Below are positions 1 through 64,000 of a DNA stretch of 64,000 nucleotides, one piece after another. Origin of the DNA: an uncultured cyanobacterium (GTDB lineage: Bacteria; Cyanobacteriota; Cyanobacteriia; Cyanobacteriales; CAWCAG01); NCBI GenBank assembly GCA_963793425.1, contig CAWCAG010000006.1:1-64000 (forward strand), in the 5' to 3' direction. Numbering within the stretch: position 1 is the first letter of the stretch; the number at the start of each line of letters is the position of its first letter. The position numbers and the translations under genes were made by a program. Below the pieces are notes generated by a model that saw only the letters and a program-made list of their open reading frames with translations, searched no databases and was not told the origin of the DNA.

Positions 1-767
1 GAGGTTCGAGAGTTTCTGCTACTGCTGGTAAGGTGTATTTACTACCAAGCTGATAACCAGCAAAAGGAACATCACCTATTTGAAAACTCCAACCAAGCTT
101 TGTTTGTCTGGTTTGAATATCTTTCCGTGCCAAAAACTCCTTGACCTCCTCAACACAAGAAGATTGAACCGATAGCTTCATCAACAGCATCTTGTAGCTG
201 TCTTTTTAAACTAGGTTCAGGAGGCTCATCTCTAATACCATCTTCATATTCGTGTTGCTCTTTCTTAATGCGATGAACTTGCCCAGAGCATTCTTGAGAA
301 CGACCAACCTCGTTACTACTAGGCACTTGGTAGTAACCCATTTCTTGCTCAATAGTCCTTAAAGCATCCTGGCACTTACGATAGTCCCAAGAAGACTTAC
401 AACAATTGCCATCATCATCAACCCGACTAACTAGCAAGTGAACATGATTATCTTCATGAGTAGCTGCGATGAAAGGATGTTCTTTAAGCTCCATAAGTTC
501 GAGAAAGCGCTCACTAATCTCTGACCACTCTAAAGCACCAAGCTCTCCATCTTCTGGAGCGCAACGGATAGAAATATGATACAAAGGCTTTTTCACCCTA
601 TCGTTGAGACGAGCCACAGAACGTAGAGCAGAACTAACTTTACTAGAATCTCCTCGGAAGCCGCTAGGAATATTGGTTAGAACTACCTCTGCTTCAGAGC
701 GGTTGAGGACATAACCAACACTCCCGCTAAGACTATTAGTTTGAACTTTATTTAAGTGACTAATCAT
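1..767 (-). pseudogene. MOBP-type relaxase, frameshifted near 170 and running off the window start
   Basis: HUH relaxase motifs YHISI...HEDNHVHLLVSRV. After the stop at 150, another frame continues VQSSCVEEVKEFL...GWSFQIGDVPFAGYQLGSKYTLP, which resembles cyanobacterial relaxase C-terminal sequence. Confidence 0.8.
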
Positions 768-966
768 CGGCGGTGATAATTGAACGTATGATGGGGCAAA
801 ATGCTTATTCTCGTAGCTATTAGCTGTTAGCTGTTAGCTATTAGCTCAAGAGGGTTCAGTGTTCTGTCAAAGAAAAGAATCAGGATAGCTTTTGTGATTA
901 AAGGTCAATCTTTTACCCTTTACCCTTTACCCCTTACCCGTCAATTGAAAATTGACAGACCACTAG

Positions 967-1287
967 TTATTCCTGTTCTAGTTTTTCGATAGCATCGCTT
1001 AACTGATTAGCTAAAGACACCTGACCACTTTGGAGCAACTGAGAGTAAACCTGATTGACTTCTAATGTAGCAGCCCTTAAATTACGATTCATCTGAGCAG
1101 AAGAACTACCCTTAAGTTTTTTCAAAGCAGCTATAGAATCAAAACAAAGATGGCGAACCAAACTACTCACACTTTGATGAGTATCTCTGGCTAGATTAAC
1201 TAACTGTCCATACTCGCCTTGAGAAAGTCTAAGTGTGATAGAACGTGAACGAGACTTATCTGGGGAATGCTTCTTTGTGTCAGCCAT
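967..1287 (-). CDS. mobC: MobC-like ribbon-helix-helix relaxosome accessory protein
   Basis: N-terminus RSRSITLRLSQGEY...SVSSLVR fits an RHH fold; directly upstream of the relaxase. Confidence 0.7.
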   Translation of the reverse strand: MADTKKHSPDKSRSRSITLRLSQGEYGQLVNLARDTHQSVSSLVRHLCFDSIAALKKLKGSSSAQMNRNLRAATLEVNQVYSQLLQSGQVSLANQLSDAIEKLEQE

Positions 1288-1547
1288 ACAAAAAATAAAT
1301 TAACTGTAAACCTCAAAAAGAGTTCCAAATCGTATATGATGAAATAGAAGCAGACAAACTGAAAAAAACAATCGCTTCTGAATTAGTTTTCAAAAAGTTT
1401 GTCGGCCAATCAACAGAAGCAATCACTATTAACAAAAGAGGAAATACCTCAAAAAGAGCTTGTGAGACAAAAACATAGCTTGGTTTAAGAATGTATTATA
1501 CTACAAAAAAAGCTACTTAGACTAAGAAAGTGGCAAAAACCCAGAAA

Positions 1548-1748
1548 ATGTAACGGTTATGTCACTAACGAGTGCTTGTAATAGCAGTACCATGTAATTA
1601 CCATGTGACTTTTCCCCTTACAACTAGACAAAATGGGTCTTGTTTTGCTTATGTAGCATAAATGTAATATACCGAAATAGAGGAAAATGTAACTTTAGTG
1701 TTACGGTTGAGTACCTGAAATGTAATTACCATGTGACTATTATGTCAC
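1548..1748 (+). repeat. 11-bp-phased ATGT(A/G/C)A(C/A) iterons (parC- or operator-like)
   Basis: Copies at 1548/1559, 1592/1603, 1651/1662, 1687/1698 and 1720/1731/1742; TGTAATTACCATGTGACT occurs twice. Confidence 0.7.
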
Positions 1749-1781
1749 TGGTAAAAAGCCCGTTTTCGGTTAATAAAGAAA

Positions 1782-2267
1782 ATGAATCAGAAAAAAAATT
1801 CCCGAAAAGTTTTTCGATATACTTTAACTTCTGTCACAGGTGTTGACACAAAAAACAATACCTTGATCAATTATCTACAGAAAAGGTGGAGCAATAAGAA
1901 ACTTCGCAAAGAAGAAGTAACTAAAACTATTGAAGCGAGAATCATGGCCCTAGCTTTATTAGAGAAATATCAAGGAGATGATGAAGCTCTACAACAAAAC
2001 AAAGAGAAAATTCTGTTTGCAGCTATAGAATCAATCATGGGAATGAATGTCTTTATCATGGCGATTAAAGATGCCATTAAGAAAGATTTGGGTATCGAGA
2101 TTAGTGATTTGTTGCACCAAACAGATGTCTATGGTTTAGATTCTTCGGGTGAAGCTGATGAAAGTAATCATGATACTCAGCTAAGCAGTAGCAGTGAAGA
2201 TGATTCTAGAATAGAAAAAGCTTTTGAAGAATCTAAACGAGAAATGGAAATAATGTTTGGTGGTTGA
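1782..2267 (+). CDS. Hypothetical protein, possibly a ParR-like plasmid DNA-binding protein
   Basis: 161-aa ORF with basic N-terminus and acidic tail, directly downstream of the phased repeats. Confidence 0.45.
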   Translation: MNQKKNSRKVFRYTLTSVTGVDTKNNTLINYLQKRWSNKKLRKEEVTKTIEARIMALALLEKYQGDDEALQQNKEKILFAAIESIMGMNVFIMAIKDAIKKDLGIEISDLLHQTDVYGLDSSGEADESNHDTQLSSSSEDDSRIEKAFEESKREMEIMFGG

Positions 2268-2617
2268 GTAGGAAAATACAGGCAGTGGTTGCACCATAAG
2301 GATTTAAACTTTAGTGTAAGCTTGGCTATTAAACCAGATAACCAGATAGCCAAAGAACCAGATAACCAGATAAGCGATTTTATCGAATCCCCTGCTGTTC
2401 TCAGACTTATTCAGTAGATGCTGAATCTGTTGTTTGAGAAGTCTTTGACTTCTTTTGTTTAGTCTTCTTCTTTCTGAAGGGTTTAAGAAATTTGGGAATC
2501 TTCTTAGTTGGCTTCTCCAAAACTTCTTCAACCACATAGACACCATCGCGAAAACTAGCTCTAACTTGGACAAAGTACCTCTTCATCTTTGAGTTTTTAT
2601 CCTTTTGAGCCTCAAAC

Positions 2618-2953
2618 TTGAATGGTTCTACCGGAGCATCATCCCAAACTACAGGGAGATGGTTAGGTTTGAGCAAAGAGAGTTGTTGTGGTGTTGATAA
2701 TTTCTTAATCGTACCTAATACTCAAGTAGAACAAGAGCAGTGGGCCCCAGAAGGTTACTACTTCTATGGCGGTGAATTAATCAAGCACACTAAGCCAAAG
2801 CTGACACCTACGCAACAGCTAGAGCTTTTGGATACTCACCCTTTTTTCACTCATCACTGTCCAGAATGTGGCTATCACTTCGACCCCAAGAATCCTCCGG
2901 CAGTACACTGGGATTGTCCAGAATGTGGTTGGGTCGATGATACGGTTGTGTGA
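2618..2953 (+). CDS. Small zinc-ribbon hypothetical protein (start uncertain)
   Basis: Two CPECG motifs at the C-terminus. Confidence 0.4.
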   Translation: MNGSTGASSQTTGRWLGLSKESCCGVDNFLIVPNTQVEQEQWAPEGYYFYGGELIKHTKPKLTPTQQLELLDTHPFFTHHCPECGYHFDPKNPPAVHWDCPECGWVDDTVV

Positions 2954-3111
2954 AGCCTTGAGGCGTTGGAAAGAGCGATCGCTCTTCAATCAGTTTTATC
3001 GGAGATATTAGGTGTAGCCACCGCCGCGATCGCGCTTAGGCTCAATACATTAGTTCCTGTCGTGAGAGACAGATGGCCCAAGTTACCCGCCAATTGAAAA
3101 TTGATAGACTA

Positions 3112-3471
3112 CTAGTCATTATCGGGAAAAGTACATTTGACCTCGATAGCAACATTACTTTCAGCTGAACCTTCAGTGATGTAAGGAATACCAGCTTTAC
3201 CACCCACTTTCAGACTAAAAGAAATTTTAACTTCCTCAACATTTGCAGCACTAAAGTTTCTAAAGGCACTAACCACATAAGCTGTGTAACCTCGAATCAT
3301 CTTGGCAGCTTTTTTCATTTCAACAGTTCTACTGTTTCCCCCTCGGCCTGGGCGACCATCACCCTCATCATCTTTAGGAAAATCTACTGACTTAGTTTCA
3401 ATGAAAATTTCGTACTCTTCACCATTATCATCGGTGTAGGTCAGCTTTTGAATTTGGGAAGATTCAGACAT
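3112..3471 (-). CDS. Trypco/CU044_2847-like peptidase-co-occurring protein
   Basis: VEEVKISFSLKVGGKAGIPYITEGSAESNVAIEVKC signature; divergent from a caspase gene. Confidence 0.7.
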   Translation of the reverse strand: MSESSQIQKLTYTDDNGEEYEIFIETKSVDFPKDDEGDGRPGRGGNSRTVEMKKAAKMIRGYTAYVVSAFRNFSAANVEEVKISFSLKVGGKAGIPYITEGSAESNVAIEVKCTFPDND

Positions 3472-3551
3472 AATTAAAACTCTCCTGACAAGAGTAATGA
3501 CTTGTTTGCTAAGATTTTACAATCTATTGTTATAAAAGCTATTGCTCCCAA

Positions 3552-5114
3552 ATGGCTAAACGCTATGCTTTAGTAGTCGCGATTTCACAGTATAAACACT
3601 TACGCTCTCTGGAGAATGTGATCAGAGATGGAGAAGCTATTGTCCAGAAACTAGAAGAGCATAGTTTTGAAGTAACAAAATATCCTTGCAAGTGGATTGA
3701 AGACGAATATTCTTACAAGCTCAAGTCATCTTCAGTCAAGGCGGACGATTTATTTAAAGAAATTAAAACATTTCTTCTCAAAACTGCTCAACACAGTGAC
3801 GCTTTAATCTACTTAGCTGGTCATGGTTTGAGATTAGAGCGCTTTTCCTCTGAGAAAGGTTACTTTGCAGATTCTAATAACGATACAGATGCTGAAAATG
3901 CCATACCTTTTACAGACCTCAATACTCTTTTTGCCCAAGCTCGTAGTGAAGCTCATTTAAGCAGTTTGGTAGTTTTGCTAGATTGCTGTCACGCAGGTCT
4001 GGCTTCTGAGGGAGCCGTCGAAAGAGAAATATTCCAATCTAGTTTTACAGCCTTTCAGAACCAACCTAGCTACGGAATGTTAGCATCTTGCCGTGGTCAT
4101 CAAGAGTCTTATGAATTAGGAGAACATGGCTTATTTACGAGCAAAGTACTTGAAGGCTTAGAACAAGGGAATGCTGATGAGAACGGTGTAATTTCCTTTA
4201 ATCGCCTTGCTGATTATGTCTACCTGAATCTGCAACATATGGGTCAAGAGTCGGTTGACTTAGCTTTTAATGGTTCAGCAATTCAATTGGTAAGTTACTC
4301 AGAGAATTCAATCTCAGAAACAACAGGAGTAGCTCAAAATAATTTTATCCAAGCTCTACAAGAATTAAATTATACAAACGAAGATAGATTATTTACAGAT
4401 TTCCTTGAGGTAGAGTCGCCAGCCTTGCCAGTAGGTGCGTTTTGGATACGTAGCGAAGAGGGTGGTGGTCAGCGCTGGTTAATAAACCGCCTCTGGCAAA
4501 AGAAAGTCCCTTGCTTCCCTCAAGCCATCAAATATCCCTTTTTCATTAATAAAAGGTGGACAATCGAAACAATTTGGGAAAAAGTAGGAGCTACTTTAGG
4601 AGTAGGGACTCAACCAGGAGAGATTGTCGAAGAACTATATCAATTTTGGGTTAAACCCAATACGGTAGCCCTAGCCTTGTACGGAGTAGAACGTTTGACA
4701 AAGGCTGATTTAGAAGAGCTATTTGTCTCCTTTTGGCGACCCTTAACCCAAAAAGCTGCTCAGCAAACGAATTCTGATTTACCTTTACTACTATTTTTAA
4801 TTGATACTGGCATCAAAGATAACTGCGATTGTTGTTTAGAACATCTCCAAGAATATGACTGCTTGCGCCCTTGGCTACCCGTTGAATTCCCTTTAGAGCC
4901 TTTTAAGAGAAAAAGCTTAATTAATTGGGCTAACAATCACCACCAAATAATTCAACCTCTGTTAAGAAATTGCTCATCGATGCAAGAATTTAATCAGGAA
5001 CTCGAAATTTGCAACTGTCGGGAGGATTTATGTCTAGAAGAAATACTAGGAGAAATTTGCCAACTTTGTGGCCATGACTGGAAGGAGCATCTTGAAAGGA
5101 CTTTCACCATTTAA
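3552..5114 (+). CDS. Caspase (peptidase C14) fused to an inactive STAND (iSTAND) domain
   Basis: YLAGHG and LLDCCHAG catalytic dyad; C-terminal degenerate P-loop (AFWIRSEEGGGQRWLINRL); upstream of MoxR. Confidence 0.8.
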   Translation: MAKRYALVVAISQYKHLRSLENVIRDGEAIVQKLEEHSFEVTKYPCKWIEDEYSYKLKSSSVKADDLFKEIKTFLLKTAQHSDALIYLAGHGLRLERFSSEKGYFADSNNDTDAENAIPFTDLNTLFAQARSEAHLSSLVVLLDCCHAGLASEGAVEREIFQSSFTAFQNQPSYGMLASCRGHQESYELGEHGLFTSKVLEGLEQGNADENGVISFNRLADYVYLNLQHMGQESVDLAFNGSAIQLVSYSENSISETTGVAQNNFIQALQELNYTNEDRLFTDFLEVESPALPVGAFWIRSEEGGGQRWLINRLWQKKVPCFPQAIKYPFFINKRWTIETIWEKVGATLGVGTQPGEIVEELYQFWVKPNTVALALYGVERLTKADLEELFVSFWRPLTQKAAQQTNSDLPLLLFLIDTGIKDNCDCCLEHLQEYDCLRPWLPVEFPLEPFKRKSLINWANNHHQIIQPLLRNCSSMQEFNQELEICNCREDLCLEEILGEICQLCGHDWKEHLERTFTI

Positions 5115-5119
5115 GGATT

Positions 5120-6103
5120 ATGACAGGTAAACTAAACTATTCTGGACATCCCAAATATCAACCCCAAAAACCTGGTTTAGATAACCAGGGAAGACGTTTA
5201 TTTCCCTATTTACCAGACCCAAATATAGTTAAAGCAGTCAATCTAGCCATAGCCCTAGAGCGTCCCCTGCTCATACAAGGTGAACCAGGTTGTGGTAAAA
5301 CTCTCATTGCTAGAGCTATCGCATATGAATTTGGTCAAAAGTATCTTCAAGGTAAAGACGAATGGCCCTATTTCCGTTGGAATGTTACCTCCCGCACTGA
5401 AGCCCAACAAGGGTGCTACACTTTCGACGCTTTAGGTAAACTGCGAGATGCTCAGATGGTGGGTATAGAATCACTTACTCCGCAACAAAGAGAAGCTTTA
5501 AATCTAAGGTTAGCAGACCCTGAAGGTTACATATCTTGGGGGCCATTAGGTCAAGCTTTTCGTGAACAAAATCATCGTCCTGTACTGCTAATAGATGAAA
5601 TAGATAAAGCTGATGTAGACTTCCCCAACGACTTACTCTCAGAACTAGAAGAACCACGCTTTAGGGTTGTTGAAACTCAAAAGCCGGTTATTGCCAAGCA
5701 ACGGCCCATCGTTATTATCACCAGTAACTCAGAAAGAGAACTTCCCGAAGCCTTTTTAAGACGCTGCTTATTTTATTGGCTGGAGTTTCCTAAAGAAACA
5801 AGGCTGCGGGAAATAGTCTCTTTACACTTTCCTGAGTATGAACTAGCCAAACTATTTGACCAAGCTATCTCTCAATTTTTCAAAGTTCGCAATAAACTTG
5901 CGACTAGAAGAAGTGGTAATAAGCAGGCTAGCACCAGTGAACTACTTGATTGGCTAAGGATTATGACTAACTTACCTGCTGAAGAGGCTTTAACAGCAGT
6001 AGAAAATGTTTTTAACGATCCTGCTCAGCTCGGTATTTTAGTTAAATCTAAAGCAGATTTAGAAGCAATCAAAAGAGATATTGGCGAGGTCAATAATAAA
6101 TAG
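5120..6103 (+). CDS. MoxR family AAA+ ATPase
   Basis: GEPGCGKT, LLIDEIDKAD, TSNSERELPEAFLRRC. Confidence 0.92.
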   Translation: MTGKLNYSGHPKYQPQKPGLDNQGRRLFPYLPDPNIVKAVNLAIALERPLLIQGEPGCGKTLIARAIAYEFGQKYLQGKDEWPYFRWNVTSRTEAQQGCYTFDALGKLRDAQMVGIESLTPQQREALNLRLADPEGYISWGPLGQAFREQNHRPVLLIDEIDKADVDFPNDLLSELEEPRFRVVETQKPVIAKQRPIVIITSNSERELPEAFLRRCLFYWLEFPKETRLREIVSLHFPEYELAKLFDQAISQFFKVRNKLATRRSGNKQASTSELLDWLRIMTNLPAEEALTAVENVFNDPAQLGILVKSKADLEAIKRDIGEVNNK

Positions 6104-6106
6104 AAA

Positions 6107-7162
6107 ATGGTGAGTCTACCTACCCTACCCTTGTTTGAATTATTCCAAGAGTTGCGTGTACCTCTTTCCCTGCAACCAGAGCAGTATGTCTGGCTTTTGG
6201 AAGGGCTGAAACAGGGTTTTGGCTGTGAAAGTATAGATGATTTGAAAGAAGTTTGTCGTCTCCTCTGGCTGAAGTCAAGAGACTCTCAAGCTGAAGAAGC
6301 ATTTGAAACTACCTTCAATCGCTACATCGAAAAACATCAACAAACGCCTCAATCAGTAACAAAATCTTCATTAGCGAGAAAAGAAACTGCAAGTTACCCA
6401 ACAAGCCTACAAAATCAATATCCAACTTACCAACCAGCTACTAATCAAACAACATCATCTCAAAGCACTAGCTCCAACCTGCGTTTAACTAGTGCTTATC
6501 AAACAACTCAAGAAATGGAAGTCACTCAATCTCAGCAAGGCTATATTCTCAAAGTTAGTGATTTCCCCTTTTTATTACGCCAAACACGCCATGCTTGGTT
6601 ACGTCTGCGTTATCCTCAAAAAAGAGGAGAGACTTCTCAGATTGATATACCAGCAACAATAAAAAAAATTGGTCGTTATGGTATTTGTTTGGAGCCAGAA
6701 ACAAAACCACAACTGATTAATCAAATCGAGTTGGTCTTTTTAGAAGACAGAGAAGGTTCAATGATCCCTTTTCGTCCTATGATTGATGGTTTATTTACCA
6801 CTGTAGAAAAGAACCGATTTCAGGGAGTTTATCGTTACTTTTTCCGTAACTGTCCTGGTGATTTCGTCTATTTACGACCCAAAGGAGCGGATACTATTCT
6901 TTTAGAGGACTTACCCCTAAAAACACAAAGAACTATTTTAGTAATTATTAGTGATGCTGGTGCTGCTAGAGGAGGTCATAGTTTCCGTAGAATTGAAATG
7001 ACAGAAAAATTTTTGAGTGCAGTACAACCAAGAATAAAATCTTTACTGTGGATTAATCCCTTACCTTACAAAAGATGGACAGGAACAACCGCAGCAGATA
7101 TAGCTGGTTTGATGGGAGTCAAGATGTTTGAATTGTCTGCTATCAGTGAATGTTTGTCATGA
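6107..7162 (+). CDS. vWA (CoxE-like) partner of MoxR
   Basis: DIPATI, LEDREGSMIPF (MIDAS-like), IISDAGAARG, WINPLP. Confidence 0.85.
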   Translation: MVSLPTLPLFELFQELRVPLSLQPEQYVWLLEGLKQGFGCESIDDLKEVCRLLWLKSRDSQAEEAFETTFNRYIEKHQQTPQSVTKSSLARKETASYPTSLQNQYPTYQPATNQTTSSQSTSSNLRLTSAYQTTQEMEVTQSQQGYILKVSDFPFLLRQTRHAWLRLRYPQKRGETSQIDIPATIKKIGRYGICLEPETKPQLINQIELVFLEDREGSMIPFRPMIDGLFTTVEKNRFQGVYRYFFRNCPGDFVYLRPKGADTILLEDLPLKTQRTILVIISDAGAARGGHSFRRIEMTEKFLSAVQPRIKSLLWINPLPYKRWTGTTAADIAGLMGVKMFELSAISECLS

Positions 7163-8814
7163 ATTTAGCTAAGGAAAGGGAGAAAGCCAAAGATGAGGTA
7201 ATACGCTTTACCCAAAAGTGGGGAAGAGATTACCTTGATTTAGCTTGTCACGCTGCCTTTCCTTTAGCCATAACCCCAGAGTTGGCTTATTGTCTGCGAG
7301 AGAATTTCCTGCCTGAGTGTCCTTGGTTTGCTGTTGCCGACTTGATTTTGTCTTCCCTTTGTGACCCAGTAGGAGATGAACTATATGAGATGGATAGTGT
7401 AGTACGGGATGTTTTGCTACGCCGTCTAACGAAAGATGCGCGATTCGGGGCAGCTCGCCTTGAGAGTATGGGAAAATTTATGGGGGCTTACATCCGAGCA
7501 AAGCTACCAACAAATTCCCTAGCAGGACGTGATTTTGGTGTTGGTTTAGAATGGGTGGCTCTGGCATATATTCATAGTGAAGATGCTAATTTATTGCGAG
7601 AAAAAATTCAGCAAGAATTGCAAAGAGGACGAGGAAAAGTAAGAGAGCGCTTAGCTAGCTTTCTAGATGCTCAAGAAGATTTACTAATTGCTGCTGGTTT
7701 GGAACCATTGCTCGTTTCTACTCAAACTCAATTAGATATTGGTGTAGTCTTAGAAACTTTTGAAGCAGAAATCGTTAGCATTACTTCTGAAGAAGAGACT
7801 CAAACTGAGGAAGAGTATGCCAGTTGGGAATTTGAAACAGTTTTTGTCAATGAGCGAGGAGAAATTACTGAAACTCAGCAGCGCCAAGCTTACTACTTTG
7901 AGGAGCTTTTAGCAGAGAATGTACCTCCTTTGGTAATGGTAGCTATACCTGAAGGGGAGTTTATGATGGGTTCTCCTCTGGAAGAAAAAGATAGATACGA
8001 TGACGAAGGGCCGCAGCATTCTGTTGAAGTTAAACCTTTTTTTATGGCTCAAACTCCCATTACTCAAAAGCAATGGCGTGTTGTGTCTGCAATGGAACAG
8101 GTAGGAAAAGAGTTAGATCCTAATCCTTCCAACTTTGAAAGTGATGACTGCCCTGTAGAGCGAGTAAGTTGGTATGATGCTATAGAATTTTGCGCTCGGT
8201 TGTCACGTTACACAGGTAAAGATTATCGCCTGCCTAGTGAAGCTGAGTGGGAATATGCTTGTAGAGCAGTTAGTAATCAGTTACCAAAAGAAGGTGAATC
8301 ACCATGGCTTACTGAGCAAGGGGAACCATTTCTCACGGAACAGGGTGAACAATGGCTAATTGAAGAAGAAAATTCTTATCCTCCTTTTCATTTTGGTGAG
8401 ACTCTTACAACCGATTTAGCTAACTATAACGGTTCAGTGTATAAGAATGAGCCTGAAGGGAAAAGCCGAGGTCAAACTAGCTCAGTTAAGATTTTTCCAC
8501 CTAATGCCTTCGGTTTATATGATATGCACGGGTTAGTTTGGGAGTGGTGTTTAGATCCTTTGCATGAGAGCTATGAAAATGCACGAGCAGATAGTAAGGT
8601 GTGGGATGAAAAGCATAATGATAATCATTATCAAAAGATAATAGATAATATTGAAGTTTTGTTAAGTGATAATCGCCGTCGTGTTTTGCGCGGCGGTTCC
8701 TGGTTTGACTTTCCGAGGCTCTGTCGCTCTGCTTATCGCAACGACCTCAATCCCGTTATTCGTGGCTTCGACTACGGTTTTCGTGTTGTCTGCGGTGCTG
8801 CGAGGACTCTTTAG
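7150..8814 (+). CDS. DGR target 1: vWA-system-associated N-terminal domain plus FGE-sulfatase/CLec domain
   Basis: FMMGS, RLPSEAEWEYACRA, NAFGLYDMHG, RVLRGGSW...GFRVV; the 3' end is a VR. Confidence 0.9.
   Translation: MFVMNLAKEREKAKDEVIRFTQKWGRDYLDLACHAAFPLAITPELAYCLRENFLPECPWFAVADLILSSLCDPVGDELYEMDSVVRDVLLRRLTKDARFGAARLESMGKFMGAYIRAKLPTNSLAGRDFGVGLEWVALAYIHSEDANLLREKIQQELQRGRGKVRERLASFLDAQEDLLIAAGLEPLLVSTQTQLDIGVVLETFEAEIVSITSEEETQTEEEYASWEFETVFVNERGEITETQQRQAYYFEELLAENVPPLVMVAIPEGEFMMGSPLEEKDRYDDEGPQHSVEVKPFFMAQTPITQKQWRVVSAMEQVGKELDPNPSNFESDDCPVERVSWYDAIEFCARLSRYTGKDYRLPSEAEWEYACRAVSNQLPKEGESPWLTEQGEPFLTEQGEQWLIEEENSYPPFHFGETLTTDLANYNGSVYKNEPEGKSRGQTSSVKIFPPNAFGLYDMHGLVWEWCLDPLHESYENARADSKVWDEKHNDNHYQKIIDNIEVLLSDNRRRVLRGGSWFDFPRLCRSAYRNDLNPVIRGFDYGFRVVCGAARTL
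8691..8814 (+). repeat. DGR variable region VR1 (with IMH)
   Basis: Colinear with TR 10400-10520; 17 internal mismatches, all at TR adenines. Confidence 0.95.
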
Positions 8815-8934
8815 CCCTTTGCTCTCTTGCCCTTTTGCTCTTTTAAATTTTTTGGAAATATTAAGGATTTTTGCAAAATATAGATAATGAGTTGATAAAT
8901 TGGTAAGACTAATTGCTGTAGATTTTGATTTACT

Positions 8935-9282
8935 TTGAGAGTGAATGAGTTACCAATTATTCAAAAAACCTATGATTTAATCAAATGGTATGTTCCTATT
9001 ATCAACCGCTTACCTCGTAGTCATCGTTTTGCTTTAGGAGAGCGTATTACTAATAACCTTTACGATTTATTAGAAAATTTACTTCGCGCTCGTTATCTCA
9101 AGGAAAACAAATTACAATCTCTTGGTAATCTTAATACTCAAATAGATATCCTACGTTATCAAACCCGCTTGTTATATGACTTTAGCCTAATTTCTGAGCG
9201 TCGCTACGGTTATGTTAATCAACAAATCGATAGTATTGGTAAAGATTTAGGTGGCTGGATTAGGTCTTTGAAAAAATTATGA
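8935..9282 (+). CDS. avd: DGR accessory variability determinant Avd
   Basis: [17 protein letters not shown]...RFALGERI...IGKDLGGW four-helix-bundle signature; overlaps the RT start. Confidence 0.92.
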
Positions 9283-10337
9283 AACGCTACGGTAATCTCT
9301 GGTTACAAATCACTGCCTGGGAAAATTTACTTTTAGCCTCACGTCACGCTCAAAAAGGCAAGCGCTTTCGAGATAATGTCTTAGCTTTTAACTACAACCT
9401 GGAAAAAGAGTTGCTGCAATTACAAAAAGAATTACAGGAGAAAACCTATCTACCAGGTCAATACAAAACCTTCAGAATTTTTGAGCCAAAACCGCGTTTA
9501 ATTTCCGCAGCACCTTATCGAGATAGAGTAGTTCACCACACTTTTTGCAATATCGCTGCTCCTCTCATTGAAAAATCTTTCATTCCCGACAGTTATGCTA
9601 ATCGTCAGGGCTATGGAACGCATAGAGCTTTGAAGCGTTTCGTTAAGTTTGCTCGTTCTAGCCGCTATGTTTTGCAGTGTGACATTTGTAAATACTTTCC
9701 TAGCCTTGACCATGAAATTCTCAAAAGAATGCTCAGAGGCAAGATTAAATGCCAAGAGACACTCTGGTTAATTGAGCTAATTATTGATAGTAGTAATGCT
9801 CAGGAAGCAGTTATTGATTATTTTCCTGGAGATGATCTGTTGACTCCTGTTATGAGACGTAAAGGTTTACCAATCGGCAATTTAACTAGCCAGTTTCTTG
9901 CTAACTTTTACCTTGATAAGTTTGACCATTTTATCAAACACGAACTTAAAGTGAAAAAATACTTACGCTATGTAGATGACTTTGCCTTATTCAGTGATGA
10001 TATAGAATTTTTGCGACAAGCTCGTTACGCCCTAGAAGACTATTTGACTACCATTCGCTTAAAAATACATCCTGTCAAAAGTCAGTTATTTGCTACTGAA
10101 TATGGAGCAAATTTCTTGGGATTTCGTATTTTTCCTGAGCGAATCAGAGTTCGCAACGATAACCTTCGTAAAGCTAGGCGCAGACTTAAAAAACTACAGC
10201 GAAGCTATGCTCAAGGACAAGTTGATTTAGAAAAGCTTTGCCAAAGTCTCCAGAGTTGGGAAGCTCATTTGAAATATGGGGATACTTACCAGCTACGAAA
10301 AGACATATTCAACCACTACAGTTTTTCTCGCCAGTAG
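9279..10337 (+). CDS. DGR reverse transcriptase
   Basis: [35 protein letters not shown]; flanked by avd and TR. Confidence 0.95.
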
Positions 10338-10399
10338 TTGATAGTTAAGAAATGTGGAGTTTTACTTTATGCTGTATTCGGGACAGGCAAGGCAAAAGA

Positions 10400-10520
10400 C
10401 GGCGGTTCCTGGAATAACAATCCGAGGAACTGTCGCTCTGCTTATCGCAACAACAACAATCCCGATAATCGTAACAACAACTACGGTTTTCGTGTTGTCT
10501 GCGGTGCTGCGAGTACTCTT
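10400..10520 (+). ncRNA. DGR template repeat (TR)
   Basis: AAC/AAT-rich copy of both VRs; 3' end differs from the VRs (GCGAGTACTCTTTCG vs GCGAGGACTCTTTAG), as expected for IMH*. Confidence 0.95.
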
Positions 10521-10651
10521 TCGTGCCAGAGCTGGCAAATGGGAATTTGTTGGGCGTGCCAAGAAAGAGTCCAGACCTGTTCCGGCGATGCTATAAGCAT
10601 CCGAAAATAAACCGGAGTCAAGTATGCTAGTAAGTAAAGCTGAAAGTTTAC

Positions 10652-11524
10652 TTGGCTCCTCCTATGTCAAAACTAGTTATTCAGCGACGAAAACAGCAAT
10701 TTCTTTACTTCATTGAAGATAAAGGCGGACTGAACTTAGATATGGTACAGATACCTGCTGGTCATTTTCTCATGGGTTCGCCAGGAGATGAACTAAAACG
10801 CTTGGATCATGAAGGGCCACAGCATGAAGTAGCAGTAACTGGTTTCTTCATGGGACGTTATCCCATAACTCAAGCACAATGGCGTAGAGTAGCCCAAATG
10901 TCCAAGTTAGCTAGGGATTTAGAAGCAAATCCTTCCAGCTTTAAGGGAGATAAGCGGCCGGTTGATAATGTAAGTTGGTACGATGCTATAGAATTTTGCG
11001 CCCGCCTGTCTTACCATACTCAAAAAGACTATCTCTTACCTAGTGAAGCGGAGTGGGAATATGCTTGTAGAGCTAATACGAAAACGCCATTTCACTTTGG
11101 GGAGACTATTAATACTGACTTTGCTAATTATGATGGTAACTATGTTTACGGAAAAGGAATAAAAGGAAAGAATCAAGGAGAAACAACAAAAGTAGACCAT
11201 TTCCGAGTAGTTAATAATTTTGGTCTGAGTGATATGCACGGTAATATTTGGGAATGGTGTTTAGATCCCTGGCACGGGATCTATAAAAATGCACCAGCAA
11301 ATAGTGGGGTGTGGGATGAAGAAAATAATGATAATCATTATCAAAAAGTAGCGGATAATATTGAAGTTTTGTTAGGTGATGAGCGCACTCGTATTTTGCG
11401 CGGCGGTTCCTGGCGCTACCTTCCGGGGTTCTGTCGCTCTGCTTATCGCCTCAACCTCAATCCCGATGCTCGTAGCAACATCTTCGGTTTTCGTGTTGTC
11501 TGCGGTGCTGCGAGGACTCTTTAG
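10652..11524 (+). CDS. DGR target 2: stand-alone FGE-sulfatase/CLec protein (likely start ATG 10664)
   Basis: Same FGE motifs as target 1; the 3' end is a VR. Confidence 0.9.
   Translation: MAPPMSKLVIQRRKQQFLYFIEDKGGLNLDMVQIPAGHFLMGSPGDELKRLDHEGPQHEVAVTGFFMGRYPITQAQWRRVAQMSKLARDLEANPSSFKGDKRPVDNVSWYDAIEFCARLSYHTQKDYLLPSEAEWEYACRANTKTPFHFGETINTDFANYDGNYVYGKGIKGKNQGETTKVDHFRVVNNFGLSDMHGNIWEWCLDPWHGIYKNAPANSGVWDEENNDNHYQKVADNIEVLLGDERTRILRGGSWRYLPGFCRSAYRLNLNPDARSNIFGFRVVCGAARTL
11401..11524 (+). repeat. DGR variable region VR2 (with IMH)
   Basis: 17 mismatches at TR adenines plus one T>C (11416). Confidence 0.95.
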
Positions 11525-11596
11525 CCCTTTGCTCTCTTGCCCTTTTGCTCTTTTTAAAATTTTTTCAATGATATGATACCTTCATTGAGGTAATGC

Positions 11597-11962
11597 TGTT
11601 AACCTAAGCCCTACAGTCACCCTTCCGACTCGGCTTCAGAACGAAGCGTGGGTTGAGTCGATGGAGGGTATAATCCCTCGCACCTCTCATTTAGATCGCA
11701 GCGTGCGAGTTTCCTGGCACTGCGCTCCCGACTATCTTGAGTCTTTCCGACTTTTGCTCATGTGTATACGATGATGGCAGCTACTGTGGATTGCTAAGAG
11801 GTTTTGAGAATCCCAGTTATTGTGATTGCCATCTATATGATGTAGTTCTACTTTTTCTTCATCAAGAAATTTTAAACCGCAATGTCGACATGAATGATTT
11901 TGTTTCCTAAGAGTTCTTGCTGTGGTTCCATCGTAGAGAACGCTATTTGTTGCGGCTTGCAA
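11597..11962 (-). mobile_element. Group II intron 3' remnants (HNH tail of the intron-encoded protein, domains V/VI, plus a second DV/DVI fragment)
   Basis: ORF CRHCG...ELHHIDGNHNN...IHSSCH; minus strand GAGCGCAGTGC...CGCACGCTGCGATCT...CGACTCAAC, then CACGCTTCGTTCTGAAGCCGAG...GGTTAAC. Confidence 0.75.
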
Positions 11963-12335
11963 ACAAGATCGCTAGGACTTGCTCTCCAAGGAATTTTTCG
12001 GCTCAGATTATTTGCAAATAAGATCGTGTCTGGACTCAAAATAAATGCAAATAGGCTCAAATTATTTGCAAACAAGAAAATAGGGCTTACAAACAAGAAA
12101 ACTCGGCTCAGATTATTTGCTCTCTAAGAAAGTGCTTAATCTGCTAAAACTACCTAAGCACTATCTCTGAGAGGAAACTAATCTTAAGCGGCGATCGCAT
12201 AGCCCAAGATTTCTCTTTGCCTGTAATACCTTTGGTGAGTTTGGGTGGATTGTGCTGTGGTTATTGGACTTTAAACCGCCGCGATCGCCACCTTGTTAAC
12301 CTCATTTCGAGCCACATATAGAAGGTTGGGTCGAT

Positions 12336-12439
12336 GGGGTAAATATAGCGGTGCGATGTAGGAAGTTGAGTATAAATGAGTGGAGAAATATCTCCCAGTA
12401 GAGTCTGTCCTACTGTCCTCAAGTAAAAGAGTCACGAAC
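12336..12439 (+). repeat. Left copy of a ~104-bp inverted repeat
   Basis: Near-perfect reverse complement of 14837-14940. Confidence 0.9.
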
Positions 12440-12485
12440 CTCACGGGGTGACAAGGAAACGTTACCGATAAAGTCTACTATTTAA

Positions 12486-13793
12486 GTGGTGATTATCAGG
12501 GGAATTGACAAAATGAACAAAAAGCTTTCTCTAACAATGTTAGGCATTCTGGTAGCTAGCACCTGTGTACTACTGACTAACCAGAAGTTGTTTTCCTATG
12601 AGGGAATGAACTCAGAGAAATTCCAAGAAATTTCCCCAGACCTTTCACAAGAACTCATCACCGAAGCTTGGAAAATTATTGAGAAAGATTATATTGATCC
12701 CACTTTCAATGGACAAGATTGGAATGCTGTGCTGCAAAGAACTTTAGAGAAGGAGCGTAACTCTGATGAATCTCCATATCAGTTAATTCAAGAAATGCTT
12801 TCCTCATTAGGAGATTCTTCCACTCGATTAATACCAATGCCTTCTGAACAAATTGAAGTATTAAAAACGCAACCAGACTTAGCTATTGGTCTTCAGTTCA
12901 GATTAGATGAGCAAACCAAAAGCTACATTGTATATGAAGTTTATGATAATTCTCCAGCCTACAAAGCTGGGATTTTACCTGGAGATATCTTAGTTGATAT
13001 TGACAGAAAAGCTCTAACAGGTTTGAGTCTGAGTGAAGTTGTTTATCTTCTTCATGGTGAAGAAGGTACTCCTATGACTATCAAGGGACAGCGAGGGCAA
13101 CAAGAACTAAGGTTTGAAGTAACAAGAGAGCCGTTTGAGGTTCCGAATGTGAGCTATACAAAGCAAGATTCTAATATTGGCTCTATCGGTTACATTCGTT
13201 TGATGCGATTTCATGCCAATGCAAGTAGGGAAATGCGGGAAGCTATTGAAGAGCTAGAATCACAAAATGTTAAGGGCTATATTCTAGATTTGCGAAATAA
13301 TCAAGGAGGTTTGTTCTTCGCTAGCATTGTAATTGCTAATATGTGGATTGAAAGAGGTACTATCGTTACCACAGTCGGTCGACAGGGAATGACTGAAGAA
13401 AAGAAAGCCAACCCTAGAGTAAAAACAAGAAAACCTGTGGTTATCTTGGTTAATGGGCTTTCGTCACGTGCAAGTGAAATTTTGGCTGGAGCATTACAGG
13501 ACAATCAACGTGGTTTCCTGGTTGGAACGGAGACATATGGTGATAACTCCATTCAATCAGTACGATATCTTAAAAGTGGCTTACGACTTCTCGTAACTAC
13601 TGCAAAATGGTATACTCCGAAAGGCAAGAATGTTAATTCTTCTGGCCTCACCCCAGATAAGTACATTGCTCTAACCCAAGAACAAAAGCAGAGTTTATTT
13701 GCAGGTAAAGGTTTAATAGCCACATCAAATGACCCCCAATATACAGAAGCACTCTCTATGCTAGCAACTTTGACTACGGAAGTAGCAGATTAA
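12486..13793 (+). CDS. S41/CtpA-like PDZ protein, predicted catalytically dead (likely start 12513)
   Basis: Signal peptide, PDZ, IGYIRL, LDLRNNQGG; catalytic motifs altered (SSRASE, TYGDN). Confidence 0.85.
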   Translation: MVIIRGIDKMNKKLSLTMLGILVASTCVLLTNQKLFSYEGMNSEKFQEISPDLSQELITEAWKIIEKDYIDPTFNGQDWNAVLQRTLEKERNSDESPYQLIQEMLSSLGDSSTRLIPMPSEQIEVLKTQPDLAIGLQFRLDEQTKSYIVYEVYDNSPAYKAGILPGDILVDIDRKALTGLSLSEVVYLLHGEEGTPMTIKGQRGQQELRFEVTREPFEVPNVSYTKQDSNIGSIGYIRLMRFHANASREMREAIEELESQNVKGYILDLRNNQGGLFFASIVIANMWIERGTIVTTVGRQGMTEEKKANPRVKTRKPVVILVNGLSSRASEILAGALQDNQRGFLVGTETYGDNSIQSVRYLKSGLRLLVTTAKWYTPKGKNVNSSGLTPDKYIALTQEQKQSLFAGKGLIATSNDPQYTEALSMLATLTTEVAD

Positions 13794-13864
13794 GACAGTT
13801 TGTGTTAATCGCTTAATCGCGCCACCGAAGCTGACAGCAACGTCGTAACCAATTCGCATCATAA

Positions 13865-14781
13865 ACACGACTTGGAAGGTTGTAGAAAAAATGGGAAACT
13901 AAGAAGAGAAAAAACCGAACTTGAAAAATGCTACCTTTAGTAGGCATCCCAGCAACAGTATCAGAATATCTCAAACCCTACTCTGAAGCATTCTGTAGAG
14001 AGGCAGGATTTAAGCACGTAAGCCGTTACATAAACGGTCTACTGATGAGTAGCAATAAAACTCTACAAGGAATATATAATCAAATAGTCTGGGAAAAAGA
14101 AGAGGAAAGAACGAGCCGTCGTGCCATGCACGAAGGAATATTTGAAGCAGGGTGGAAGCATCAACAGCTCATGGAGCAACACAGAAAAGTAGTAGCTCCA
14201 GCTCACAAAGGAAAAGGAAAAGAAGTAATAGCAATCGATTGGACATTTTCGTACCATCCTTACAGCGAGAAAATATTTGGAGCCAAACCAGGGTACGATT
14301 ACGTCAATCGGTGTTGGAGTTGTTATCAAACAGTAATGACAGCAGCGATTTCTAATAGCAGGTTTTGAGTCTGCTCAGCTACGGAACTCGGAAGCGGTAA
14401 AACGCCACTTCTGCTTGAGTTGTGTAGCGCAGTCTGTACTCCAGCACGCTAGCTGTGGTGGCAGAAAATCTGAGAGGTTTAGTTTTGCTCAAAACAACAA
14501 GCAAACCATTGGGCAACGGCTCTACACTCTCTCTCAAGAGGCTTTATACAACTTACTTCAACTGTGCCAAAGCCTTCTTGAACAAGGAAAATCTACCCAC
14601 CAAATTTTGGAGGTGATCATGCCTACTTAGCCTGGTGATGGCTCTATGTCGACAGGAAAAATTAGTTACTCTTTACCTACTTGGCGTGTAATTGCCTGAC
14701 ACCGAAGGATTCCCCTGCGCCAGTCAGCTTGTTGATTTCTAGCTTCACTGCTTTCTCTCTGTGCAACCTTCCAAGTCGTGT
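13865..14781 (+). mobile_element. Internally deleted IS701-family element
   Basis: TIRs ACACGACTTGGAAGGTTG / CAACCTTCCAAGTCGTGT; transposase fragments 13928-14368 (VIAIDWT) and 14415-14630. Confidence 0.8.
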
Positions 14782-14836
14782 ACGTTTAGTGGTCTGCATT
14801 CCTTTAGTTTCATTACTTACTTCCAAAGTGACCGGA

Positions 14837-14940
14837 GTTCATGACTCTTTTACTTGAGGACAGTGGGACAGACTCTACTGGGAGATTTAACTCTACTCAT
14901 TTATACTCAACTTCCTACATCGCACCGCTATATTTACCCC
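14837..14940 (-). repeat. Right copy of the ~104-bp inverted repeat
   Basis: Reverse complement of 12336-12439. Confidence 0.9.
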
Positions 14941-15036
14941 TACTCAATCAAAAAATGATTGCTCAACTCAAACAGCCACCGATGAACACCCAAGAGTATT
15001 TAGAATTGGGATCTGCCCAGAAGCTAGAACACATAA

Positions 15037-16599
15037 TTAATCACCAGTTAACCAAGGGAAATATATACCCAAATCAATTAACTTACCCAACTCATGGCTA
15101 ACCTTTTTGTAGATAGGCATCTTAGCCGTTTTGATATGGGCATAACCTTCACCCCCTGGTAATAGCAACTTATTATCATTTTCAATGAGAATTTTCACTC
15201 CCAACTTTGGACTGTCTCCAGGATTTTCCACAACGATGACAGAATCTTTCTCCTGTACTTTCGCCTTATAACGGGAACTGCCAGTATCTTTAGGTTGAAA
15301 GGTAACAGCTTGGGTTTCCTGAACCAAATTGTGATCTTCTTGACGTACTGCAACCTTGGCTTGTAGGGATTGCAAGTCTGCTATTTCTAAGACATCTTCC
15401 CCTGCTTTGAGGCTATTATTACTAGTTAAGTCTAATTCTTGGGTAATTACGGTACCTGAAGTCTGGGCAACTAAGGTCAAGTTATTCTTCTGCCCCTCTA
15501 ATCTTGTTACCTCATCTTTCCACTGTTCTACCAACTGACTTTTACTTTTTACTTGAGCTACTGCTGCCTCAAAATCTTTTGTAGCAGTTTCTTTCTGAGC
15601 AGTTTTAATAGTTAAACCATTAAAACTGCTATACAAGTCGTCTCCTAATTCACTATCAATATCCTTACTTCGTTCCGACAGGGAGTTCATATCTTGGGAC
15701 TTGCTAGCAATTAAACTTTGGCGCTGTTTAATTTGACTTTGAGTTTGTAAAATACTTTGACGACGGTTGCTAATTTGTCGACGTTTTTGACTAATTTCGT
15801 TTCTTAATTGGCTTTTTTGCCTTTTCAACTCCATAGTATCCTCATCAAAGCGGGCTAAAGCCCCGTTCCTTACCAAACCTTCCCTAGCTTGGATACTGCT
15901 TTCTACATCGCCTAACTGTTGGTTTGAACCAGCAATTTCTATTTCTAAACCAGCAATATCTTCATAAGCCGCCGTAATTTGACTATCAATGCCAACTATC
16001 TCGCTTTGCACTCCAGTAATTTCATCTTCTATACCAGCCTTTTCATAGTCAAGTTGACGTACTTTGGGGGCGTTACCATATTGTTGTCGTTCCCTTGCTA
16101 CTTGAGAAGCTGCGATCACTTCTTCCTGTTGAGCAAGATTTAGTCTGCTTTGACTTAAGCTTAATTGATTTTGAGCTGCTGTTAGTTCTCCTTTTGCTTC
16201 TTTAAAAGAACGATGTGCTTGGGCAATTTCTTTGTCTAATTCAGGGCTATCAACTGTGGCAATTTCATCCCCTTTTTTTACTTCTTGGTTACTTTCTACC
16301 TTGACTGTAACAATACCATCAACGGGCATAGTAACACGTTGCCGAGCATAATCACGGGAAGTTATCTTTGCTTTGCCAGTTACATAATTGGGTATGGGAA
16401 TAAAAGCCATAATTCCTAGCCCTAAGCAGATACCTCCTACAATAACTAGTTTTTTCTTACCCTGATTAGGCTTAGCTGCTTCTGCAATCTGCTTATCTTG
16501 AGGTTCTTGAGGAGAAGTTTGGGGTTGTGTTTGTTTTGCTGTTTTAGGAGGAACAACACGGAACTTTGAGGTTTTTTGAGGAAAGTTTGGGTTATTCAT
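15037..16599 (-). CDS. HlyD-like membrane fusion protein
   Basis: Single N-terminal TM segment, lipoyl halves (VKKGDEIA / AQTSGTV), long coiled coil, LLPGGEGYAHI. Confidence 0.85.
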   Translation of the reverse strand: MNNPNFPQKTSKFRVVPPKTAKQTQPQTSPQEPQDKQIAEAAKPNQGKKKLVIVGGICLGLGIMAFIPIPNYVTGKAKITSRDYARQRVTMPVDGIVTVKVESNQEVKKGDEIATVDSPELDKEIAQAHRSFKEAKGELTAAQNQLSLSQSRLNLAQQEEVIAASQVARERQQYGNAPKVRQLDYEKAGIEDEITGVQSEIVGIDSQITAAYEDIAGLEIEIAGSNQQLGDVESSIQAREGLVRNGALARFDEDTMELKRQKSQLRNEISQKRRQISNRRQSILQTQSQIKQRQSLIASKSQDMNSLSERSKDIDSELGDDLYSSFNGLTIKTAQKETATKDFEAAVAQVKSKSQLVEQWKDEVTRLEGQKNNLTLVAQTSGTVITQELDLTSNNSLKAGEDVLEIADLQSLQAKVAVRQEDHNLVQETQAVTFQPKDTGSSRYKAKVQEKDSVIVVENPGDSPKLGVKILIENDNKLLLPGGEGYAHIKTAKMPIYKKVSHELGKLIDLGIYFPWLTGD

Positions 16600-16659
16600 G
16601 ATGGGTAGATGAGTAAGTAATGGTAATGGGTTTTAGTGTTACTTCTTTTCCCCATTTCC

Positions 16660-18096
16660 CTAATTCTCTAATTCCTGATTAGAGAGGCGTGGAAAGTAGA
16701 AATAAATGCCCCAAATAATCAGCAAAATAAGGGCAGTCATAGGTATGTTATTCAAGATCCAGTCTGCTAGGCGATAAAAAAGGAAGCCGAACACAAACCA
16801 AATGTAAATAAGACTAAAAGGGGCATAGGCAGCTAAAATAAGGCGATCGCGCCAGTTCTCTTGTATAGGTTTGAGGCGCAATAAGTTACCATACAAACCA
16901 AAGGCTCGGCTACGGAGATTGTTGATTCCTGTCACAGCCACAGCAAGGTAATAACCGTCAAACTTGGCTAGGGGATTCAGGTTAATGGTGACGGTGAATA
17001 AAGCCCCGGCCATCAGTAAGAAGCTACCGATGTGTAACCAAGTACCAGATAAGGAAATATGCCATAACAACAATCCCACTGCTGCTAGAGTAATTTGCAC
17101 AATTATCCCTGCACACACTACTAAAATACGTTTAAATTTAGGCAAGCAGTAGGAATCACTGGTGTTTGTATAGGCAGCAGGAAAAAGACACATAAATAGT
17201 AAACCAACTTCTGGAACTATGCCCCCGTAATGTTTAAGGGTGAAAGCATGGCCAAGTTCGTGTAAGGTTACTACTGTTAGAGAAAGTATGGCAAACCAGA
17301 AAATCAAGGATGTCCCCGACGCTGCCCACAATAGTTGTCCTTGGTAGAGTATTTCACCACGTTGATTGAATCCTACTGCTGTAGATAGCCCTAAGAAAGT
17401 GCAGAGTAAGAATGCAAAGCCAGAAGTCCAAATCCAAGGTAAGTATTTAATTGCTTTAGTTAGCCAAGCATCGGGATTAAAAAGTTTCAGCTTAAAAAAT
17501 AGTAGTTGTATTGGGTGAAACTTTCCACCTTTCTTAGGTTGGGCAGGATGAGTACCCACTAGCATTCCTGTGGCTGCTAGTATTTGAAGTAAATATTGTA
17601 ACTCCCCTGGGGTAATAGCAAACTTGTTAATAATTTCCTGGGGAGATGTTTGTCCAATTTGTGCCACTACTTCTTTGCTACGGTTGTCAAATTGTAGAAA
17701 GGTAACATCTTTCGGGTTGCGTAAAATCCAATATTCTGAGTCTGGCTGCACCCATTGCAAGCAAGGTTTGAGTTGATGTGATTGAGAAGTTTGCGTCTGT
17801 TCCAACTCCGGCTGATTATCTAGGGAAATAACTTCCAGGGCAAGCAATTTTTCTATTAGTTTGACTACTAAGTTAGGAGAAGCAGCAGTTTGAAGTCTCT
17901 TGTTACAAGTTTGTTGTACTTGAGTAACTGTAAATTTACCAACAAAGTAGCGCAAGGCATAGGCTTCAGCAGCAGATAGATGGTGTTTGATATTTCCCTC
18001 AACTGCTGTGAGAACTAATTGCTGAGAATCCTTTTCTCTGGCTAGTCTCCAGTAGGGGCGGATATCCGGACAAATATAGTTACTATAATGACTCAT
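16660..18096 (-). CDS. M50 (site-2) metallopeptidase-like membrane protein with N-terminal PqqD/RRE-like winged-helix repeats
   Basis: HELGH and NLNPLAKFDGYY motifs, several TM segments; two small soluble N-terminal domains. Confidence 0.8.
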   Translation of the reverse strand: MSHYSNYICPDIRPYWRLAREKDSQQLVLTAVEGNIKHHLSAAEAYALRYFVGKFTVTQVQQTCNKRLQTAASPNLVVKLIEKLLALEVISLDNQPELEQTQTSQSHQLKPCLQWVQPDSEYWILRNPKDVTFLQFDNRSKEVVAQIGQTSPQEIINKFAITPGELQYLLQILAATGMLVGTHPAQPKKGGKFHPIQLLFFKLKLFNPDAWLTKAIKYLPWIWTSGFAFLLCTFLGLSTAVGFNQRGEILYQGQLLWAASGTSLIFWFAILSLTVVTLHELGHAFTLKHYGGIVPEVGLLFMCLFPAAYTNTSDSYCLPKFKRILVVCAGIIVQITLAAVGLLLWHISLSGTWLHIGSFLLMAGALFTVTINLNPLAKFDGYYLAVAVTGINNLRSRAFGLYGNLLRLKPIQENWRDRLILAAYAPFSLIYIWFVFGFLFYRLADWILNNIPMTALILLIIWGIYFYFPRLSNQELEN

Positions 18097-18097
18097 C

Positions 18098-19303
18098 TCA
18101 GTTGTAGGGGCAGCCTGTTTCCAAGGTTTTATAATTAATCGAGTTGTCTAGTTGTAGGATTTCACCACAAGCTAAATTAGCTAAGCTGTGGGTAAATTGA
18201 GTTAAACCATAATCTCTAATAGTTCTTTCCCGGAGTAGATGGGGAGAAAATAGTAAAGCATTAGGATAAGTTTTTTCTAAAAGTTCTTGGAGTTTGGTAG
18301 CTATTTCGGTAACATCTTCTGGATTAACTAAACAACCTAATTCTCCTTGCTGTAAAGGATCTATAGCACCGTCTCTGTTCCCAGCCAGTACAGGTTTGCC
18401 ACAAGCGAGGGCTTCTAAATAGACAATGCCAAATCCTTCCCCTCGACTAGGTAAGGCGAAGACATCACAGAGGTTGTAATGGTCACATAGTTCTTTATCA
18501 GGGACAAATCCGGTTAAAGTTACACAATCTGTTAAGCTGAGTTGCTTTACTAAGGCTTGCACACGAGGAAGATCGTCCCCTTTACCGACTAAAAGATAAT
18601 GCAAGTTAGGTATTTGCTTACGTACCTCAACTAAAGCTTGGAGAATTTGTTCATAGCCTTTGTAGGTGGCGGAAGTACCTAAACGAGTTACGGTGAGAAT
18701 AATAGGTTGATTGGGTTCTAAACCATAACGCTTTTGTAAGTAAGTGGGTTTGGGTTGAGGTTGAAATTTAGCAGCATCGAAGGTGTTAGGTAATACAGCT
18801 ATCTGTTGGGGAGAAAGTTGCTGTTCTCTAAGTAAGCGTTTCCGGGTATATTCGCTAACGGCAACGGTTCTATCTGCGTATTTTAAGGCTGCTTGCAAAG
18901 ACGGATTTTCTAAGTTCCATCCCTCTAAACCATGAACTACTACCCAATAGGGTATTCCTGTTAATTTTTTGAGCCAATAAAGAGCGATCGCATAATTAAT
19001 ATGAGTAGTAATAACTAAAGTGGGGCGTTGTAAAATGCCTAAGATGGTGGTTTGCCAAAACAAGCAGAAACTTTGCCACCAGCGAGGTAAGTTACCTAAA
19101 CAGTGAAAGTTAGTTTGCCCTAGAAAAAAATTATCTTGAGTTACATAAGAGTCGTATTTGAGAAAGACATCATAGGCAGCCTGGGGATATAAATCCTGGA
19201 GAGTTTCTAGAAGGAAACGGGAATAAACCTGTACGCCCCCTTTGAAGTTAAAGATATTAGGGAAAAGTAGGAAAAAGTGCGCCCTTGATTTGCGTTTAAA
19301 CAT
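18098..19303 (-). CDS. GT4 glycosyltransferase
   Basis: GGVQVY, YKGYE, EGFGIVYLEALACGKPV. Confidence 0.92.
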   Translation of the reverse strand: MFKRKSRAHFFLLFPNIFNFKGGVQVYSRFLLETLQDLYPQAAYDVFLKYDSYVTQDNFFLGQTNFHCLGNLPRWWQSFCLFWQTTILGILQRPTLVITTHINYAIALYWLKKLTGIPYWVVVHGLEGWNLENPSLQAALKYADRTVAVSEYTRKRLLREQQLSPQQIAVLPNTFDAAKFQPQPKPTYLQKRYGLEPNQPIILTVTRLGTSATYKGYEQILQALVEVRKQIPNLHYLLVGKGDDLPRVQALVKQLSLTDCVTLTGFVPDKELCDHYNLCDVFALPSRGEGFGIVYLEALACGKPVLAGNRDGAIDPLQQGELGCLVNPEDVTEIATKLQELLEKTYPNALLFSPHLLRERTIRDYGLTQFTHSLANLACGEILQLDNSINYKTLETGCPYN

Positions 19304-19364
19304 GGCTGGTTAGAGAGAGAAAACAGATAGTTGTTAGATAGAGTGACTAAACTCTTCTATGGTC

Positions 19365-19393
19365 TTCTCGGTTCTAGTCATGATCTTTTATGC
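19365..19393 (-). promoter_or_regulatory. Putative alternative-sigma promoter GCATAAAA-N16-GAGAA (GT4 operon)
   Basis: Exact motif, oriented toward ATG 19303. Confidence 0.7.
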
Positions 19394-19476
19394 ACAATTG
19401 CCGATTTTGTTACAAAACTAAATTTTAGTCGAGGTTAAGAGTGAGAGATTTTGATTGTAAAGAAATGTATCACGAT

Positions 19477-19505
19477 GCGTAAATAACGACTTACCAAGTA
19501 GAGAA
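19477..19505 (+). promoter_or_regulatory. Putative promoter variant GCGTAAAT-N16-GAGAA (large S8/M23 gene)
   Basis: Same spacing with 2 mismatches, 45 nt before ATG 19551. Confidence 0.6.
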
Positions 19506-19550
19506 GAGGGTAAGACAGTAAATCTGATTTTTTCTCACCAGATAATCAAA

Positions 19551-22500
19551 ATGGCACTACCTGAAAATAAGTCTTCTCGTTCTAGCAATTCCAAAATTCA
19601 AGCTTTTATTTTAGAACCAATTCTTACTCCAAGCGGCCTTTTAGATGGCGGTGATGACGGGGTAGACTTAGCCCTCTTTAACCCTGATTCACCAGAAGAT
19701 GTTAATCCTTTAGCAGAAATATACCAAGATTTTAGCAATGAAGAACTAGAACCGATTAGCTTCTTTGAGGAAATAGAAGCAGATCAAATAACAGAAATAG
19801 CCAGTACCTCAGTTCCTAGCTTCGACTCCGGTATCTTTACCGTCGGTGACACCGGGAAAGTAACAGTTGACTTCCTCTTTGACGGTGGTGGTTATGAAGG
19901 GGAATTAGCCATCTTCAGTTTAGAGGGGCTGAATCCTGAATCGGAAGACTTTGGCAGTGAAGCTGCTAACCGGGCTTTAAGTAACTCTGAATTAGGCTAC
20001 ATCGTCATCTCCGATGCCACCGACAGGGCAAGATTTTCCGGGGAATTAGGAGAAGCAGATCACAACTCCGGCATTTATAAACAAGGAGATCCTGTGAGCA
20101 TGAAGCCGGGCGATCGCTTTGGTTTTATGCTCATTCCCAACGGAACAGTAGAAGAGTTTCTCGACAATCCCGACAAGGGTAATTTACGTCCTCTTTTCTC
20201 CGTTGCTACAGCTAATCCTGAAGATGCTTTTCATCTGGGGCAAATTGCTGATGTTACCGGGGATGGCAGCACCTTTGTCATGGAAGACTTGCGAGTTGAT
20301 GGTAAGTCTGATCTGGATTATAACGATATTATTTTCCAGGTGCGTGGGGCAACAGGAGAAGCTGAATTACTAGATAATGTTATTGAAGATGGGCAAGAGT
20401 GGCGAGATACTGAATTGGGAGAAGCTATTTTAGAATATGCTAATCCTCAAGTAGATCCTCCCGTTACTGATTATAATTTTCCCACTGAAGACCAACCCCT
20501 GATTGGCTTTATTGATACCGGATTTAGCGGTGATAATCCCGACTTAGACTATGAAAAAATTAGTTTAGGAACAGATAAAATTGCCAACGATGCTGACCCT
20601 TTGCTAGCTCCAGGAGAGGGTAATGAACATGGTACTCATGTTTTAGGTATTGTCGCAGCCGAGAATAATAATGATATTGGTATTGATGGTATTAATGATG
20701 ATGCGCCTATTTGGTTAGGAAGGGCTGTTAATTCAGGAAAATGGGCAGAATCTTTAATGGAGTTTGTCGATGCTGCTAAAGAGTCTGGGCAACCTAATGC
20801 GATCGCAAACTTAAGCTTTGATCTAACTCAAATTGATATTGATGGTGCAGAAACCACCCGTTATGAGTTTACACCCTCAGAAATAGCAGCATTAGAATAT
20901 GCCCAGCAAAATAATGTCCTTGTTGCTGTTGCCGCAGGGAATGAAGGAGAAGTAATGTCAGCGTTGGGACAAGCTTCTCAGCAATTTGATAATGTTATTA
21001 CCGTAGGTTCAGCAGAACAAATTAGTGGTGAAACTTCTGTTTGGCAAGGCTTTGACAAGGCTGAATATGCAAGTTATGGTGAAGGATTAGATATTGTTGC
21101 CGATGATTTAGGTTCAATTGAAGGAACTTCCGTTGCTACAGCGAAAGTAACAGGGGCAGCTTCACAAGTTTGGGCTGCTAATCCTGAATTAAGTTATCGT
21201 CAAGTGATTGAAATTCTTAAATCTACAGCAACAGATATCAATGAGTTAGGAGAAGATGTAGAAACTGGGGTAGGATTACTCAACATTGCTGCGGCAGTTA
21301 GTTTAGCACGAGGAACAACACCGGAAACAAAACAATCAGAACTTCCTTTGATTGAGTTGCCGGACTTAAAAACTTCTAACTTGGAAACCCATCAAGTTGA
21401 TCAGGATGTAGTTTACCTTGCCAGCAGCCACGGAGAAATTATCCGAGTTAACACTCGCACCTCAGAAGAAACAGTTATCTATCAGGGCAAAACTTTTGCT
21501 GATATTGCTACAACCGCTAGTGATGTAATTCTTGGTACAACTGGAGACAGTTTATATTTAGTTGACCCTGTAACAAATAAAGAGAAATTAATTGGTGAAT
21601 TTCCTGCCAACGTCAAAATTGATAGCCTAACTTTTTCTCCCGAAGGTACACTTTATGGTGCAGATACCAACTTAGGTAAACTTTATTTCCTCTCTCCTCA
21701 AACGGCAGAAATGACTGAAATACCTTCTTTGGGTAATGCTGATTTGGGTAACATTGTTTTCAACAATCATCAAATTTTAACTACTACCAACGACCAGTTA
21801 GTGACTGTAGACACAATCACAGGGCAATCTGAAGTTATTGGCGATTTAGGTTTTTCCTCTGTTTCTGGACTAGCATTACTCAATGGTACTCTCACTGCTT
21901 TTACCTCAGAAGGGCAACGTCTAGAAATTAATCCTCAAACAGGTGCAGCCAAAATTGTTGGAGAAATGACCTCACCAAGTTTTATTAATGGTGTAGCAGA
22001 TTATCCTAGCAAGAGTGGTATTTTCCTCGGTCAAGCCCCTATTCTTCCTGAACCAGGCAAACTCTTTGCACCTTCTATTAGTGAAAGACCAACTAACCCC
22101 AAAAACCCTCAATCTTATGTTTTTCGAGACTCTGACAAAATTAGCTTGCTTAGCCAGGTGGGGAAAGCTGCATTGGGACAAGTCTCAAATCAACCTCCTC
22201 AAAATGTAACCGAGGCCTTTAACTGGCTGTATAACCAACGTCATCAAGGTCAATTAGGTTTTCCTACAGGGCCTGTAAGTCGTCGCCAAATTGCAGGGCA
22301 ATCGGTTTGGCTGCAAGAGTTTACTAAATGGACTAAATCTGGCAATCGCGGCATTATCGTCATGCGGGAAAGTGATAATAACCGCACTGATCATGAAAAT
22401 GTTGTTTATGGTGTATTTGGCAACCCCCTCAAACGCTGGCGTATCAAAGATATGGGCTTACCCACTGGTAACTCTGGCCTTGCCCTAACATCTCCTTATG

Positions 22501-24539
22501 GTACAGAAGGCTGGTGGCAGCCTTTTGAAGAGGGAACACTCCATTGGACTAAACCAGATAATGATAGCTATGCTCTCTGGCAAGAATATCAAACAGAATA
22601 TGAAGCCCAAGGAGGCTCCGGTGGATTTTTAGGTTTTCCCACATACGAACCTAATTCCCTTGGAAGAATGCAAGGGCGCAATTGGGAAATTGGCCACTTT
22701 GAAGGCGGCTTTATGTTGTGGAATGCAGGGCTAGGTGCTATTAGCTTTAGTTGGGATGACTATCAAGGGGCTAATGGCGTTGCTTGGCAACTATTTTGGC
22801 GAGCCGTTGCTGCTGGTTTAAGCGGTGATCAAATAAGAGCCTTAATGGATGCCTACCGACCTCAAAGTAATGCTGCAACTCAGCTAGTTGGTACTTTACG
22901 GCGTAGGGGTGGTCAAGATGGCTGGGGTTGGACTCAGGAGTTCGATGGCTTCGATGGGAAACGAATCCTCATGTTAGAAGATGGGAAAAACGAAGCCTTT
23001 TGGGTGAATGGAGACAACTACCGGGAGTATATGGAGTTAGGTGGCCCCGAAGGGCGCTGGTTAGACAGTCGATTTGTTGGTTTGGGTTTCCCACGTTCTA
23101 ATGAACAGCTTATCAATCGCCCAGATGGCCGTTATGCTACCTGGCAAGCCTTCTCTTCTGGTGATGGTAAAAGTCGTATTCATCATTTGGGACGCAGCGT
23201 TGCTACTTGGGGATCAATTGGTGCTACATACACAGATATAGGCGGTGCAGTCCATTGGCTAGGAATGCCAACACGTCGTGAATATTTTGACGGAGAGTAT
23301 ACCATCTCAGACTTTGAAGGTGGTCGTATTGCTTTCCACAGAAACACTGGCTGGATTCAAGTATTACGTCCCTTCTTTGAAGAAGCAACCAGTGGCTCTG
23401 AATGGAATACCAGTGTGTATAGTTGGAACCCAGCACAAAGTGAACCACCAGGGGATTTGCAGAACCTAGTGAAACTTGCTGTACTTAACCTTGGCTCTCA
23501 TAACCGCAGCGATGGTAAAAAAGGTATTCAGTTTGATTCGGGACAAGGTTCACCGAAAGGGGATTCTCGCTTACCTCAAGACCACTTTGCACTCCGTAGC
23601 TACACCCATGCTTACTTTGAGGAGGGTAAGAAGTATAAAGCAGTGGTACGAGGGGATGATGGCTTCCAGCTTTTTGCTAAACACCATAGCCTACCTGACA
23701 ATGACCCGAATAAATGGGTCTACTTTACACCTGAAAATGAGTGGCAGTCTGCCTATGGAGATCATAAGGTAGTTGAGTTTACTGTACCGAACAGTGGTTG
23801 GTACGATTTTCACTATCATCTTTATGAAGGTGGTGGCAACGCTTATTTTGATTTGTCTTGGGAGGAAGCTTTTTCTCCTAAAGAAGGTCATGTTAACTCT
23901 AATGTTGGTAATATTCCTCTTAATTTCCGCGACCGGCCTTCTTTAGATAGTTCTACCATTATTGGCAAGTTGCCTCAAGGGACTACGGTGAAAATCCTGG
24001 AAAAAGTTCCTGGTGGTATTTATCAACCAGGCGATCGTACCGATTGGTATAGGATTGAGGCTAACAATAAGACTGGTTATGTAGCTGCTTATTATATAAG
24101 TGAAGGTAGTGGAGATAGTGGTGGAGGTAATAGTGGATGGCAAAATCCACTAGATCCGGGAACATATACAATTCTTCCAGGCGGTGAGTTTGGCGCACGT
24201 GGTGGCTCACACTATGGTATTGACTTATCTACTTGGCATAGTAATCCATATGTCCGTGTCAAAGCGGCACAACCAGGTAAAGTTGTCGAAGTAGGAAATC
24301 ATCCAAACGGATGGGGAAATTTTATTCGCATTCGACATGGCAATGATTTTCAAACAGTGTATGCACATCTGTCCCAAATTGATGTCAGCGAAGGTCAATT
24401 AGTGAGTGGTGGACAAAAAATTGGCAATGTTGGCAGTACAGGTAATTCATCGGGACCTCATTTACATTTTGAGATTTACGTTCCTCCATTCCGTTGGCCA
24501 ACAGATACTCGTAACCCCCGGAACTACCTGCAATTTTAG
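19551..24539 (+). CDS. Large secreted multidomain protein: LEPILTPSG leader, DUF4114-like, S8 peptidase, beta-propeller, LGFP repeats, PA14-like, SH3b, M23 peptidase
   Basis: MEDLRVDGKSDLDYND; IDTG/HGTHV/AAGN/GTSVA; LGFP/LGMPT repeats; LNFRDRPS...GYVAAYYI; HYGIDL...YAHL...GPHLHFE. Confidence 0.88.
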   Translation: MALPENKSSRSSNSKIQAFILEPILTPSGLLDGGDDGVDLALFNPDSPEDVNPLAEIYQDFSNEELEPISFFEEIEADQITEIASTSVPSFDSGIFTVGDTGKVTVDFLFDGGGYEGELAIFSLEGLNPESEDFGSEAANRALSNSELGYIVISDATDRARFSGELGEADHNSGIYKQGDPVSMKPGDRFGFMLIPNGTVEEFLDNPDKGNLRPLFSVATANPEDAFHLGQIADVTGDGSTFVMEDLRVDGKSDLDYNDIIFQVRGATGEAELLDNVIEDGQEWRDTELGEAILEYANPQVDPPVTDYNFPTEDQPLIGFIDTGFSGDNPDLDYEKISLGTDKIANDADPLLAPGEGNEHGTHVLGIVAAENNNDIGIDGINDDAPIWLGRAVNSGKWAESLMEFVDAAKESGQPNAIANLSFDLTQIDIDGAETTRYEFTPSEIAALEYAQQNNVLVAVAAGNEGEVMSALGQASQQFDNVITVGSAEQISGETSVWQGFDKAEYASYGEGLDIVADDLGSIEGTSVATAKVTGAASQVWAANPELSYRQVIEILKSTATDINELGEDVETGVGLLNIAAAVSLARGTTPETKQSELPLIELPDLKTSNLETHQVDQDVVYLASSHGEIIRVNTRTSEETVIYQGKTFADIATTASDVILGTTGDSLYLVDPVTNKEKLIGEFPANVKIDSLTFSPEGTLYGADTNLGKLYFLSPQTAEMTEIPSLGNADLGNIVFNNHQILTTTNDQLVTVDTITGQSEVIGDLGFSSVSGLALLNGTLTAFTSEGQRLEINPQTGAAKIVGEMTSPSFINGVADYPSKSGIFLGQAPILPEPGKLFAPSISERPTNPKNPQSYVFRDSDKISLLSQVGKAALGQVSNQPPQNVTEAFNWLYNQRHQGQLGFPTGPVSRRQIAGQSVWLQEFTKWTKSGNRGIIVMRESDNNRTDHENVVYGVFGNPLKRWRIKDMGLPTGNSGLALTSPYGTEGWWQPFEEGTLHWTKPDNDSYALWQEYQTEYEAQGGSGGFLGFPTYEPNSLGRMQGRNWEIGHFEGGFMLWNAGLGAISFSWDDYQGANGVAWQLFWRAVAAGLSGDQIRALMDAYRPQSNAATQLVGTLRRRGGQDGWGWTQEFDGFDGKRILMLEDGKNEAFWVNGDNYREYMELGGPEGRWLDSRFVGLGFPRSNEQLINRPDGRYATWQAFSSGDGKSRIHHLGRSVATWGSIGATYTDIGGAVHWLGMPTRREYFDGEYTISDFEGGRIAFHRNTGWIQVLRPFFEEATSGSEWNTSVYSWNPAQSEPPGDLQNLVKLAVLNLGSHNRSDGKKGIQFDSGQGSPKGDSRLPQDHFALRSYTHAYFEEGKKYKAVVRGDDGFQLFAKHHSLPDNDPNKWVYFTPENEWQSAYGDHKVVEFTVPNSGWYDFHYHLYEGGGNAYFDLSWEEAFSPKEGHVNSNVGNIPLNFRDRPSLDSSTIIGKLPQGTTVKILEKVPGGIYQPGDRTDWYRIEANNKTGYVAAYYISEGSGDSGGGNSGWQNPLDPGTYTILPGGEFGARGGSHYGIDLSTWHSNPYVRVKAAQPGKVVEVGNHPNGWGNFIRIRHGNDFQTVYAHLSQIDVSEGQLVSGGQKIGNVGSTGNSSGPHLHFEIYVPPFRWPTDTRNPRNYLQF

Positions 24540-24559
24540 TGTGTAATCACTAGTCCAAT

Positions 24560-24910
24560 CTGTAGGAACAACCCGTTGACATAATCTCAATCATTTTGGG
24601 TCGCCTCCCCCACCAATAAACCCCGCAAGGGCGACCCAATTTTATCGGTTTGTGGGGTACGAAAATAACCTAGGCGGGTCGCCCCTACACCATGATTTGG
24701 ATGATGGGAATATTTTTAAATGCGATCACATATCCCCAATCAACAATCCCCAATTTTATCGGTTTGTGGGGTACAAAAATAACCTAGGCGGGCCGCCCTT
24801 ACGATATGATTTGGATGATGGGAATTTAGGAGCGATCGCACAACCCAAAACAATCGTAGAGACTATCTTTAGTAACCTATCAATTAATCACACTAGGTCG
24901 CCTTCCCCAC
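24560..24910 (+). repeat. REP-like palindromic repeats (GGGCGACCC/GGGTCGCCC); also at ~25790-25990, 26950-27030 and 30915-31060
   Basis: Repeated ~120-bp units CAATTTTATCGGT.TGTGGGG...GGGTCGCCCCTAC..CATGATTT. Confidence 0.75.
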
Positions 24911-24997
24911 AGATAATTCCTATCGATTATGTTAGCTACATTTCAAATATAATAGACATTTGTGAACAATAATACTTAAATTATTAAAACCAAAAAT

Positions 24998-25252
24998 ATG
25001 TCACATCAACTAACTATTAACTACCCAGAAACATTTCCTGATGCCTTACAACAAACCAGGCAACAATTTGAACAAGAAGCAAAATGGGCAATGGCTGTTA
25101 AGCTTTTTGAAATGAAACGTCTCTCTTCTGGCATGGCAGCAGCATTAATCGGCATTGATAGAGTCTCATTTTTGCTTAATTTACATCGTTACGGTGTACC
25201 GATGATTGATCTTAGTGAAGAAGAATTATTAACCGATTTAGCCAATGCCTGA
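24998..25252 (+). CDS. UPF0175 family antitoxin-like protein
   Basis: AVKLFEMKRLSSGMAAALIG. Confidence 0.85.
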   Translation: MSHQLTINYPETFPDALQQTRQQFEQEAKWAMAVKLFEMKRLSSGMAAALIGIDRVSFLLNLHRYGVPMIDLSEEELLTDLANA

Positions 25253-25754
25253 AACTGAAACAATTGTGATTAATACTGGACCACTAATTGCTCTTGTAGC
25301 TGCTTTAGGGGACTTAGAAGTATTACAATCTCTCTACACCCAAGTATTGGTTCCTTATGAAGTCTGCCAAGAAATCCTCGTTGGTGGTTCTAGTGGTTTT
25401 GCTGTAACAGAATTTGCCGCAGCAACTTGGCTACGAAAACAGCCAACTTCCTTAAATATTTCCCCTTTATTACTCAATACCCTTGATTCAGGGGAAGCGG
25501 CAGTCATTCAATTAGCCATGAATGAAAATATCCAAACTGTCTGTATTGATGAAGCAGCAGGTAGGCGAATTGCTAGATTAAGTGGACTTTCTGTTACAGG
25601 TTCAATTGGTATTTTGCTACGTGCCGAACGAGAAGCTTATCCTGTTTCGATACCCCAAGCTATTTCTCAGATGCTCAACCAAGGAATTAGGTTGAGTCAG
25701 ACTGTGATTGATTTTGCTCTCAAACAATCTACTAAAGGTAATTCTGGTAATTAA
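25245..25754 (+). CDS. DUF3368 PIN-domain toxin-like protein
   Basis: VINTGPLI, LDSGEAAVI, IDEAAGR, GSIGIL. Confidence 0.85.
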   Translation: MPETETIVINTGPLIALVAALGDLEVLQSLYTQVLVPYEVCQEILVGGSSGFAVTEFAAATWLRKQPTSLNISPLLLNTLDSGEAAVIQLAMNENIQTVCIDEAAGRRIARLSGLSVTGSIGILLRAEREAYPVSIPQAISQMLNQGIRLSQTVIDFALKQSTKGNSGN

Positions 25755-26187
25755 TTTGCGATCGCTTACTACACGGATAATTCCCAAAAAGGGCGACCCA
25801 ATTTTATCGGTATGTGGGGGACAAAAACAACGGAAGCGGGTCGCCCCTACGTCATGATTTTGATGATGGGAATATTTTTTAATTGCGATCGCATATCCCC
25901 CGCCAATAAACCCCGAAAGGGCGACCCAATTTTATCGGTATGTGGGGGACAAAAACAACGCAGGCGGGTCGCCCCTACACCATGATTTGGATGAAATATT
26001 TTTTACCACATTTGTGATACCTACGGTGGGCTTTGCCTACGCACTCCCCAAACTTAGTAAGCAAACTGTTTATATTCCAATGGTTATCTGTCAATTGATC
26101 AGATGCGATCGCAAAAATCCCGTAGAAGCAATCTAAAATACCCTAAATTAGATTAATCATCCCTCAAACAACTTGCACTAACAGCTA

Positions 26188-26448
26188 ATGACAATGAAGA
26201 CTATCTCTATTCAACTTCCAGAAACTGTATTTTCTGCCCTAAGAAAAAGTCCTGAAGAATTTGTACGTGAAATGCAAATTGCTGCTGCTGTTAAGTGGTA
26301 TGAATTAGGAGAAATATCTCAAGCAAAAGCTTCAGAAATAGCTGGTTTAACTCGTACTGAATTTATTCAAGCCTTGGCACGTTATAAAGTTGATTTTATG
26401 CAATACACACCAGAAGAACTTACCGAGGAAATGATGAATGTTAGTTAA
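26188..26448 (+). CDS. UPF0175 family antitoxin-like protein
   Basis: AAVKWYELGEISQAKASEIAG. Confidence 0.85.
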   Translation: MTMKTISIQLPETVFSALRKSPEEFVREMQIAAAVKWYELGEISQAKASEIAGLTRTEFIQALARYKVDFMQYTPEELTEEMMNVS

Positions 26449-26926
26449 GAAAGTTGTTATTAACTCTTCTCCACTCATCGTTCTTTTCAAAAGCCAACAA
26501 GCCGAGCTTTTGCCACAGCTTTTTTCTGAAATATTAGTACCAATCGCCGTTTGGAATGAGGTGACTGCATCAGGAAAAAGTGACCTATCTACAGTACAAC
26601 TACCCAATGTTTCTTGGGCGCGAAAGGTAGACATTGCTAATGTCGCTCCAGAAATAGTAGCCTGGGATTTAGGAAAAGGTGAATCAGAAGTTTTGAGTTT
26701 GGCTTGGAAAAATCCTGATCATGTTGCCATTGTTGATGACCGCGCAGCACGTCGTTGTGCCAAATCTTTAGCTATTGTCACCATTGGTACTGGAGGTTTG
26801 TTACTTCTAGCAAAACAAAGAGGTTTAATCTCTGTAGTGACTCCCAGACTTCAAGCTTTGCGAGATGCAGGTTTATGGTTATCAGACTCTCTGTTCAATC
26901 TTCTCAAACAACAGGCTGGCGAGTAA
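26438..26926 (+). CDS. DUF3368 PIN-domain toxin-like protein
   Basis: VINSSPLI, LGKGESEV, DDRAARR, GTGGLL. Confidence 0.85.
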   Translation: MLVKKVVINSSPLIVLFKSQQAELLPQLFSEILVPIAVWNEVTASGKSDLSTVQLPNVSWARKVDIANVAPEIVAWDLGKGESEVLSLAWKNPDHVAIVDDRAARRCAKSLAIVTIGTGGLLLLAKQRGLISVVTPRLQALRDAGLWLSDSLFNLLKQQAGE

Positions 26927-27041
26927 GACAATTCGCATCAATCAAAACCTCGTAGGGGCAACCCGTTGTATAACCTGACCTAAAAACAAATCATCTTGGG
27001 TCGCCCTCCCCACCAATAAACCCTCCACAAAAAAATCTACC

Positions 27042-30000
27042 ATGTCCAAGCTAACCACCTTATTCCTTCTCGCTACAACAATCCTTTCTGCTTCTCCTCT
27101 ACAAGCGCAAATCACTCCTGATACCACACTAGGACAGGAAAACTCACAACTTATCAACAACGCAGAAATTAAAGGCTTACCAGGGGAACTAATCACTGGC
27201 GGCGCTATTCGCGGTAGCAATCTTTTTCACAGTTTTAGTCAGTTTAATGTTGGAGAATTGCAACGGGTTTACTTTGAAAATCCGGCAGCAATCACTAATA
27301 TCTTAACCCGCGTAACTGGTAACAATCCCTCAGAAATATTAGGGACTTTAGGGGTTGACGGTACTGCAAATTTGTTTCTTATTAATCCTAATGGTGTCTT
27401 CTTTGGGGAAAATGCTCACTTAGATATTGCAGGGTCTTTATTTGTTAGTACTGCTGATAGTTTGTTGCTAGAAAACGGTGCAGAATTTAGTGCTACAAAT
27501 CCTGATGTGCCTCCATTGTTAACAGTTAATTTACGTCCTGGTTTGCAGTATGGGAATAATATTCCCCGTGCCAAAATAACTAATCGAGGTAAGTTGATTG
27601 CGGGGGGCGATTTGACCTTGGTGGGGCAGGATTTAGATTTAACTGGTGAAGTGCAAGGTGGTGGTGATGTTAATTTAGTCGCTACAAACGAGGTTAAGAT
27701 TAGGGATAGTAATACTGCTCCTTTTATTGCTGCTGCGGGGGAAGAGTTGTTAGTGCAGGGTGATGAGAAGGTGGATATTTTTGCCCTGAATCATAGTGAT
27801 AGTGGTTTGTTTGCTGGGGGAGATTTAACTTTGCGTTCTGATAATGCTGTAGGTGGTGATGCTCATTATTGGAGTGGCGGCAACTTTCGAGTTGAGAAAT
27901 TAGACGGGAGTTTAGGAGATTTGTTTAGTCCTGATGACCCCATTGTTAGAGCGAGTGGTGATGTTAGTCTTGGTGCTTATGTGGGAGCTTCTTTGCATAT
28001 TTTAGCTGGCGGTAGTGTCAATATTACAGGTGATGTAGATATTATTGGAACGGATGCAGTTAATTCATTGCAAGAAAGCATTACTCTTTCTGATCAGACA
28101 ACAGTGGTCAATGTTGATGGTGGTGCAGAAAGGACATTAGATATAAGGGCTGGCACTACGGCATTTAACCCACAGGGAACCCAAGGTATCGTACCAAATA
28201 TCTTTATTACTCCTGGTGCAGGAACTAGTGCCGATATTACAGTAGGAGGTGAAGTTACCAGTCGTAATGGTTTGGTTTTGCTGACGAATCAATATCAACC
28301 CAATGGATTGGCTGGAGATATTGTCATTAGTGAAGAAATTAATACTGCTGGCATTACTGGTGATGGTGGACAAGTTGTTGTTGATTCGCGGGGGGATATT
28401 CAATTTATAGGTTCAGGTTCTATTAATCCTACAACTAATAATAATCTAAATGTGCTAGGACTTGAAATTAGCGGCGATATAACACTTCTTGCTGATAGCG
28501 CGATTACTCTTGAGAGTGGCAGCAATGTAGTTACTAGTTTTACCCTTAACGCTGCTAAAAGTGGTGATATAACAGTGAAAGCAAACTCTCTTCTTTTAAA
28601 TGAAGGTGCAAGACTCGGTAGTGTTACCGGAGGCGATGGACAAGGCGGAGATGTAAATATTACAACTTCTGATTTTGTCGAAGTACTTGGTAATCCTTTA
28701 GGTTTAAGCTTTCTAGTTGCTTACAACACTAACTTACCTGGTAATACCAATGCTTCAGGTTCAGCAGGGAATTTAACGATTAAAACTGGTCGTCTTTCAG
28801 TTATTGATGGAGGAGAAGTTTACACTAGGGCAGAAGCCGTAGGACGAGGGGGAGATATGACTATCATTGCTAAAGATTTGGTAGAAGTTACTGGGGCGCA
28901 GGGGCTGGGTAATGAAAGCGCTCTTTTTGCTGGGAGTAGAGATATTGGAGGCGATTCAGGGGATATTTTTATTCAAACTAAGCGCTTAGTGGCAGAAAGA
29001 GGAGCGCAAATAAGTGGCAATACTGAGTTCGGCACTTCAGGGGCAGCAGGGAATCTTACTATTATAGCTGATGAGTCTGTTGAACTAGATAATCCTACAG
29101 CTTATCCTGGTGGACTACCCACAGGAATCTACACATTTACTAGTAATGACAAAGATGGTGGAGAACTTATCATTGAGACAAAAAGATTTACAGTACGGGG
29201 AGGAACTTCTGTGTCTACAGGTACTGATACTAGCGGAAATGCTGGAGATTTGATAATTAAAGCTTCTGAGTTTATGGAAGTCAGTGGAGTGTCACCTATT
29301 AATGGGGGTGCAAGTAGAGTACGTGCAATCACTTCAAATGTAGGTGATGGTGGAGACATCAGAATCACTACCGGGAGTTTGACAGTAAAAGATGGAGGTA
29401 GAGTATCTGCTGAATCTACTGCTAGTAGTACTGGTAAAGCAGGTACTTTAACAGTTGAAGAGGCTGATTTAGTTGAAGTTATAGGAACTACGCCTGATGG
29501 TCAAAATCCTAGCGAGTTGTTCTTAGATTCAGAGGGTACTGGTAATGCAGGAAGTTTCAATATTAATACCAGAAAATTGCTTGTACAAGGTGGCGGACAA
29601 GTTTCTGCAAATACTTCTGGTAGAGGACAAGCAGGTATTTTAAACGTTGATGCTTCTGAATCAGTGGAAGTAATCGGCACTTCATCTGATGGCCAATTTC
29701 GTAGCCAATTGATCTTTGACTCTTCTGGTTCGGGCAATGCAGGAATTTTAGACATTGCCACCAGAAGATTACTCGTACAAGCAGGGGGCCTTGTTTCTGC
29801 TAAAACTTCTGGTTCAGGACAAGCAGGCATTTTAAACGTTGACGCGGCTGAATCCGTTCAAATTGCTGGCATTTCTGGGAATGGACAAAACCGCAGTGAG
29901 TTACTTTTTGACTCTTCTGGTACTGGCGATGCAGGAGAATTAACTGTCAACACCTCCCAACTATTCATTCAAGACGGGGGACAAGTTTCTGCTACTACCT

Positions 30001-30902
30001 CTAGCCTTGGTTTAGGTGGAACTCTGGACGTTGATGCTGCTGATTCTACCGTTATCAGTGGTACAAACGGTCAATTTAACAGTCGTCTTATCTTTGAAAG
30101 TAATGGCGCTGGTGATGCTAGGGGTATTACCCTGAATACAGGAGACTTAACTGTAGAAAATGGGGGACAAATTACCGTCGGTGGTACTGGTGCAGGGGAG
30201 TCTGGTAATTTAGATATTACTGCTAATCGTATCTTTCTCGCCAACCAGGGCCAACTACAAGCAACCACCCAAGCAGTCCGAGGGGGAAATATTGGCCTCC
30301 AAGTACGAGATTATATTCTGATGCGTTTTGGAAGTGAGATTTCTGCTGAAGCTTTTGGAGTTAGTGATGGAGGCAACATCTTTCTGCTAGATACACCTTT
30401 TGTGATTGCCATCCTCTCAGAAAATAGTGATGTGGTTGCAGGTGCAGAATTAGGACAAGGTGGTGCTATTTTTGCCCCTAATACGAAAGCCTCATTTTTC
30501 CGAGAGTTTAATGGGTTCAGGACTCCGGAAAGTGATTTTACTGCTGATTCTCAAATTCCCGGTTTGGAAGGCGTTGTTGATGCTCAAAGGTTAGACCAAA
30601 CTACAGAACCTTTTCCAGAAGATTTTCAGGAACAAGAAGTGACACAAGCCTGTCAAGCAGGCCAAAACTCTGAGAATAGGGGACGTTCTACCTTTATCAA
30701 CAGGGGAAGGGGAGGTTTACCACCACAACCGAATGCACCTTTAGGAGGCAGCAGCATTGAGATAGAGTTAAATAATTTTCCGCAACGGGAAGAGCAAAGT
30801 GAGGTTGAAGATGAGGATGCTACAAATAAGATTAAAAATCCTGTTGTGGTTACAGAAAACAATGAGTTTGGTTGTGGTTTAGAATTTCATTCCTACCCAT
30901 AA
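27042..30902 (+). CDS. Filamentous haemagglutinin-like TpsA exoprotein
   Basis: Signal peptide ending AQITPD, NLFHSFSQFN, LINPNG TPS domain, G-rich beta-helix repeats, C-terminal STFINRGRGGLP. Confidence 0.92.
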   Translation: MSKLTTLFLLATTILSASPLQAQITPDTTLGQENSQLINNAEIKGLPGELITGGAIRGSNLFHSFSQFNVGELQRVYFENPAAITNILTRVTGNNPSEILGTLGVDGTANLFLINPNGVFFGENAHLDIAGSLFVSTADSLLLENGAEFSATNPDVPPLLTVNLRPGLQYGNNIPRAKITNRGKLIAGGDLTLVGQDLDLTGEVQGGGDVNLVATNEVKIRDSNTAPFIAAAGEELLVQGDEKVDIFALNHSDSGLFAGGDLTLRSDNAVGGDAHYWSGGNFRVEKLDGSLGDLFSPDDPIVRASGDVSLGAYVGASLHILAGGSVNITGDVDIIGTDAVNSLQESITLSDQTTVVNVDGGAERTLDIRAGTTAFNPQGTQGIVPNIFITPGAGTSADITVGGEVTSRNGLVLLTNQYQPNGLAGDIVISEEINTAGITGDGGQVVVDSRGDIQFIGSGSINPTTNNNLNVLGLEISGDITLLADSAITLESGSNVVTSFTLNAAKSGDITVKANSLLLNEGARLGSVTGGDGQGGDVNITTSDFVEVLGNPLGLSFLVAYNTNLPGNTNASGSAGNLTIKTGRLSVIDGGEVYTRAEAVGRGGDMTIIAKDLVEVTGAQGLGNESALFAGSRDIGGDSGDIFIQTKRLVAERGAQISGNTEFGTSGAAGNLTIIADESVELDNPTAYPGGLPTGIYTFTSNDKDGGELIIETKRFTVRGGTSVSTGTDTSGNAGDLIIKASEFMEVSGVSPINGGASRVRAITSNVGDGGDIRITTGSLTVKDGGRVSAESTASSTGKAGTLTVEEADLVEVIGTTPDGQNPSELFLDSEGTGNAGSFNINTRKLLVQGGGQVSANTSGRGQAGILNVDASESVEVIGTSSDGQFRSQLIFDSSGSGNAGILDIATRRLLVQAGGLVSAKTSGSGQAGILNVDAAESVQIAGISGNGQNRSELLFDSSGTGDAGELTVNTSQLFIQDGGQVSATTSSLGLGGTLDVDAADSTVISGTNGQFNSRLIFESNGAGDARGITLNTGDLTVENGGQITVGGTGAGESGNLDITANRIFLANQGQLQATTQAVRGGNIGLQVRDYILMRFGSEISAEAFGVSDGGNIFLLDTPFVIAILSENSDVVAGAELGQGGAIFAPNTKASFFREFNGFRTPESDFTADSQIPGLEGVVDAQRLDQTTEPFPEDFQEQEVTQACQAGQNSENRGRSTFINRGRGGLPPQPNAPLGGSSIEIELNNFPQREEQSEVEDEDATNKIKNPVVVTENNEFGCGLEFHSYP

Positions 30903-31067
30903 CTATCAACCTTTTGTAGGGGCGACCCGTTGACTCTCCCTCAGCAACCAACAAGTACATCGAATTAGGTCGCCCGCCCTACCAATAATCCCTGAAAAGG
31001 CGACCCATTTTTGCAAGTTTGTGACAAACAAAAATAATGCAAACGGGTCGTCCCTACCATGAAATTA

Positions 31068-32021
31068 TTAATTTTTACCACGACTTAGAAGTTTTTTCTT
31101 ACTGAACAAAGCCAAGCTAACGGCTACTAAACCGAGTAAGCCAGAAGGTTCAGGGGCTGTTTCTTTGTCTTCTTCAGGGACTTCTTCACAGTAACCCTTG
31201 TCACAAATACCAGATTTATTAAATCTGAAAGCAATAGTATGCTCACCTTCACCAAAATCATAACCTGATGCTTGCAGTTCTTGATTGTTGAGGTAAGTTA
31301 ACCCAGTTACAAAATTACCAGAGGCAATGGTATTTAAGCTTTGGTTTTGGTCAAAATAAAGGGTGTCAGCAGGCAAATCTCCTAAGCTGGGGCCGCAACC
31401 AGGGCCTTGACAACCGTATTGCCTAACTCGCTCATTATAGGCGACAATACCAGCAAAGCCGTCATTAATATCTGTGGTGCTTGTGGCTGTGACATTGCTA
31501 TACAAGCCAACTTGGTCTACAAAAGAATCATTACTAGGAGCAAACTTAACCCCAAATAGATTGCCTTCATTGCTAGCAGTGGTAAAGTCTTTGTCAGTGA
31601 AGTTGAAAAATAAATCTCCCCAACCAATATTACCATCCTCTGCTCCATCACTATCTGTTCCGCTTAAAGGTAAGTTCGCATTAATGGCAACCCAAATATC
31701 ATCTTCTGTTTCCCGCAATGCCAGGGTGTAAATTTCGTAGACATTACCACCAACATCAAAATTATCAACACCGTCGTTAGGAGAATCGATAGCATACTGC
31801 CAAGGATAGTCAAAAAAGTCATCTTCCCCATCACCTACAATGATACCAACACCATCGTTAATACATTCGGTAAAGACATTAGCTACATTCCCTTGGCTTA
31901 GAGCTTTCAGCGTGGCTGCTTCTGCTGGTACATCTGCTATAAGAGTGATACCAGAAATAGTGGTTAATCCCAGTAAACAGGGAATTAGTTTTTGGGCAGT
32001 AGGTAGGCTAGGACAGTTCAT
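31068..32021 (-). CDS. PEP-CTERM surface protein (start likely ATG 32021)
   Basis: Signal peptide ending AEA; C-terminal APEPSGLLGLVAVSLALFSKKK; RBS AGGAGA before 32021. Confidence 0.85.
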   Translation of the reverse strand: MNCPSLPTAQKLIPCLLGLTTISGITLIADVPAEAATLKALSQGNVANVFTECINDGVGIIVGDGEDDFFDYPWQYAIDSPNDGVDNFDVGGNVYEIYTLALRETEDDIWVAINANLPLSGTDSDGAEDGNIGWGDLFFNFTDKDFTTASNEGNLFGVKFAPSNDSFVDQVGLYSNVTATSTTDINDGFAGIVAYNERVRQYGCQGPGCGPSLGDLPADTLYFDQNQSLNTIASGNFVTGLTYLNNQELQASGYDFGEGEHTIAFRFNKSGICDKGYCEEVPEEDKETAPEPSGLLGLVAVSLALFSKKKLLSRGKN

Positions 32022-32094
32022 GAATGTTTCTCCTGGTAATTCAAGCTGAGGTATGCAGTATTTGATTAATAAAAACCTCATCATAGTTACTTAC

Positions 32095-32123
32095 TTCTCA
32101 AAGATCAGGATCGCTTTTTATGC
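32095..32123 (-). promoter_or_regulatory. Putative promoter GCATAAAA-N16-GAGAA (PEP-CTERM gene)
   Basis: Exact motif; shares upstream AAAATCGGC with the 19365 site. Confidence 0.7.
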
Positions 32124-32193
32124 AAAGAAGCCGATTTTTTAATATTTGTTTACATTGATGATATATTGCTAGAAAAGTAACTACAGAAGGAAA

Positions 32194-33921
32194 TTAAAAA
32201 GGACTATAAATAACCGAAAAATGCCACCCTTGTTCCTGCCAAGTATTTTCTGAACTATCAACACTAATCAGAGGAATACCCCAGGCTAAACTGAAAGCTA
32301 AATTATCCCCCTGTTGCCAGCGCAAACCCAAGCCTACCGAAGCTAAACTATGATTATTCAATTCCCGACGTTGCCCTTGATTCTTCGAGTTATTCCAAAC
32401 TGTAGCAAAGTCAGCAAAGGGAGTTAACTGCAAAACGCTATCCCAGTCAGATACCCGTAAAACCGGCCAACGTAGTTCCCCAGAAAGGGTAGCAGCATTA
32501 TCAGCGAGTAATAAATCCTGACGATAACCTCTCACGGTGTTTTGTCCACCTATTCCGAACTGTTCTAAGCTTAATAAAGCTTGGTCAGCAATTTGCAAAT
32601 TTCCTTTGACTATTAACAAGGTGTCTGGTGCAAGCAACCGTAGCCATTGCCCTTGTAAACGCCAGGAGAAAAACAAGCTATCAGGTTCACCTTCGTTGAT
32701 TGTGGTATCAAAAGTCCCTACTCCCAGATTAAACTGCGATCGCAACGCCACAACTTCCCTTTCTCCTCGGTTTACCCATTCCTGGAAAAAACGTAAAGCG
32801 GAGACACGGACACGCCCTTGGTCGTCAGCGCCTACAGAAAGAGGTGTAGGAATGCCTAAAAGAGAACTTTCACTTTCTTGCCGTGAAGCAGTTAAACCGA
32901 GGCTGATTTCTTCTGTTGGACTACGTTTAACGGGTTGTTGCAGAGTGATTTCGTAGTAGCGAGAGTCTGATTCAATATCGAGGATGGCAAAAGGGTCTTC
33001 AATTACATTACTGGAGGTTATACCATAGGCAATGCTGATGCTGCCATTGCGGGGATTTATGGGTAATTCATAGCTAAAATCTAAGCTATCGCTACCTTCG
33101 CTGTGGTAGTAACCCAGGCGCAGAGAGTCCCCGAAACCTAGTAAGTTTCCTTCGTTGAAACTTAAGCCTAAACGATTAGTTCCCACGCTAGGGGAACGTT
33201 GATTGTTGTAACTAAACTCAGTGTGAAAACTATCAGCTTCGGTTATTTGAATATCGAGAATACTTTGCCCAGGGCGAGGACTCTCAGATAAACCAGCAAT
33301 AACATTGTCTATTAAAGGGTCACTACGCAATAGCTGCAAAGCTTCTAAGAGTTTTTCTTGGTTAAGGGGAGTTGTGGTAGCACTTTCTAAACGACTGCGG
33401 ATGTAGTTAGCATTGAGTCTTTTTGTGCCAATGACTCTAATTTCTTCTACTTCTCCCTCAACTACTTGAATGATTAAGATTCCTGCCCCGATATCAATTT
33501 GAGAAACATAAGCCCCCGAAGTCAGATATCCTTGCTGGAGGTAATAGTTTTCAATAGTCAAAGGTACTTGCTGAAGTTCAGGTAGGGATAGAGATTTGTT
33601 GAGGAATGGGGCGGTAATTTCCTGTAATTGGGCTTGAGTGAATACTGTACTACCTTGCACTTGGATTTGCTTGACTTCAAAGGTTTCTAGTGTTGGGAGA
33701 GGTTGAGTTTCAGGTAGAGAAGGAGTGGGTAGTGTAGGGAATATATCTTCTAGGGGAGGTAGCTTTTGTGGAGATTCTAAGGGTTGAGGACGGGTAGAAG
33801 GAGGTTCTATTTCTGGTGGTGGCGGGTTTTGGGCTAAGCAAAAGGGGGTAGCGAAGTAGCTAGTTAATAGCAAAGTAAATAAACGGAAAAGAAAATACTT
33901 AGCTGCAAAGCAAGTTTTCAT
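32194..33921 (-). CDS. ShlB/FhaC/HecB TpsB transporter
   Basis: POTRA (YLQQGYLTS, VVEGEVEEI), TVRGYRQ motif, C-terminal F. Confidence 0.92.
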   Translation of the reverse strand: MKTCFAAKYFLFRLFTLLLTSYFATPFCLAQNPPPPEIEPPSTRPQPLESPQKLPPLEDIFPTLPTPSLPETQPLPTLETFEVKQIQVQGSTVFTQAQLQEITAPFLNKSLSLPELQQVPLTIENYYLQQGYLTSGAYVSQIDIGAGILIIQVVEGEVEEIRVIGTKRLNANYIRSRLESATTTPLNQEKLLEALQLLRSDPLIDNVIAGLSESPRPGQSILDIQITEADSFHTEFSYNNQRSPSVGTNRLGLSFNEGNLLGFGDSLRLGYYHSEGSDSLDFSYELPINPRNGSISIAYGITSSNVIEDPFAILDIESDSRYYEITLQQPVKRSPTEEISLGLTASRQESESSLLGIPTPLSVGADDQGRVRVSALRFFQEWVNRGEREVVALRSQFNLGVGTFDTTINEGEPDSLFFSWRLQGQWLRLLAPDTLLIVKGNLQIADQALLSLEQFGIGGQNTVRGYRQDLLLADNAATLSGELRWPVLRVSDWDSVLQLTPFADFATVWNNSKNQGQRRELNNHSLASVGLGLRWQQGDNLAFSLAWGIPLISVDSSENTWQEQGWHFSVIYSPF

Positions 33922-34013
33922 ATTTATCTGGTATATACACCAGGAGTATTGTACAGATTTTTACTTGCAAAATTCGCTTTTTTATCAACTTTTGTAAATA
34001 ATCTCGCTCTTTG

Positions 34014-34042
34014 GCATAAAATTGCCCGCTATAACCAGAGAA
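34014..34042 (+). promoter_or_regulatory. Putative promoter GCATAAAA-N16-GAGAA (CHAT gene)
   Basis: Exact motif, 29 nt before ATG 34072. Confidence 0.7.
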
Positions 34043-34071
34043 GAGAATGAGTACTAATTAAATAGATCATT

Positions 34072-36732
34072 ATGGTCAAACAACATCTACTTTTTCCTAT
34101 TTCCTTTTCTTTTATCAGTACTAGGATTTCTTCCTTGATCTATTTGTTATTGCCTTTTGCTTTGACAGTTTCTTCTACTTCCGTAGCGGCTTTTCCTAGG
34201 CAGTTTTTGGTAGCAGAAGCATTGTCAACAGATAGTTTACAGCCGCTAGAATCTAGTGAACCGAAGAATTGGGAAAATCAGGGTAAAGTGCAGTTTAGCA
34301 AAGGTAGGACTGAGGAAGCTTTGCGAAGTTGGCAACTGGCGGTTGAACAATATGCCCAAGCAGGGGATGATTTGGGGTTACATCGCAATCTAGTTTATCA
34401 GGCGATCGCACTTCAAGATTTGGGGTTACACACTGAAGCCGTCAAAACTCTTATTCCTGCTTTGGTTTATTGGCAGCAGCAAGAAGATTCGGAGATGAAG
34501 GCTACCAGTTTGCGGGTGATGGCTGATCTTTTGTTGGTGACAGGAGAGGTAAAGAATCCTCAATTACAGGAATTTTTAGCTCAGTTTCGACCTCAACAAA
34601 GTGATGAGAAAGAGGAAAATTGGAGTCATTTTAAACAAGCAGAAGCTTTGCTGCAAGAAAGTTTGAAAATATCTTCAGAGGGTTCGTTTAGTTATAATCA
34701 ATCCCTCCTCAGTTTAGGTAATACAGCCAGGGCAGCTTACTCTCACTGGCAAGACAATTATCAGCGTGTTCCTACACCTAAAGATTTAGAGAAAGCTAAT
34801 GCAAAGTTTAATAAGGCAGTAGATTACTATCAACAAGCTACAAATTCCTCCAATCTAACCCTTAATTATAAAGCAACATTAAATCACTTTAATTTACTAA
34901 TTGATGCTCAAAAATGGTTACAAGAAATAGAAAAAGAAGATAACTTGAATCGACGTACTCGAAAAGTAAAACAACAATTTAGCCAAGAAGTTGAGCCACA
35001 ATTGCAGCAAATGAGTACAGATTTGCCTAAGATTATTGCTGGAATTGAGAGATTAGAAACCGGACGAGATAGCCTTTATGTACAACTGAATTTAGCTAAT
35101 AGTTTAATGGAGTTACCAGATGGGAAAGAATATATTTCTAATGCTCTAAACTTGTTAACCAAAGCTGTTGAAATTGCCCGTAATTTAGGAGATTCTCGTT
35201 CTGAAGCTTTTGCTTTGCAATATTTAGGTAAATTGTATGCTAGTAATGGTCAGTTAGCAGAAGCGCAGCAATTAACGCAACAGGCATTTCAGTTAGTAGA
35301 AAACAAGCAAGCTGAACAAGAGATTTATGGGGCGGATCTTAGTTATCAAACTCAGTGGCAACTAGGAAAAGTCTTACTTGAACAAGTGGAACAAGAGAGT
35401 GCGATCGCCGCTTATGAGAATGCTATTGAAAGTTTAGATAAAGTAAGAAAAGATTTGTTATATCTCAACAATACTGACCTCAGATTTAGTTTTCGCGATG
35501 ATGTTGAACCAGTTTATCGAGAGTTGGCTGATTTATTGTTGCAAGCAGCTAAACAAGAAGAAGATAACCCAGATTCAACCGCAAGACAGACCTATCTAAA
35601 AAAAGCTGTCGCTGTCATGGAACAGTTGCAACTAGCGGAATTAGAAGACTATTTGCGTTGTCAGTTGCAAAATGGCGATCACGTTTCTATTCAAGAAGTT
35701 GTTGACAAAGATAACTTGCCCGTAGCAGTTATTTATCCGATTATCTTTGCTGATCGTTTAGAAATTATCGTTAAGCTACCTCAAGAGTCAGAGTTAAAAA
35801 CTTATACTACCAACATTACTGCTGGAGAACTAGAGAATTTAGTTGAGAAAGTACAAACAAATATCAAACAAAAAAGGGCTGCTAATAATGCCTCATCTTT
35901 TCAGGATTTATATAGACTTATTCTCAAAGATATCGACTTAGAATTACAAAATCATTCAGTAGAAACATTAGCTTTTGTTTTAAATGGCTCCCTGCGAAGT
36001 ATTCCTCTATCTACTCTCCATGATGGAGAAAAATATTTAATTGAAAAATATAGCTTAGCTTCCAGCTTAGGCTTACAAATACCAGAAGATACACAAACTA
36101 TTAATCAGGATACCTTACTATTAGCCGCAGGAGTTAGTAAAGAAAATCTTGATGCTCCTGCTTTACCTTACGTTAGAGATGAATTAATAGAAATCGCTAA
36201 ATTTATGTCAAATAGTAAAATTCTTGAAAACGAGGATTTTACGACAGCTACTTTGCAACAACAAATAGAAACTAAACCTTTCTCCATAGTTCATATTGCT
36301 ACCCACGGTATTTTCAGTTCTCGCCCTGAAGAAACTTACCTGATGGCTTCTGGAGAAAAAATTAATTTAACTCAATTTGATAATCTAATTAGAAACCAGA
36401 CAGAAATTAACACCACCGCCGTAGAATTGTTAGTATTAAGTGCGTGCGAAACTGCTAATGGTGACAAACGGGCTGCGTTAGGTATGGCCGGTGTAGCAGT
36501 GCAAGCTGGGGCCCGTAGTGCTGTTGCTTCTTTGTATCTAGTTAACGACCAATCCACTTCTATACTAATGGGAAAATTTTACCAAGAGTTAGGGCCGCAA
36601 ACCCCATCAGATGAACGGTTGACTAAAGCTGAAGCCTTGCGTAGCGCCCAGTTAAGCTTATTAGACAAAGGAGGTGACTATAGTAAACCTTACTACTGGA
36701 GTCCTTTTATTTTAGTGGGAAACTGGCGTTGA
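34072..36732 (+). CDS. Exported TPR + CHAT domain protease
   Basis: HIATHG, LSACETA, PYYWSPFILVGNW; TPR-like helices; N-terminal hydrophobic segment. Confidence 0.9.
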   Translation: MVKQHLLFPISFSFISTRISSLIYLLLPFALTVSSTSVAAFPRQFLVAEALSTDSLQPLESSEPKNWENQGKVQFSKGRTEEALRSWQLAVEQYAQAGDDLGLHRNLVYQAIALQDLGLHTEAVKTLIPALVYWQQQEDSEMKATSLRVMADLLLVTGEVKNPQLQEFLAQFRPQQSDEKEENWSHFKQAEALLQESLKISSEGSFSYNQSLLSLGNTARAAYSHWQDNYQRVPTPKDLEKANAKFNKAVDYYQQATNSSNLTLNYKATLNHFNLLIDAQKWLQEIEKEDNLNRRTRKVKQQFSQEVEPQLQQMSTDLPKIIAGIERLETGRDSLYVQLNLANSLMELPDGKEYISNALNLLTKAVEIARNLGDSRSEAFALQYLGKLYASNGQLAEAQQLTQQAFQLVENKQAEQEIYGADLSYQTQWQLGKVLLEQVEQESAIAAYENAIESLDKVRKDLLYLNNTDLRFSFRDDVEPVYRELADLLLQAAKQEEDNPDSTARQTYLKKAVAVMEQLQLAELEDYLRCQLQNGDHVSIQEVVDKDNLPVAVIYPIIFADRLEIIVKLPQESELKTYTTNITAGELENLVEKVQTNIKQKRAANNASSFQDLYRLILKDIDLELQNHSVETLAFVLNGSLRSIPLSTLHDGEKYLIEKYSLASSLGLQIPEDTQTINQDTLLLAAGVSKENLDAPALPYVRDELIEIAKFMSNSKILENEDFTTATLQQQIETKPFSIVHIATHGIFSSRPEETYLMASGEKINLTQFDNLIRNQTEINTTAVELLVLSACETANGDKRAALGMAGVAVQAGARSAVASLYLVNDQSTSILMGKFYQELGPQTPSDERLTKAEALRSAQLSLLDKGGDYSKPYYWSPFILVGNWR

Positions 36733-36838
36733 TAGTTGACCCCCATTGCTGAAAAGGTATAATCCCCACCAACTACTGGGTTATAATAAGCTAGCTTTAC
36801 CAAAACTGCCCTTAAGCAATAGTTGTAGACAAGAGTTT

Positions 36839-37537
36839 ATGGTTCAAACTCCTTCTTCCCCGGTAACTTTATATCCTGATTCTGACGGTAAACCCATGGC
36901 TGATAATACAGAACAGTATCAATGGATTGTCCGTCTAGTTACCAATCTCAAGTATTTACTAAAAGATGAACTTGCTTTCGTAGCAGGAGATTTGCTGTGG
37001 TATCCTGTGGAAGTGAAAGAACCACCTGCACCGTGTCAAGCACCAGATGCGATGGTAGTTTTAGGTCGTCCCCAGGGATATCGAGGCAGCTATAAACAAT
37101 GGCAGGAAGAACAGATTGCCCCACAAGTTGTCTTTGAAATTCTCTCCCCCAGCAACACTCGTCGAGAGATGGCAGAAAAACAGAAGTTTTATGAAAATCA
37201 TGGGGTTCTAGAAGCCTATTACTACGACATTCAACGCCAGGATTTCTGGGGCTTTGTACGTCAACAGAGCAATGAGGTTTATACTTTAGTTACTGCGTTG
37301 TATTTGCCTTGGACATCTCCCCTGTTGCAGATTCGCTTTGAACTATTTGAGGATGGGTTGTCGGTCTTTTATCCCAATGGTGAGCCATTTACTGAACCCG
37401 AAGTAAGTTTGCTGGAGCGAGATCAAGCGCGAGTAGAGCGAGATCAGGCTCGTTTACAAGAAGAGCAAACCAAAGCTAAACTGAACCAAGCCCTAGAGAA
37501 GCTTCGAGAGTTAGGCATTGACCCTGATACTCTCTAG
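36839..37537 (+). CDS. Uma2 family endonuclease
   Basis: YPDSDGKPMADNT, APDAMV, VFEILSPSN. Confidence 0.9.
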   Translation: MVQTPSSPVTLYPDSDGKPMADNTEQYQWIVRLVTNLKYLLKDELAFVAGDLLWYPVEVKEPPAPCQAPDAMVVLGRPQGYRGSYKQWQEEQIAPQVVFEILSPSNTRREMAEKQKFYENHGVLEAYYYDIQRQDFWGFVRQQSNEVYTLVTALYLPWTSPLLQIRFELFEDGLSVFYPNGEPFTEPEVSLLERDQARVERDQARLQEEQTKAKLNQALEKLRELGIDPDTL

Positions 37538-37583
37538 GACTGAATAAGAATGGTGCAAATACAACCTAGTCTGTTTGTAACTC

Positions 37584-38342
37584 CTATTCCTCTATTGGTT
37601 GGCAGCAGTTTACAATCGGTTCATTAACAAAGTCTTCTAATCCCATTTCTTCAAGGAAGGTTCGCCATTGCTGTTGCTTCTGAGGACTTTCTGCAAGGTT
37701 GGCTATGTCCGTGAGGCGATCATAAACAAACTCAGCTTCGGGAATTTGACTATCATCGCTTCTTTGTATCCAAGCACTGGTTTCATCCGTTTTAGATGTT
37801 GCGCTAGAGTCACAATTAGCTTCAACAAATAAGTACCATCGATACCATTCTCCTTTGACAAGAGGCTTTTCAGTACTAGGTAGACCAAAGCTAATAATAC
37901 CTGTAGTATTTGGCTTACTTAGGTTTATGTCTTCGACGATGATGTTATCTTGTTCATCTCGCAACGAAAAAGTTATCTTCTTGATTAAGTCTGCTTCATA
38001 AGGAATATAAGCCCGAAAAGTAGGATGTTCCTTGCGAGTGAAACCCCAACGCCATTCAGTTGTTTTAGAGTGTGGTTCTATTAATACTAAAGATTTAAAA
38101 GGTGGTTTTGGTTTGAGAATATCACAAGGAGTACGAGTACCTGTACTGATGGGATGTCCTTTTGATGTTCCTTGTCCTGTATCCTCTGTAAGAAAAAGAG
38201 GTTCCCACCAGTTTAATTCATAGGGAAGTTTAGTTAATCGAGATTTAATTACTCTGGCTTCTACAATATTTGTGTTGATTAGTAGAAAGATAACTACTAA
38301 AGGAAAGCTTGAAAACTTAGTAAACAAATTGTTGAACATCAT
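37584..38342 (-). CDS. DUF928 domain protein
   Basis: GTRTPC, HPTFRAYIPY, YRWYLFVEANC, WIQR; signal peptide. Confidence 0.85.
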   Translation of the reverse strand: MMFNNLFTKFSSFPLVVIFLLINTNIVEARVIKSRLTKLPYELNWWEPLFLTEDTGQGTSKGHPISTGTRTPCDILKPKPPFKSLVLIEPHSKTTEWRWGFTRKEHPTFRAYIPYEADLIKKITFSLRDEQDNIIVEDINLSKPNTTGIISFGLPSTEKPLVKGEWYRWYLFVEANCDSSATSKTDETSAWIQRSDDSQIPEAEFVYDRLTDIANLAESPQKQQQWRTFLEEMGLEDFVNEPIVNCCQPIEE

Positions 38343-40684
38343 ATTGAACGAGATTTTTGTAAATTAATAATTGGAAGCACTACAACAGCAGTGACAAATA
38401 AAGCTAAAACTGAAGGAATTAAAGGAACCCAAAAGCCCTGAGTTAATAAATAAAAACAAGCTCCGTATAAGGAAGCTAAAGATATAGTTACTGCTACTGA
38501 CAAATTAAACTGAGAACGTAAACACAAAGTTAAAATACCTCCTAAAGAAGACCAAATACTTATCCAGATAAAGTCTAGCCACGTAGGCCAGAAAGTAATT
38601 AAAGGTTGGTTATTGAGAACTCTACTGAGAAGCTGACTAACCATTTGTGCTTGAAGAATTACACCAGGCATTTTCTGGTTATAAGGGGTCTGGTACTTGT
38701 TATTAGGTAAGCTCCTATTTGAACCGATCAAAATTAGCTTGTTTCTTATCTTTGAAGGGATAACTTTGTCTCTTAAGATGTCTTCTAAGGTAACTGTTTC
38801 TGCTACTTCTAAAACAGAACGATAAGACCGATAATTAATAATTGACTTATATCCCCAATTATCATCATCGCTATTTCCATAAATCCCTGGATTGTAGCGT
38901 AAGTTAGGAATTAAAGTATTGCCTATATATAAACTATCATTAGAGTGTTCTGGAAGCTTAATTACTGGATGCGAAATACTTTCCTGTTCCAAATATGCTT
39001 CTACTAACTTAAGGGTAATAGAAAAAGATGCCGAACAAACTGACGTTGCAGGTGTATCCATAAACAAGATGGAACGGCGGATTACATTGTCGTCATCACT
39101 TATACCATTAGCAAACCCCAAACGCTTTTTTGGTAAAGTAGGAGGAGGTAAAAATCCCCTTTCTCCATCCCCTAATTCATCTACATTACAGATGCCATAA
39201 AGAACTTGGCTTTTTCTAAAACGTTCTTTAAGCTCCGGGGATTCTGGTTCATAGTCAGGAGGATCGAGGAAGATCATTAAACCGATTGCCCGTGGTTGAT
39301 AAGATTCTAACTTGGTTAAAAGTTCCTCTAATGCAGATTCAGAAATTGAGGAATCTGGCTTTTTACCTTGTTGTTCGGGGAGGTGTTGATCTGCGTCCGT
39401 TATTCCTACTACTAAAATACGAGGATCAGGCCCCTGGTCTTTCCTTTGCTGCATCAGGTGATCAAAAGCTTTTAACTCTAAAGGTTTAAAAACAGACTGC
39501 GATCGCAACCCAACAATACAGCTAGTAACAATCAAACTTGTCAACAAAACAGCTTGCAAACCCCGTCGCCAAGAAAAAACCTGCTTCGCTACTTTTGATT
39601 TGTTAACTCCTTTTAACTCTTCCCAAGTCAAAGGATTTTCACCAATGTTTTGAAAAATTACTGGCAACCAAGTAGCACAAGGGAAATCTTCCTCTAACCA
39701 ATGCAGTTGTTCCCTTGCTTCCCTTGCTGCTAAATAAAAGGGTTTGCCTCTAGAAAAAGCACTGAGAAAATATTTGAGAAACTGTTGTGCAACCTTATCT
39801 GGCACTAACTCCCGCATCACAATCATTTGGGGAATGTTGATGTCATCTAAACGTTTTGCTAAGCCTAAACCATCGCAGGAGTTGAATATAGCTAATTTTA
39901 GCCCGTTGTTAACTGCTTTTCTTAAAGCGTGCCACAACTCATCAATGGTCAAACTCTCCTCATCATTGAGATAAATTTTTCCCTCATCATTCTCGGTAAT
40001 ACTATGTCCGGCAAAAAAGATAATATCCCAAGGTTGTTCCCACAAACTATCATTAATATCTTTCCGTTTCGGTTGTACTAAAAATAGAGGCTCATCAGCC
40101 CCTGGTAAACTTTGCAACAACCGTTTATCTGCTTCGAGGTTAATACCTTCACTATGTCCTAAAATCGCTAGAATACGAACCTTAGATTGCTTTTTTCTGG
40201 CAGTAACTTGTTGCGGTTTACTAAACTTAGTTCCTCCGTAACCTACTTCTGCTTTGATATAATCAGCAAAGAATTGCCACTTTTCCCAAGGAAGTTTCAA
40301 AACGTTCGTATCATCAGTACGAATTAAAAAGCGGATTATTTCTTCGGGGCTTAATACTGTACGTAAATAGTTATTTATTTCACTAAATTCTGGTGCAGCC
40401 AGCCATTGATTAAAACTTTCTTTAAGCTCTTGGGCTGATTGTTTAACAGACTCGTTAACAGAACCACTATAAGTAACTTTTTTGATTTTAATACGTGCAG
40501 GAGAACCAATTTTACGATAATTTTCTAACCAATGTTCCTGCAACTTTCCTACTAGTTCTGGATTAGCAGGCAAATTTCCTTGTAAGTCCCCAAAACGATG
40601 ACCTTCTTGATCTATTTCTAAAGTTACACGAAAACCCTTCTCGTGCAAATCACCATCTAACTTTAATATTACAAATCTACTCAT
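38339..40684 (-). CDS. Cytoplasmic CHAT domain + CHASE2 sensor membrane protein
   Basis: FFAGHS / IFNSCDG dyad, TM segment, DPRILVVGIT...PGVILQAQMVSQ CHASE2, three C-terminal TM segments. Confidence 0.9.
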   Translation of the reverse strand: MSRFVILKLDGDLHEKGFRVTLEIDQEGHRFGDLQGNLPANPELVGKLQEHWLENYRKIGSPARIKIKKVTYSGSVNESVKQSAQELKESFNQWLAAPEFSEINNYLRTVLSPEEIIRFLIRTDDTNVLKLPWEKWQFFADYIKAEVGYGGTKFSKPQQVTARKKQSKVRILAILGHSEGINLEADKRLLQSLPGADEPLFLVQPKRKDINDSLWEQPWDIIFFAGHSITENDEGKIYLNDEESLTIDELWHALRKAVNNGLKLAIFNSCDGLGLAKRLDDINIPQMIVMRELVPDKVAQQFLKYFLSAFSRGKPFYLAAREAREQLHWLEEDFPCATWLPVIFQNIGENPLTWEELKGVNKSKVAKQVFSWRRGLQAVLLTSLIVTSCIVGLRSQSVFKPLELKAFDHLMQQRKDQGPDPRILVVGITDADQHLPEQQGKKPDSSISESALEELLTKLESYQPRAIGLMIFLDPPDYEPESPELKERFRKSQVLYGICNVDELGDGERGFLPPPTLPKKRLGFANGISDDDNVIRRSILFMDTPATSVCSASFSITLKLVEAYLEQESISHPVIKLPEHSNDSLYIGNTLIPNLRYNPGIYGNSDDDNWGYKSIINYRSYRSVLEVAETVTLEDILRDKVIPSKIRNKLILIGSNRSLPNNKYQTPYNQKMPGVILQAQMVSQLLSRVLNNQPLITFWPTWLDFIWISIWSSLGGILTLCLRSQFNLSVAVTISLASLYGACFYLLTQGFWVPLIPSVLALFVTAVVVLPIINLQKSRSI

Positions 40685-40717
40685 AACCTGGCTTACCCTG
40701 GTAGTTGCAAACTTTAA

Positions 40718-41674
40718 CTAAATCAAAAATGTTTCAGTGATACTAAAATTATCTAAGACAACTTTAACGCTAAACTTCTCTCCCTTTTCTCCACTAAATT
40801 CAACTTCAATTTGCTTAGTAGTTTTTGCTTTAGTTTGTACTACCGGATCTCCTGCCTCACTCAAAATGATCAACTGCAAGTCTTGAGGTAAATAAGTGCT
40901 GCCTTCTAAAGGAAAAATCTTAATTGAAATAGTAGATTCTAATGACTCTTTTAAATCTGTGCTAACGACCAGAGCCACTTTTTGGGATGCTTTTTCTAGT
41001 TTAATGAATTTAATTCCTGCTCCCAACGTTGTCTGTTCAGATTGAGGTTGAGGAGCTATTAAGGTAGGACTTCTGAAGCTGAAACCCGGTTCAAGATTCT
41101 GCTCCTGAAAGTATTCCTGTAGAGACTGCCAACCTGCTGCGAAAAGATTATCTGCCCATTCCCTGAGCTTAATGATAGAAGGTTGTAGTTTTCTTGTACT
41201 TGGGATAAGTGTTAGTTTTTCTAATAACTCTTCTAATGGTAGTAAATCAGTAAGTAGTAAATTTTCTTTCCTGACTTTAACAGCGAAACCTTGCAAAATT
41301 GCTTGAGTTAAATCCTCATTTAATTTAACAACAACATAACCAATTCTCCCCGAATAAACCTCCGGAGAGACATGACAAACTTTTTGATTAGGTAATAGAT
41401 AACAACATTCCAATCTACCCCGATCTTGTATTACCAAATCTGTTGCATTAGCCATAGTCTGCCTAACTGAATTCCAACTATAACTAGCCTCTAAGTTAGT
41501 AGTAATTCCCATTCCTTCTAGATAAACATTAACAGCATAGACCGCCAACGTATTAAGATAAACTTCCTTAACTTTGTGTTTCTTAGCTTGCTGTTGAGAA
41601 AATGTTTCAGCTAGCTGGTGTCCTTTAGCACCTAAAGAAATAACTACACCGGACTTATCTAATTCTTCTAACAT
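40718..41674 (-). CDS. DUF1822 family protein (candidate anti-sigma)
   Basis: VYLNTLAVYAV, RIGYVVV, AGWQSL, GEKFSVKV. Confidence 0.85.
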   Translation of the reverse strand: MLEELDKSGVVISLGAKGHQLAETFSQQQAKKHKVKEVYLNTLAVYAVNVYLEGMGITTNLEASYSWNSVRQTMANATDLVIQDRGRLECCYLLPNQKVCHVSPEVYSGRIGYVVVKLNEDLTQAILQGFAVKVRKENLLLTDLLPLEELLEKLTLIPSTRKLQPSIIKLREWADNLFAAGWQSLQEYFQEQNLEPGFSFRSPTLIAPQPQSEQTTLGAGIKFIKLEKASQKVALVVSTDLKESLESTISIKIFPLEGSTYLPQDLQLIILSEAGDPVVQTKAKTTKQIEVEFSGEKGEKFSVKVVLDNFSITETFLI

Positions 41675-41689
41675 TGTTTAATCTCCTGA

Positions 41690-42328
41690 TTAATCTCTTA
41701 AATATGCTTTGATTTTTTCCGCAAAATGGCTTAAGTTGCGGTGATAAAAACTGTGTACAGTAGAATATTTTTCCTCTACTTGTTGAGCAATTTCTCGAAA
41801 TGAGTAACCTTGATGATACTTAATAAAAAGTATTTGAAAATTGACATCATTATTGCCATTTAAGCATTTGCTTCTAAATATACCTTCTGGATCTTCAGCT
41901 ACATAAGCAATAATTTGCTCAGATGTGAATTTTCCCCGATTCTGACTAGATTCTTTTAATTCCTCTAAATCCTGTAGAGTCTTTCTCTGCAAGTTTGTCT
42001 TGCCAATTGGCTTTACCTCCCGATAAGCTTTTTCAAAAAAACCTTTCATCCGTTTATGATTAGCTGCCCATTGTAAAAACTCTCCTTGATTAGGATCATA
42101 CTGGTCGATATTTTGGCAAGCATAGGCTAACAATTTATGCACTGCTTCCGCATGAATTTGTTGATAGTTGGTAAACTGTCCTCGGAAGGGACGGCAAAGT
42201 CTATGGGAGTTTTGCTGTATTTTGTTCCATATTTGATGCAAAACTCGGTTACGATCTTTGCTACCGAAAGGATAGCCTTGTGCTTTTATCGCCAACTCTT
42301 TTAAGGACTCGTCTAGTTCATTCATCAC
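41690..42328 (-). CDS. Cyanobacterial sigma-70-like (ECF-type) factor
   Basis: Region-2-like NIDQYDPNQGEFLQWA and region-4 HTH GYSFREIAQQVEEKYSTVHSFYHR; first gene of the DUF1822-CHASE2 operon. Confidence 0.75.
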   Translation of the reverse strand: MMNELDESLKELAIKAQGYPFGSKDRNRVLHQIWNKIQQNSHRLCRPFRGQFTNYQQIHAEAVHKLLAYACQNIDQYDPNQGEFLQWAANHKRMKGFFEKAYREVKPIGKTNLQRKTLQDLEELKESSQNRGKFTSEQIIAYVAEDPEGIFRSKCLNGNNDVNFQILFIKYHQGYSFREIAQQVEEKYSTVHSFYHRNLSHFAEKIKAYLRD

Positions 42329-42388
42329 CCTGGCCAGAATATGTAAGAACTTCTTGGTTGTTCAGGTGAATTACTCACCTTCATCTAG

Positions 42389-42417
42389 TTCTCTGGTGAA
42401 ACAGCGGGATTTTATGC
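42389..42417 (-). promoter_or_regulatory. Putative autoregulatory promoter GCATAAAA-N16-GAGAA (sigma operon)
   Basis: Exact motif, 60 nt before the sigma ORF. Confidence 0.7.
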
Positions 42418-43135
42418 AACTTTCATTAAACGTTCACAAAAATTAACAAATTTTTTTTAAGGAAGCATTAGATTGACCTATGCCTTAGTTGAACAAGTGA
42501 AAACAGAAATGTATCAGAAAAAGGGATTATTTGAGAGTATTTGAGAGGTAATTTTTAGCTAGCAAAGTAAGTCAATATAAGTAAAAATAAAGCAACAATA
42601 AAATTAAGAATAATCAAAAAAGAGTTAGAGTAATAAAGATAGATGAAGAAGGGCTTAAAAGAAGTAAAAGGAAGTTCAAAAAAGCTAGAAACCAGACAGA
42701 GAAAGAGAAGTAGATCAATAATTTACAGAAAGTAAAATAAAGCAACAGAAAGTCGTAAAAGTGTGAGTAAATAATCTTGTAAAAGTGAAGATAAAAAAGA
42801 GAAAATAGAAAAAACTAACGACCAGAAGAAAAAGAATCAATAAATACAAAGAAACCCTAAAACTCTTGTCTGACGAGGCATAGAAGGATTTAGAAAAAGA
42901 AATGCAAAGAGAGAAATAACAACAAAGACACATAATAAAGTAAAAAGGATAAATTGTCAAATTATCAAGTAAAGTAAAATGTGAGCAAAGCACAAAGGCA
43001 GCTAGTAAAATAGAAAAATAAATTCATAAATCGAGAACAAAATAACCTTTATTTTGTAACTAGTTCAGAGATAAAATAACTAGTAACGATGTAGAAATAA
43101 GATACATTAGTAATAACTAAAAAGAAAATGTGAGG

Positions 43136-44504
43136 CGGGACTTAAACAGAAAAAGAGAATAAAGAAGATATAATAGTTATATGGCATAACTTCAACGTTA
43201 GAGTTATCGGTGGTGAATCTTATGAAAGAAACAACCCCAGCAGCAATGCCTCCATGCTTCAATAGATGGTGCGCTAAGTTTGATAATATATTCAGAACAA
43301 AAGCTCAAAAGAGAGAATTTAGAAACTATATAGGAGGATTATTAGGCGAAAGTAAGCGTAAAAACCTTACACAGATAGCTAGAGACAGTGTAGGAGTAAC
43401 ATACCACAGATTACACCATTTCTTAACCGAAGCCCCCTGGTCAGCAGAGCAAATAAATGAGCGTCGTTTGCAAATAATGAACAAATGCAATCAGACGAGT
43501 ATAAACAGTGGATTCAGTCTGATTGTTGACGATAGTGGACACCCGAAGAGCGGCAATTTTACAGCAGGAGTAGGAAGACAGTATATCGGAGAAGAAGGAA
43601 AAGTAGATAATGGTAATGTCGTAGTAACAACTCACCTTTATGACGGCAAGAAAAGCTGACCTTTAGACATTGAATTATATCAACATGCCAAATCATTACC
43701 CCAAGGAAAAAAAGACCCAGAATTCAAAAAGAAACCTCAGTTAGCTATAGAGCTAATAGATAGAAGTATTGAGAGAGGGTATCGACCCAAAATAGTTCTC
43801 ATAGATGGAGGATATGGCAACAATACATCATTTTTAGGAGCATTAGAACAAAGGAAATTAAACTACTTAGGAGGAGTAGCCAAAAACCGTAAAGTTAGAG
43901 TGCTAAAAAGCGATAAAACCACAGAAGAGGTCAGATTAGATAATCTAGCGCAATCACTACCAGCAGAGGCTTTTAGGGAAATAACCATCAACACAATTAA
44001 GCCAAGAAAAGTGTGGGTAGCAACACAAGTAGTAGAAATATCTAGTCTCGAAGGTAGAAAAACAATAGCTATCGTTATGAATGCTTCTACCTTTGAAGAT
44101 GCCGATGATATTGATTATTTAATCACTAATGTTTCCCCAGATTTAGCAACACCACAATGGTTTGTAGATACATACTCAAAAAGAAATTGGGTAGAAGTAT
44201 TTTATAGAGAAGCTAAGGGATGGCTAGGTTTGAAAGAATATCAAGTCAGGGATAAAAGAAGCCTGATGAGACATTTTGTCCTAGTTTTTTGTGCCTATAC
44301 TTTTATTATTTATCATAAGCTAACCGGAGGTTTGAGAAGACGTTGGGCAAACAAACCTTTGAATACATTTACTGAAGCTTTAGAAGCCTTTCGTACAGGT
44401 GTATCTTATCGTTTTATAGCTTGGCTCAATAATAACCATGACGTATTTACTCGCCACAAAGAGAGTTTAGGCTTTATTTGGGCTTGATTTCTGTTTAAGT
44501 CCCG
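43136..44504 (+). mobile_element. IS701-family element; transposase broken by an in-frame TGA at 43657
   Basis: TIRs CGGGACTTAAACAGAAA / TTTCTGTTTAAGTCCCG; IVDDSGHPKSG, GRQYIG; reading frame continues PLDIELYQH after the stop. Confidence 0.9.
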
Positions 44505-44511
44505 ATAAGTC

Positions 44512-44802
44512 TCACGGGGTGACAAGTATCTTAAAGCCAAGTCAGTTAAGGTTTCTAGCTCACCGACTTTCAAAAAGATTAGAGTTTATTGATAGGTCTG
44601 TTGACACCTAGATAGCACTCAAGATGGTAACAGTTGAGTAGCTTACGATTTGTACTATTCAGGTAATTTTATCCGTAGTGATCGCATATCAGATTCCCTA
44701 ATTTTATAGTCAATAAGCGTGTCAATGAGCATCAATTTTTCGGAGGGTCAAATAGCTGGAAGATTTGTGTGAATAGCTTTCTAATCCCCTGTCACCCCGT
44801 GA
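44512..44802. mobile_element. MITE-like or deleted IS remnant
   Basis: Inverted ends TCACGGGGTGACA / TGTCACCCCGTGA; the same end occurs at 12441. Confidence 0.6.
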
Positions 44803-45303
44803 ACTGATAAGTTAAAACGTATTTATATTGGATTGAGAGAGTTACCCTGAAAGTAGCTCAAAACTTGTTAAAGCAAGCGGGTAACTTACCTGCGCTGACG
44901 CTATGGGTACAGACGTAGGCTTCCGAGTTGCCCATAATTGATAACAAACTTTTCAAAGTTCTAATGCGATCGCCATAAAGGAGCAATAGAGAGGCTGATC
45001 ATTGAACAGCTTAACGAAGTAGAACATTTTTCTCTTCGTTATGACGACTCTGCTGGAGTTTTACTAAAAAAAGTTTTAAAAAGGAAGTATTGGTTTAGTA
45101 ATAAGCCTTGTTGGGCTGAGGATCAATTCGCCTTCTTAACCCATATGGATATTTCTGCTATATCTGTAACTGTAAGCGTTAATACGAAAAATCCTGATGA
45201 ATTATTTAGAGCAGATTTTCATGTAAGCTAAAAAAAAGAATAGCGAAATCGTTACTTCGCTATTATGTAAAGCAAAACAGAGATGACCCTCTCAAGCAGG
45301 CGT

Positions 45304-45630
45304 TTACTCTTCCTCTTTGCAATATTCTTTCATCTGATGAGTCAATTCTACTTCCGTTGGATCTATTTTTACCTGCTTCAGAGCATTCCAGCTAAACTTA
45401 GCTAATTCCTCGATTGAATCAGCAAAATACGTTGTTCCCCCTTCTGAAGTTGTCGTTGGGAATGTATAAGGAGGTTCTAGATCCTTTAGATGTTCCCGTA
45501 CTCTTTTTTCATATGCTTTGTAGTTTGCATAGCTGTATATCTGTGTTTCTTGGGTTGGTAGAGGTTCTTCTAAAGTAGCCTTCTTCCAGTGTTTGAGTCG
45601 CTTCAATCTTTTGGCTTCTTGCTTATTCAC
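45304..45630 (-). CDS. Hypothetical protein
   Basis: ORF with GAGGAGG RBS upstream. Confidence 0.55.
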   Translation of the reverse strand: MNKQEAKRLKRLKHWKKATLEEPLPTQETQIYSYANYKAYEKRVREHLKDLEPPYTFPTTTSEGGTTYFADSIEELAKFSWNALKQVKIDPTEVELTHQMKEYCKEEE

Positions 45631-46404
45631 TTGTAAAACCTCCTCAAATTATTATGGTTTCAGACCAGAATCTCTATCTCTCGAATTATTTTCCTGTTCC
45701 TGTATGTAGGCAGAGAGTTTAAAGGAAAACCCAGAAGCTGGCAACAACTTCCAGGCTTCATTACAGTTCAAATCCAAGCTTTTCTGTACTTGGTCTGTTA
45801 TTGCTTGGGTTTCTTTTTCTCTAGCTTATACGACTCTAAACAGTCAGGGAAAAAATCATTCATATCATAGAGTTTGAAAGCATCCGCTAGTTGCTTAAAG
45901 GTACTGTATTTCGTCCATAGGGCTTCGTAGGAAACTATTTCTTGGACTGGACTTATGGCGTTGGCGAAGCTGATTCCTCCACTATTCATAGCTTTTTTCA
46001 CCTCTTCATCAATAGCTTCTGTGTTTGAGTCTAGCAGGAGTACTGAAAATTAACCGATACGTTCATAAATTTTGGCATCCGTTGCGATCGCTAAACTCCC
46101 AAACAGAACCATCTTTGCCAGTTACCTTAGCACCAACTTTTTTCACCCGATCAGTTTGACTTATTCTCTTTCGTCTATTAGTCGCGAGAATCATTCTTCT
46201 TTAGACTAATTTTTCCACTTACTCCTGAGAAATAACACTTGTCTTCCTTTATTTGCTCACTTTCAGGCCTGCTAAGCCAGAGTTCCTTTTTTTGTAAAGG
46301 AATGTTGCAACAAGAGGGCATACTAGAACAAAACCTGTTTTCATTACTACCGATAGGTTTATGATGTACTGGCGAACCCTTCGCTACTAGCAGCTTCCTT
46401 TGTT

Positions 46405-46981
46405 ATGTCTGAAAAGCCAAAAAAGTCGGAACTTTCTGAATTTCGGGATTTTACGATTCCTAACTTGTGTAATACCCTACAGGGGGCTAGCTATCAACAT
46501 GAAATTGGCAACCATGATTTAGCTGAGTTTTTTCTCAGGCAAGCTCAAGATAAACTGAACATATGTATTGAGCAGAACCAAAAAGATAAGCAAGCAAAGG
46601 AGGGAATTAAAGATGACACTCCAAACCAATAGCTTCACTATTTGCGCCCATGATGGTCTGTGTAATGTGATGAGTGACTCTCGTTTAACTCAAGAGAAAC
46701 TCATGAAGTTTTTGGAGTTTGTCTTTGAGGTTTACGCTCCTGTGGTGATTATTTCCCAGCCCTGGGAATCTAGTCAATATTCTTATATTTTGGCTCAGCG
46801 TACTCAGATTGTATCGACAGAAAGTTTACTGAATATTCTCAGCAGAGAGGAGATGGGCTGGCATTTGAGTGAAAATATCCTTTACTCTCCACGTCCAAGT
46901 AAGCTCAGACCTCCTCGCTTAGAACAAGCCATAGCAGCAGCACGCCGTAAGGCTTTGGTAAGTACTAAGGTTAAGGTGTAG
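46405..46981 (+). CDS. Two small overlapping hypothetical proteins (46405-46632 and ~46613-46981)
   Basis: Coupled ORFs; GGAGGG RBS before the second ATG. Confidence 0.45.
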
Positions 46982-47059
46982 GGACTTCAACCCACAGCCT
47001 AATCAATGGGTAAGTGAAGCTAGCCGTAGGCATGGCACATCCAAAACAGAGTAAAAAAG

Positions 47060-47187
47060 GGCGTTGGTAATTGAACGTATGATTTACAAAGTTTTTTTGT
47101 TCGCAGCTATTAGCTATTAGCTTTTTGGGAGCTAATAGCTAGTTAAACATCATGTGGGAGCGAACCATACCTGTATCTACCAACGCC
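47060..47187 (+). mobile_element. ISL3-like MITE with internal heptamer repeats
   Basis: TIRs GGCGTTGGTA / TACCAACGCC, 8-bp TSD TAAAAAAG; related copies at 61285-61413 and ~770-846. Confidence 0.8.
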
Positions 47188-47439
47188 TAAAAAAGAAGTA
47201 GTCCCTAGCTGAGGCGATCGCGCAACTTGTAACAGGACATGATTACTCTACTCCCTATTTGTGAAAATTCTCACGAAGTTAGACAATAAAGCCAGCATGA
47301 ATTCCTGAAGTAACTTTCATGGTAGAGAATTTGTTGGGGGAACAAGAACAGGGGAGTCTAAGGTTAAGGACACCTCTTCCTTTAGCTTGTCACCCAGCAG
47401 AAGTTTATTTAGATAGTTTGGCTCCTGGGTCTGTGTCCA

Positions 47440-47706
47440 GTGGTCAAGGGAGGAAAAATTGTCATTCGCCACATGAGTGCTGATGCGGTGGGTAAGACTT
47501 TAAAAAGGTTGGGCAAGAAAGCTGGGTTAGCTTCTTTTTCTGCCCATGATTTTCGGAGGACATTTTGTTCTGAGTTGTTAGATTTGGGCGCAGATATAGT
47601 AACGGTGCAGAAGCTAGCAGATCATGCTTCTCCTGCTACTACAGCGATTTACGACCGTCGGGGGGAAGAAGTGAAACGTTCTGCAATTCGGAAAATGAAG
47701 TTTTAG
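47440..47706 (+). pseudogene. Tyrosine recombinase C-terminal fragment
   Basis: AHDFRRTF...LADHASPATTAIYD. Confidence 0.8.
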
Positions 47707-47870
47707 AGGGTATCTAGTAGTTTGTCAATTTTCAATTGACGGGTAAGGGGAAAAAATTATTGGATTTTCTGTTATTCAGCTTGGCAAAAAAGTCAAGTTC
47801 GTTTTGACCTAACTTTTTTTCTGAATAGCTCCTAAGCTAGGGATAAGGCAAAATCTACAGTTTTGAAATC

Positions 47871-47965
47871 CCTAAATTGGTCTTGTTGGAAACCAGATGC
47901 CGACAATTGCAATTCCGCCGAGGATAGCAGGTTCACCAATTACCTAAATTGGTCTTGTTGGAAAC
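47871..47965 (+). CRISPR. Mini-array: truncated repeat, one spacer, one full repeat
   Basis: 3' 23 nt of the repeat at 47871-47893, 36-nt spacer, full repeat at 47930-47965. Confidence 0.9.
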
Positions 47966-47985
47966 CCTTAACAGTTTACAGACAT

Positions 47986-48016
47986 AAAAAAGGTTAGAGC
48001 CTTAAGCCCTAACCTT
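47986..48016 (-). terminator. Intrinsic terminator (possibly bidirectional)
   Basis: Minus strand AAGGTTAGGGC-TTAAG-GCTCTAACCTT followed by a T-run. Confidence 0.7.
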
Positions 48017-48071
48017 CAAGTTTTGCTAACACAAGGGCAAAACAAAAAGCTACTAAAATCAGTAAACTCTA

Positions 48072-48108
48072 GTTTCCAACAAGACCGATTAAAGCTAATC
48101 GGTGAAGC
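48072..48108 (-). CRISPR. Solitary divergent repeat, opposite orientation to the arrays
   Basis: GCTTCACCGATTAGCTTTAATCGGTCTTGTTGGAAAC: 3' end identical to the array repeat, stem changes compensatory. Confidence 0.85.
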
Positions 48109-48246
48109 AAGTACTACACCAGACTTGAATTAATCAAAAAAAAGCTTTTTCAGTAATTCCTTAATCTAGTGCAGAACTTATGTATAACTGTAAAAGAAAC
48201 AAACTGAGCAAAACAGGTCAAAATGACCTTGATTTTTTCTCTCTAG

Positions 48247-48567
48247 TTATTTACCTGCTCTTTGCTTTTCTTGACAAAGAATCTCTAAAAGCTCATCAGG
48301 AATCTCTTCAAAATGCTCAAGCAGAAAATCCATGAACGCTAAATTCTTTAAATCATGGGGTTGGGGACGACGATAATGATGATTCCTTTTAAACCATCTT
48401 TGTACAGTAGAGTAGGAACGAGAACAAATTTGAGCTATCTGTTCATAACTAACTGACCACTTCAAATAAAACTTTTGGGGAGATAAACCCAACTCACAAT
48501 TAGCATAAAGCCTGATTAAATCTAACTCCCGTTTACCTAAAGAATCTGACATAACATTACTCCACAA
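48247..48567 (-). CDS. HTH domain protein
   Basis: WSVSYEQIAQICSRSYSTVQRWF. Confidence 0.75.
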   Translation of the reverse strand: MWSNVMSDSLGKRELDLIRLYANCELGLSPQKFYLKWSVSYEQIAQICSRSYSTVQRWFKRNHHYRRPQPHDLKNLAFMDFLLEHFEEIPDELLEILCQEKQRAGK

Positions 48568-48862
48568 CTACTTCTAAATCTTCTTCCCAAGCAACATCAA
48601 ACTTACACCAGGAATAGCTAAAAGAACTGCTATCTAAAAGAATTAAATAACACCAACTTCCACTTTTGAGATGTCTGGAATAACTGTAAAAAACTCCTGC
48701 AACCATTCCCCAATCAAAACAATCGTCAAGGGGAAACCAGCGTACCTTAACCCCGTAGGTAAACTTGGGTTTTTTGACTTGTGACCAGTCAATATTTGTC
48801 AGTGGTTGCAATTTTGCTAAAGGTAGTAACTGAACCACTGATGGGGTATTTTGTCCCAGCAT
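48557..48862 (-). CDS. Hypothetical protein (SH3/KOW-like beta domain)
   Basis: PKFTYGVKVRW...WGMVAG...WCYLILLD...AWEEDL; coupled to cas2 and the HTH gene. Confidence 0.6.
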   Translation of the reverse strand: MLGQNTPSVVQLLPLAKLQPLTNIDWSQVKKPKFTYGVKVRWFPLDDCFDWGMVAGVFYSYSRHLKSGSWCYLILLDSSSFSYSWCKFDVAWEEDLEVVVE

Positions 48863-48873
48863 ATCCTCTCCTA

Positions 48874-49173
48874 TTAAGCGAAAAAAACTTCATCATCAAT
48901 GGCATAATCTGGTTTAAGCCCCAGAACGGTAACTTTATGGCGACAAGGTTTAGAAAGGGGATAGAATCTCAACTGATCCTCCTTGGCATTTAATAACTTG
49001 CTGAGCCTGGGTAGTAACTTTTCGTACTGACGTGTATTCAAAACCAGTTCAAACACAGACTTTTGCACTCGCAAACCGTAAGCTTCCAATAATTTGGATA
49101 CCCTAGTACGGCGACGGTCATCTACAATGTCGTAGCAAACTAAGTAAAACATTAGATAAGTGATAGGTGACAA
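48874..49173 (-). CDS. cas2: Cas2
   Basis: YLVCYDIVDDRRR...YGLRVQKSVFE...DQLRFYPL. Confidence 0.95.
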   Translation of the reverse strand: MSPITYLMFYLVCYDIVDDRRRTRVSKLLEAYGLRVQKSVFELVLNTRQYEKLLPRLSKLLNAKEDQLRFYPLSKPCRHKVTVLGLKPDYAIDDEVFFA

Positions 49174-49295
49174 GCATTGGTGACAAGTTAAGCTGTTATT
49201 CCATTGGTCAACTGTTTAGTCTTACGACAAGGCTAGCCTGCGGCAACGCTACGCGAAACGCGAATAGCTCTTAGCTTTTTTGTTCTGAATTCCTG

Positions 49296-50043
49296 TTAAC
49301 AGTCAAGAAAATTGGCGTGGCATAACATGGGACGATAGAATTCTCTGATGCCCATAATGCAAGCTAAGTACTCTTTGACCTGTAACTCAATACAATGACG
49401 ATAGGTCACTTCTCCTGTTCGTAGATGCTTAATGGGACTATCTAATTTTGCTTCCCAGGCTTTAATGAATTTCCGCAAAGGTAGGGGGTAGAGATGAATT
49501 TCTCCTTCTTCATCAGGCGAAGTAAAATTAGAGTAATTAATAATGCGATCGCTAACCAATTGAAGGACGAAAGAATCAACTAAGACTGCCCCTAACTCCA
49601 GCATCAAATTTTTCTACAGAAGATAGTGTTTGTCTTGATTCTTTCTTACTGTTACCTACTGCCTGTTGCCTCTTGCTTGCTTCTCCAAGCAGTCCCTTGA
49701 GTAAATGAGAGCGATTATGACAACTAGCCCTTAAAAGACTTTCAGTTGTTTCCCAAGTAAACTCTGAATTCTGGCAGCATTGTAACTGCTTTTGCTGATG
49801 CTTGATAGCAGTTTGCCCAGAACTATAATAGGGCTTTTCTTGTTCGAGGAAGAGTAGAGAAATATTGAGCGAACGCACTAACTTGAGAGCTTCTTGAGAA
49901 ATATTCGTGTAGCCAAAGATAATGATTTCTTCGACTTTGGTAATAGCTACTTGGTAGGAAAAACTACGTGTAGGGAAAACATGAAAGTTCGTTTGGTCAG
50001 CCTTTAATAAGGCTCCCGGTTCGGGAATATAGAGAGTAGTCAT
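49296..50043 (-). pseudogene. cas1: Second cas1 lacking the catalytic core, split into two ORFs
   Basis: N-part MTTLYIPEPGALL and C-part VDSFV...YRHCIELQVKEYLAC...YRPM align with the Cas1 moiety of the RT-Cas1; the GYEG/RRPP/H segment is absent. Confidence 0.8.
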
Positions 50044-50362
50044 GTTCTAAAAAGATAAACAAGTAATAAGTAAAAGCCAGTATTTCTCCAGATAACTTGT
50101 TAGTTATTTCTGGGGTTGAACTTTTAACTTGCTTCCATCTTTTCAGTAGCTATATGAGTACTTGTATGAGTAAAAATAGAAAAGTATGAGTTGATATATG
50201 AGTTTTATATGACTTAAAAAAAGCTAGAGAATTAATCTCTAGCTGGAGCGCTATTATCTTTGGGCTTTTAGCCGTTTGAGCATTTTTTTGCCCTTACTTC
50301 TGCTAATTCGGAAGCTGAGTTGACCGTTTTTGCTGCTACGTTGAACAACTTGAATAAAGCTT

Positions 50363-51337
50363 TCATCTAAAACAGGTTTGTTCCAGGATATTGAAGAATT
50401 GACCAAAACCTGCATCTAAACAATGTTTTCCTAGCATTCCTCTTGATAAACCAGTTAAGTTCAGATTCTCGACAAAGATCATCCCTACACCGTCACATAG
50501 TTGGTGTGATAGTTTTCTGTGCCAGTCTTTACGACAGTTAGCTATGTATTCATGTAGTTTGGCTACTTTCTTCTGGGCTTTTAACCAATTATTTGAGCCA
50601 ATACGCTTTCTACTGACGCGCTTTTGCAGTGATTTCAACTTGCGTTGGGCGTTAATAAAAAACTTCGGGCGCTTGATTAAAAGACCATTGCTAGTAGCTA
50701 CCATTGATAGTAGTCCTACATCTATGCCTATTGCTTCTCCGTGTGCTTTATGTTGTGGTGGCTCTACGTTCCATTGAATGGTTAGCATTACATACCAACC
50801 TGAGATACGCTTGAGTATACGTGCTTGTTTAATTTTCCCTCCTTGAGGTATTTGACGAGAGGAGCGATATTTTACCCAACCTATTTTAGGTAGGTTAATT
50901 TTGTTGTCCTTTATCTTTTCGTTTTTGATTTGAGGAAAGACAAAGGAGCGTATACGCCCAGCTTTTTTGAATCTGGGAAAGCCGTGATTTCTCTCCCACA
51001 TTGAGACGAAGGCTACTTCTATACGTTTTAAGGTTTGCTGCAATACTTGAGAGTGGACTTTTTTTAATTCAGGGTATTCTTTTTTGGCAGCAGTTAATGA
51101 TTTACATTGAGAGGCATAAGTTGGCCTTGGTGTTTCTGTGGGGATGATGTAGCACTTGTGAAGGCTGCAAGAGTTAATCGAACAGCTACGAGATTTGTAC
51201 CAATCTTTGCGTTGTGCTAGGGCGTAGTTATAGACGCGACGATTGATTTCTAACCAGTTTTCAAAGATGTTGGTTTGTTCTTTGTTTGGTTTTAGTTTAT
51301 ATTCGTAGGTCAGGTTAAGCATTCTCTTCACCTCCAA
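50363..51337 (-). mobile_element. tnpB: IS200/IS605 TnpB, C-terminally truncated
   Basis: LTYEYKLKP, GFPRFKK, IGIDVGL, FVENLN; stops before the zinc finger and RuvC-III; end hairpin at ~51399-51439. Confidence 0.85.
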
Positions 51338-51759
51338 CGATTAAGTATACACTTATTGTCTGACACCTCAAGAGTTTGACAAAATAATCAGCTTTGCTGC
51401 CGCTACATCCCCATAAATAGAATTTAGGGGCTTTGCGGCAACTTTCGGTAAACGACTTAAAGCACATAATTGGGCTTTAGTAATCCCAGGTTGAGTTGCG
51501 ATCGCTAGGAAAAGGATTTTCCTAACTCCGGAAAGAGGTTTCCGCAAAGGGTAATCCTGCTGCAACAACACTTTCATAGTTACAGGGGGTGTATGACTAT
51601 CTATATGAGAAAATTTCGCTGACTAAATACGCTCCAAGCTTATAGCAAAGTTCAATCGTTTGAGAGCAACTCATACAACCCCTCCTGAAAAGTCATATAA
51701 GTACTCATATAGCCCCTGAAAAGATGAAATAGAAGTAAATTACAGGGGAGATTTGATTA

Positions 51760-53733
51760 GTGCAAATTGAACCAATAGAACTAATAACGGCTTGGCAACA
51801 AGTGCGTAATCGTAGTCCGGCAGCAGGGGTAGATGGTATTACCCTAGATTTGTTTGCAGGGGTAGCAAAGGAACAACTAAGAACTCTAAAACGAGAACTG
51901 GAACGGGAATACTATCAAGCCAGTCCTGCCAAGGGTTTCTATTTGAAGAAAAAGAGTGGAGGTCAACGTTTAATTGGTATTCCTACAGTACGCGATCGCG
52001 TGGTACAAAGATTGACCCTCCAATCAATTTACCCCACCTTAGAAACAGAATTTCCCGCCCATAGTTATGGCTACCGTCCAGGGCATTCTGTACAAATGGC
52101 CATAGAACATTTCTCTGAATATTACCGAGAAAGACCAACTTGGGTAATTAAAGCAGATATAGCTCAGTTCTTCGATAGCCTTATTTGGGCCATTTTGCTG
52201 GAAAGTCTGGAAGATATTGCTGTAGAGCAGTTTTGGGGACAGCTTATTGCTGGGCAATTACAGGCGGGAATTAAGTTGCAAGGGCAGTGGTTTAACCCTG
52301 GTAAAGGGGTATTGCAAGGAGGCATTTTATCAGGTGCTTTAGCAAACCTTTACCTGAGTGAGTTTGACCGTTACTGTGCTGATTTTGGTATCCAAATTGT
52401 TCGTTATGGGGATGATTTTGTCATTGCCACTGGGGGTTTATTAGAGGCTACGAGGATTTTAGCCCAAGTGAGTCAGTGGTTGGAGGATATCTACTTAACC
52501 CTACAACCAGAGAAAACCCACATTTTTGCTCCTAACGAGGAATTTGTTTTCCTTGGTTATAAATTTCAGGCTGGAGAAATTATTCCCCCTCCTTCCAAAA
52601 GCCGTAGTACTTCAAGGAAACCCAAACAAAAGCCAGCACCAGAATCTAGACCACCAAAAGCTTGTAGCATTCTCAAACCTTATTCCTACCACCATCAAGT
52701 TGACAGAGATTTTTACTGGAGCGACTCTATGACTACTCTTTATGTGACCGAACAGGGAGCCTATCTCAAGGTACGACACCAACAGTTTCAGGTTTTCTAC
52801 CACCGGGAATTACGCATCACTGTTCCTGTGAATCGGGTGAGCCATATTGTTCTGTTTGGTTGTTGTAATCTTTCCCACGGAGCAGTGCAACTGGCCTTAA
52901 AAAGACGTATTCCGGTAATGTATCTTTCTCATCAAGGGCGTTACTTTGGCCGTTTGCAAACCGATGGCATGGCAGAAATTGATTACCTCCTGCTGCAAAT
53001 GCAGCGTCACCAAGAGCCAGCCTTTCAACGTCGTCAGGCAGAAGCCATAGTTATGGCCAAACTACACAATTCCCGCAAGCTTCTACTACGGATGAACCGG
53101 AGCAAAAAGATTACTAAGGTGAACAAATCCGTTAATAAGATTGCCCAGATTATTGATAAGCTACCTTCAGCCAAATCGGTTGAGAGTTTGTTAGGTTACG
53201 AAGGGCAGAGCGCTCATTTATACTACCAAGCCTTGGGAGTACTTTTTAATGGCAAGTTTACTTTTGAAAAGCGTACCCGTCGTCCTCCTACCGACCCCAT
53301 TAATAGTATGCTCAGTTTGGGTTATACTCTGTTGCACCAAAATGTTTTTTCTTTGGTACAAGCAGTAGGTTTACACACCCATTTTGGTAATCTCCATACC
53401 CCCCGCCGTAATCATCCGGCTTTGGTTTCTGATTTAATCGAGGAGTTTCGCGCTCCAGTGGTGGATTCTTTTATTGCTTATTTGGTTAATTCCAAGATTT
53501 TTAAGCAAGGGGATTTTACTCCGGCAGATCCAAGGGGTGGGGTTTATCTTCATCCTAGTTCTTTGCGGAAGTATCTTAAACACTGGCAGGAGAAGTTACA
53601 GACTCAAGTTACCCATCCCCATACAGGTTATAAGGTAAGTTATTATCGTTGTTTGGAGTTACAGGTATGGGAGTATATTGCTTGTTTGAAGGGAGAGCAG
53701 GAGGTTTATCGACCAATGATGTGGAATATTTAG
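51760..53733 (+). CDS. cas1: RT-Cas1 fusion
   Basis: AAGVDG, GIPTVRDR, LQGGILS, RYGDDF; then MTTLYV, LGYEG, RRPPTDPINSMLSLGY, GNLH, DLIEEFR. Confidence 0.95.
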   Translation: MQIEPIELITAWQQVRNRSPAAGVDGITLDLFAGVAKEQLRTLKRELEREYYQASPAKGFYLKKKSGGQRLIGIPTVRDRVVQRLTLQSIYPTLETEFPAHSYGYRPGHSVQMAIEHFSEYYRERPTWVIKADIAQFFDSLIWAILLESLEDIAVEQFWGQLIAGQLQAGIKLQGQWFNPGKGVLQGGILSGALANLYLSEFDRYCADFGIQIVRYGDDFVIATGGLLEATRILAQVSQWLEDIYLTLQPEKTHIFAPNEEFVFLGYKFQAGEIIPPPSKSRSTSRKPKQKPAPESRPPKACSILKPYSYHHQVDRDFYWSDSMTTLYVTEQGAYLKVRHQQFQVFYHRELRITVPVNRVSHIVLFGCCNLSHGAVQLALKRRIPVMYLSHQGRYFGRLQTDGMAEIDYLLLQMQRHQEPAFQRRQAEAIVMAKLHNSRKLLLRMNRSKKITKVNKSVNKIAQIIDKLPSAKSVESLLGYEGQSAHLYYQALGVLFNGKFTFEKRTRRPPTDPINSMLSLGYTLLHQNVFSLVQAVGLHTHFGNLHTPRRNHPALVSDLIEEFRAPVVDSFIAYLVNSKIFKQGDFTPADPRGGVYLHPSSLRKYLKHWQEKLQTQVTHPHTGYKVSYYRCLELQVWEYIACLKGEQEVYRPMMWNI

Positions 53734-53919
53734 AATATCCAAGATGTTGTAGCTTTTAGCTCAGGGAGAAAATAGAAGGGGCAAAAAGTCAATATCATAA
53801 TGACATGGTTTTGACCCTGAATAGCTGCTAAGGTAGTGAGCAAAGATTTTTCACTTTTCGTAATCGCTCTATTTCTTGCTATTACTGAGTTTCAACCTGA
53901 TTTTTTGTCCTTTTATTTA

Positions 53920-54108
53920 GGGGGGTCAAGGAATGGCTGAAATGTCCATTCTTTCGTTGACCCCCACAAATAGCCTTCTGAGTAAGAGTTCTAGCTGTTA
54001 TGAGGTGGCATTTACTGCTAATTATTATCAATTATTTGAGGGGTGAGTTGACCCCCCTAAATTTGATGGTTTATAATGACCTCATACCAAAGCTTTCATA
54101 AGCCGAGG
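53920..54108 (+). promoter_or_regulatory. CRISPR leader 1
   Basis: Highly similar to 59245-59436 upstream of array 2. Confidence 0.75.
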
Positions 54109-54582
54109 GGTTCACCAATTACCTAAATTGGTCTTGTTGGAAACGATCCAGCTTCAACAGTACCTAACAAGGTACTAAAGGCGTTGGTTCACCAATTACC
54201 TAAATTGGTCTTGTTGGAAACATTTCCAAACTGTTCTAAACTGTATTGTTTAGAATCGGTTCACCAATTACCTAAATTGGTCTTGTTGGAAACAAATGTA
54301 ACTTGATGAGCTACTTCTTCATCAGAAGGTTCACCAATTACCTAAATTGGTCTTGTTGGAAACATTGGTTCTGAAGAACAGGCAATTGAGAAATGGTAGG
54401 GTTCACCAATTACCTAAATTGGTCTTGTTGGAAACTTCAGTCTTTTAGCCGTTGCTAGAGTTCCAGACTAAAGGTTCACCAATTACCTAAATTGGTCTTG
54501 TTGGAAACTAAAATCCCTATCTTCATTGTGGCTGCCACATACAGGGGGTTCACCAATTACCTAAATTGGTCTTGTTGGAAAC
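54109..54582 (+). CRISPR. CRISPR array 1: 7 repeats, 6 spacers
   Basis: 36-nt repeat GGTTCACCAATTACCTAAATTGGTCTTGTTGGAAAC; spacers 34-41 nt. Confidence 0.98.
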
Positions 54583-54644
54583 ACATTTCCTGATAAGGTG
54601 GGCATTGCCTGCCTTATTTATTTTTCCAGCAACAAAAAAGCCTC

Positions 54645-55061
54645 ATGCCAGCCAGAGACACATATCACAACAAAGCCAAAAACGCATTGCTTGTTGATGG
54701 GTGGACAATCACCCACGACCCTTTGAGACTTGAGTGTGGGAACAAAGACTTTTATGTAGACTTGGGAGCTATGAAACTGATAGCAGCAGAAAAAGAAGAA
54801 AGGAAAATTGCTGTTGAAATTAAAAGTTTTGTCGGAAAATCTGATATTGAAGAATTAGAAAAAGCTTTGGGTCAATATGTCTTGTATTATGATGTTTTAG
54901 CAGAGCTAGAACCTGAACGTATCTTATATGTAGCAATTCCCCAAAGAACTTATCGAGACTTATTTGAAGAAAAAATTGGTAAACTACTCCTCAAAAATCA
55001 ACGTGTTAAACTTATAGTATTTGATGAGAATCAAGAGAGCATTGTCCAATGGGTAGTATGA
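54645..55061 (+). CDS. xisH: XisH family protein
   Basis: MPARDTYH...GWTITHDPL...AVEIKSF...ALGQY. Confidence 0.92.
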   Translation: MPARDTYHNKAKNALLVDGWTITHDPLRLECGNKDFYVDLGAMKLIAAEKEERKIAVEIKSFVGKSDIEELEKALGQYVLYYDVLAELEPERILYVAIPQRTYRDLFEEKIGKLLLKNQRVKLIVFDENQESIVQWVV

Positions 55062-55423
55062 GCTTAGAACAAACCCAACAAATTATCGAAACAATACTCA
55101 CTGAATATGCACAAATTCCCTACGCCTATCGTGATATTCAAACAGAAACCATTTTCGATAAAACCAATGGCCGCTACTTACTAGTAAATATGGGTTGGGA
55201 GGAAAATAAGAGGATTTATAGCACTCTTGTCCACATTGATATCATTGATGGCAAAATTTGGATTCAAAGGGATGGAACCGAAGATGGTATAGCCGAAGAC
55301 TTAGAAAGAGCAGGAGTTCCTAAAACTAGGATTATACTGGGTTTCCGTCCACCAGAAGTTAGGAAATATAGCGGCTATGGTACAGGAGTTGAAAATACAA
55401 GGGAGCCTGTAACCCTAAGTTAG
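55049..55423 (+). CDS. xisI: XisI family protein
   Basis: HIDIIDGKIWIQRDGTEDGIA...ILGFRPPEVR. Confidence 0.92.
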   Translation: MGSMSLEQTQQIIETILTEYAQIPYAYRDIQTETIFDKTNGRYLLVNMGWEENKRIYSTLVHIDIIDGKIWIQRDGTEDGIAEDLERAGVPKTRIILGFRPPEVRKYSGYGTGVENTREPVTLS

Positions 55424-55502
55424 CTTTGAGTATAGCCTGCGCCCTATAAATTAAGATAAAATCAAAAATAATACCCCCAAACTATCAACTGTCTTAACTC
55501 AA

Positions 55503-58500
55503 ATGGCACGGTCGCTAAAAGCAACGAGTAAAGGAATCGAACGAGCCAAAGGAGCCTTGACAGAGAGGGGATTAACTCAAACAGCCTTAGTCAAAGAGTT
55601 AGAAATAGCTTCCTGGTCAACCATCAACAAATTCTTTAATGGCAAAGCTGTAGACCGAGGAATTTTCATCACAATTTGCGAAACCTTGGGTAAGGATTGG
55701 GAAGAAATCGCTACAGAAAAGCCCTTACAGTCGAATGAAGAAATAATTGAAAAAACTAAACTACTTCCTCAACCTTACTCTTCTAACCACAAAAATCTCA
55801 AGCAGAAAATAGATGACTACAGCATAGCTGCTAGAGAAGCTCTTAACCCTCGTATCTTAACCAGAATCGAACGCCCAGTAGTTCGGGAAAAATACCTCAG
55901 AGCTATTCAAAGGGGACTGAGGGGACAACAGCGTATTGTACCGATTATTGGCCCTGCTGGTTATGGTAAAAGCACTATCCTGGGTAATCTCTACGACTTA
56001 CTTAAAAACAACCTTCCCCAGCAATCAATTTCTCCTGGTTGGCTAATTCTTAGCTTATGTAATAGTCTCGATCTCAATATAGCCTCTTCCTCAGAAAATT
56101 AGCTCGTAGTTGGGGAGAAAGTGTAAGTGGTCAGAACAACTCGTTATTAGAAATTGTCACCCAACTAACAGCAGAGTATGGCAAAGGAGTTCTACTCATT
56201 GATACCATTGACTTAGTAGTTAGTCGCTCCTTCGTCAATGGCTTTGGGGGATTGCTACGCCAGTTATTAGAACAAGATGTCACCGTAGTCTTTACCTGCC
56301 GTGACCATGAATACAATGATTTCCTAGAACCAACTCGAACTAAACTACCAGGTATAGCCTCTGCCATAGAACGCCATTTCGTCCCCGAATTTAGCCCTGC
56401 TGAAGTTAAGCAAGCTGCTAGCATCTTTGTAAAGAAACAAACTCACAACCTAAGCGACCACCAAGCTGACTTTGCCGAAAAAATCCTCACCCTCTCTGCT
56501 GATAGTCGCTCTCTCAAAGAGATTGTTTGCAATCCTTTGCTTTTGGCCTTGTTGTGTGACCTCTTTGCTAAAGATGGAAACGTCCCTCCGGATCTCACTG
56601 TTAGCAAACTGTACCAACGCTACTGGGAAGAAAAAATAGTTTACAGTCGCTTTGACGACAGCCACTCATCATTACTGGCTTTGCAAAAAGAGAAAATCTG
56701 CCTTGATATTGCACAGGCTTTGTTTGCTATGTCGGTAAACAAGCTTTGTGAAGCAGCTTACTTAGATGAATTAGGGCTAGAACTAACTGAAACAACTGCT
56801 ACTGCCTATGATGATTTGCTTAGTGAAGGAGTTTTGGAAAAGTTACCTTCTCAAAAAATTCACTTTTTCCACCAGACACTATTAGAATATGCGATCGCTT
56901 ACTGGTTAACTCGTCATAGCTCTCAATCCCAACGTCAACAGCTACTTGCTACTCTTAAAGACAAAGAAAACTCCCATCAATATCATCATTGGTGGGCTGT
57001 CATTCGTCAACACTTGACTCTTGTAGAAGACCGAGAGTTTGAATCTTTACAGCAACAACTAAACTTAAATGACTTAGCTGCATTCGGTGCAGTAGCTTTT
57101 GCGGCTGCATCCCGTGAGCGCTCAGTAGCTTTAGCTAAACTCCTACCTACTGCTTTGGAGTTGGGCGCAGTCCATCAGAAAAGATTGCGTCAAGCCTTAG
57201 AGTCTGCCCCTCGACAGTTAACGGAAGAGGTTTGGCAAGTTGTCCTTGCTCTTTTAGAGAAAAGTAGCCACACCGTTGCTGTCAACACAGCTAAAACCGT
57301 AGGAGCATTGCTAGCCCAATGGTGGCAATCTTTTGGTAGTCACTGGGGTGAAGCCCTTGCTGCTATTGCTAGCAGAAAAATTGAAACGGTAGGTAAAAGA
57401 AACTTTGATGGGCGTTCAGAACTTTCTGGTTGGTTACTTCAACCCTGCTTACCTTTAATGAGTTCAGAACTCCAAGAAGAAGCACCACTTCATAGAAGAG
57501 AGCAGATATTACAGACAAAGCGGAGCAAGGAACTTTTAAATACTTTGAGACAATACTATCAGTATTTTGGTCAAAGAACTTGTATTGAAGTATTACAACT
57601 CTATCAATTACCTGTAGTTCCCAAAGACTTACAGAGAAAGTTCCTGCCTCAATTGCTTGCAGAAGCAGTACCTCAGAATAAAAAGTTGGAGGCAGAGCTA
57701 ACTAATTTTGTAGCGATTGTTCTACCCCAAGAAATCACTGTTACTGATTCACTTTTGGGAAATTCCTGGCTAGAAGTTCTTCATCGTGAGTATCCACTTA
57801 AAGTCAATATTGTCGTTGCTCTGGCTATAGGACGTAATGCGGCAAGAGAGCCGAAAATTCTACAGGAGATAATGACTGATAGTTTGGTTGGTGAACCCTA
57901 TCATACTGGTCAAAACAATGCGGCCCTGACAGAAGCTTTACGTCAAGGGGCTGAAAATTTCTTTACTCGTTTCCTAATTACTCAACCCCAAGAAAAGGTG
58001 TTTCCCCAACGTTTGAGTGCTATGGTTAGTTTGCTCAATCACACTTCTAACTATTTCTCGCCAGCAAACCAAGAATCATTGATTCAGTGGTTACAACCTG
58101 TAGCAGAAAAGCATCTAGAAAAGTTTGTACCCCTTTTAGAAGACTGGGGTGATTCGTGCAAAACCGCTCAGCAGATTTTACAACAAGGTATTACTAGGTT
58201 GCCTGCTGTAAAGCAAAAAAAATATCAAGGTGCAGTTATTCGGTTTCTACCTTTGCAAGAACACCCTCCCCTCAACAACTTAGATAAAAAATCTCAGTTT
58301 TCTTTAGTGAAATTTTATCAACAACGGGCATCTACTTCTGTGGTTGCTCTAAACCAGCTATTTTTAGCAGTTAGAAGTAACTCCAAAAATGTTGCTATTA
58401 CTGCTTCTTGTGAGTTAGACCAAGTAGCTGGAGACAATCTAAAAGTAGCTCAGCTTTTACCTTTACTTAACTCTTCTTTAGCTGGAGTACGAAATAATAT

Positions 58501-59101
58501 CTTTCAAGCTTTGCTTAATCTAAGTGAGGGTGGAGCAACTTTAACTGAAGAGCAGGTTATCGAAGTTTGTCAAATCCTCAAACAAGAAGATAACCAAGTA
58601 GTAGCTCGTCCTTTCTATCAATTGATAGCCTGTTGGACTTGGACTCATAAATCTGTACCTGATACTCTTTTAAAAACTATTGGTGCTATCCCACCTCGTT
58701 TAAGGGCTAAAGGGACTTTTGAAGGGGGAGTCACTAGAACAATCATTATTGCTTTCAGAGCGATCGCTAATACCCAAGCTCCTAATTTGATGCCTCACTT
58801 AGGTTTGTGGACTCGTCAGATTTTGCTCTCAATTGATTTGATTCGTGTGCAAAACTCTGGCTCAGAAATGACGGATTTTTTGGTAGCTTTAGACCGTTTA
58901 GATAAAGCTTTTCTTTCTCAATTAGTCACTGAAGATGTAGCCAAGTTAGCCTCTCAAGATTGGCAGCATAATGTGATAACTATTGTTCGAGCGATTTATA
59001 GGGTAGAAAGTCAGAGTTCTCCTTTACTAGCTGAAATTTTAGCAAGTGAATGGTGTCCTCTAGTAGTGCAAAATGCAATTTTGGAGATGTTAGGAGCTTG
59101 A
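55503..59101 (+). pseudogene. HTH-STAND/NACHT NTPase with helical-repeat C-terminus, frameshifted at ~56098
   Basis: N-terminal HTH (MARSLKAT...STINKFFNGK), Walker A GPAGYGKS; Walker B VLLIDTID lies in the other frame before the 56252 ORF; NPLLLALL, FFHQTLLEY. Confidence 0.8.
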
Positions 59102-59244
59102 GAATTGAAAAAAGTCAAGTTCGTTTTGACCTAACTTTTTTCCTAAATAGCTCCTAAACTGGAGATGAGACAAAAATGACGGTTTTGAAATTGTCCAATA
59201 TCCTGCTAAATCTAGCTTTTAGCTTAAAAAATTCCTTGCAAATC

Positions 59245-59436
59245 TGTGGGGGTCAGGGAATCGCTGAGAACCCTCATTCTTTCGTTGACCCCCACAAATC
59301 TTCTTCTGGGTAAGAGTTCTAGTTATTATGAGGTGATATTTGTTGGGAAGTGTTCTCAATTATTTGGGGGTAAATTTGACCCCCCTAAATTTGATGGTTT
59401 ATAATCTACTCATACCAAGGCTTTCATAAGCCAAGG
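59245..59436 (+). promoter_or_regulatory. CRISPR leader 2
   Basis: Paralogous to leader 1. Confidence 0.75.
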
Positions 59437-60038
59437 GGTTCACCAATTACCTAAATTGGTCTTGTTGGAAACAGAACAGCCTCTAATCCCAATAGTTAGC
59501 ATTAGCTAAAGACTGGTTCACCAATTACCTAAATTGGTCTTGTTGGAAACTGTCACTGTGCCGATTTCTCCAACAGCAATTTTGAGGTTCACCAATTACC
59601 TAAATTGGTCTTGTTGGAAACCTGGTGCAGCTCTATGTATGTTACTTTTCCATCTTGGTTCACCAATTACCTAAATTGGTCTTGTTGGAAACGTTCAGTC
59701 TTTTAGCCGTTGCTGTTCCAGACTAAAACAGGTTCACCAATTACCTAAATTGGTCTTGTTGGAAACTAGGCCATCCAGCCTGTCACCTTCGGAGAAGGCT
59801 TCGTGGTTCACCAATTACCTAAATTGGTCTTGTTGGAAACACTAACAGAGATAATTCTGAAGGGGGGATAGCTCTAAGGGTTCACCAATTACCTAAATTG
59901 GTCTTGTTGGAAACTTCCTTTTTCACATTTTCCCCCGCCATTCGAGGTGGTTCACCAATTACCTAAATTAGTTTTGTTGGAAATAGCAAAAACAGGCGCA
60001 ATGGGAGTTGCAACGATAGCCGGGTTGACCAATTACTT
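59437..60038 (+). CRISPR. CRISPR array 2: 8 repeats (last degenerate) plus a partial 9th, 8 spacers
   Basis: Same 36-nt repeat; degenerate copies at 59949 and 60023 mark the trailer end and confirm + orientation. Confidence 0.97.
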
Positions 60039-60042
60039 ATTC

Positions 60043-61248
60043 TCAATCAATAGTAGAAAAACGCTCAACCAAAGCCTGAGCCTTGCTTAACTGAAGTTTT
60101 ACCAAATCTGGTGGCGCAAGAAATTGAGCGCTATCCATATGCTTAAAAACCCAAAAACCAAATTCCTGGAAAGAACGAGGAGGTAAATTGAGTGAGTAAT
60201 CAATGTAGGGATATTCCTTTTGCTTATTCTTTTTAGGAGTACGAATCCTTTGAGAAGGGTGGCGACATTCTCCTTCTAAGATAAAATTAACAACCGGAGG
60301 AAAAAACCTGACCTTAACCTCTGTAAAAGATAAATTACCGCAACGCTCTAAATACTGCTCTTCCGGCTTACCCAAATATAAACCCCAACCAGTTTTCAAT
60401 AACTTTTGTGCAACCTTAAGACTAGCTTTTTGCTTTTCGATACCTCGTTGGGTTTGAGAAACAATTGGGCAGTAATTCTTGAAACGGTCTAAACGCCCTA
60501 TAGCTAGATGGTTAGTTTCCCCAGAATTGTAGAAGGGACTATCCTCCTCAAACAAAAGATACCAAGCAACATCATAATAAATTAACTGCAAAGGATAAAC
60601 TTGCTTTGAACCAACTTGACCACTTTGATAATGGTCAGCAAAACGATAAAGTTCTATCTTATTTCCTAATGCGATCGCTTCTTCAACCGTATCAAGACAT
60701 TCATAAAGAGTACCTTGATGATATTTACCCTTAGCTCTCTTCTCCTCTGAATCGGTGTAGATAATAGCCCGATTGAGGTAAGCCCTTATGGGGTAAAACA
60801 AATCTTCCCCTATAGATAAATCAAGCCCCCGCAAACGCTTCTCTAATGTGCGGTAACAAGCAACAATCTTAGAGTCTCTTTGATATTCAGCCTGAGAAGC
60901 CAAAGCATTAAAAGCTAACTTTAGTTCCTCTTGGCTAAGAGCGCCTGTTCCGAGATAATAACCCCAACGATACATTTTTTGCCTCAACAAACCGTAATCC
61001 CTCAAAGTTGCCAAGTCACTGGAAATAGTAGAAGCAGAAGGATAATCATCTGGTAGCTCGAAATTCAGAGTTTTAGCTAGCAACTGTAACTTATCTCGAA
61101 TCAGTGCTTTAGCATCATGTTCTCCTTTAGTACTCTTTTCTGTGGCAGTACCTACCCCAGGAAAGTTAGCCAGAGTAGCGATTAACAACATGATGCGTTG
61201 AAAAGATAACTCATCAGCATAGGGATGCAGCTTCGGTGGTTTAGCCAT
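60043..61248 (-). CDS. WYL domain transcriptional regulator
   Basis: wHTH (TISSDLATLRDYG), YPLQLIYYDVAWYLL, GRLDRF. Confidence 0.9.
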   Translation of the reverse strand: MAKPPKLHPYADELSFQRIMLLIATLANFPGVGTATEKSTKGEHDAKALIRDKLQLLAKTLNFELPDDYPSASTISSDLATLRDYGLLRQKMYRWGYYLGTGALSQEELKLAFNALASQAEYQRDSKIVACYRTLEKRLRGLDLSIGEDLFYPIRAYLNRAIIYTDSEEKRAKGKYHQGTLYECLDTVEEAIALGNKIELYRFADHYQSGQVGSKQVYPLQLIYYDVAWYLLFEEDSPFYNSGETNHLAIGRLDRFKNYCPIVSQTQRGIEKQKASLKVAQKLLKTGWGLYLGKPEEQYLERCGNLSFTEVKVRFFPPVVNFILEGECRHPSQRIRTPKKNKQKEYPYIDYSLNLPPRSFQEFGFWVFKHMDSAQFLAPPDLVKLQLSKAQALVERFSTID

Positions 61249-61284
61249 TGACTAATAGGTCGTTAATGTAGAGTTACTATAGGG

Positions 61285-61413
61285 GGCATTGGTAGATGCA
61301 GGTATGGTTGCTCCCATATTAAACTAGCTTTTTGGGAGCTAATAGCTAATAGCTAACAGCTAATAGCTGCGAACAGAAAAACTTTGCACATCATACGTTC
61401 AATTACCAACGCC
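61285..61413 (-). mobile_element. ISL3-like MITE in the WYL/cmr intergenic region
   Basis: Reverse-complement homologue of 47060-47187, flanked by the direct repeat GAGTTACTATAGGG. Confidence 0.8.
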
Positions 61414-61695
61414 GAGTTACTATAGGGTAGTCGAAAGTAAGAATGAAAAACAACTCAAAAGAAATCATTAACTTTAAGAAAATAAAAGAGCTTCCATGCA
61501 ATACTATATGAAGCTTTGAAGCAAAGATATTTTTAGGTCAATAATCTCTTTTCCCTTTATTTCATCTCTCTAGAAAAGTTATCGTATAAACATAGTCAGG
61601 AGGAGTCAAAGCAAAGCTGCATTGTGCGTCTAAGGAAACTCGTTAAGGCAAAGACATCGATAAATTCGGTCAACCGCCACAGCGAGGTACAACCA

Positions 61696-61947
61696 GTGAA
61701 CAGCACCCAGCAACGTCCCCGTCCCCAAGCTCAAACTCAGGCTTCCTGGAAAAAGCTGCGTCAGCAGTATGGAGGCTTCGCCATCAAAGCGGTGGTAATT
61801 GCCCTCACCAGTGGTATCTCTGCTTGCGGAGATAACCTGCTGCTCGATGTCGCCTTGCCAACCCTAGTGGGAATTGGCTTAGAGGCGGTCAACGAGAGAG
61901 ACAGCAGACGGGTAGAGGAACAGCTACGACGACTCCGGACTAAGTAG
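61696..61947 (+). CDS. Small hydrophobic protein upstream of cas10
   Basis: GAGGT RBS before GTG 61696; GC-rich ORF; G/C hairpin downstream. Confidence 0.5.
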   Translation: MNSTQQRPRPQAQTQASWKKLRQQYGGFAIKAVVIALTSGISACGDNLLLDVALPTLVGIGLEAVNERDSRRVEEQLRRLRTK

Positions 61948-62089
61948 GGAGACGGGGGAACCCCCCCTGTTTTCCTTGCTGTTGCCGTTACCAAAATAGG
62001 GCAGATGGAATAAGTAAATAAGCAATACAGAATTTCAGGGTTTGCAGCTTCGTTAGCCAACTTTTTAAATTTGGACTTTTAACTCAAAT

Positions 62090-63751
62090 ATGTATACAGC
62101 TATTTCCTTTGCACCAGTGCAAGGTTTTATTGAAAAGTCTCGTAAGTTGAGAGATTTGTTTGGAGCATCTCTAATCCTCTCCCACCTTACCTCTAAACTA
62201 ATTGAAGGGCTGATTCCTAAGCAAGAGAGGGGAGAAAGAGTTATTTCTCCAGGGTTGCTGCAATTCGAGAAGGGTATGCCCAACAAAATTTTGCTAAAGG
62301 GGGAGTATTCTTCAGAAGAGATTAAGAATGTTTTCTTATTGAGTTGGAAAAATTTATTGACCGAGTGTAAAAAGTGGCTACAAGAAAATGTACAGGTTGA
62401 CTCTGGGTATCAATGGGAGAGACACTGGCGTAATTGGGGCAACCATGCTTGGGAAGTCTTCTGGGGTGTGGGAGATACACCAGATTCAGCAATGAAAGAC
62501 TTGGAAAATCGCAAACTTTCCCGTCGTTGGACAGCTATCAATTGGCAGTGGGATAGTTCTAGTCTTAGTGGTGCAGACGGTATCGTCTTTCCTAATATGA
62601 GTTCTCCGGACTTTGCACCCCAAAAAGATAAGTCAAAGGAAGAAAAGAAGGAACAAAACCGTAAGCATAAAGAAGCTATTGATAGTTTTTATCGGCAACT
62701 GGCAGAAGTTTTAGATGATTCTAAGTCTAATGCTTCTCAGAATGAAGATGATGAACCAGAAGGGAAATTCATTGACTCCAACGAAAGATTAAGCATTCCG
62801 GAGTTAGTTAAACGTTTAGTTACCAGGGAAGATATTGCTGAAGAAGTAGGTATAAGCCAGTTACATCGTGGTTTTAAAGAAATTAGGCGTATTCCTGAAA
62901 AGAAAACAACTAATCCTGAAGAGTCACAGGGGCAGTGGACAGGTTGGTTTATGGGAGATGGGGATAAGGTAGGAGATTACGTCAAAGGTTTATATGAGAA
63001 AGAGGGAGAAGCAGGACTCCGGAGATTTAGCCATGCTCTCCGAGATTGGGGAAAACGATTCCAAGAATTTTTCCCTAGCAGATTGGGAAGGGTTATTTAT
63101 GCAGGAGGAGATGACTTTTTAGGAGTTATTTATAGCAAAAAAATAAACCAACAGATTCCTGGGACTACAGCCGTAGATTGGTTGAGGGAATTGTCTCAAA
63201 AGTGGCAAGAGCATAAAGAAAAAATTACTCTCAGCGTTGGTTTTGTCTGGGCTGCGCCCCGTGTACCTCAGAGGGATTTATTACAACATTGCCGCCAAAC
63301 AGAAAAACTAGCTAAGAGTTTAGGGCGCGATCGCGTAACGATTAGGGTGTTATTTAACAGTGGGCAATATGTGCAATGGAGTTGTCCTTGGAACTATTTG
63401 CACATATTAACCAAGTATCAAGATAGGGAAGGTATCGGTTATCGTAATGGAGACTTTCTACAGTATGAAGATGCTAAAGGCAATCCCTGGGACGAACCTC
63501 CTAATTGGAGTCATGTTTACACAGATTTAGCACACCTTAAAGCTAGGCACGTTATAGATTTAAACGCTAACGAAGATAATGCTGATGACCGCATCGCTTT
63601 GAAATTATTTGACCTCTATTTCCGTAAACAAAGTGAATATTTAACTGATAATTCAGAACGAATTATTGGTAAAAACGAGGGGCTAGAGTATACCGATGTA
63701 AACCATTGGATTGACGGCTTAATCCAAATCGGTTGGCATTTATGTTCCTAG
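62090..63751 (+). CDS. cas10: Cas10/Cmr2 (short, lacks HD domain)
   Basis: ISFAPVQGFIEKSRKLRDL, FMGDGDKVG, IYAGGDDF palm motif. Confidence 0.92.
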   Translation: MYTAISFAPVQGFIEKSRKLRDLFGASLILSHLTSKLIEGLIPKQERGERVISPGLLQFEKGMPNKILLKGEYSSEEIKNVFLLSWKNLLTECKKWLQENVQVDSGYQWERHWRNWGNHAWEVFWGVGDTPDSAMKDLENRKLSRRWTAINWQWDSSSLSGADGIVFPNMSSPDFAPQKDKSKEEKKEQNRKHKEAIDSFYRQLAEVLDDSKSNASQNEDDEPEGKFIDSNERLSIPELVKRLVTREDIAEEVGISQLHRGFKEIRRIPEKKTTNPEESQGQWTGWFMGDGDKVGDYVKGLYEKEGEAGLRRFSHALRDWGKRFQEFFPSRLGRVIYAGGDDFLGVIYSKKINQQIPGTTAVDWLRELSQKWQEHKEKITLSVGFVWAAPRVPQRDLLQHCRQTEKLAKSLGRDRVTIRVLFNSGQYVQWSCPWNYLHILTKYQDREGIGYRNGDFLQYEDAKGNPWDEPPNWSHVYTDLAHLKARHVIDLNANEDNADDRIALKLFDLYFRKQSEYLTDNSERIIGKNEGLEYTDVNHWIDGLIQIGWHLCS

Positions 63752-63795
63752 CGTTGCTGATTTATGCCTGAATCAGAAAATGATACTGTCCGTAG

Positions 63796-64000
<205 letters not shown>

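Follow-up and report, generated by a model that had tools for sequence, protein, structure and literature searches.

The minus strand of the window, the whole stretch of 64,000 nt of cyanobacterial DNA that was analysed here, carries a solitary variant CRISPR repeat with a fixed tail and an intrinsic terminator behind it. The re-spelled repeat, the fixed tail and the terminator recur in many related loci, which speaks for a conserved small RNA gene of guide-like type and against a decayed array. Its sequence features suggest a hard-wired crRNA-like RNA that would be loaded into the Cmr complex, a reading to which a probability of roughly one half is assigned. On this crRNA-like reading the unit would be a conserved component of those cyanobacterial type III-B systems that encode RT-Cas1 and are Cas6-less (III-Bv-like). 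Read along the minus strand, the unit and the motif that precedes it display the following parts:

48215..48229, minus strand: palindromic motif of 6-3-6 form, just past the stop codon of the HTH gene and 107 nt upstream of the solitary repeat
48072..48108, minus strand: solitary variant CRISPR repeat, 37 nt, the only copy in the genome at up to 3 mismatches
48103-48096, 48095-48092 and 48091-48084, minus strand: 5' arm, loop and 3' arm of the solitary repeat stem
48083-48072, minus strand: single-stranded 3' handle region of the solitary repeat
48018..48071, minus strand: fixed tail ("pseudo-spacer" region), 54 nt from repeat to terminator
~48073-48052 and ~48043-48021, minus strand: predicted tail hairpins, a weak one and one of 7 bp
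47983..48017, minus strand: intrinsic terminator with a 13-bp stem and a T run

The lone repeat, the segment of about 55 nt and the terminator described in the original prediction are all real. Folding of the window sequence places the start of the 7-bp tail hairpin about 30 nt past the repeat, while four hairpins are predicted for the unit as a whole (z = -4.1), with an equally good fold obtained in 0 of 200 shuffles. The terminator, with its 13 pairs and T run at 48017..47989, is used back to back by the solitary unit and by a convergent array remnant on the plus strand. The 3' handle is unchanged, as had been proposed, the final 15 nt of the solitary repeat being those of the array repeat. 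This 15-mer has 17 matches in the window, 16 of them in plus-strand repeats and one in the solitary repeat, against 0.12 expected. The palindromic motif was likewise correctly noticed to occur before the arrays: kin of it are found upstream of arrays at 47786-47813 and 59108-59135, with a weaker one at ~53784. It is identical to the array-upstream motif at 21 of 28 positions, the top non-identical match in the window, where matches of 19/28 are at chance level. The same motif directly follows the HTH gene in L011, L015, L019, L022, L027, L062, L066, L087 and L108, which belong to other genera, and is a candidate operator or 3'-UTR hairpin. A scan of positions 47600-48700 for consensus sigma-70 promoters returned 0 sites. 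In many relatives the solitary repeat stands directly behind the stop codon of a small ORF, so the unit does not necessarily possess a promoter of its own. An Rfam search of positions 44000-64000 in E-value mode gave a single sub-threshold chance match to a miRNA family and nothing else.

The arrays with which the solitary repeat was compared are the following:

54109-54582, plus strand: CRISPR array 1, with 7 copies of the 36-nt repeat, located downstream of RT-Cas1 and used as handle reference
59437-59984, plus strand: CRISPR array 2, 8 repeats
47870-47965, plus strand: convergent array remnant of half a repeat, one spacer and a full repeat, about 100 nt from the solitary unit

Arrays 1 and 2 have similar leaders (86% over 209 nt). 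The remnant is leaderless, a deletion having joined the upstream motif to a repeat, and in a congener the same position is occupied by a leader and 3 repeats. The leader motifs of the true arrays are not found upstream of the solitary repeat, where the palindromic motif is the sole element, over 138 nt, held in common with the array regions. There is no second repeat on the same strand within 100 nt of the solitary repeat, which is therefore not part of a bona fide array. The solitary repeat differs from the 36-nt array repeat of the window by 5 substitutions and 1 inserted base, and displays the predicted conversion of one A-T stem pair into G-C. A second array repeat form of the system, 37 nt long, is present outside the window in at least 34 copies (C6:70052-71140, and contigs C2 and C3). 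The solitary repeat is closer to this form and aligns with it ungapped, with 7 mismatches and no indel, and four of the seven differences make up two compensatory pairs, A-T to G-C and T-A to A-T; the case for compensatory change is thus stronger than originally claimed. The extension of the stem, which the original prediction also reported, holds against the 36-nt arrays of the window only, since the solitary repeat and the 37-nt variant share the same 8-bp stem and 4-nt loop.

An array built from the stem of the solitary repeat was found neither in its own genome nor in any other collection searched. Among 401 genomes of the order, the variant repeat gave matches in two, its own genome and that of a congener, each single-copy and neither an array. 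A search of 185,579 species genomes and of metagenome contigs likewise yielded no array of the variant repeat, and a scan of the metagenome contigs with the 15-nt handle produced at least 119 single chance matches, with no arrays among the matches listed. A full array carrying the variant elsewhere had been named in the original prediction as the sign of a simple remnant.

The solitary repeat follows an adaptation and regulator gene set, and the effector genes lie further along the contig:

48247..48552, minus strand: HTH protein gene, 101 aa, Pfam HTH_23, the final gene before the solitary repeat
48557..48862, minus strand: orf101, 101 aa, of no family, the conserved partner upstream of the HTH gene
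48874..49173, minus strand: cas2
49296..50043, minus strand: cas1, not an RT fusion, split into a 155-aa and an overlapping 103-aa frame
51760-53733, plus strand: RT-Cas1, in front of array 1
starting at 62090: cmr2 (cas10)

In the congener cas1 is intact and encodes 331 aa. In the window, by comparison, the module is partly decaying, with cas1 broken and the neighbouring array truncated. A frame of 272 aa after cmr2 that matches no family is taken as cmr3 from its position, and is followed by cmr4, a small ORF at the cmr5 position and a 563-aa ORF with weak Cmr6/RAMP matches. No ORF scanned on contig C6 matched Cas6; the genome encodes a single Cas6, on contig C9 and adjoining arrays of an unrelated repeat family, which may cross-process the transcripts of the locus from a distance. 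Neither orf101 nor the small ORF that follows the HTH gene in relatives has a Pfam family. The HTH protein represents a conserved cyanobacterial family with 65 homologues, whose search yielded 404 loci, and orf101 was located by tblastn beside the HTH gene in 72 of the 80 HTH loci examined among these 404. The annotated plasmid context of one HTH homologue was uninformative.

This gene content resembles that of the Cas6-less, RNase E-matured III-Bv type. III-Bv systems are described as having no cas6 and a Cmr1-Cmr6 fusion in the available parts of two reports (PMC6546367, PMC12464536). According to the portion of the second report at hand, RNase E of one studied system cuts behind the 5' stem-loop of the repeat and leaves handles of 13-14 nt, the crRNAs measure 42 and 48 nt with a guide part of 29-35 nt, and PNPase is stated to stop at the repeat stem-loop (PMC12464536). 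The solitary repeat displays the III-Bv repeat form, a 5' stem-loop and a single-stranded 3' stretch, as judged from both fold and covariation. A processed RNA may start about 12-14 nt before the repeat end rather than at an 8-nt handle, because no cas6 was found in the locus and the RNase E handles of the studied III-Bv system comprise 13-14 nt.

The conservation anticipated for related loci is extensive. In congener G027 the layout is the same, cas1-cas2-orf101-HTH followed by the solitary unit, with one copy of the repeat that carries a single mismatch (36/37). Between the two congeners the HTH gene is 89% identical and the DNA upstream of the repeat 86%. The tail is identical at 51 of 54 positions against 12 of 36 for the adjacent array spacer, and was thus inherited rather than acquired. 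A homologous locus was not found in sister genus G059. Within the same genome a paralogous system on contig C2, duplicated on C8, includes its own copy of the HTH gene, the palindrome and a solitary repeat, of which the handle is identical to the array handle of that system over 16/16 nt and the outer stem pair is changed on both sides.

In other cyanobacteria, an HTH-based set and a Cas2-alignment set, together 160 of the 404 HTH and at least 580 Cas2 loci, were combined and gave 33 distinct loci with cas2 ahead of the HTH gene, in each of which the same-strand sequence downstream of that gene was scanned. The solitary repeat is intact in 17/33. It has its loop interrupted by an insertion of ~95 nt in one (L095) and persists as a vestige in two (L096 and L097), where the arrays belong to another repeat family; none was seen in the remaining 13, which include L013 with 197 nt of sequence only. 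In every carrier the unit is co-oriented with the operon and closes it, and there is exactly one repeat per unit across ~17 differently named taxa. The names of the carriers include Symploca, Lusitaniella, Oscillatoria, Floridaenema, Argonema, Iningainema, Richelia, Rivularia, Nostoc, Halotia, Phormidium and Microcoleus, among others. With one automatic criterion, which missed L066, L088 and L087 where stems are only 4 bp, counted both L066 and L088 although they share a contig and excluded L013 as too short, the element was detected in 15/33 cas2-linked loci vs 0/65 HTH loci without cas2 in range. Plasmid pANACY.01 of Anabaena cylindrica PCC 7122 exemplifies the arrangement, with RT-cas1, array, cas1, cas2, orf101, HTH, small ORF and solitary repeat in this order, then tail and terminator, an inserted Rpn gene, and the genes from cmr2 to a large RAMP gene. 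The unit itself occupies about 157793-157895 of the plasmid. In locus L021 a full leader and array stand after the same gene set, directly past the small ORF, and in L119, L011 and the C2 copy of the window's own genome a leader and array follow at a distance of a few hundred nt. Synechocystis plasmids in the plasmid collection yielded no member of the HTH family, and a Nostoc array used as query had no match to Synechocystis arrays.

The pattern of change supports the view, already expressed in the original prediction, that the solitary repeat is under selection and not decaying: position, structure and handle are conserved in many cyanobacterial type III/RT-Cas1 loci. Thirteen units were aligned, leaving out L010, L011, L108, L066 and L087, of which loop length or register differs so that the stems fall out of column, as well as L100, which is identical to L106, and L175. 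In this alignment 92.3% of the stem cells are paired and double changes affect 5 of the 8 pairs. The covariation score was reached by 0 of 500 shuffles and slid controls were at most 50% paired, a shuffle figure which, like the permutation figures below, is overstated because related genomes are not independent. Terminal array repeats, in contrast, lose stem pairing and handle without compensation, as observed in the last repeat of array 2 with its uncompensated changes in both stem and handle, and their trailers are unlike the tails of the solitary units.

The handle follows the system in which it resides. Over the last 14 nt the mean agreement is 13.5/14 with the unit's own array vs 10.7/14 with the arrays of other loci, a comparison biased by the fact that most units were first found through a match to their own array end. 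For this reason the test was repeated with 14 units from an array-independent scan and the window, at the only 8 positions that the scan leaves free. Own arrays are matched at 112 of 120 positions vs 85.4 under permutation, a value reached in 0 of 50,000 permutations, or in 1 of 50,000 when permuted within one repeat family. The identity of the handle could be maintained by gene conversion with the arrays. The 5' half of the repeat presents an overall mixed picture: in several Nostocales it is nearer to foreign solitary repeats (up to 21/22) than to the own array (12-14/22), and the own array is the closer one in L015, L099 and L119. Tail sequences differ between genera with the exception of a motif of ~10 nt at the tail start in Nostocales, which survives even in the two vestiges (L096, L097). 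A stable hairpin or terminator begins 24-38 nt past the repeat in 13 of 19 units, a spacing close to the 29-35-nt guide part of III-Bv crRNAs.

No target of the tail was established. On the cas contig the tail has no match of 13 nt or more. Among host matches the best is in dnaE-C, a perfect complement over 18 nt (C5:2101814-2101831), which was rejected as a target in view of the congener, where it does not covary and 12 contiguous nt are left. Tail targets recur in none of 16 related loci and none was found in the 26-kb locus of pANACY.01, and the conserved first 12 nt of the tail have no target within the loci. A complement of 10-11 nt to the junction of handle and tail, present in cmr2 of L103, L104 and L175, falls in a conserved coding motif and was judged weak. 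In two Nostoc genomes the best non-self match has E = 0.01 and is not common to both. Exact matches to the tail in IMG/VR number 0, and its phage matches are at chance level only and involve phages of unrelated hosts. A short seed-type pairing of the tail with a target may apply.

From the observed anatomy, conservation, covariation, handle matching and geometry, a course of transcription, processing, loading and use may be proposed for the unit. The unit would be transcribed as the last part of the cas1-cas2-orf101-HTH(-small ORF) operon, or else be driven by a promoter beside the palindromic motif. The repeat hairpin would then be recognised by the host nuclease that matures the array crRNAs, RNase E in the studied III-Bv system, and a cut in the single-stranded stretch behind the stem would generate an RNA that bears the 5' handle of its own system. 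The handle is expected to lie downstream of this cut and to be the part read by the effector complex. The released RNA would carry a fixed, vertically inherited pseudo-spacer of ~30 nt with a 3' end protected by the hairpin or the terminator, and would enter the Cmr complex as a hard-wired guide that serves regulation or housekeeping and not immune memory. It is plausible that the re-coded stem avoids recombination with the array repeats while retaining processing, because recombination of this kind would, with the usual arrangement of the genes, remove cas1-cas2-HTH.

The crRNA-like reading is favoured because both the hairpin and the whole handle are kept and the spacing mimics a repeat-spacer-hairpin unit. 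Against it stand the lack of any target in the host, locus and phage sequences searched, the strongly structured tails, which are unusual for a guide, the absence of the unit from 13/33 cas2-linked loci, the divergence of tails between genera and the broken cas1 of the window. The main rival, which is nevertheless unlikely, is a cis-acting RNA element for processing or stability of the adaptation/HTH operon, namely a 3'-UTR hairpin cut by the crRNA nuclease. The cut would remove the terminator and leave an mRNA with a protective 3' stem-loop and a functionless tail fragment, thereby coupling cas1-cas2-HTH expression to the state of the crRNA-processing machinery. Such an element would account for a repeat that begins directly past the stop codon of the last ORF in many relatives, leaving no room for a promoter, for a unit that is always co-oriented with the operon and always its end, and for tails that vary between genera with no target found; the stop of PNPase at the III-Bv repeat stem-loop, described in the accessible part of PMC12464536, also agrees with it. 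A cleavage site, in contrast, would not need the last ~8 nt of the handle, which are downstream of the cut and yet track the own arrays, and the regular spacing of ~30 nt to the next hairpin would have no role. The same intact hairpin and handle with no detected target would also suit a self-made decoy or titrator, a lone repeat RNA that binds the nuclease or Cmr subunits, guides nowhere and sets the level of the complex, comparable to the RNA anti-CRISPRs of phages but encoded by the host. For solitary repeat units of phages, action by mimicry is reported (PMC10651486). Although the data do not separate a decoy from a guide, the unit is encoded within the host cas locus, is inherited with it across many genera and is present once in each system, without indications of high dosage, and the decoy is considered quite improbable.

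Slightly less probable still is neutral survival: an array would once have followed cas1-cas2-...-HTH and left its last repeat as a remnant, with an apparent conservation due to shared ancestry and gene conversion. The full leader and array located after the same gene set in L021, and further on in L119, L011 and the C2 copy, are compatible with this origin, as are the broken cas1 and the truncated neighbouring array of the window. A survey of repeat-like elements, in the part of its text available, found type III examples without conserved positions or targets and judged them degraded and non-functional (PMC10120712). The present finding argues against that verdict on type III standalone repeats: every unit has exactly one repeat in ~17 differently named taxa, the stem changes are compensatory, the handle is intact whereas true terminal repeats lose it, no array with the stem of the solitary repeat exists in any collection searched and vestiges occur exactly in the two loci with arrays of another repeat family. 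There is very little to recommend an empty or seed CRISPR array, in which the single repeat would be the Cas1-Cas2 integration site for first spacers. Its position downstream of cas1-cas2 is a common one for arrays, but a second repeat has been gained in no unit among the loci seen, the leader motifs of true arrays are missing, the 5' flank is coding sequence in many loci and a terminator is set at a fixed short distance downstream. The literature searched contains no account of a solitary repeat conserved among III-Bv or cyanobacterial type III loci, and the supplements of the survey might list some of the loci (PMC10120712).

Returning to the crRNA-like reading, the unit may be compared with the systems it most resembles. 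The crRNAs of CRISPR3, the III-Bv system of Synechocystis sp. PCC 6803, which are matured by RNase E and RNase J, similarly combine a 5' stem-loop with a single-stranded 3' handle stretch. As there, no cas6 was found in the locus of the window and a large gene with weak Cmr6/RAMP matches is present, and the spacing of the solitary unit fits the 42- and 48-nt crRNAs. Unlike those crRNAs, the solitary unit lies outside an array and its guide part is inherited, not acquired. The repeat family of the window differs from those of the other loci. With degenerate terminal repeats and orphan mini-arrays of type III the unit shares a repeat-like sequence outside a regular array, although in contrast to degenerate terminal repeats it keeps pairing and handle and its position is conserved.

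With standalone repeat RNAs, CRISPR effectors of types I, II and V are known to become gene regulators and addiction guards. CreA, CreR and crlRNA are regulatory crRNA-like RNAs of type I and V-A systems, among them Haloarcula CreTA and Cas-regulating RNAs, and the "mini-arrays" of Shmakov et al. 2023 are reportedly counted with crRNA-like regulators. The solitary unit is similar to CreA, CreR and crlRNA in being a repeat-derived RNA gene outside the array and inside the cas locus, with a fixed pseudo-spacer, a position conserved among related loci and a repeat diverged from the array repeat. In contrast, the effector here is the RNA-targeting type III-B (Cmr) complex and theirs is DNA-binding Cascade or Cas12a, the unit has one repeat with no second degenerate one and obtains its 3' end by a hairpin or terminator, and it is linked to the adaptation/HTH module whereas theirs are linked to cas8, cas3 or cas12a. 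A partial match to a cas or toxin promoter was not found for the solitary unit. Because the test for a complementary target failed, the unit is not assigned to CreA or CreR; the analogous regulatory role that had been suggested for it was not supported, as no complementarity to cas or host transcripts held up. RNA anti-CRISPRs (Racrs) resemble the unit in consisting of a single repeat unit with a preserved hairpin, and are expressed as small RNAs. Racrs derive from phages and plasmids, in contrast with a solitary unit that is co-inherited within a host CRISPR-cas locus and has a long structured tail and no hint of inhibition. Identity with a Racr, the second analogy drawn in the original prediction, was rejected since the unit belongs to the host cas locus, between cas2/HTH and the array in two congeners and in many genera, and its tail is not in IMG/VR.

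In its widest form the crRNA-like reading becomes tentative. One inherited guide made from a re-coded repeat would possibly be a core component of cyanobacterial Cas6-less type III-B/RT-Cas1 systems, probably governed by the HTH protein as a dedicated regulator, which would also have sites before the arrays, and would programme Cmr for a non-immune task such as self-surveillance or the control of adaptation or of the effector. The element sits in systems that take up spacers from RNA and probably rely on a housekeeping nuclease for guide maturation. A culturable and sequenced carrier is at hand in Anabaena cylindrica PCC 7122 with its plasmid pANACY.01. The solitary unit opens to experiment the questions of whether type III complexes hold hard-wired guides, how the adaptation and interference modules are coupled and what roles are played by the uncharacterised orf101, HTH and small ORF genes. 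Should the reading of a core hard-wired guide be true, no functional standalone crRNA-like RNA would precede this unit among type III systems.

Informative variants of the solitary repeat are found in three related cyanobacterial loci:
L095, 5950-6067: solitary repeat of a Scytonema locus
L096, about 4530-4570: solitary unit of a Nostoc locus
L097, about 4240-4285: solitary unit of a second Nostoc locus
The loop of the L095 repeat carries an insertion of about 95 nt, while in the two Nostoc loci the solitary unit is reduced to its 5' flank and the start of its tail. The arrays of L096 and L097 display a different repeat family with a C-rich stem.

The solitary repeat of the window is adjoined by an array remnant, and the neighbouring genes include a disrupted cas1:
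47870-47965, plus strand: array remnant (mini-array)
49296-51337, minus strand: split non-RT cas1 and adjoining TnpB gene
54645-55423 and 55503-59101, plus strand, and 60043-61248, minus strand: genes between the arrays and cmr2
Comparison of the window with the related locus L003 reveals that at the mini-array the 3' half of a repeat is joined directly to the array-upstream motif (47786-47869), whereas at this site the congener has kept its leader in full, followed by three repeats whose spacers are unrelated. The mini-array is a true remnant. The non-RT cas1 consists of two overlapping frames and does not reach the length of its intact counterpart in the congener (331 aa); the broken gene is directly adjoined by the gene of an IS200/IS605-type TnpB. 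The stretch from the arrays to cmr2 encodes XisH/XisI, a 199-aa protein whose match to STAND-NTPase is weak, and 949-aa and 401-aa ORFs, both without a family match; all of these are possible accessory genes of the CRISPR system.

The same genome contains a second RT-Cas1 system, on contigs C2 and C8:
C2, 1060-4715, minus strand: second RT-Cas1 system
C8, 27652-31187: duplicate of this system
It comes with a separate HTH paralogue (61% identical) as well as a solitary repeat, a leader and an array of its own, and its repeat family differs from that of the window system. The two copies are apparently identical in the tblastn table; the system has been duplicated either in the genome itself or only by the assembly.

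Short complements to the solitary RNA occur both in the host gene for split DnaE and in cmr2:
C5, 2101265-2102632, minus strand: split DnaE C-terminal half with intein C-part
L103, about 8333; L104, about 7284; L175, 13442: complement in cmr2
The tail finds an 18-nt perfect complement inside the dnaE-C gene, a match taken as chance because it is not kept in the congener. The handle/tail junction has a 10-11-nt complement at a conserved coding motif of the same locus's cmr2, in only these three related Nostocales loci; this complement is too short to judge.

Upstream of the solitary repeat lies a gene pair with wide distribution, accompanied by a palindrome:
48247-48862, minus strand: orf101 and HTH gene
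L004-L083 and C5, 681774-682370: the gene set elsewhere
48215-48229, 47786-47813, 59108-59135 and about 53784: palindrome copies in the window
L011, L015, L019, L022, L027, L062, L066, L087, L108 and L175: palindrome in related loci
The cyanobacterial set (404 loci) comprises orf101 and the HTH gene, often with a small ORF of 55-80 aa bearing a conserved tryptophan-cysteine motif, and is often located on conjugative plasmids, mostly away from cas genes. Neither orf101 nor the small ORF has a Pfam family, and we know of no described function for any of the three. Another short palindromic element (940-956 and 47724-47740) also matches the loose palindrome pattern; it belongs to the roughly 38-nt repeat family D10, which looks dispersed and without relation to the CRISPR motif. 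The palindrome itself has TCA/TGA-type half-sites and is positioned 3' of the HTH gene in many genera, with a terminator-like hairpin plus a small ORF behind most Nostocales copies. In the window's own genome it lies additionally upstream of the array leaders. The palindrome is a candidate HTH operator; the HTH protein would in that case control both the arrays and the solitary RNA.
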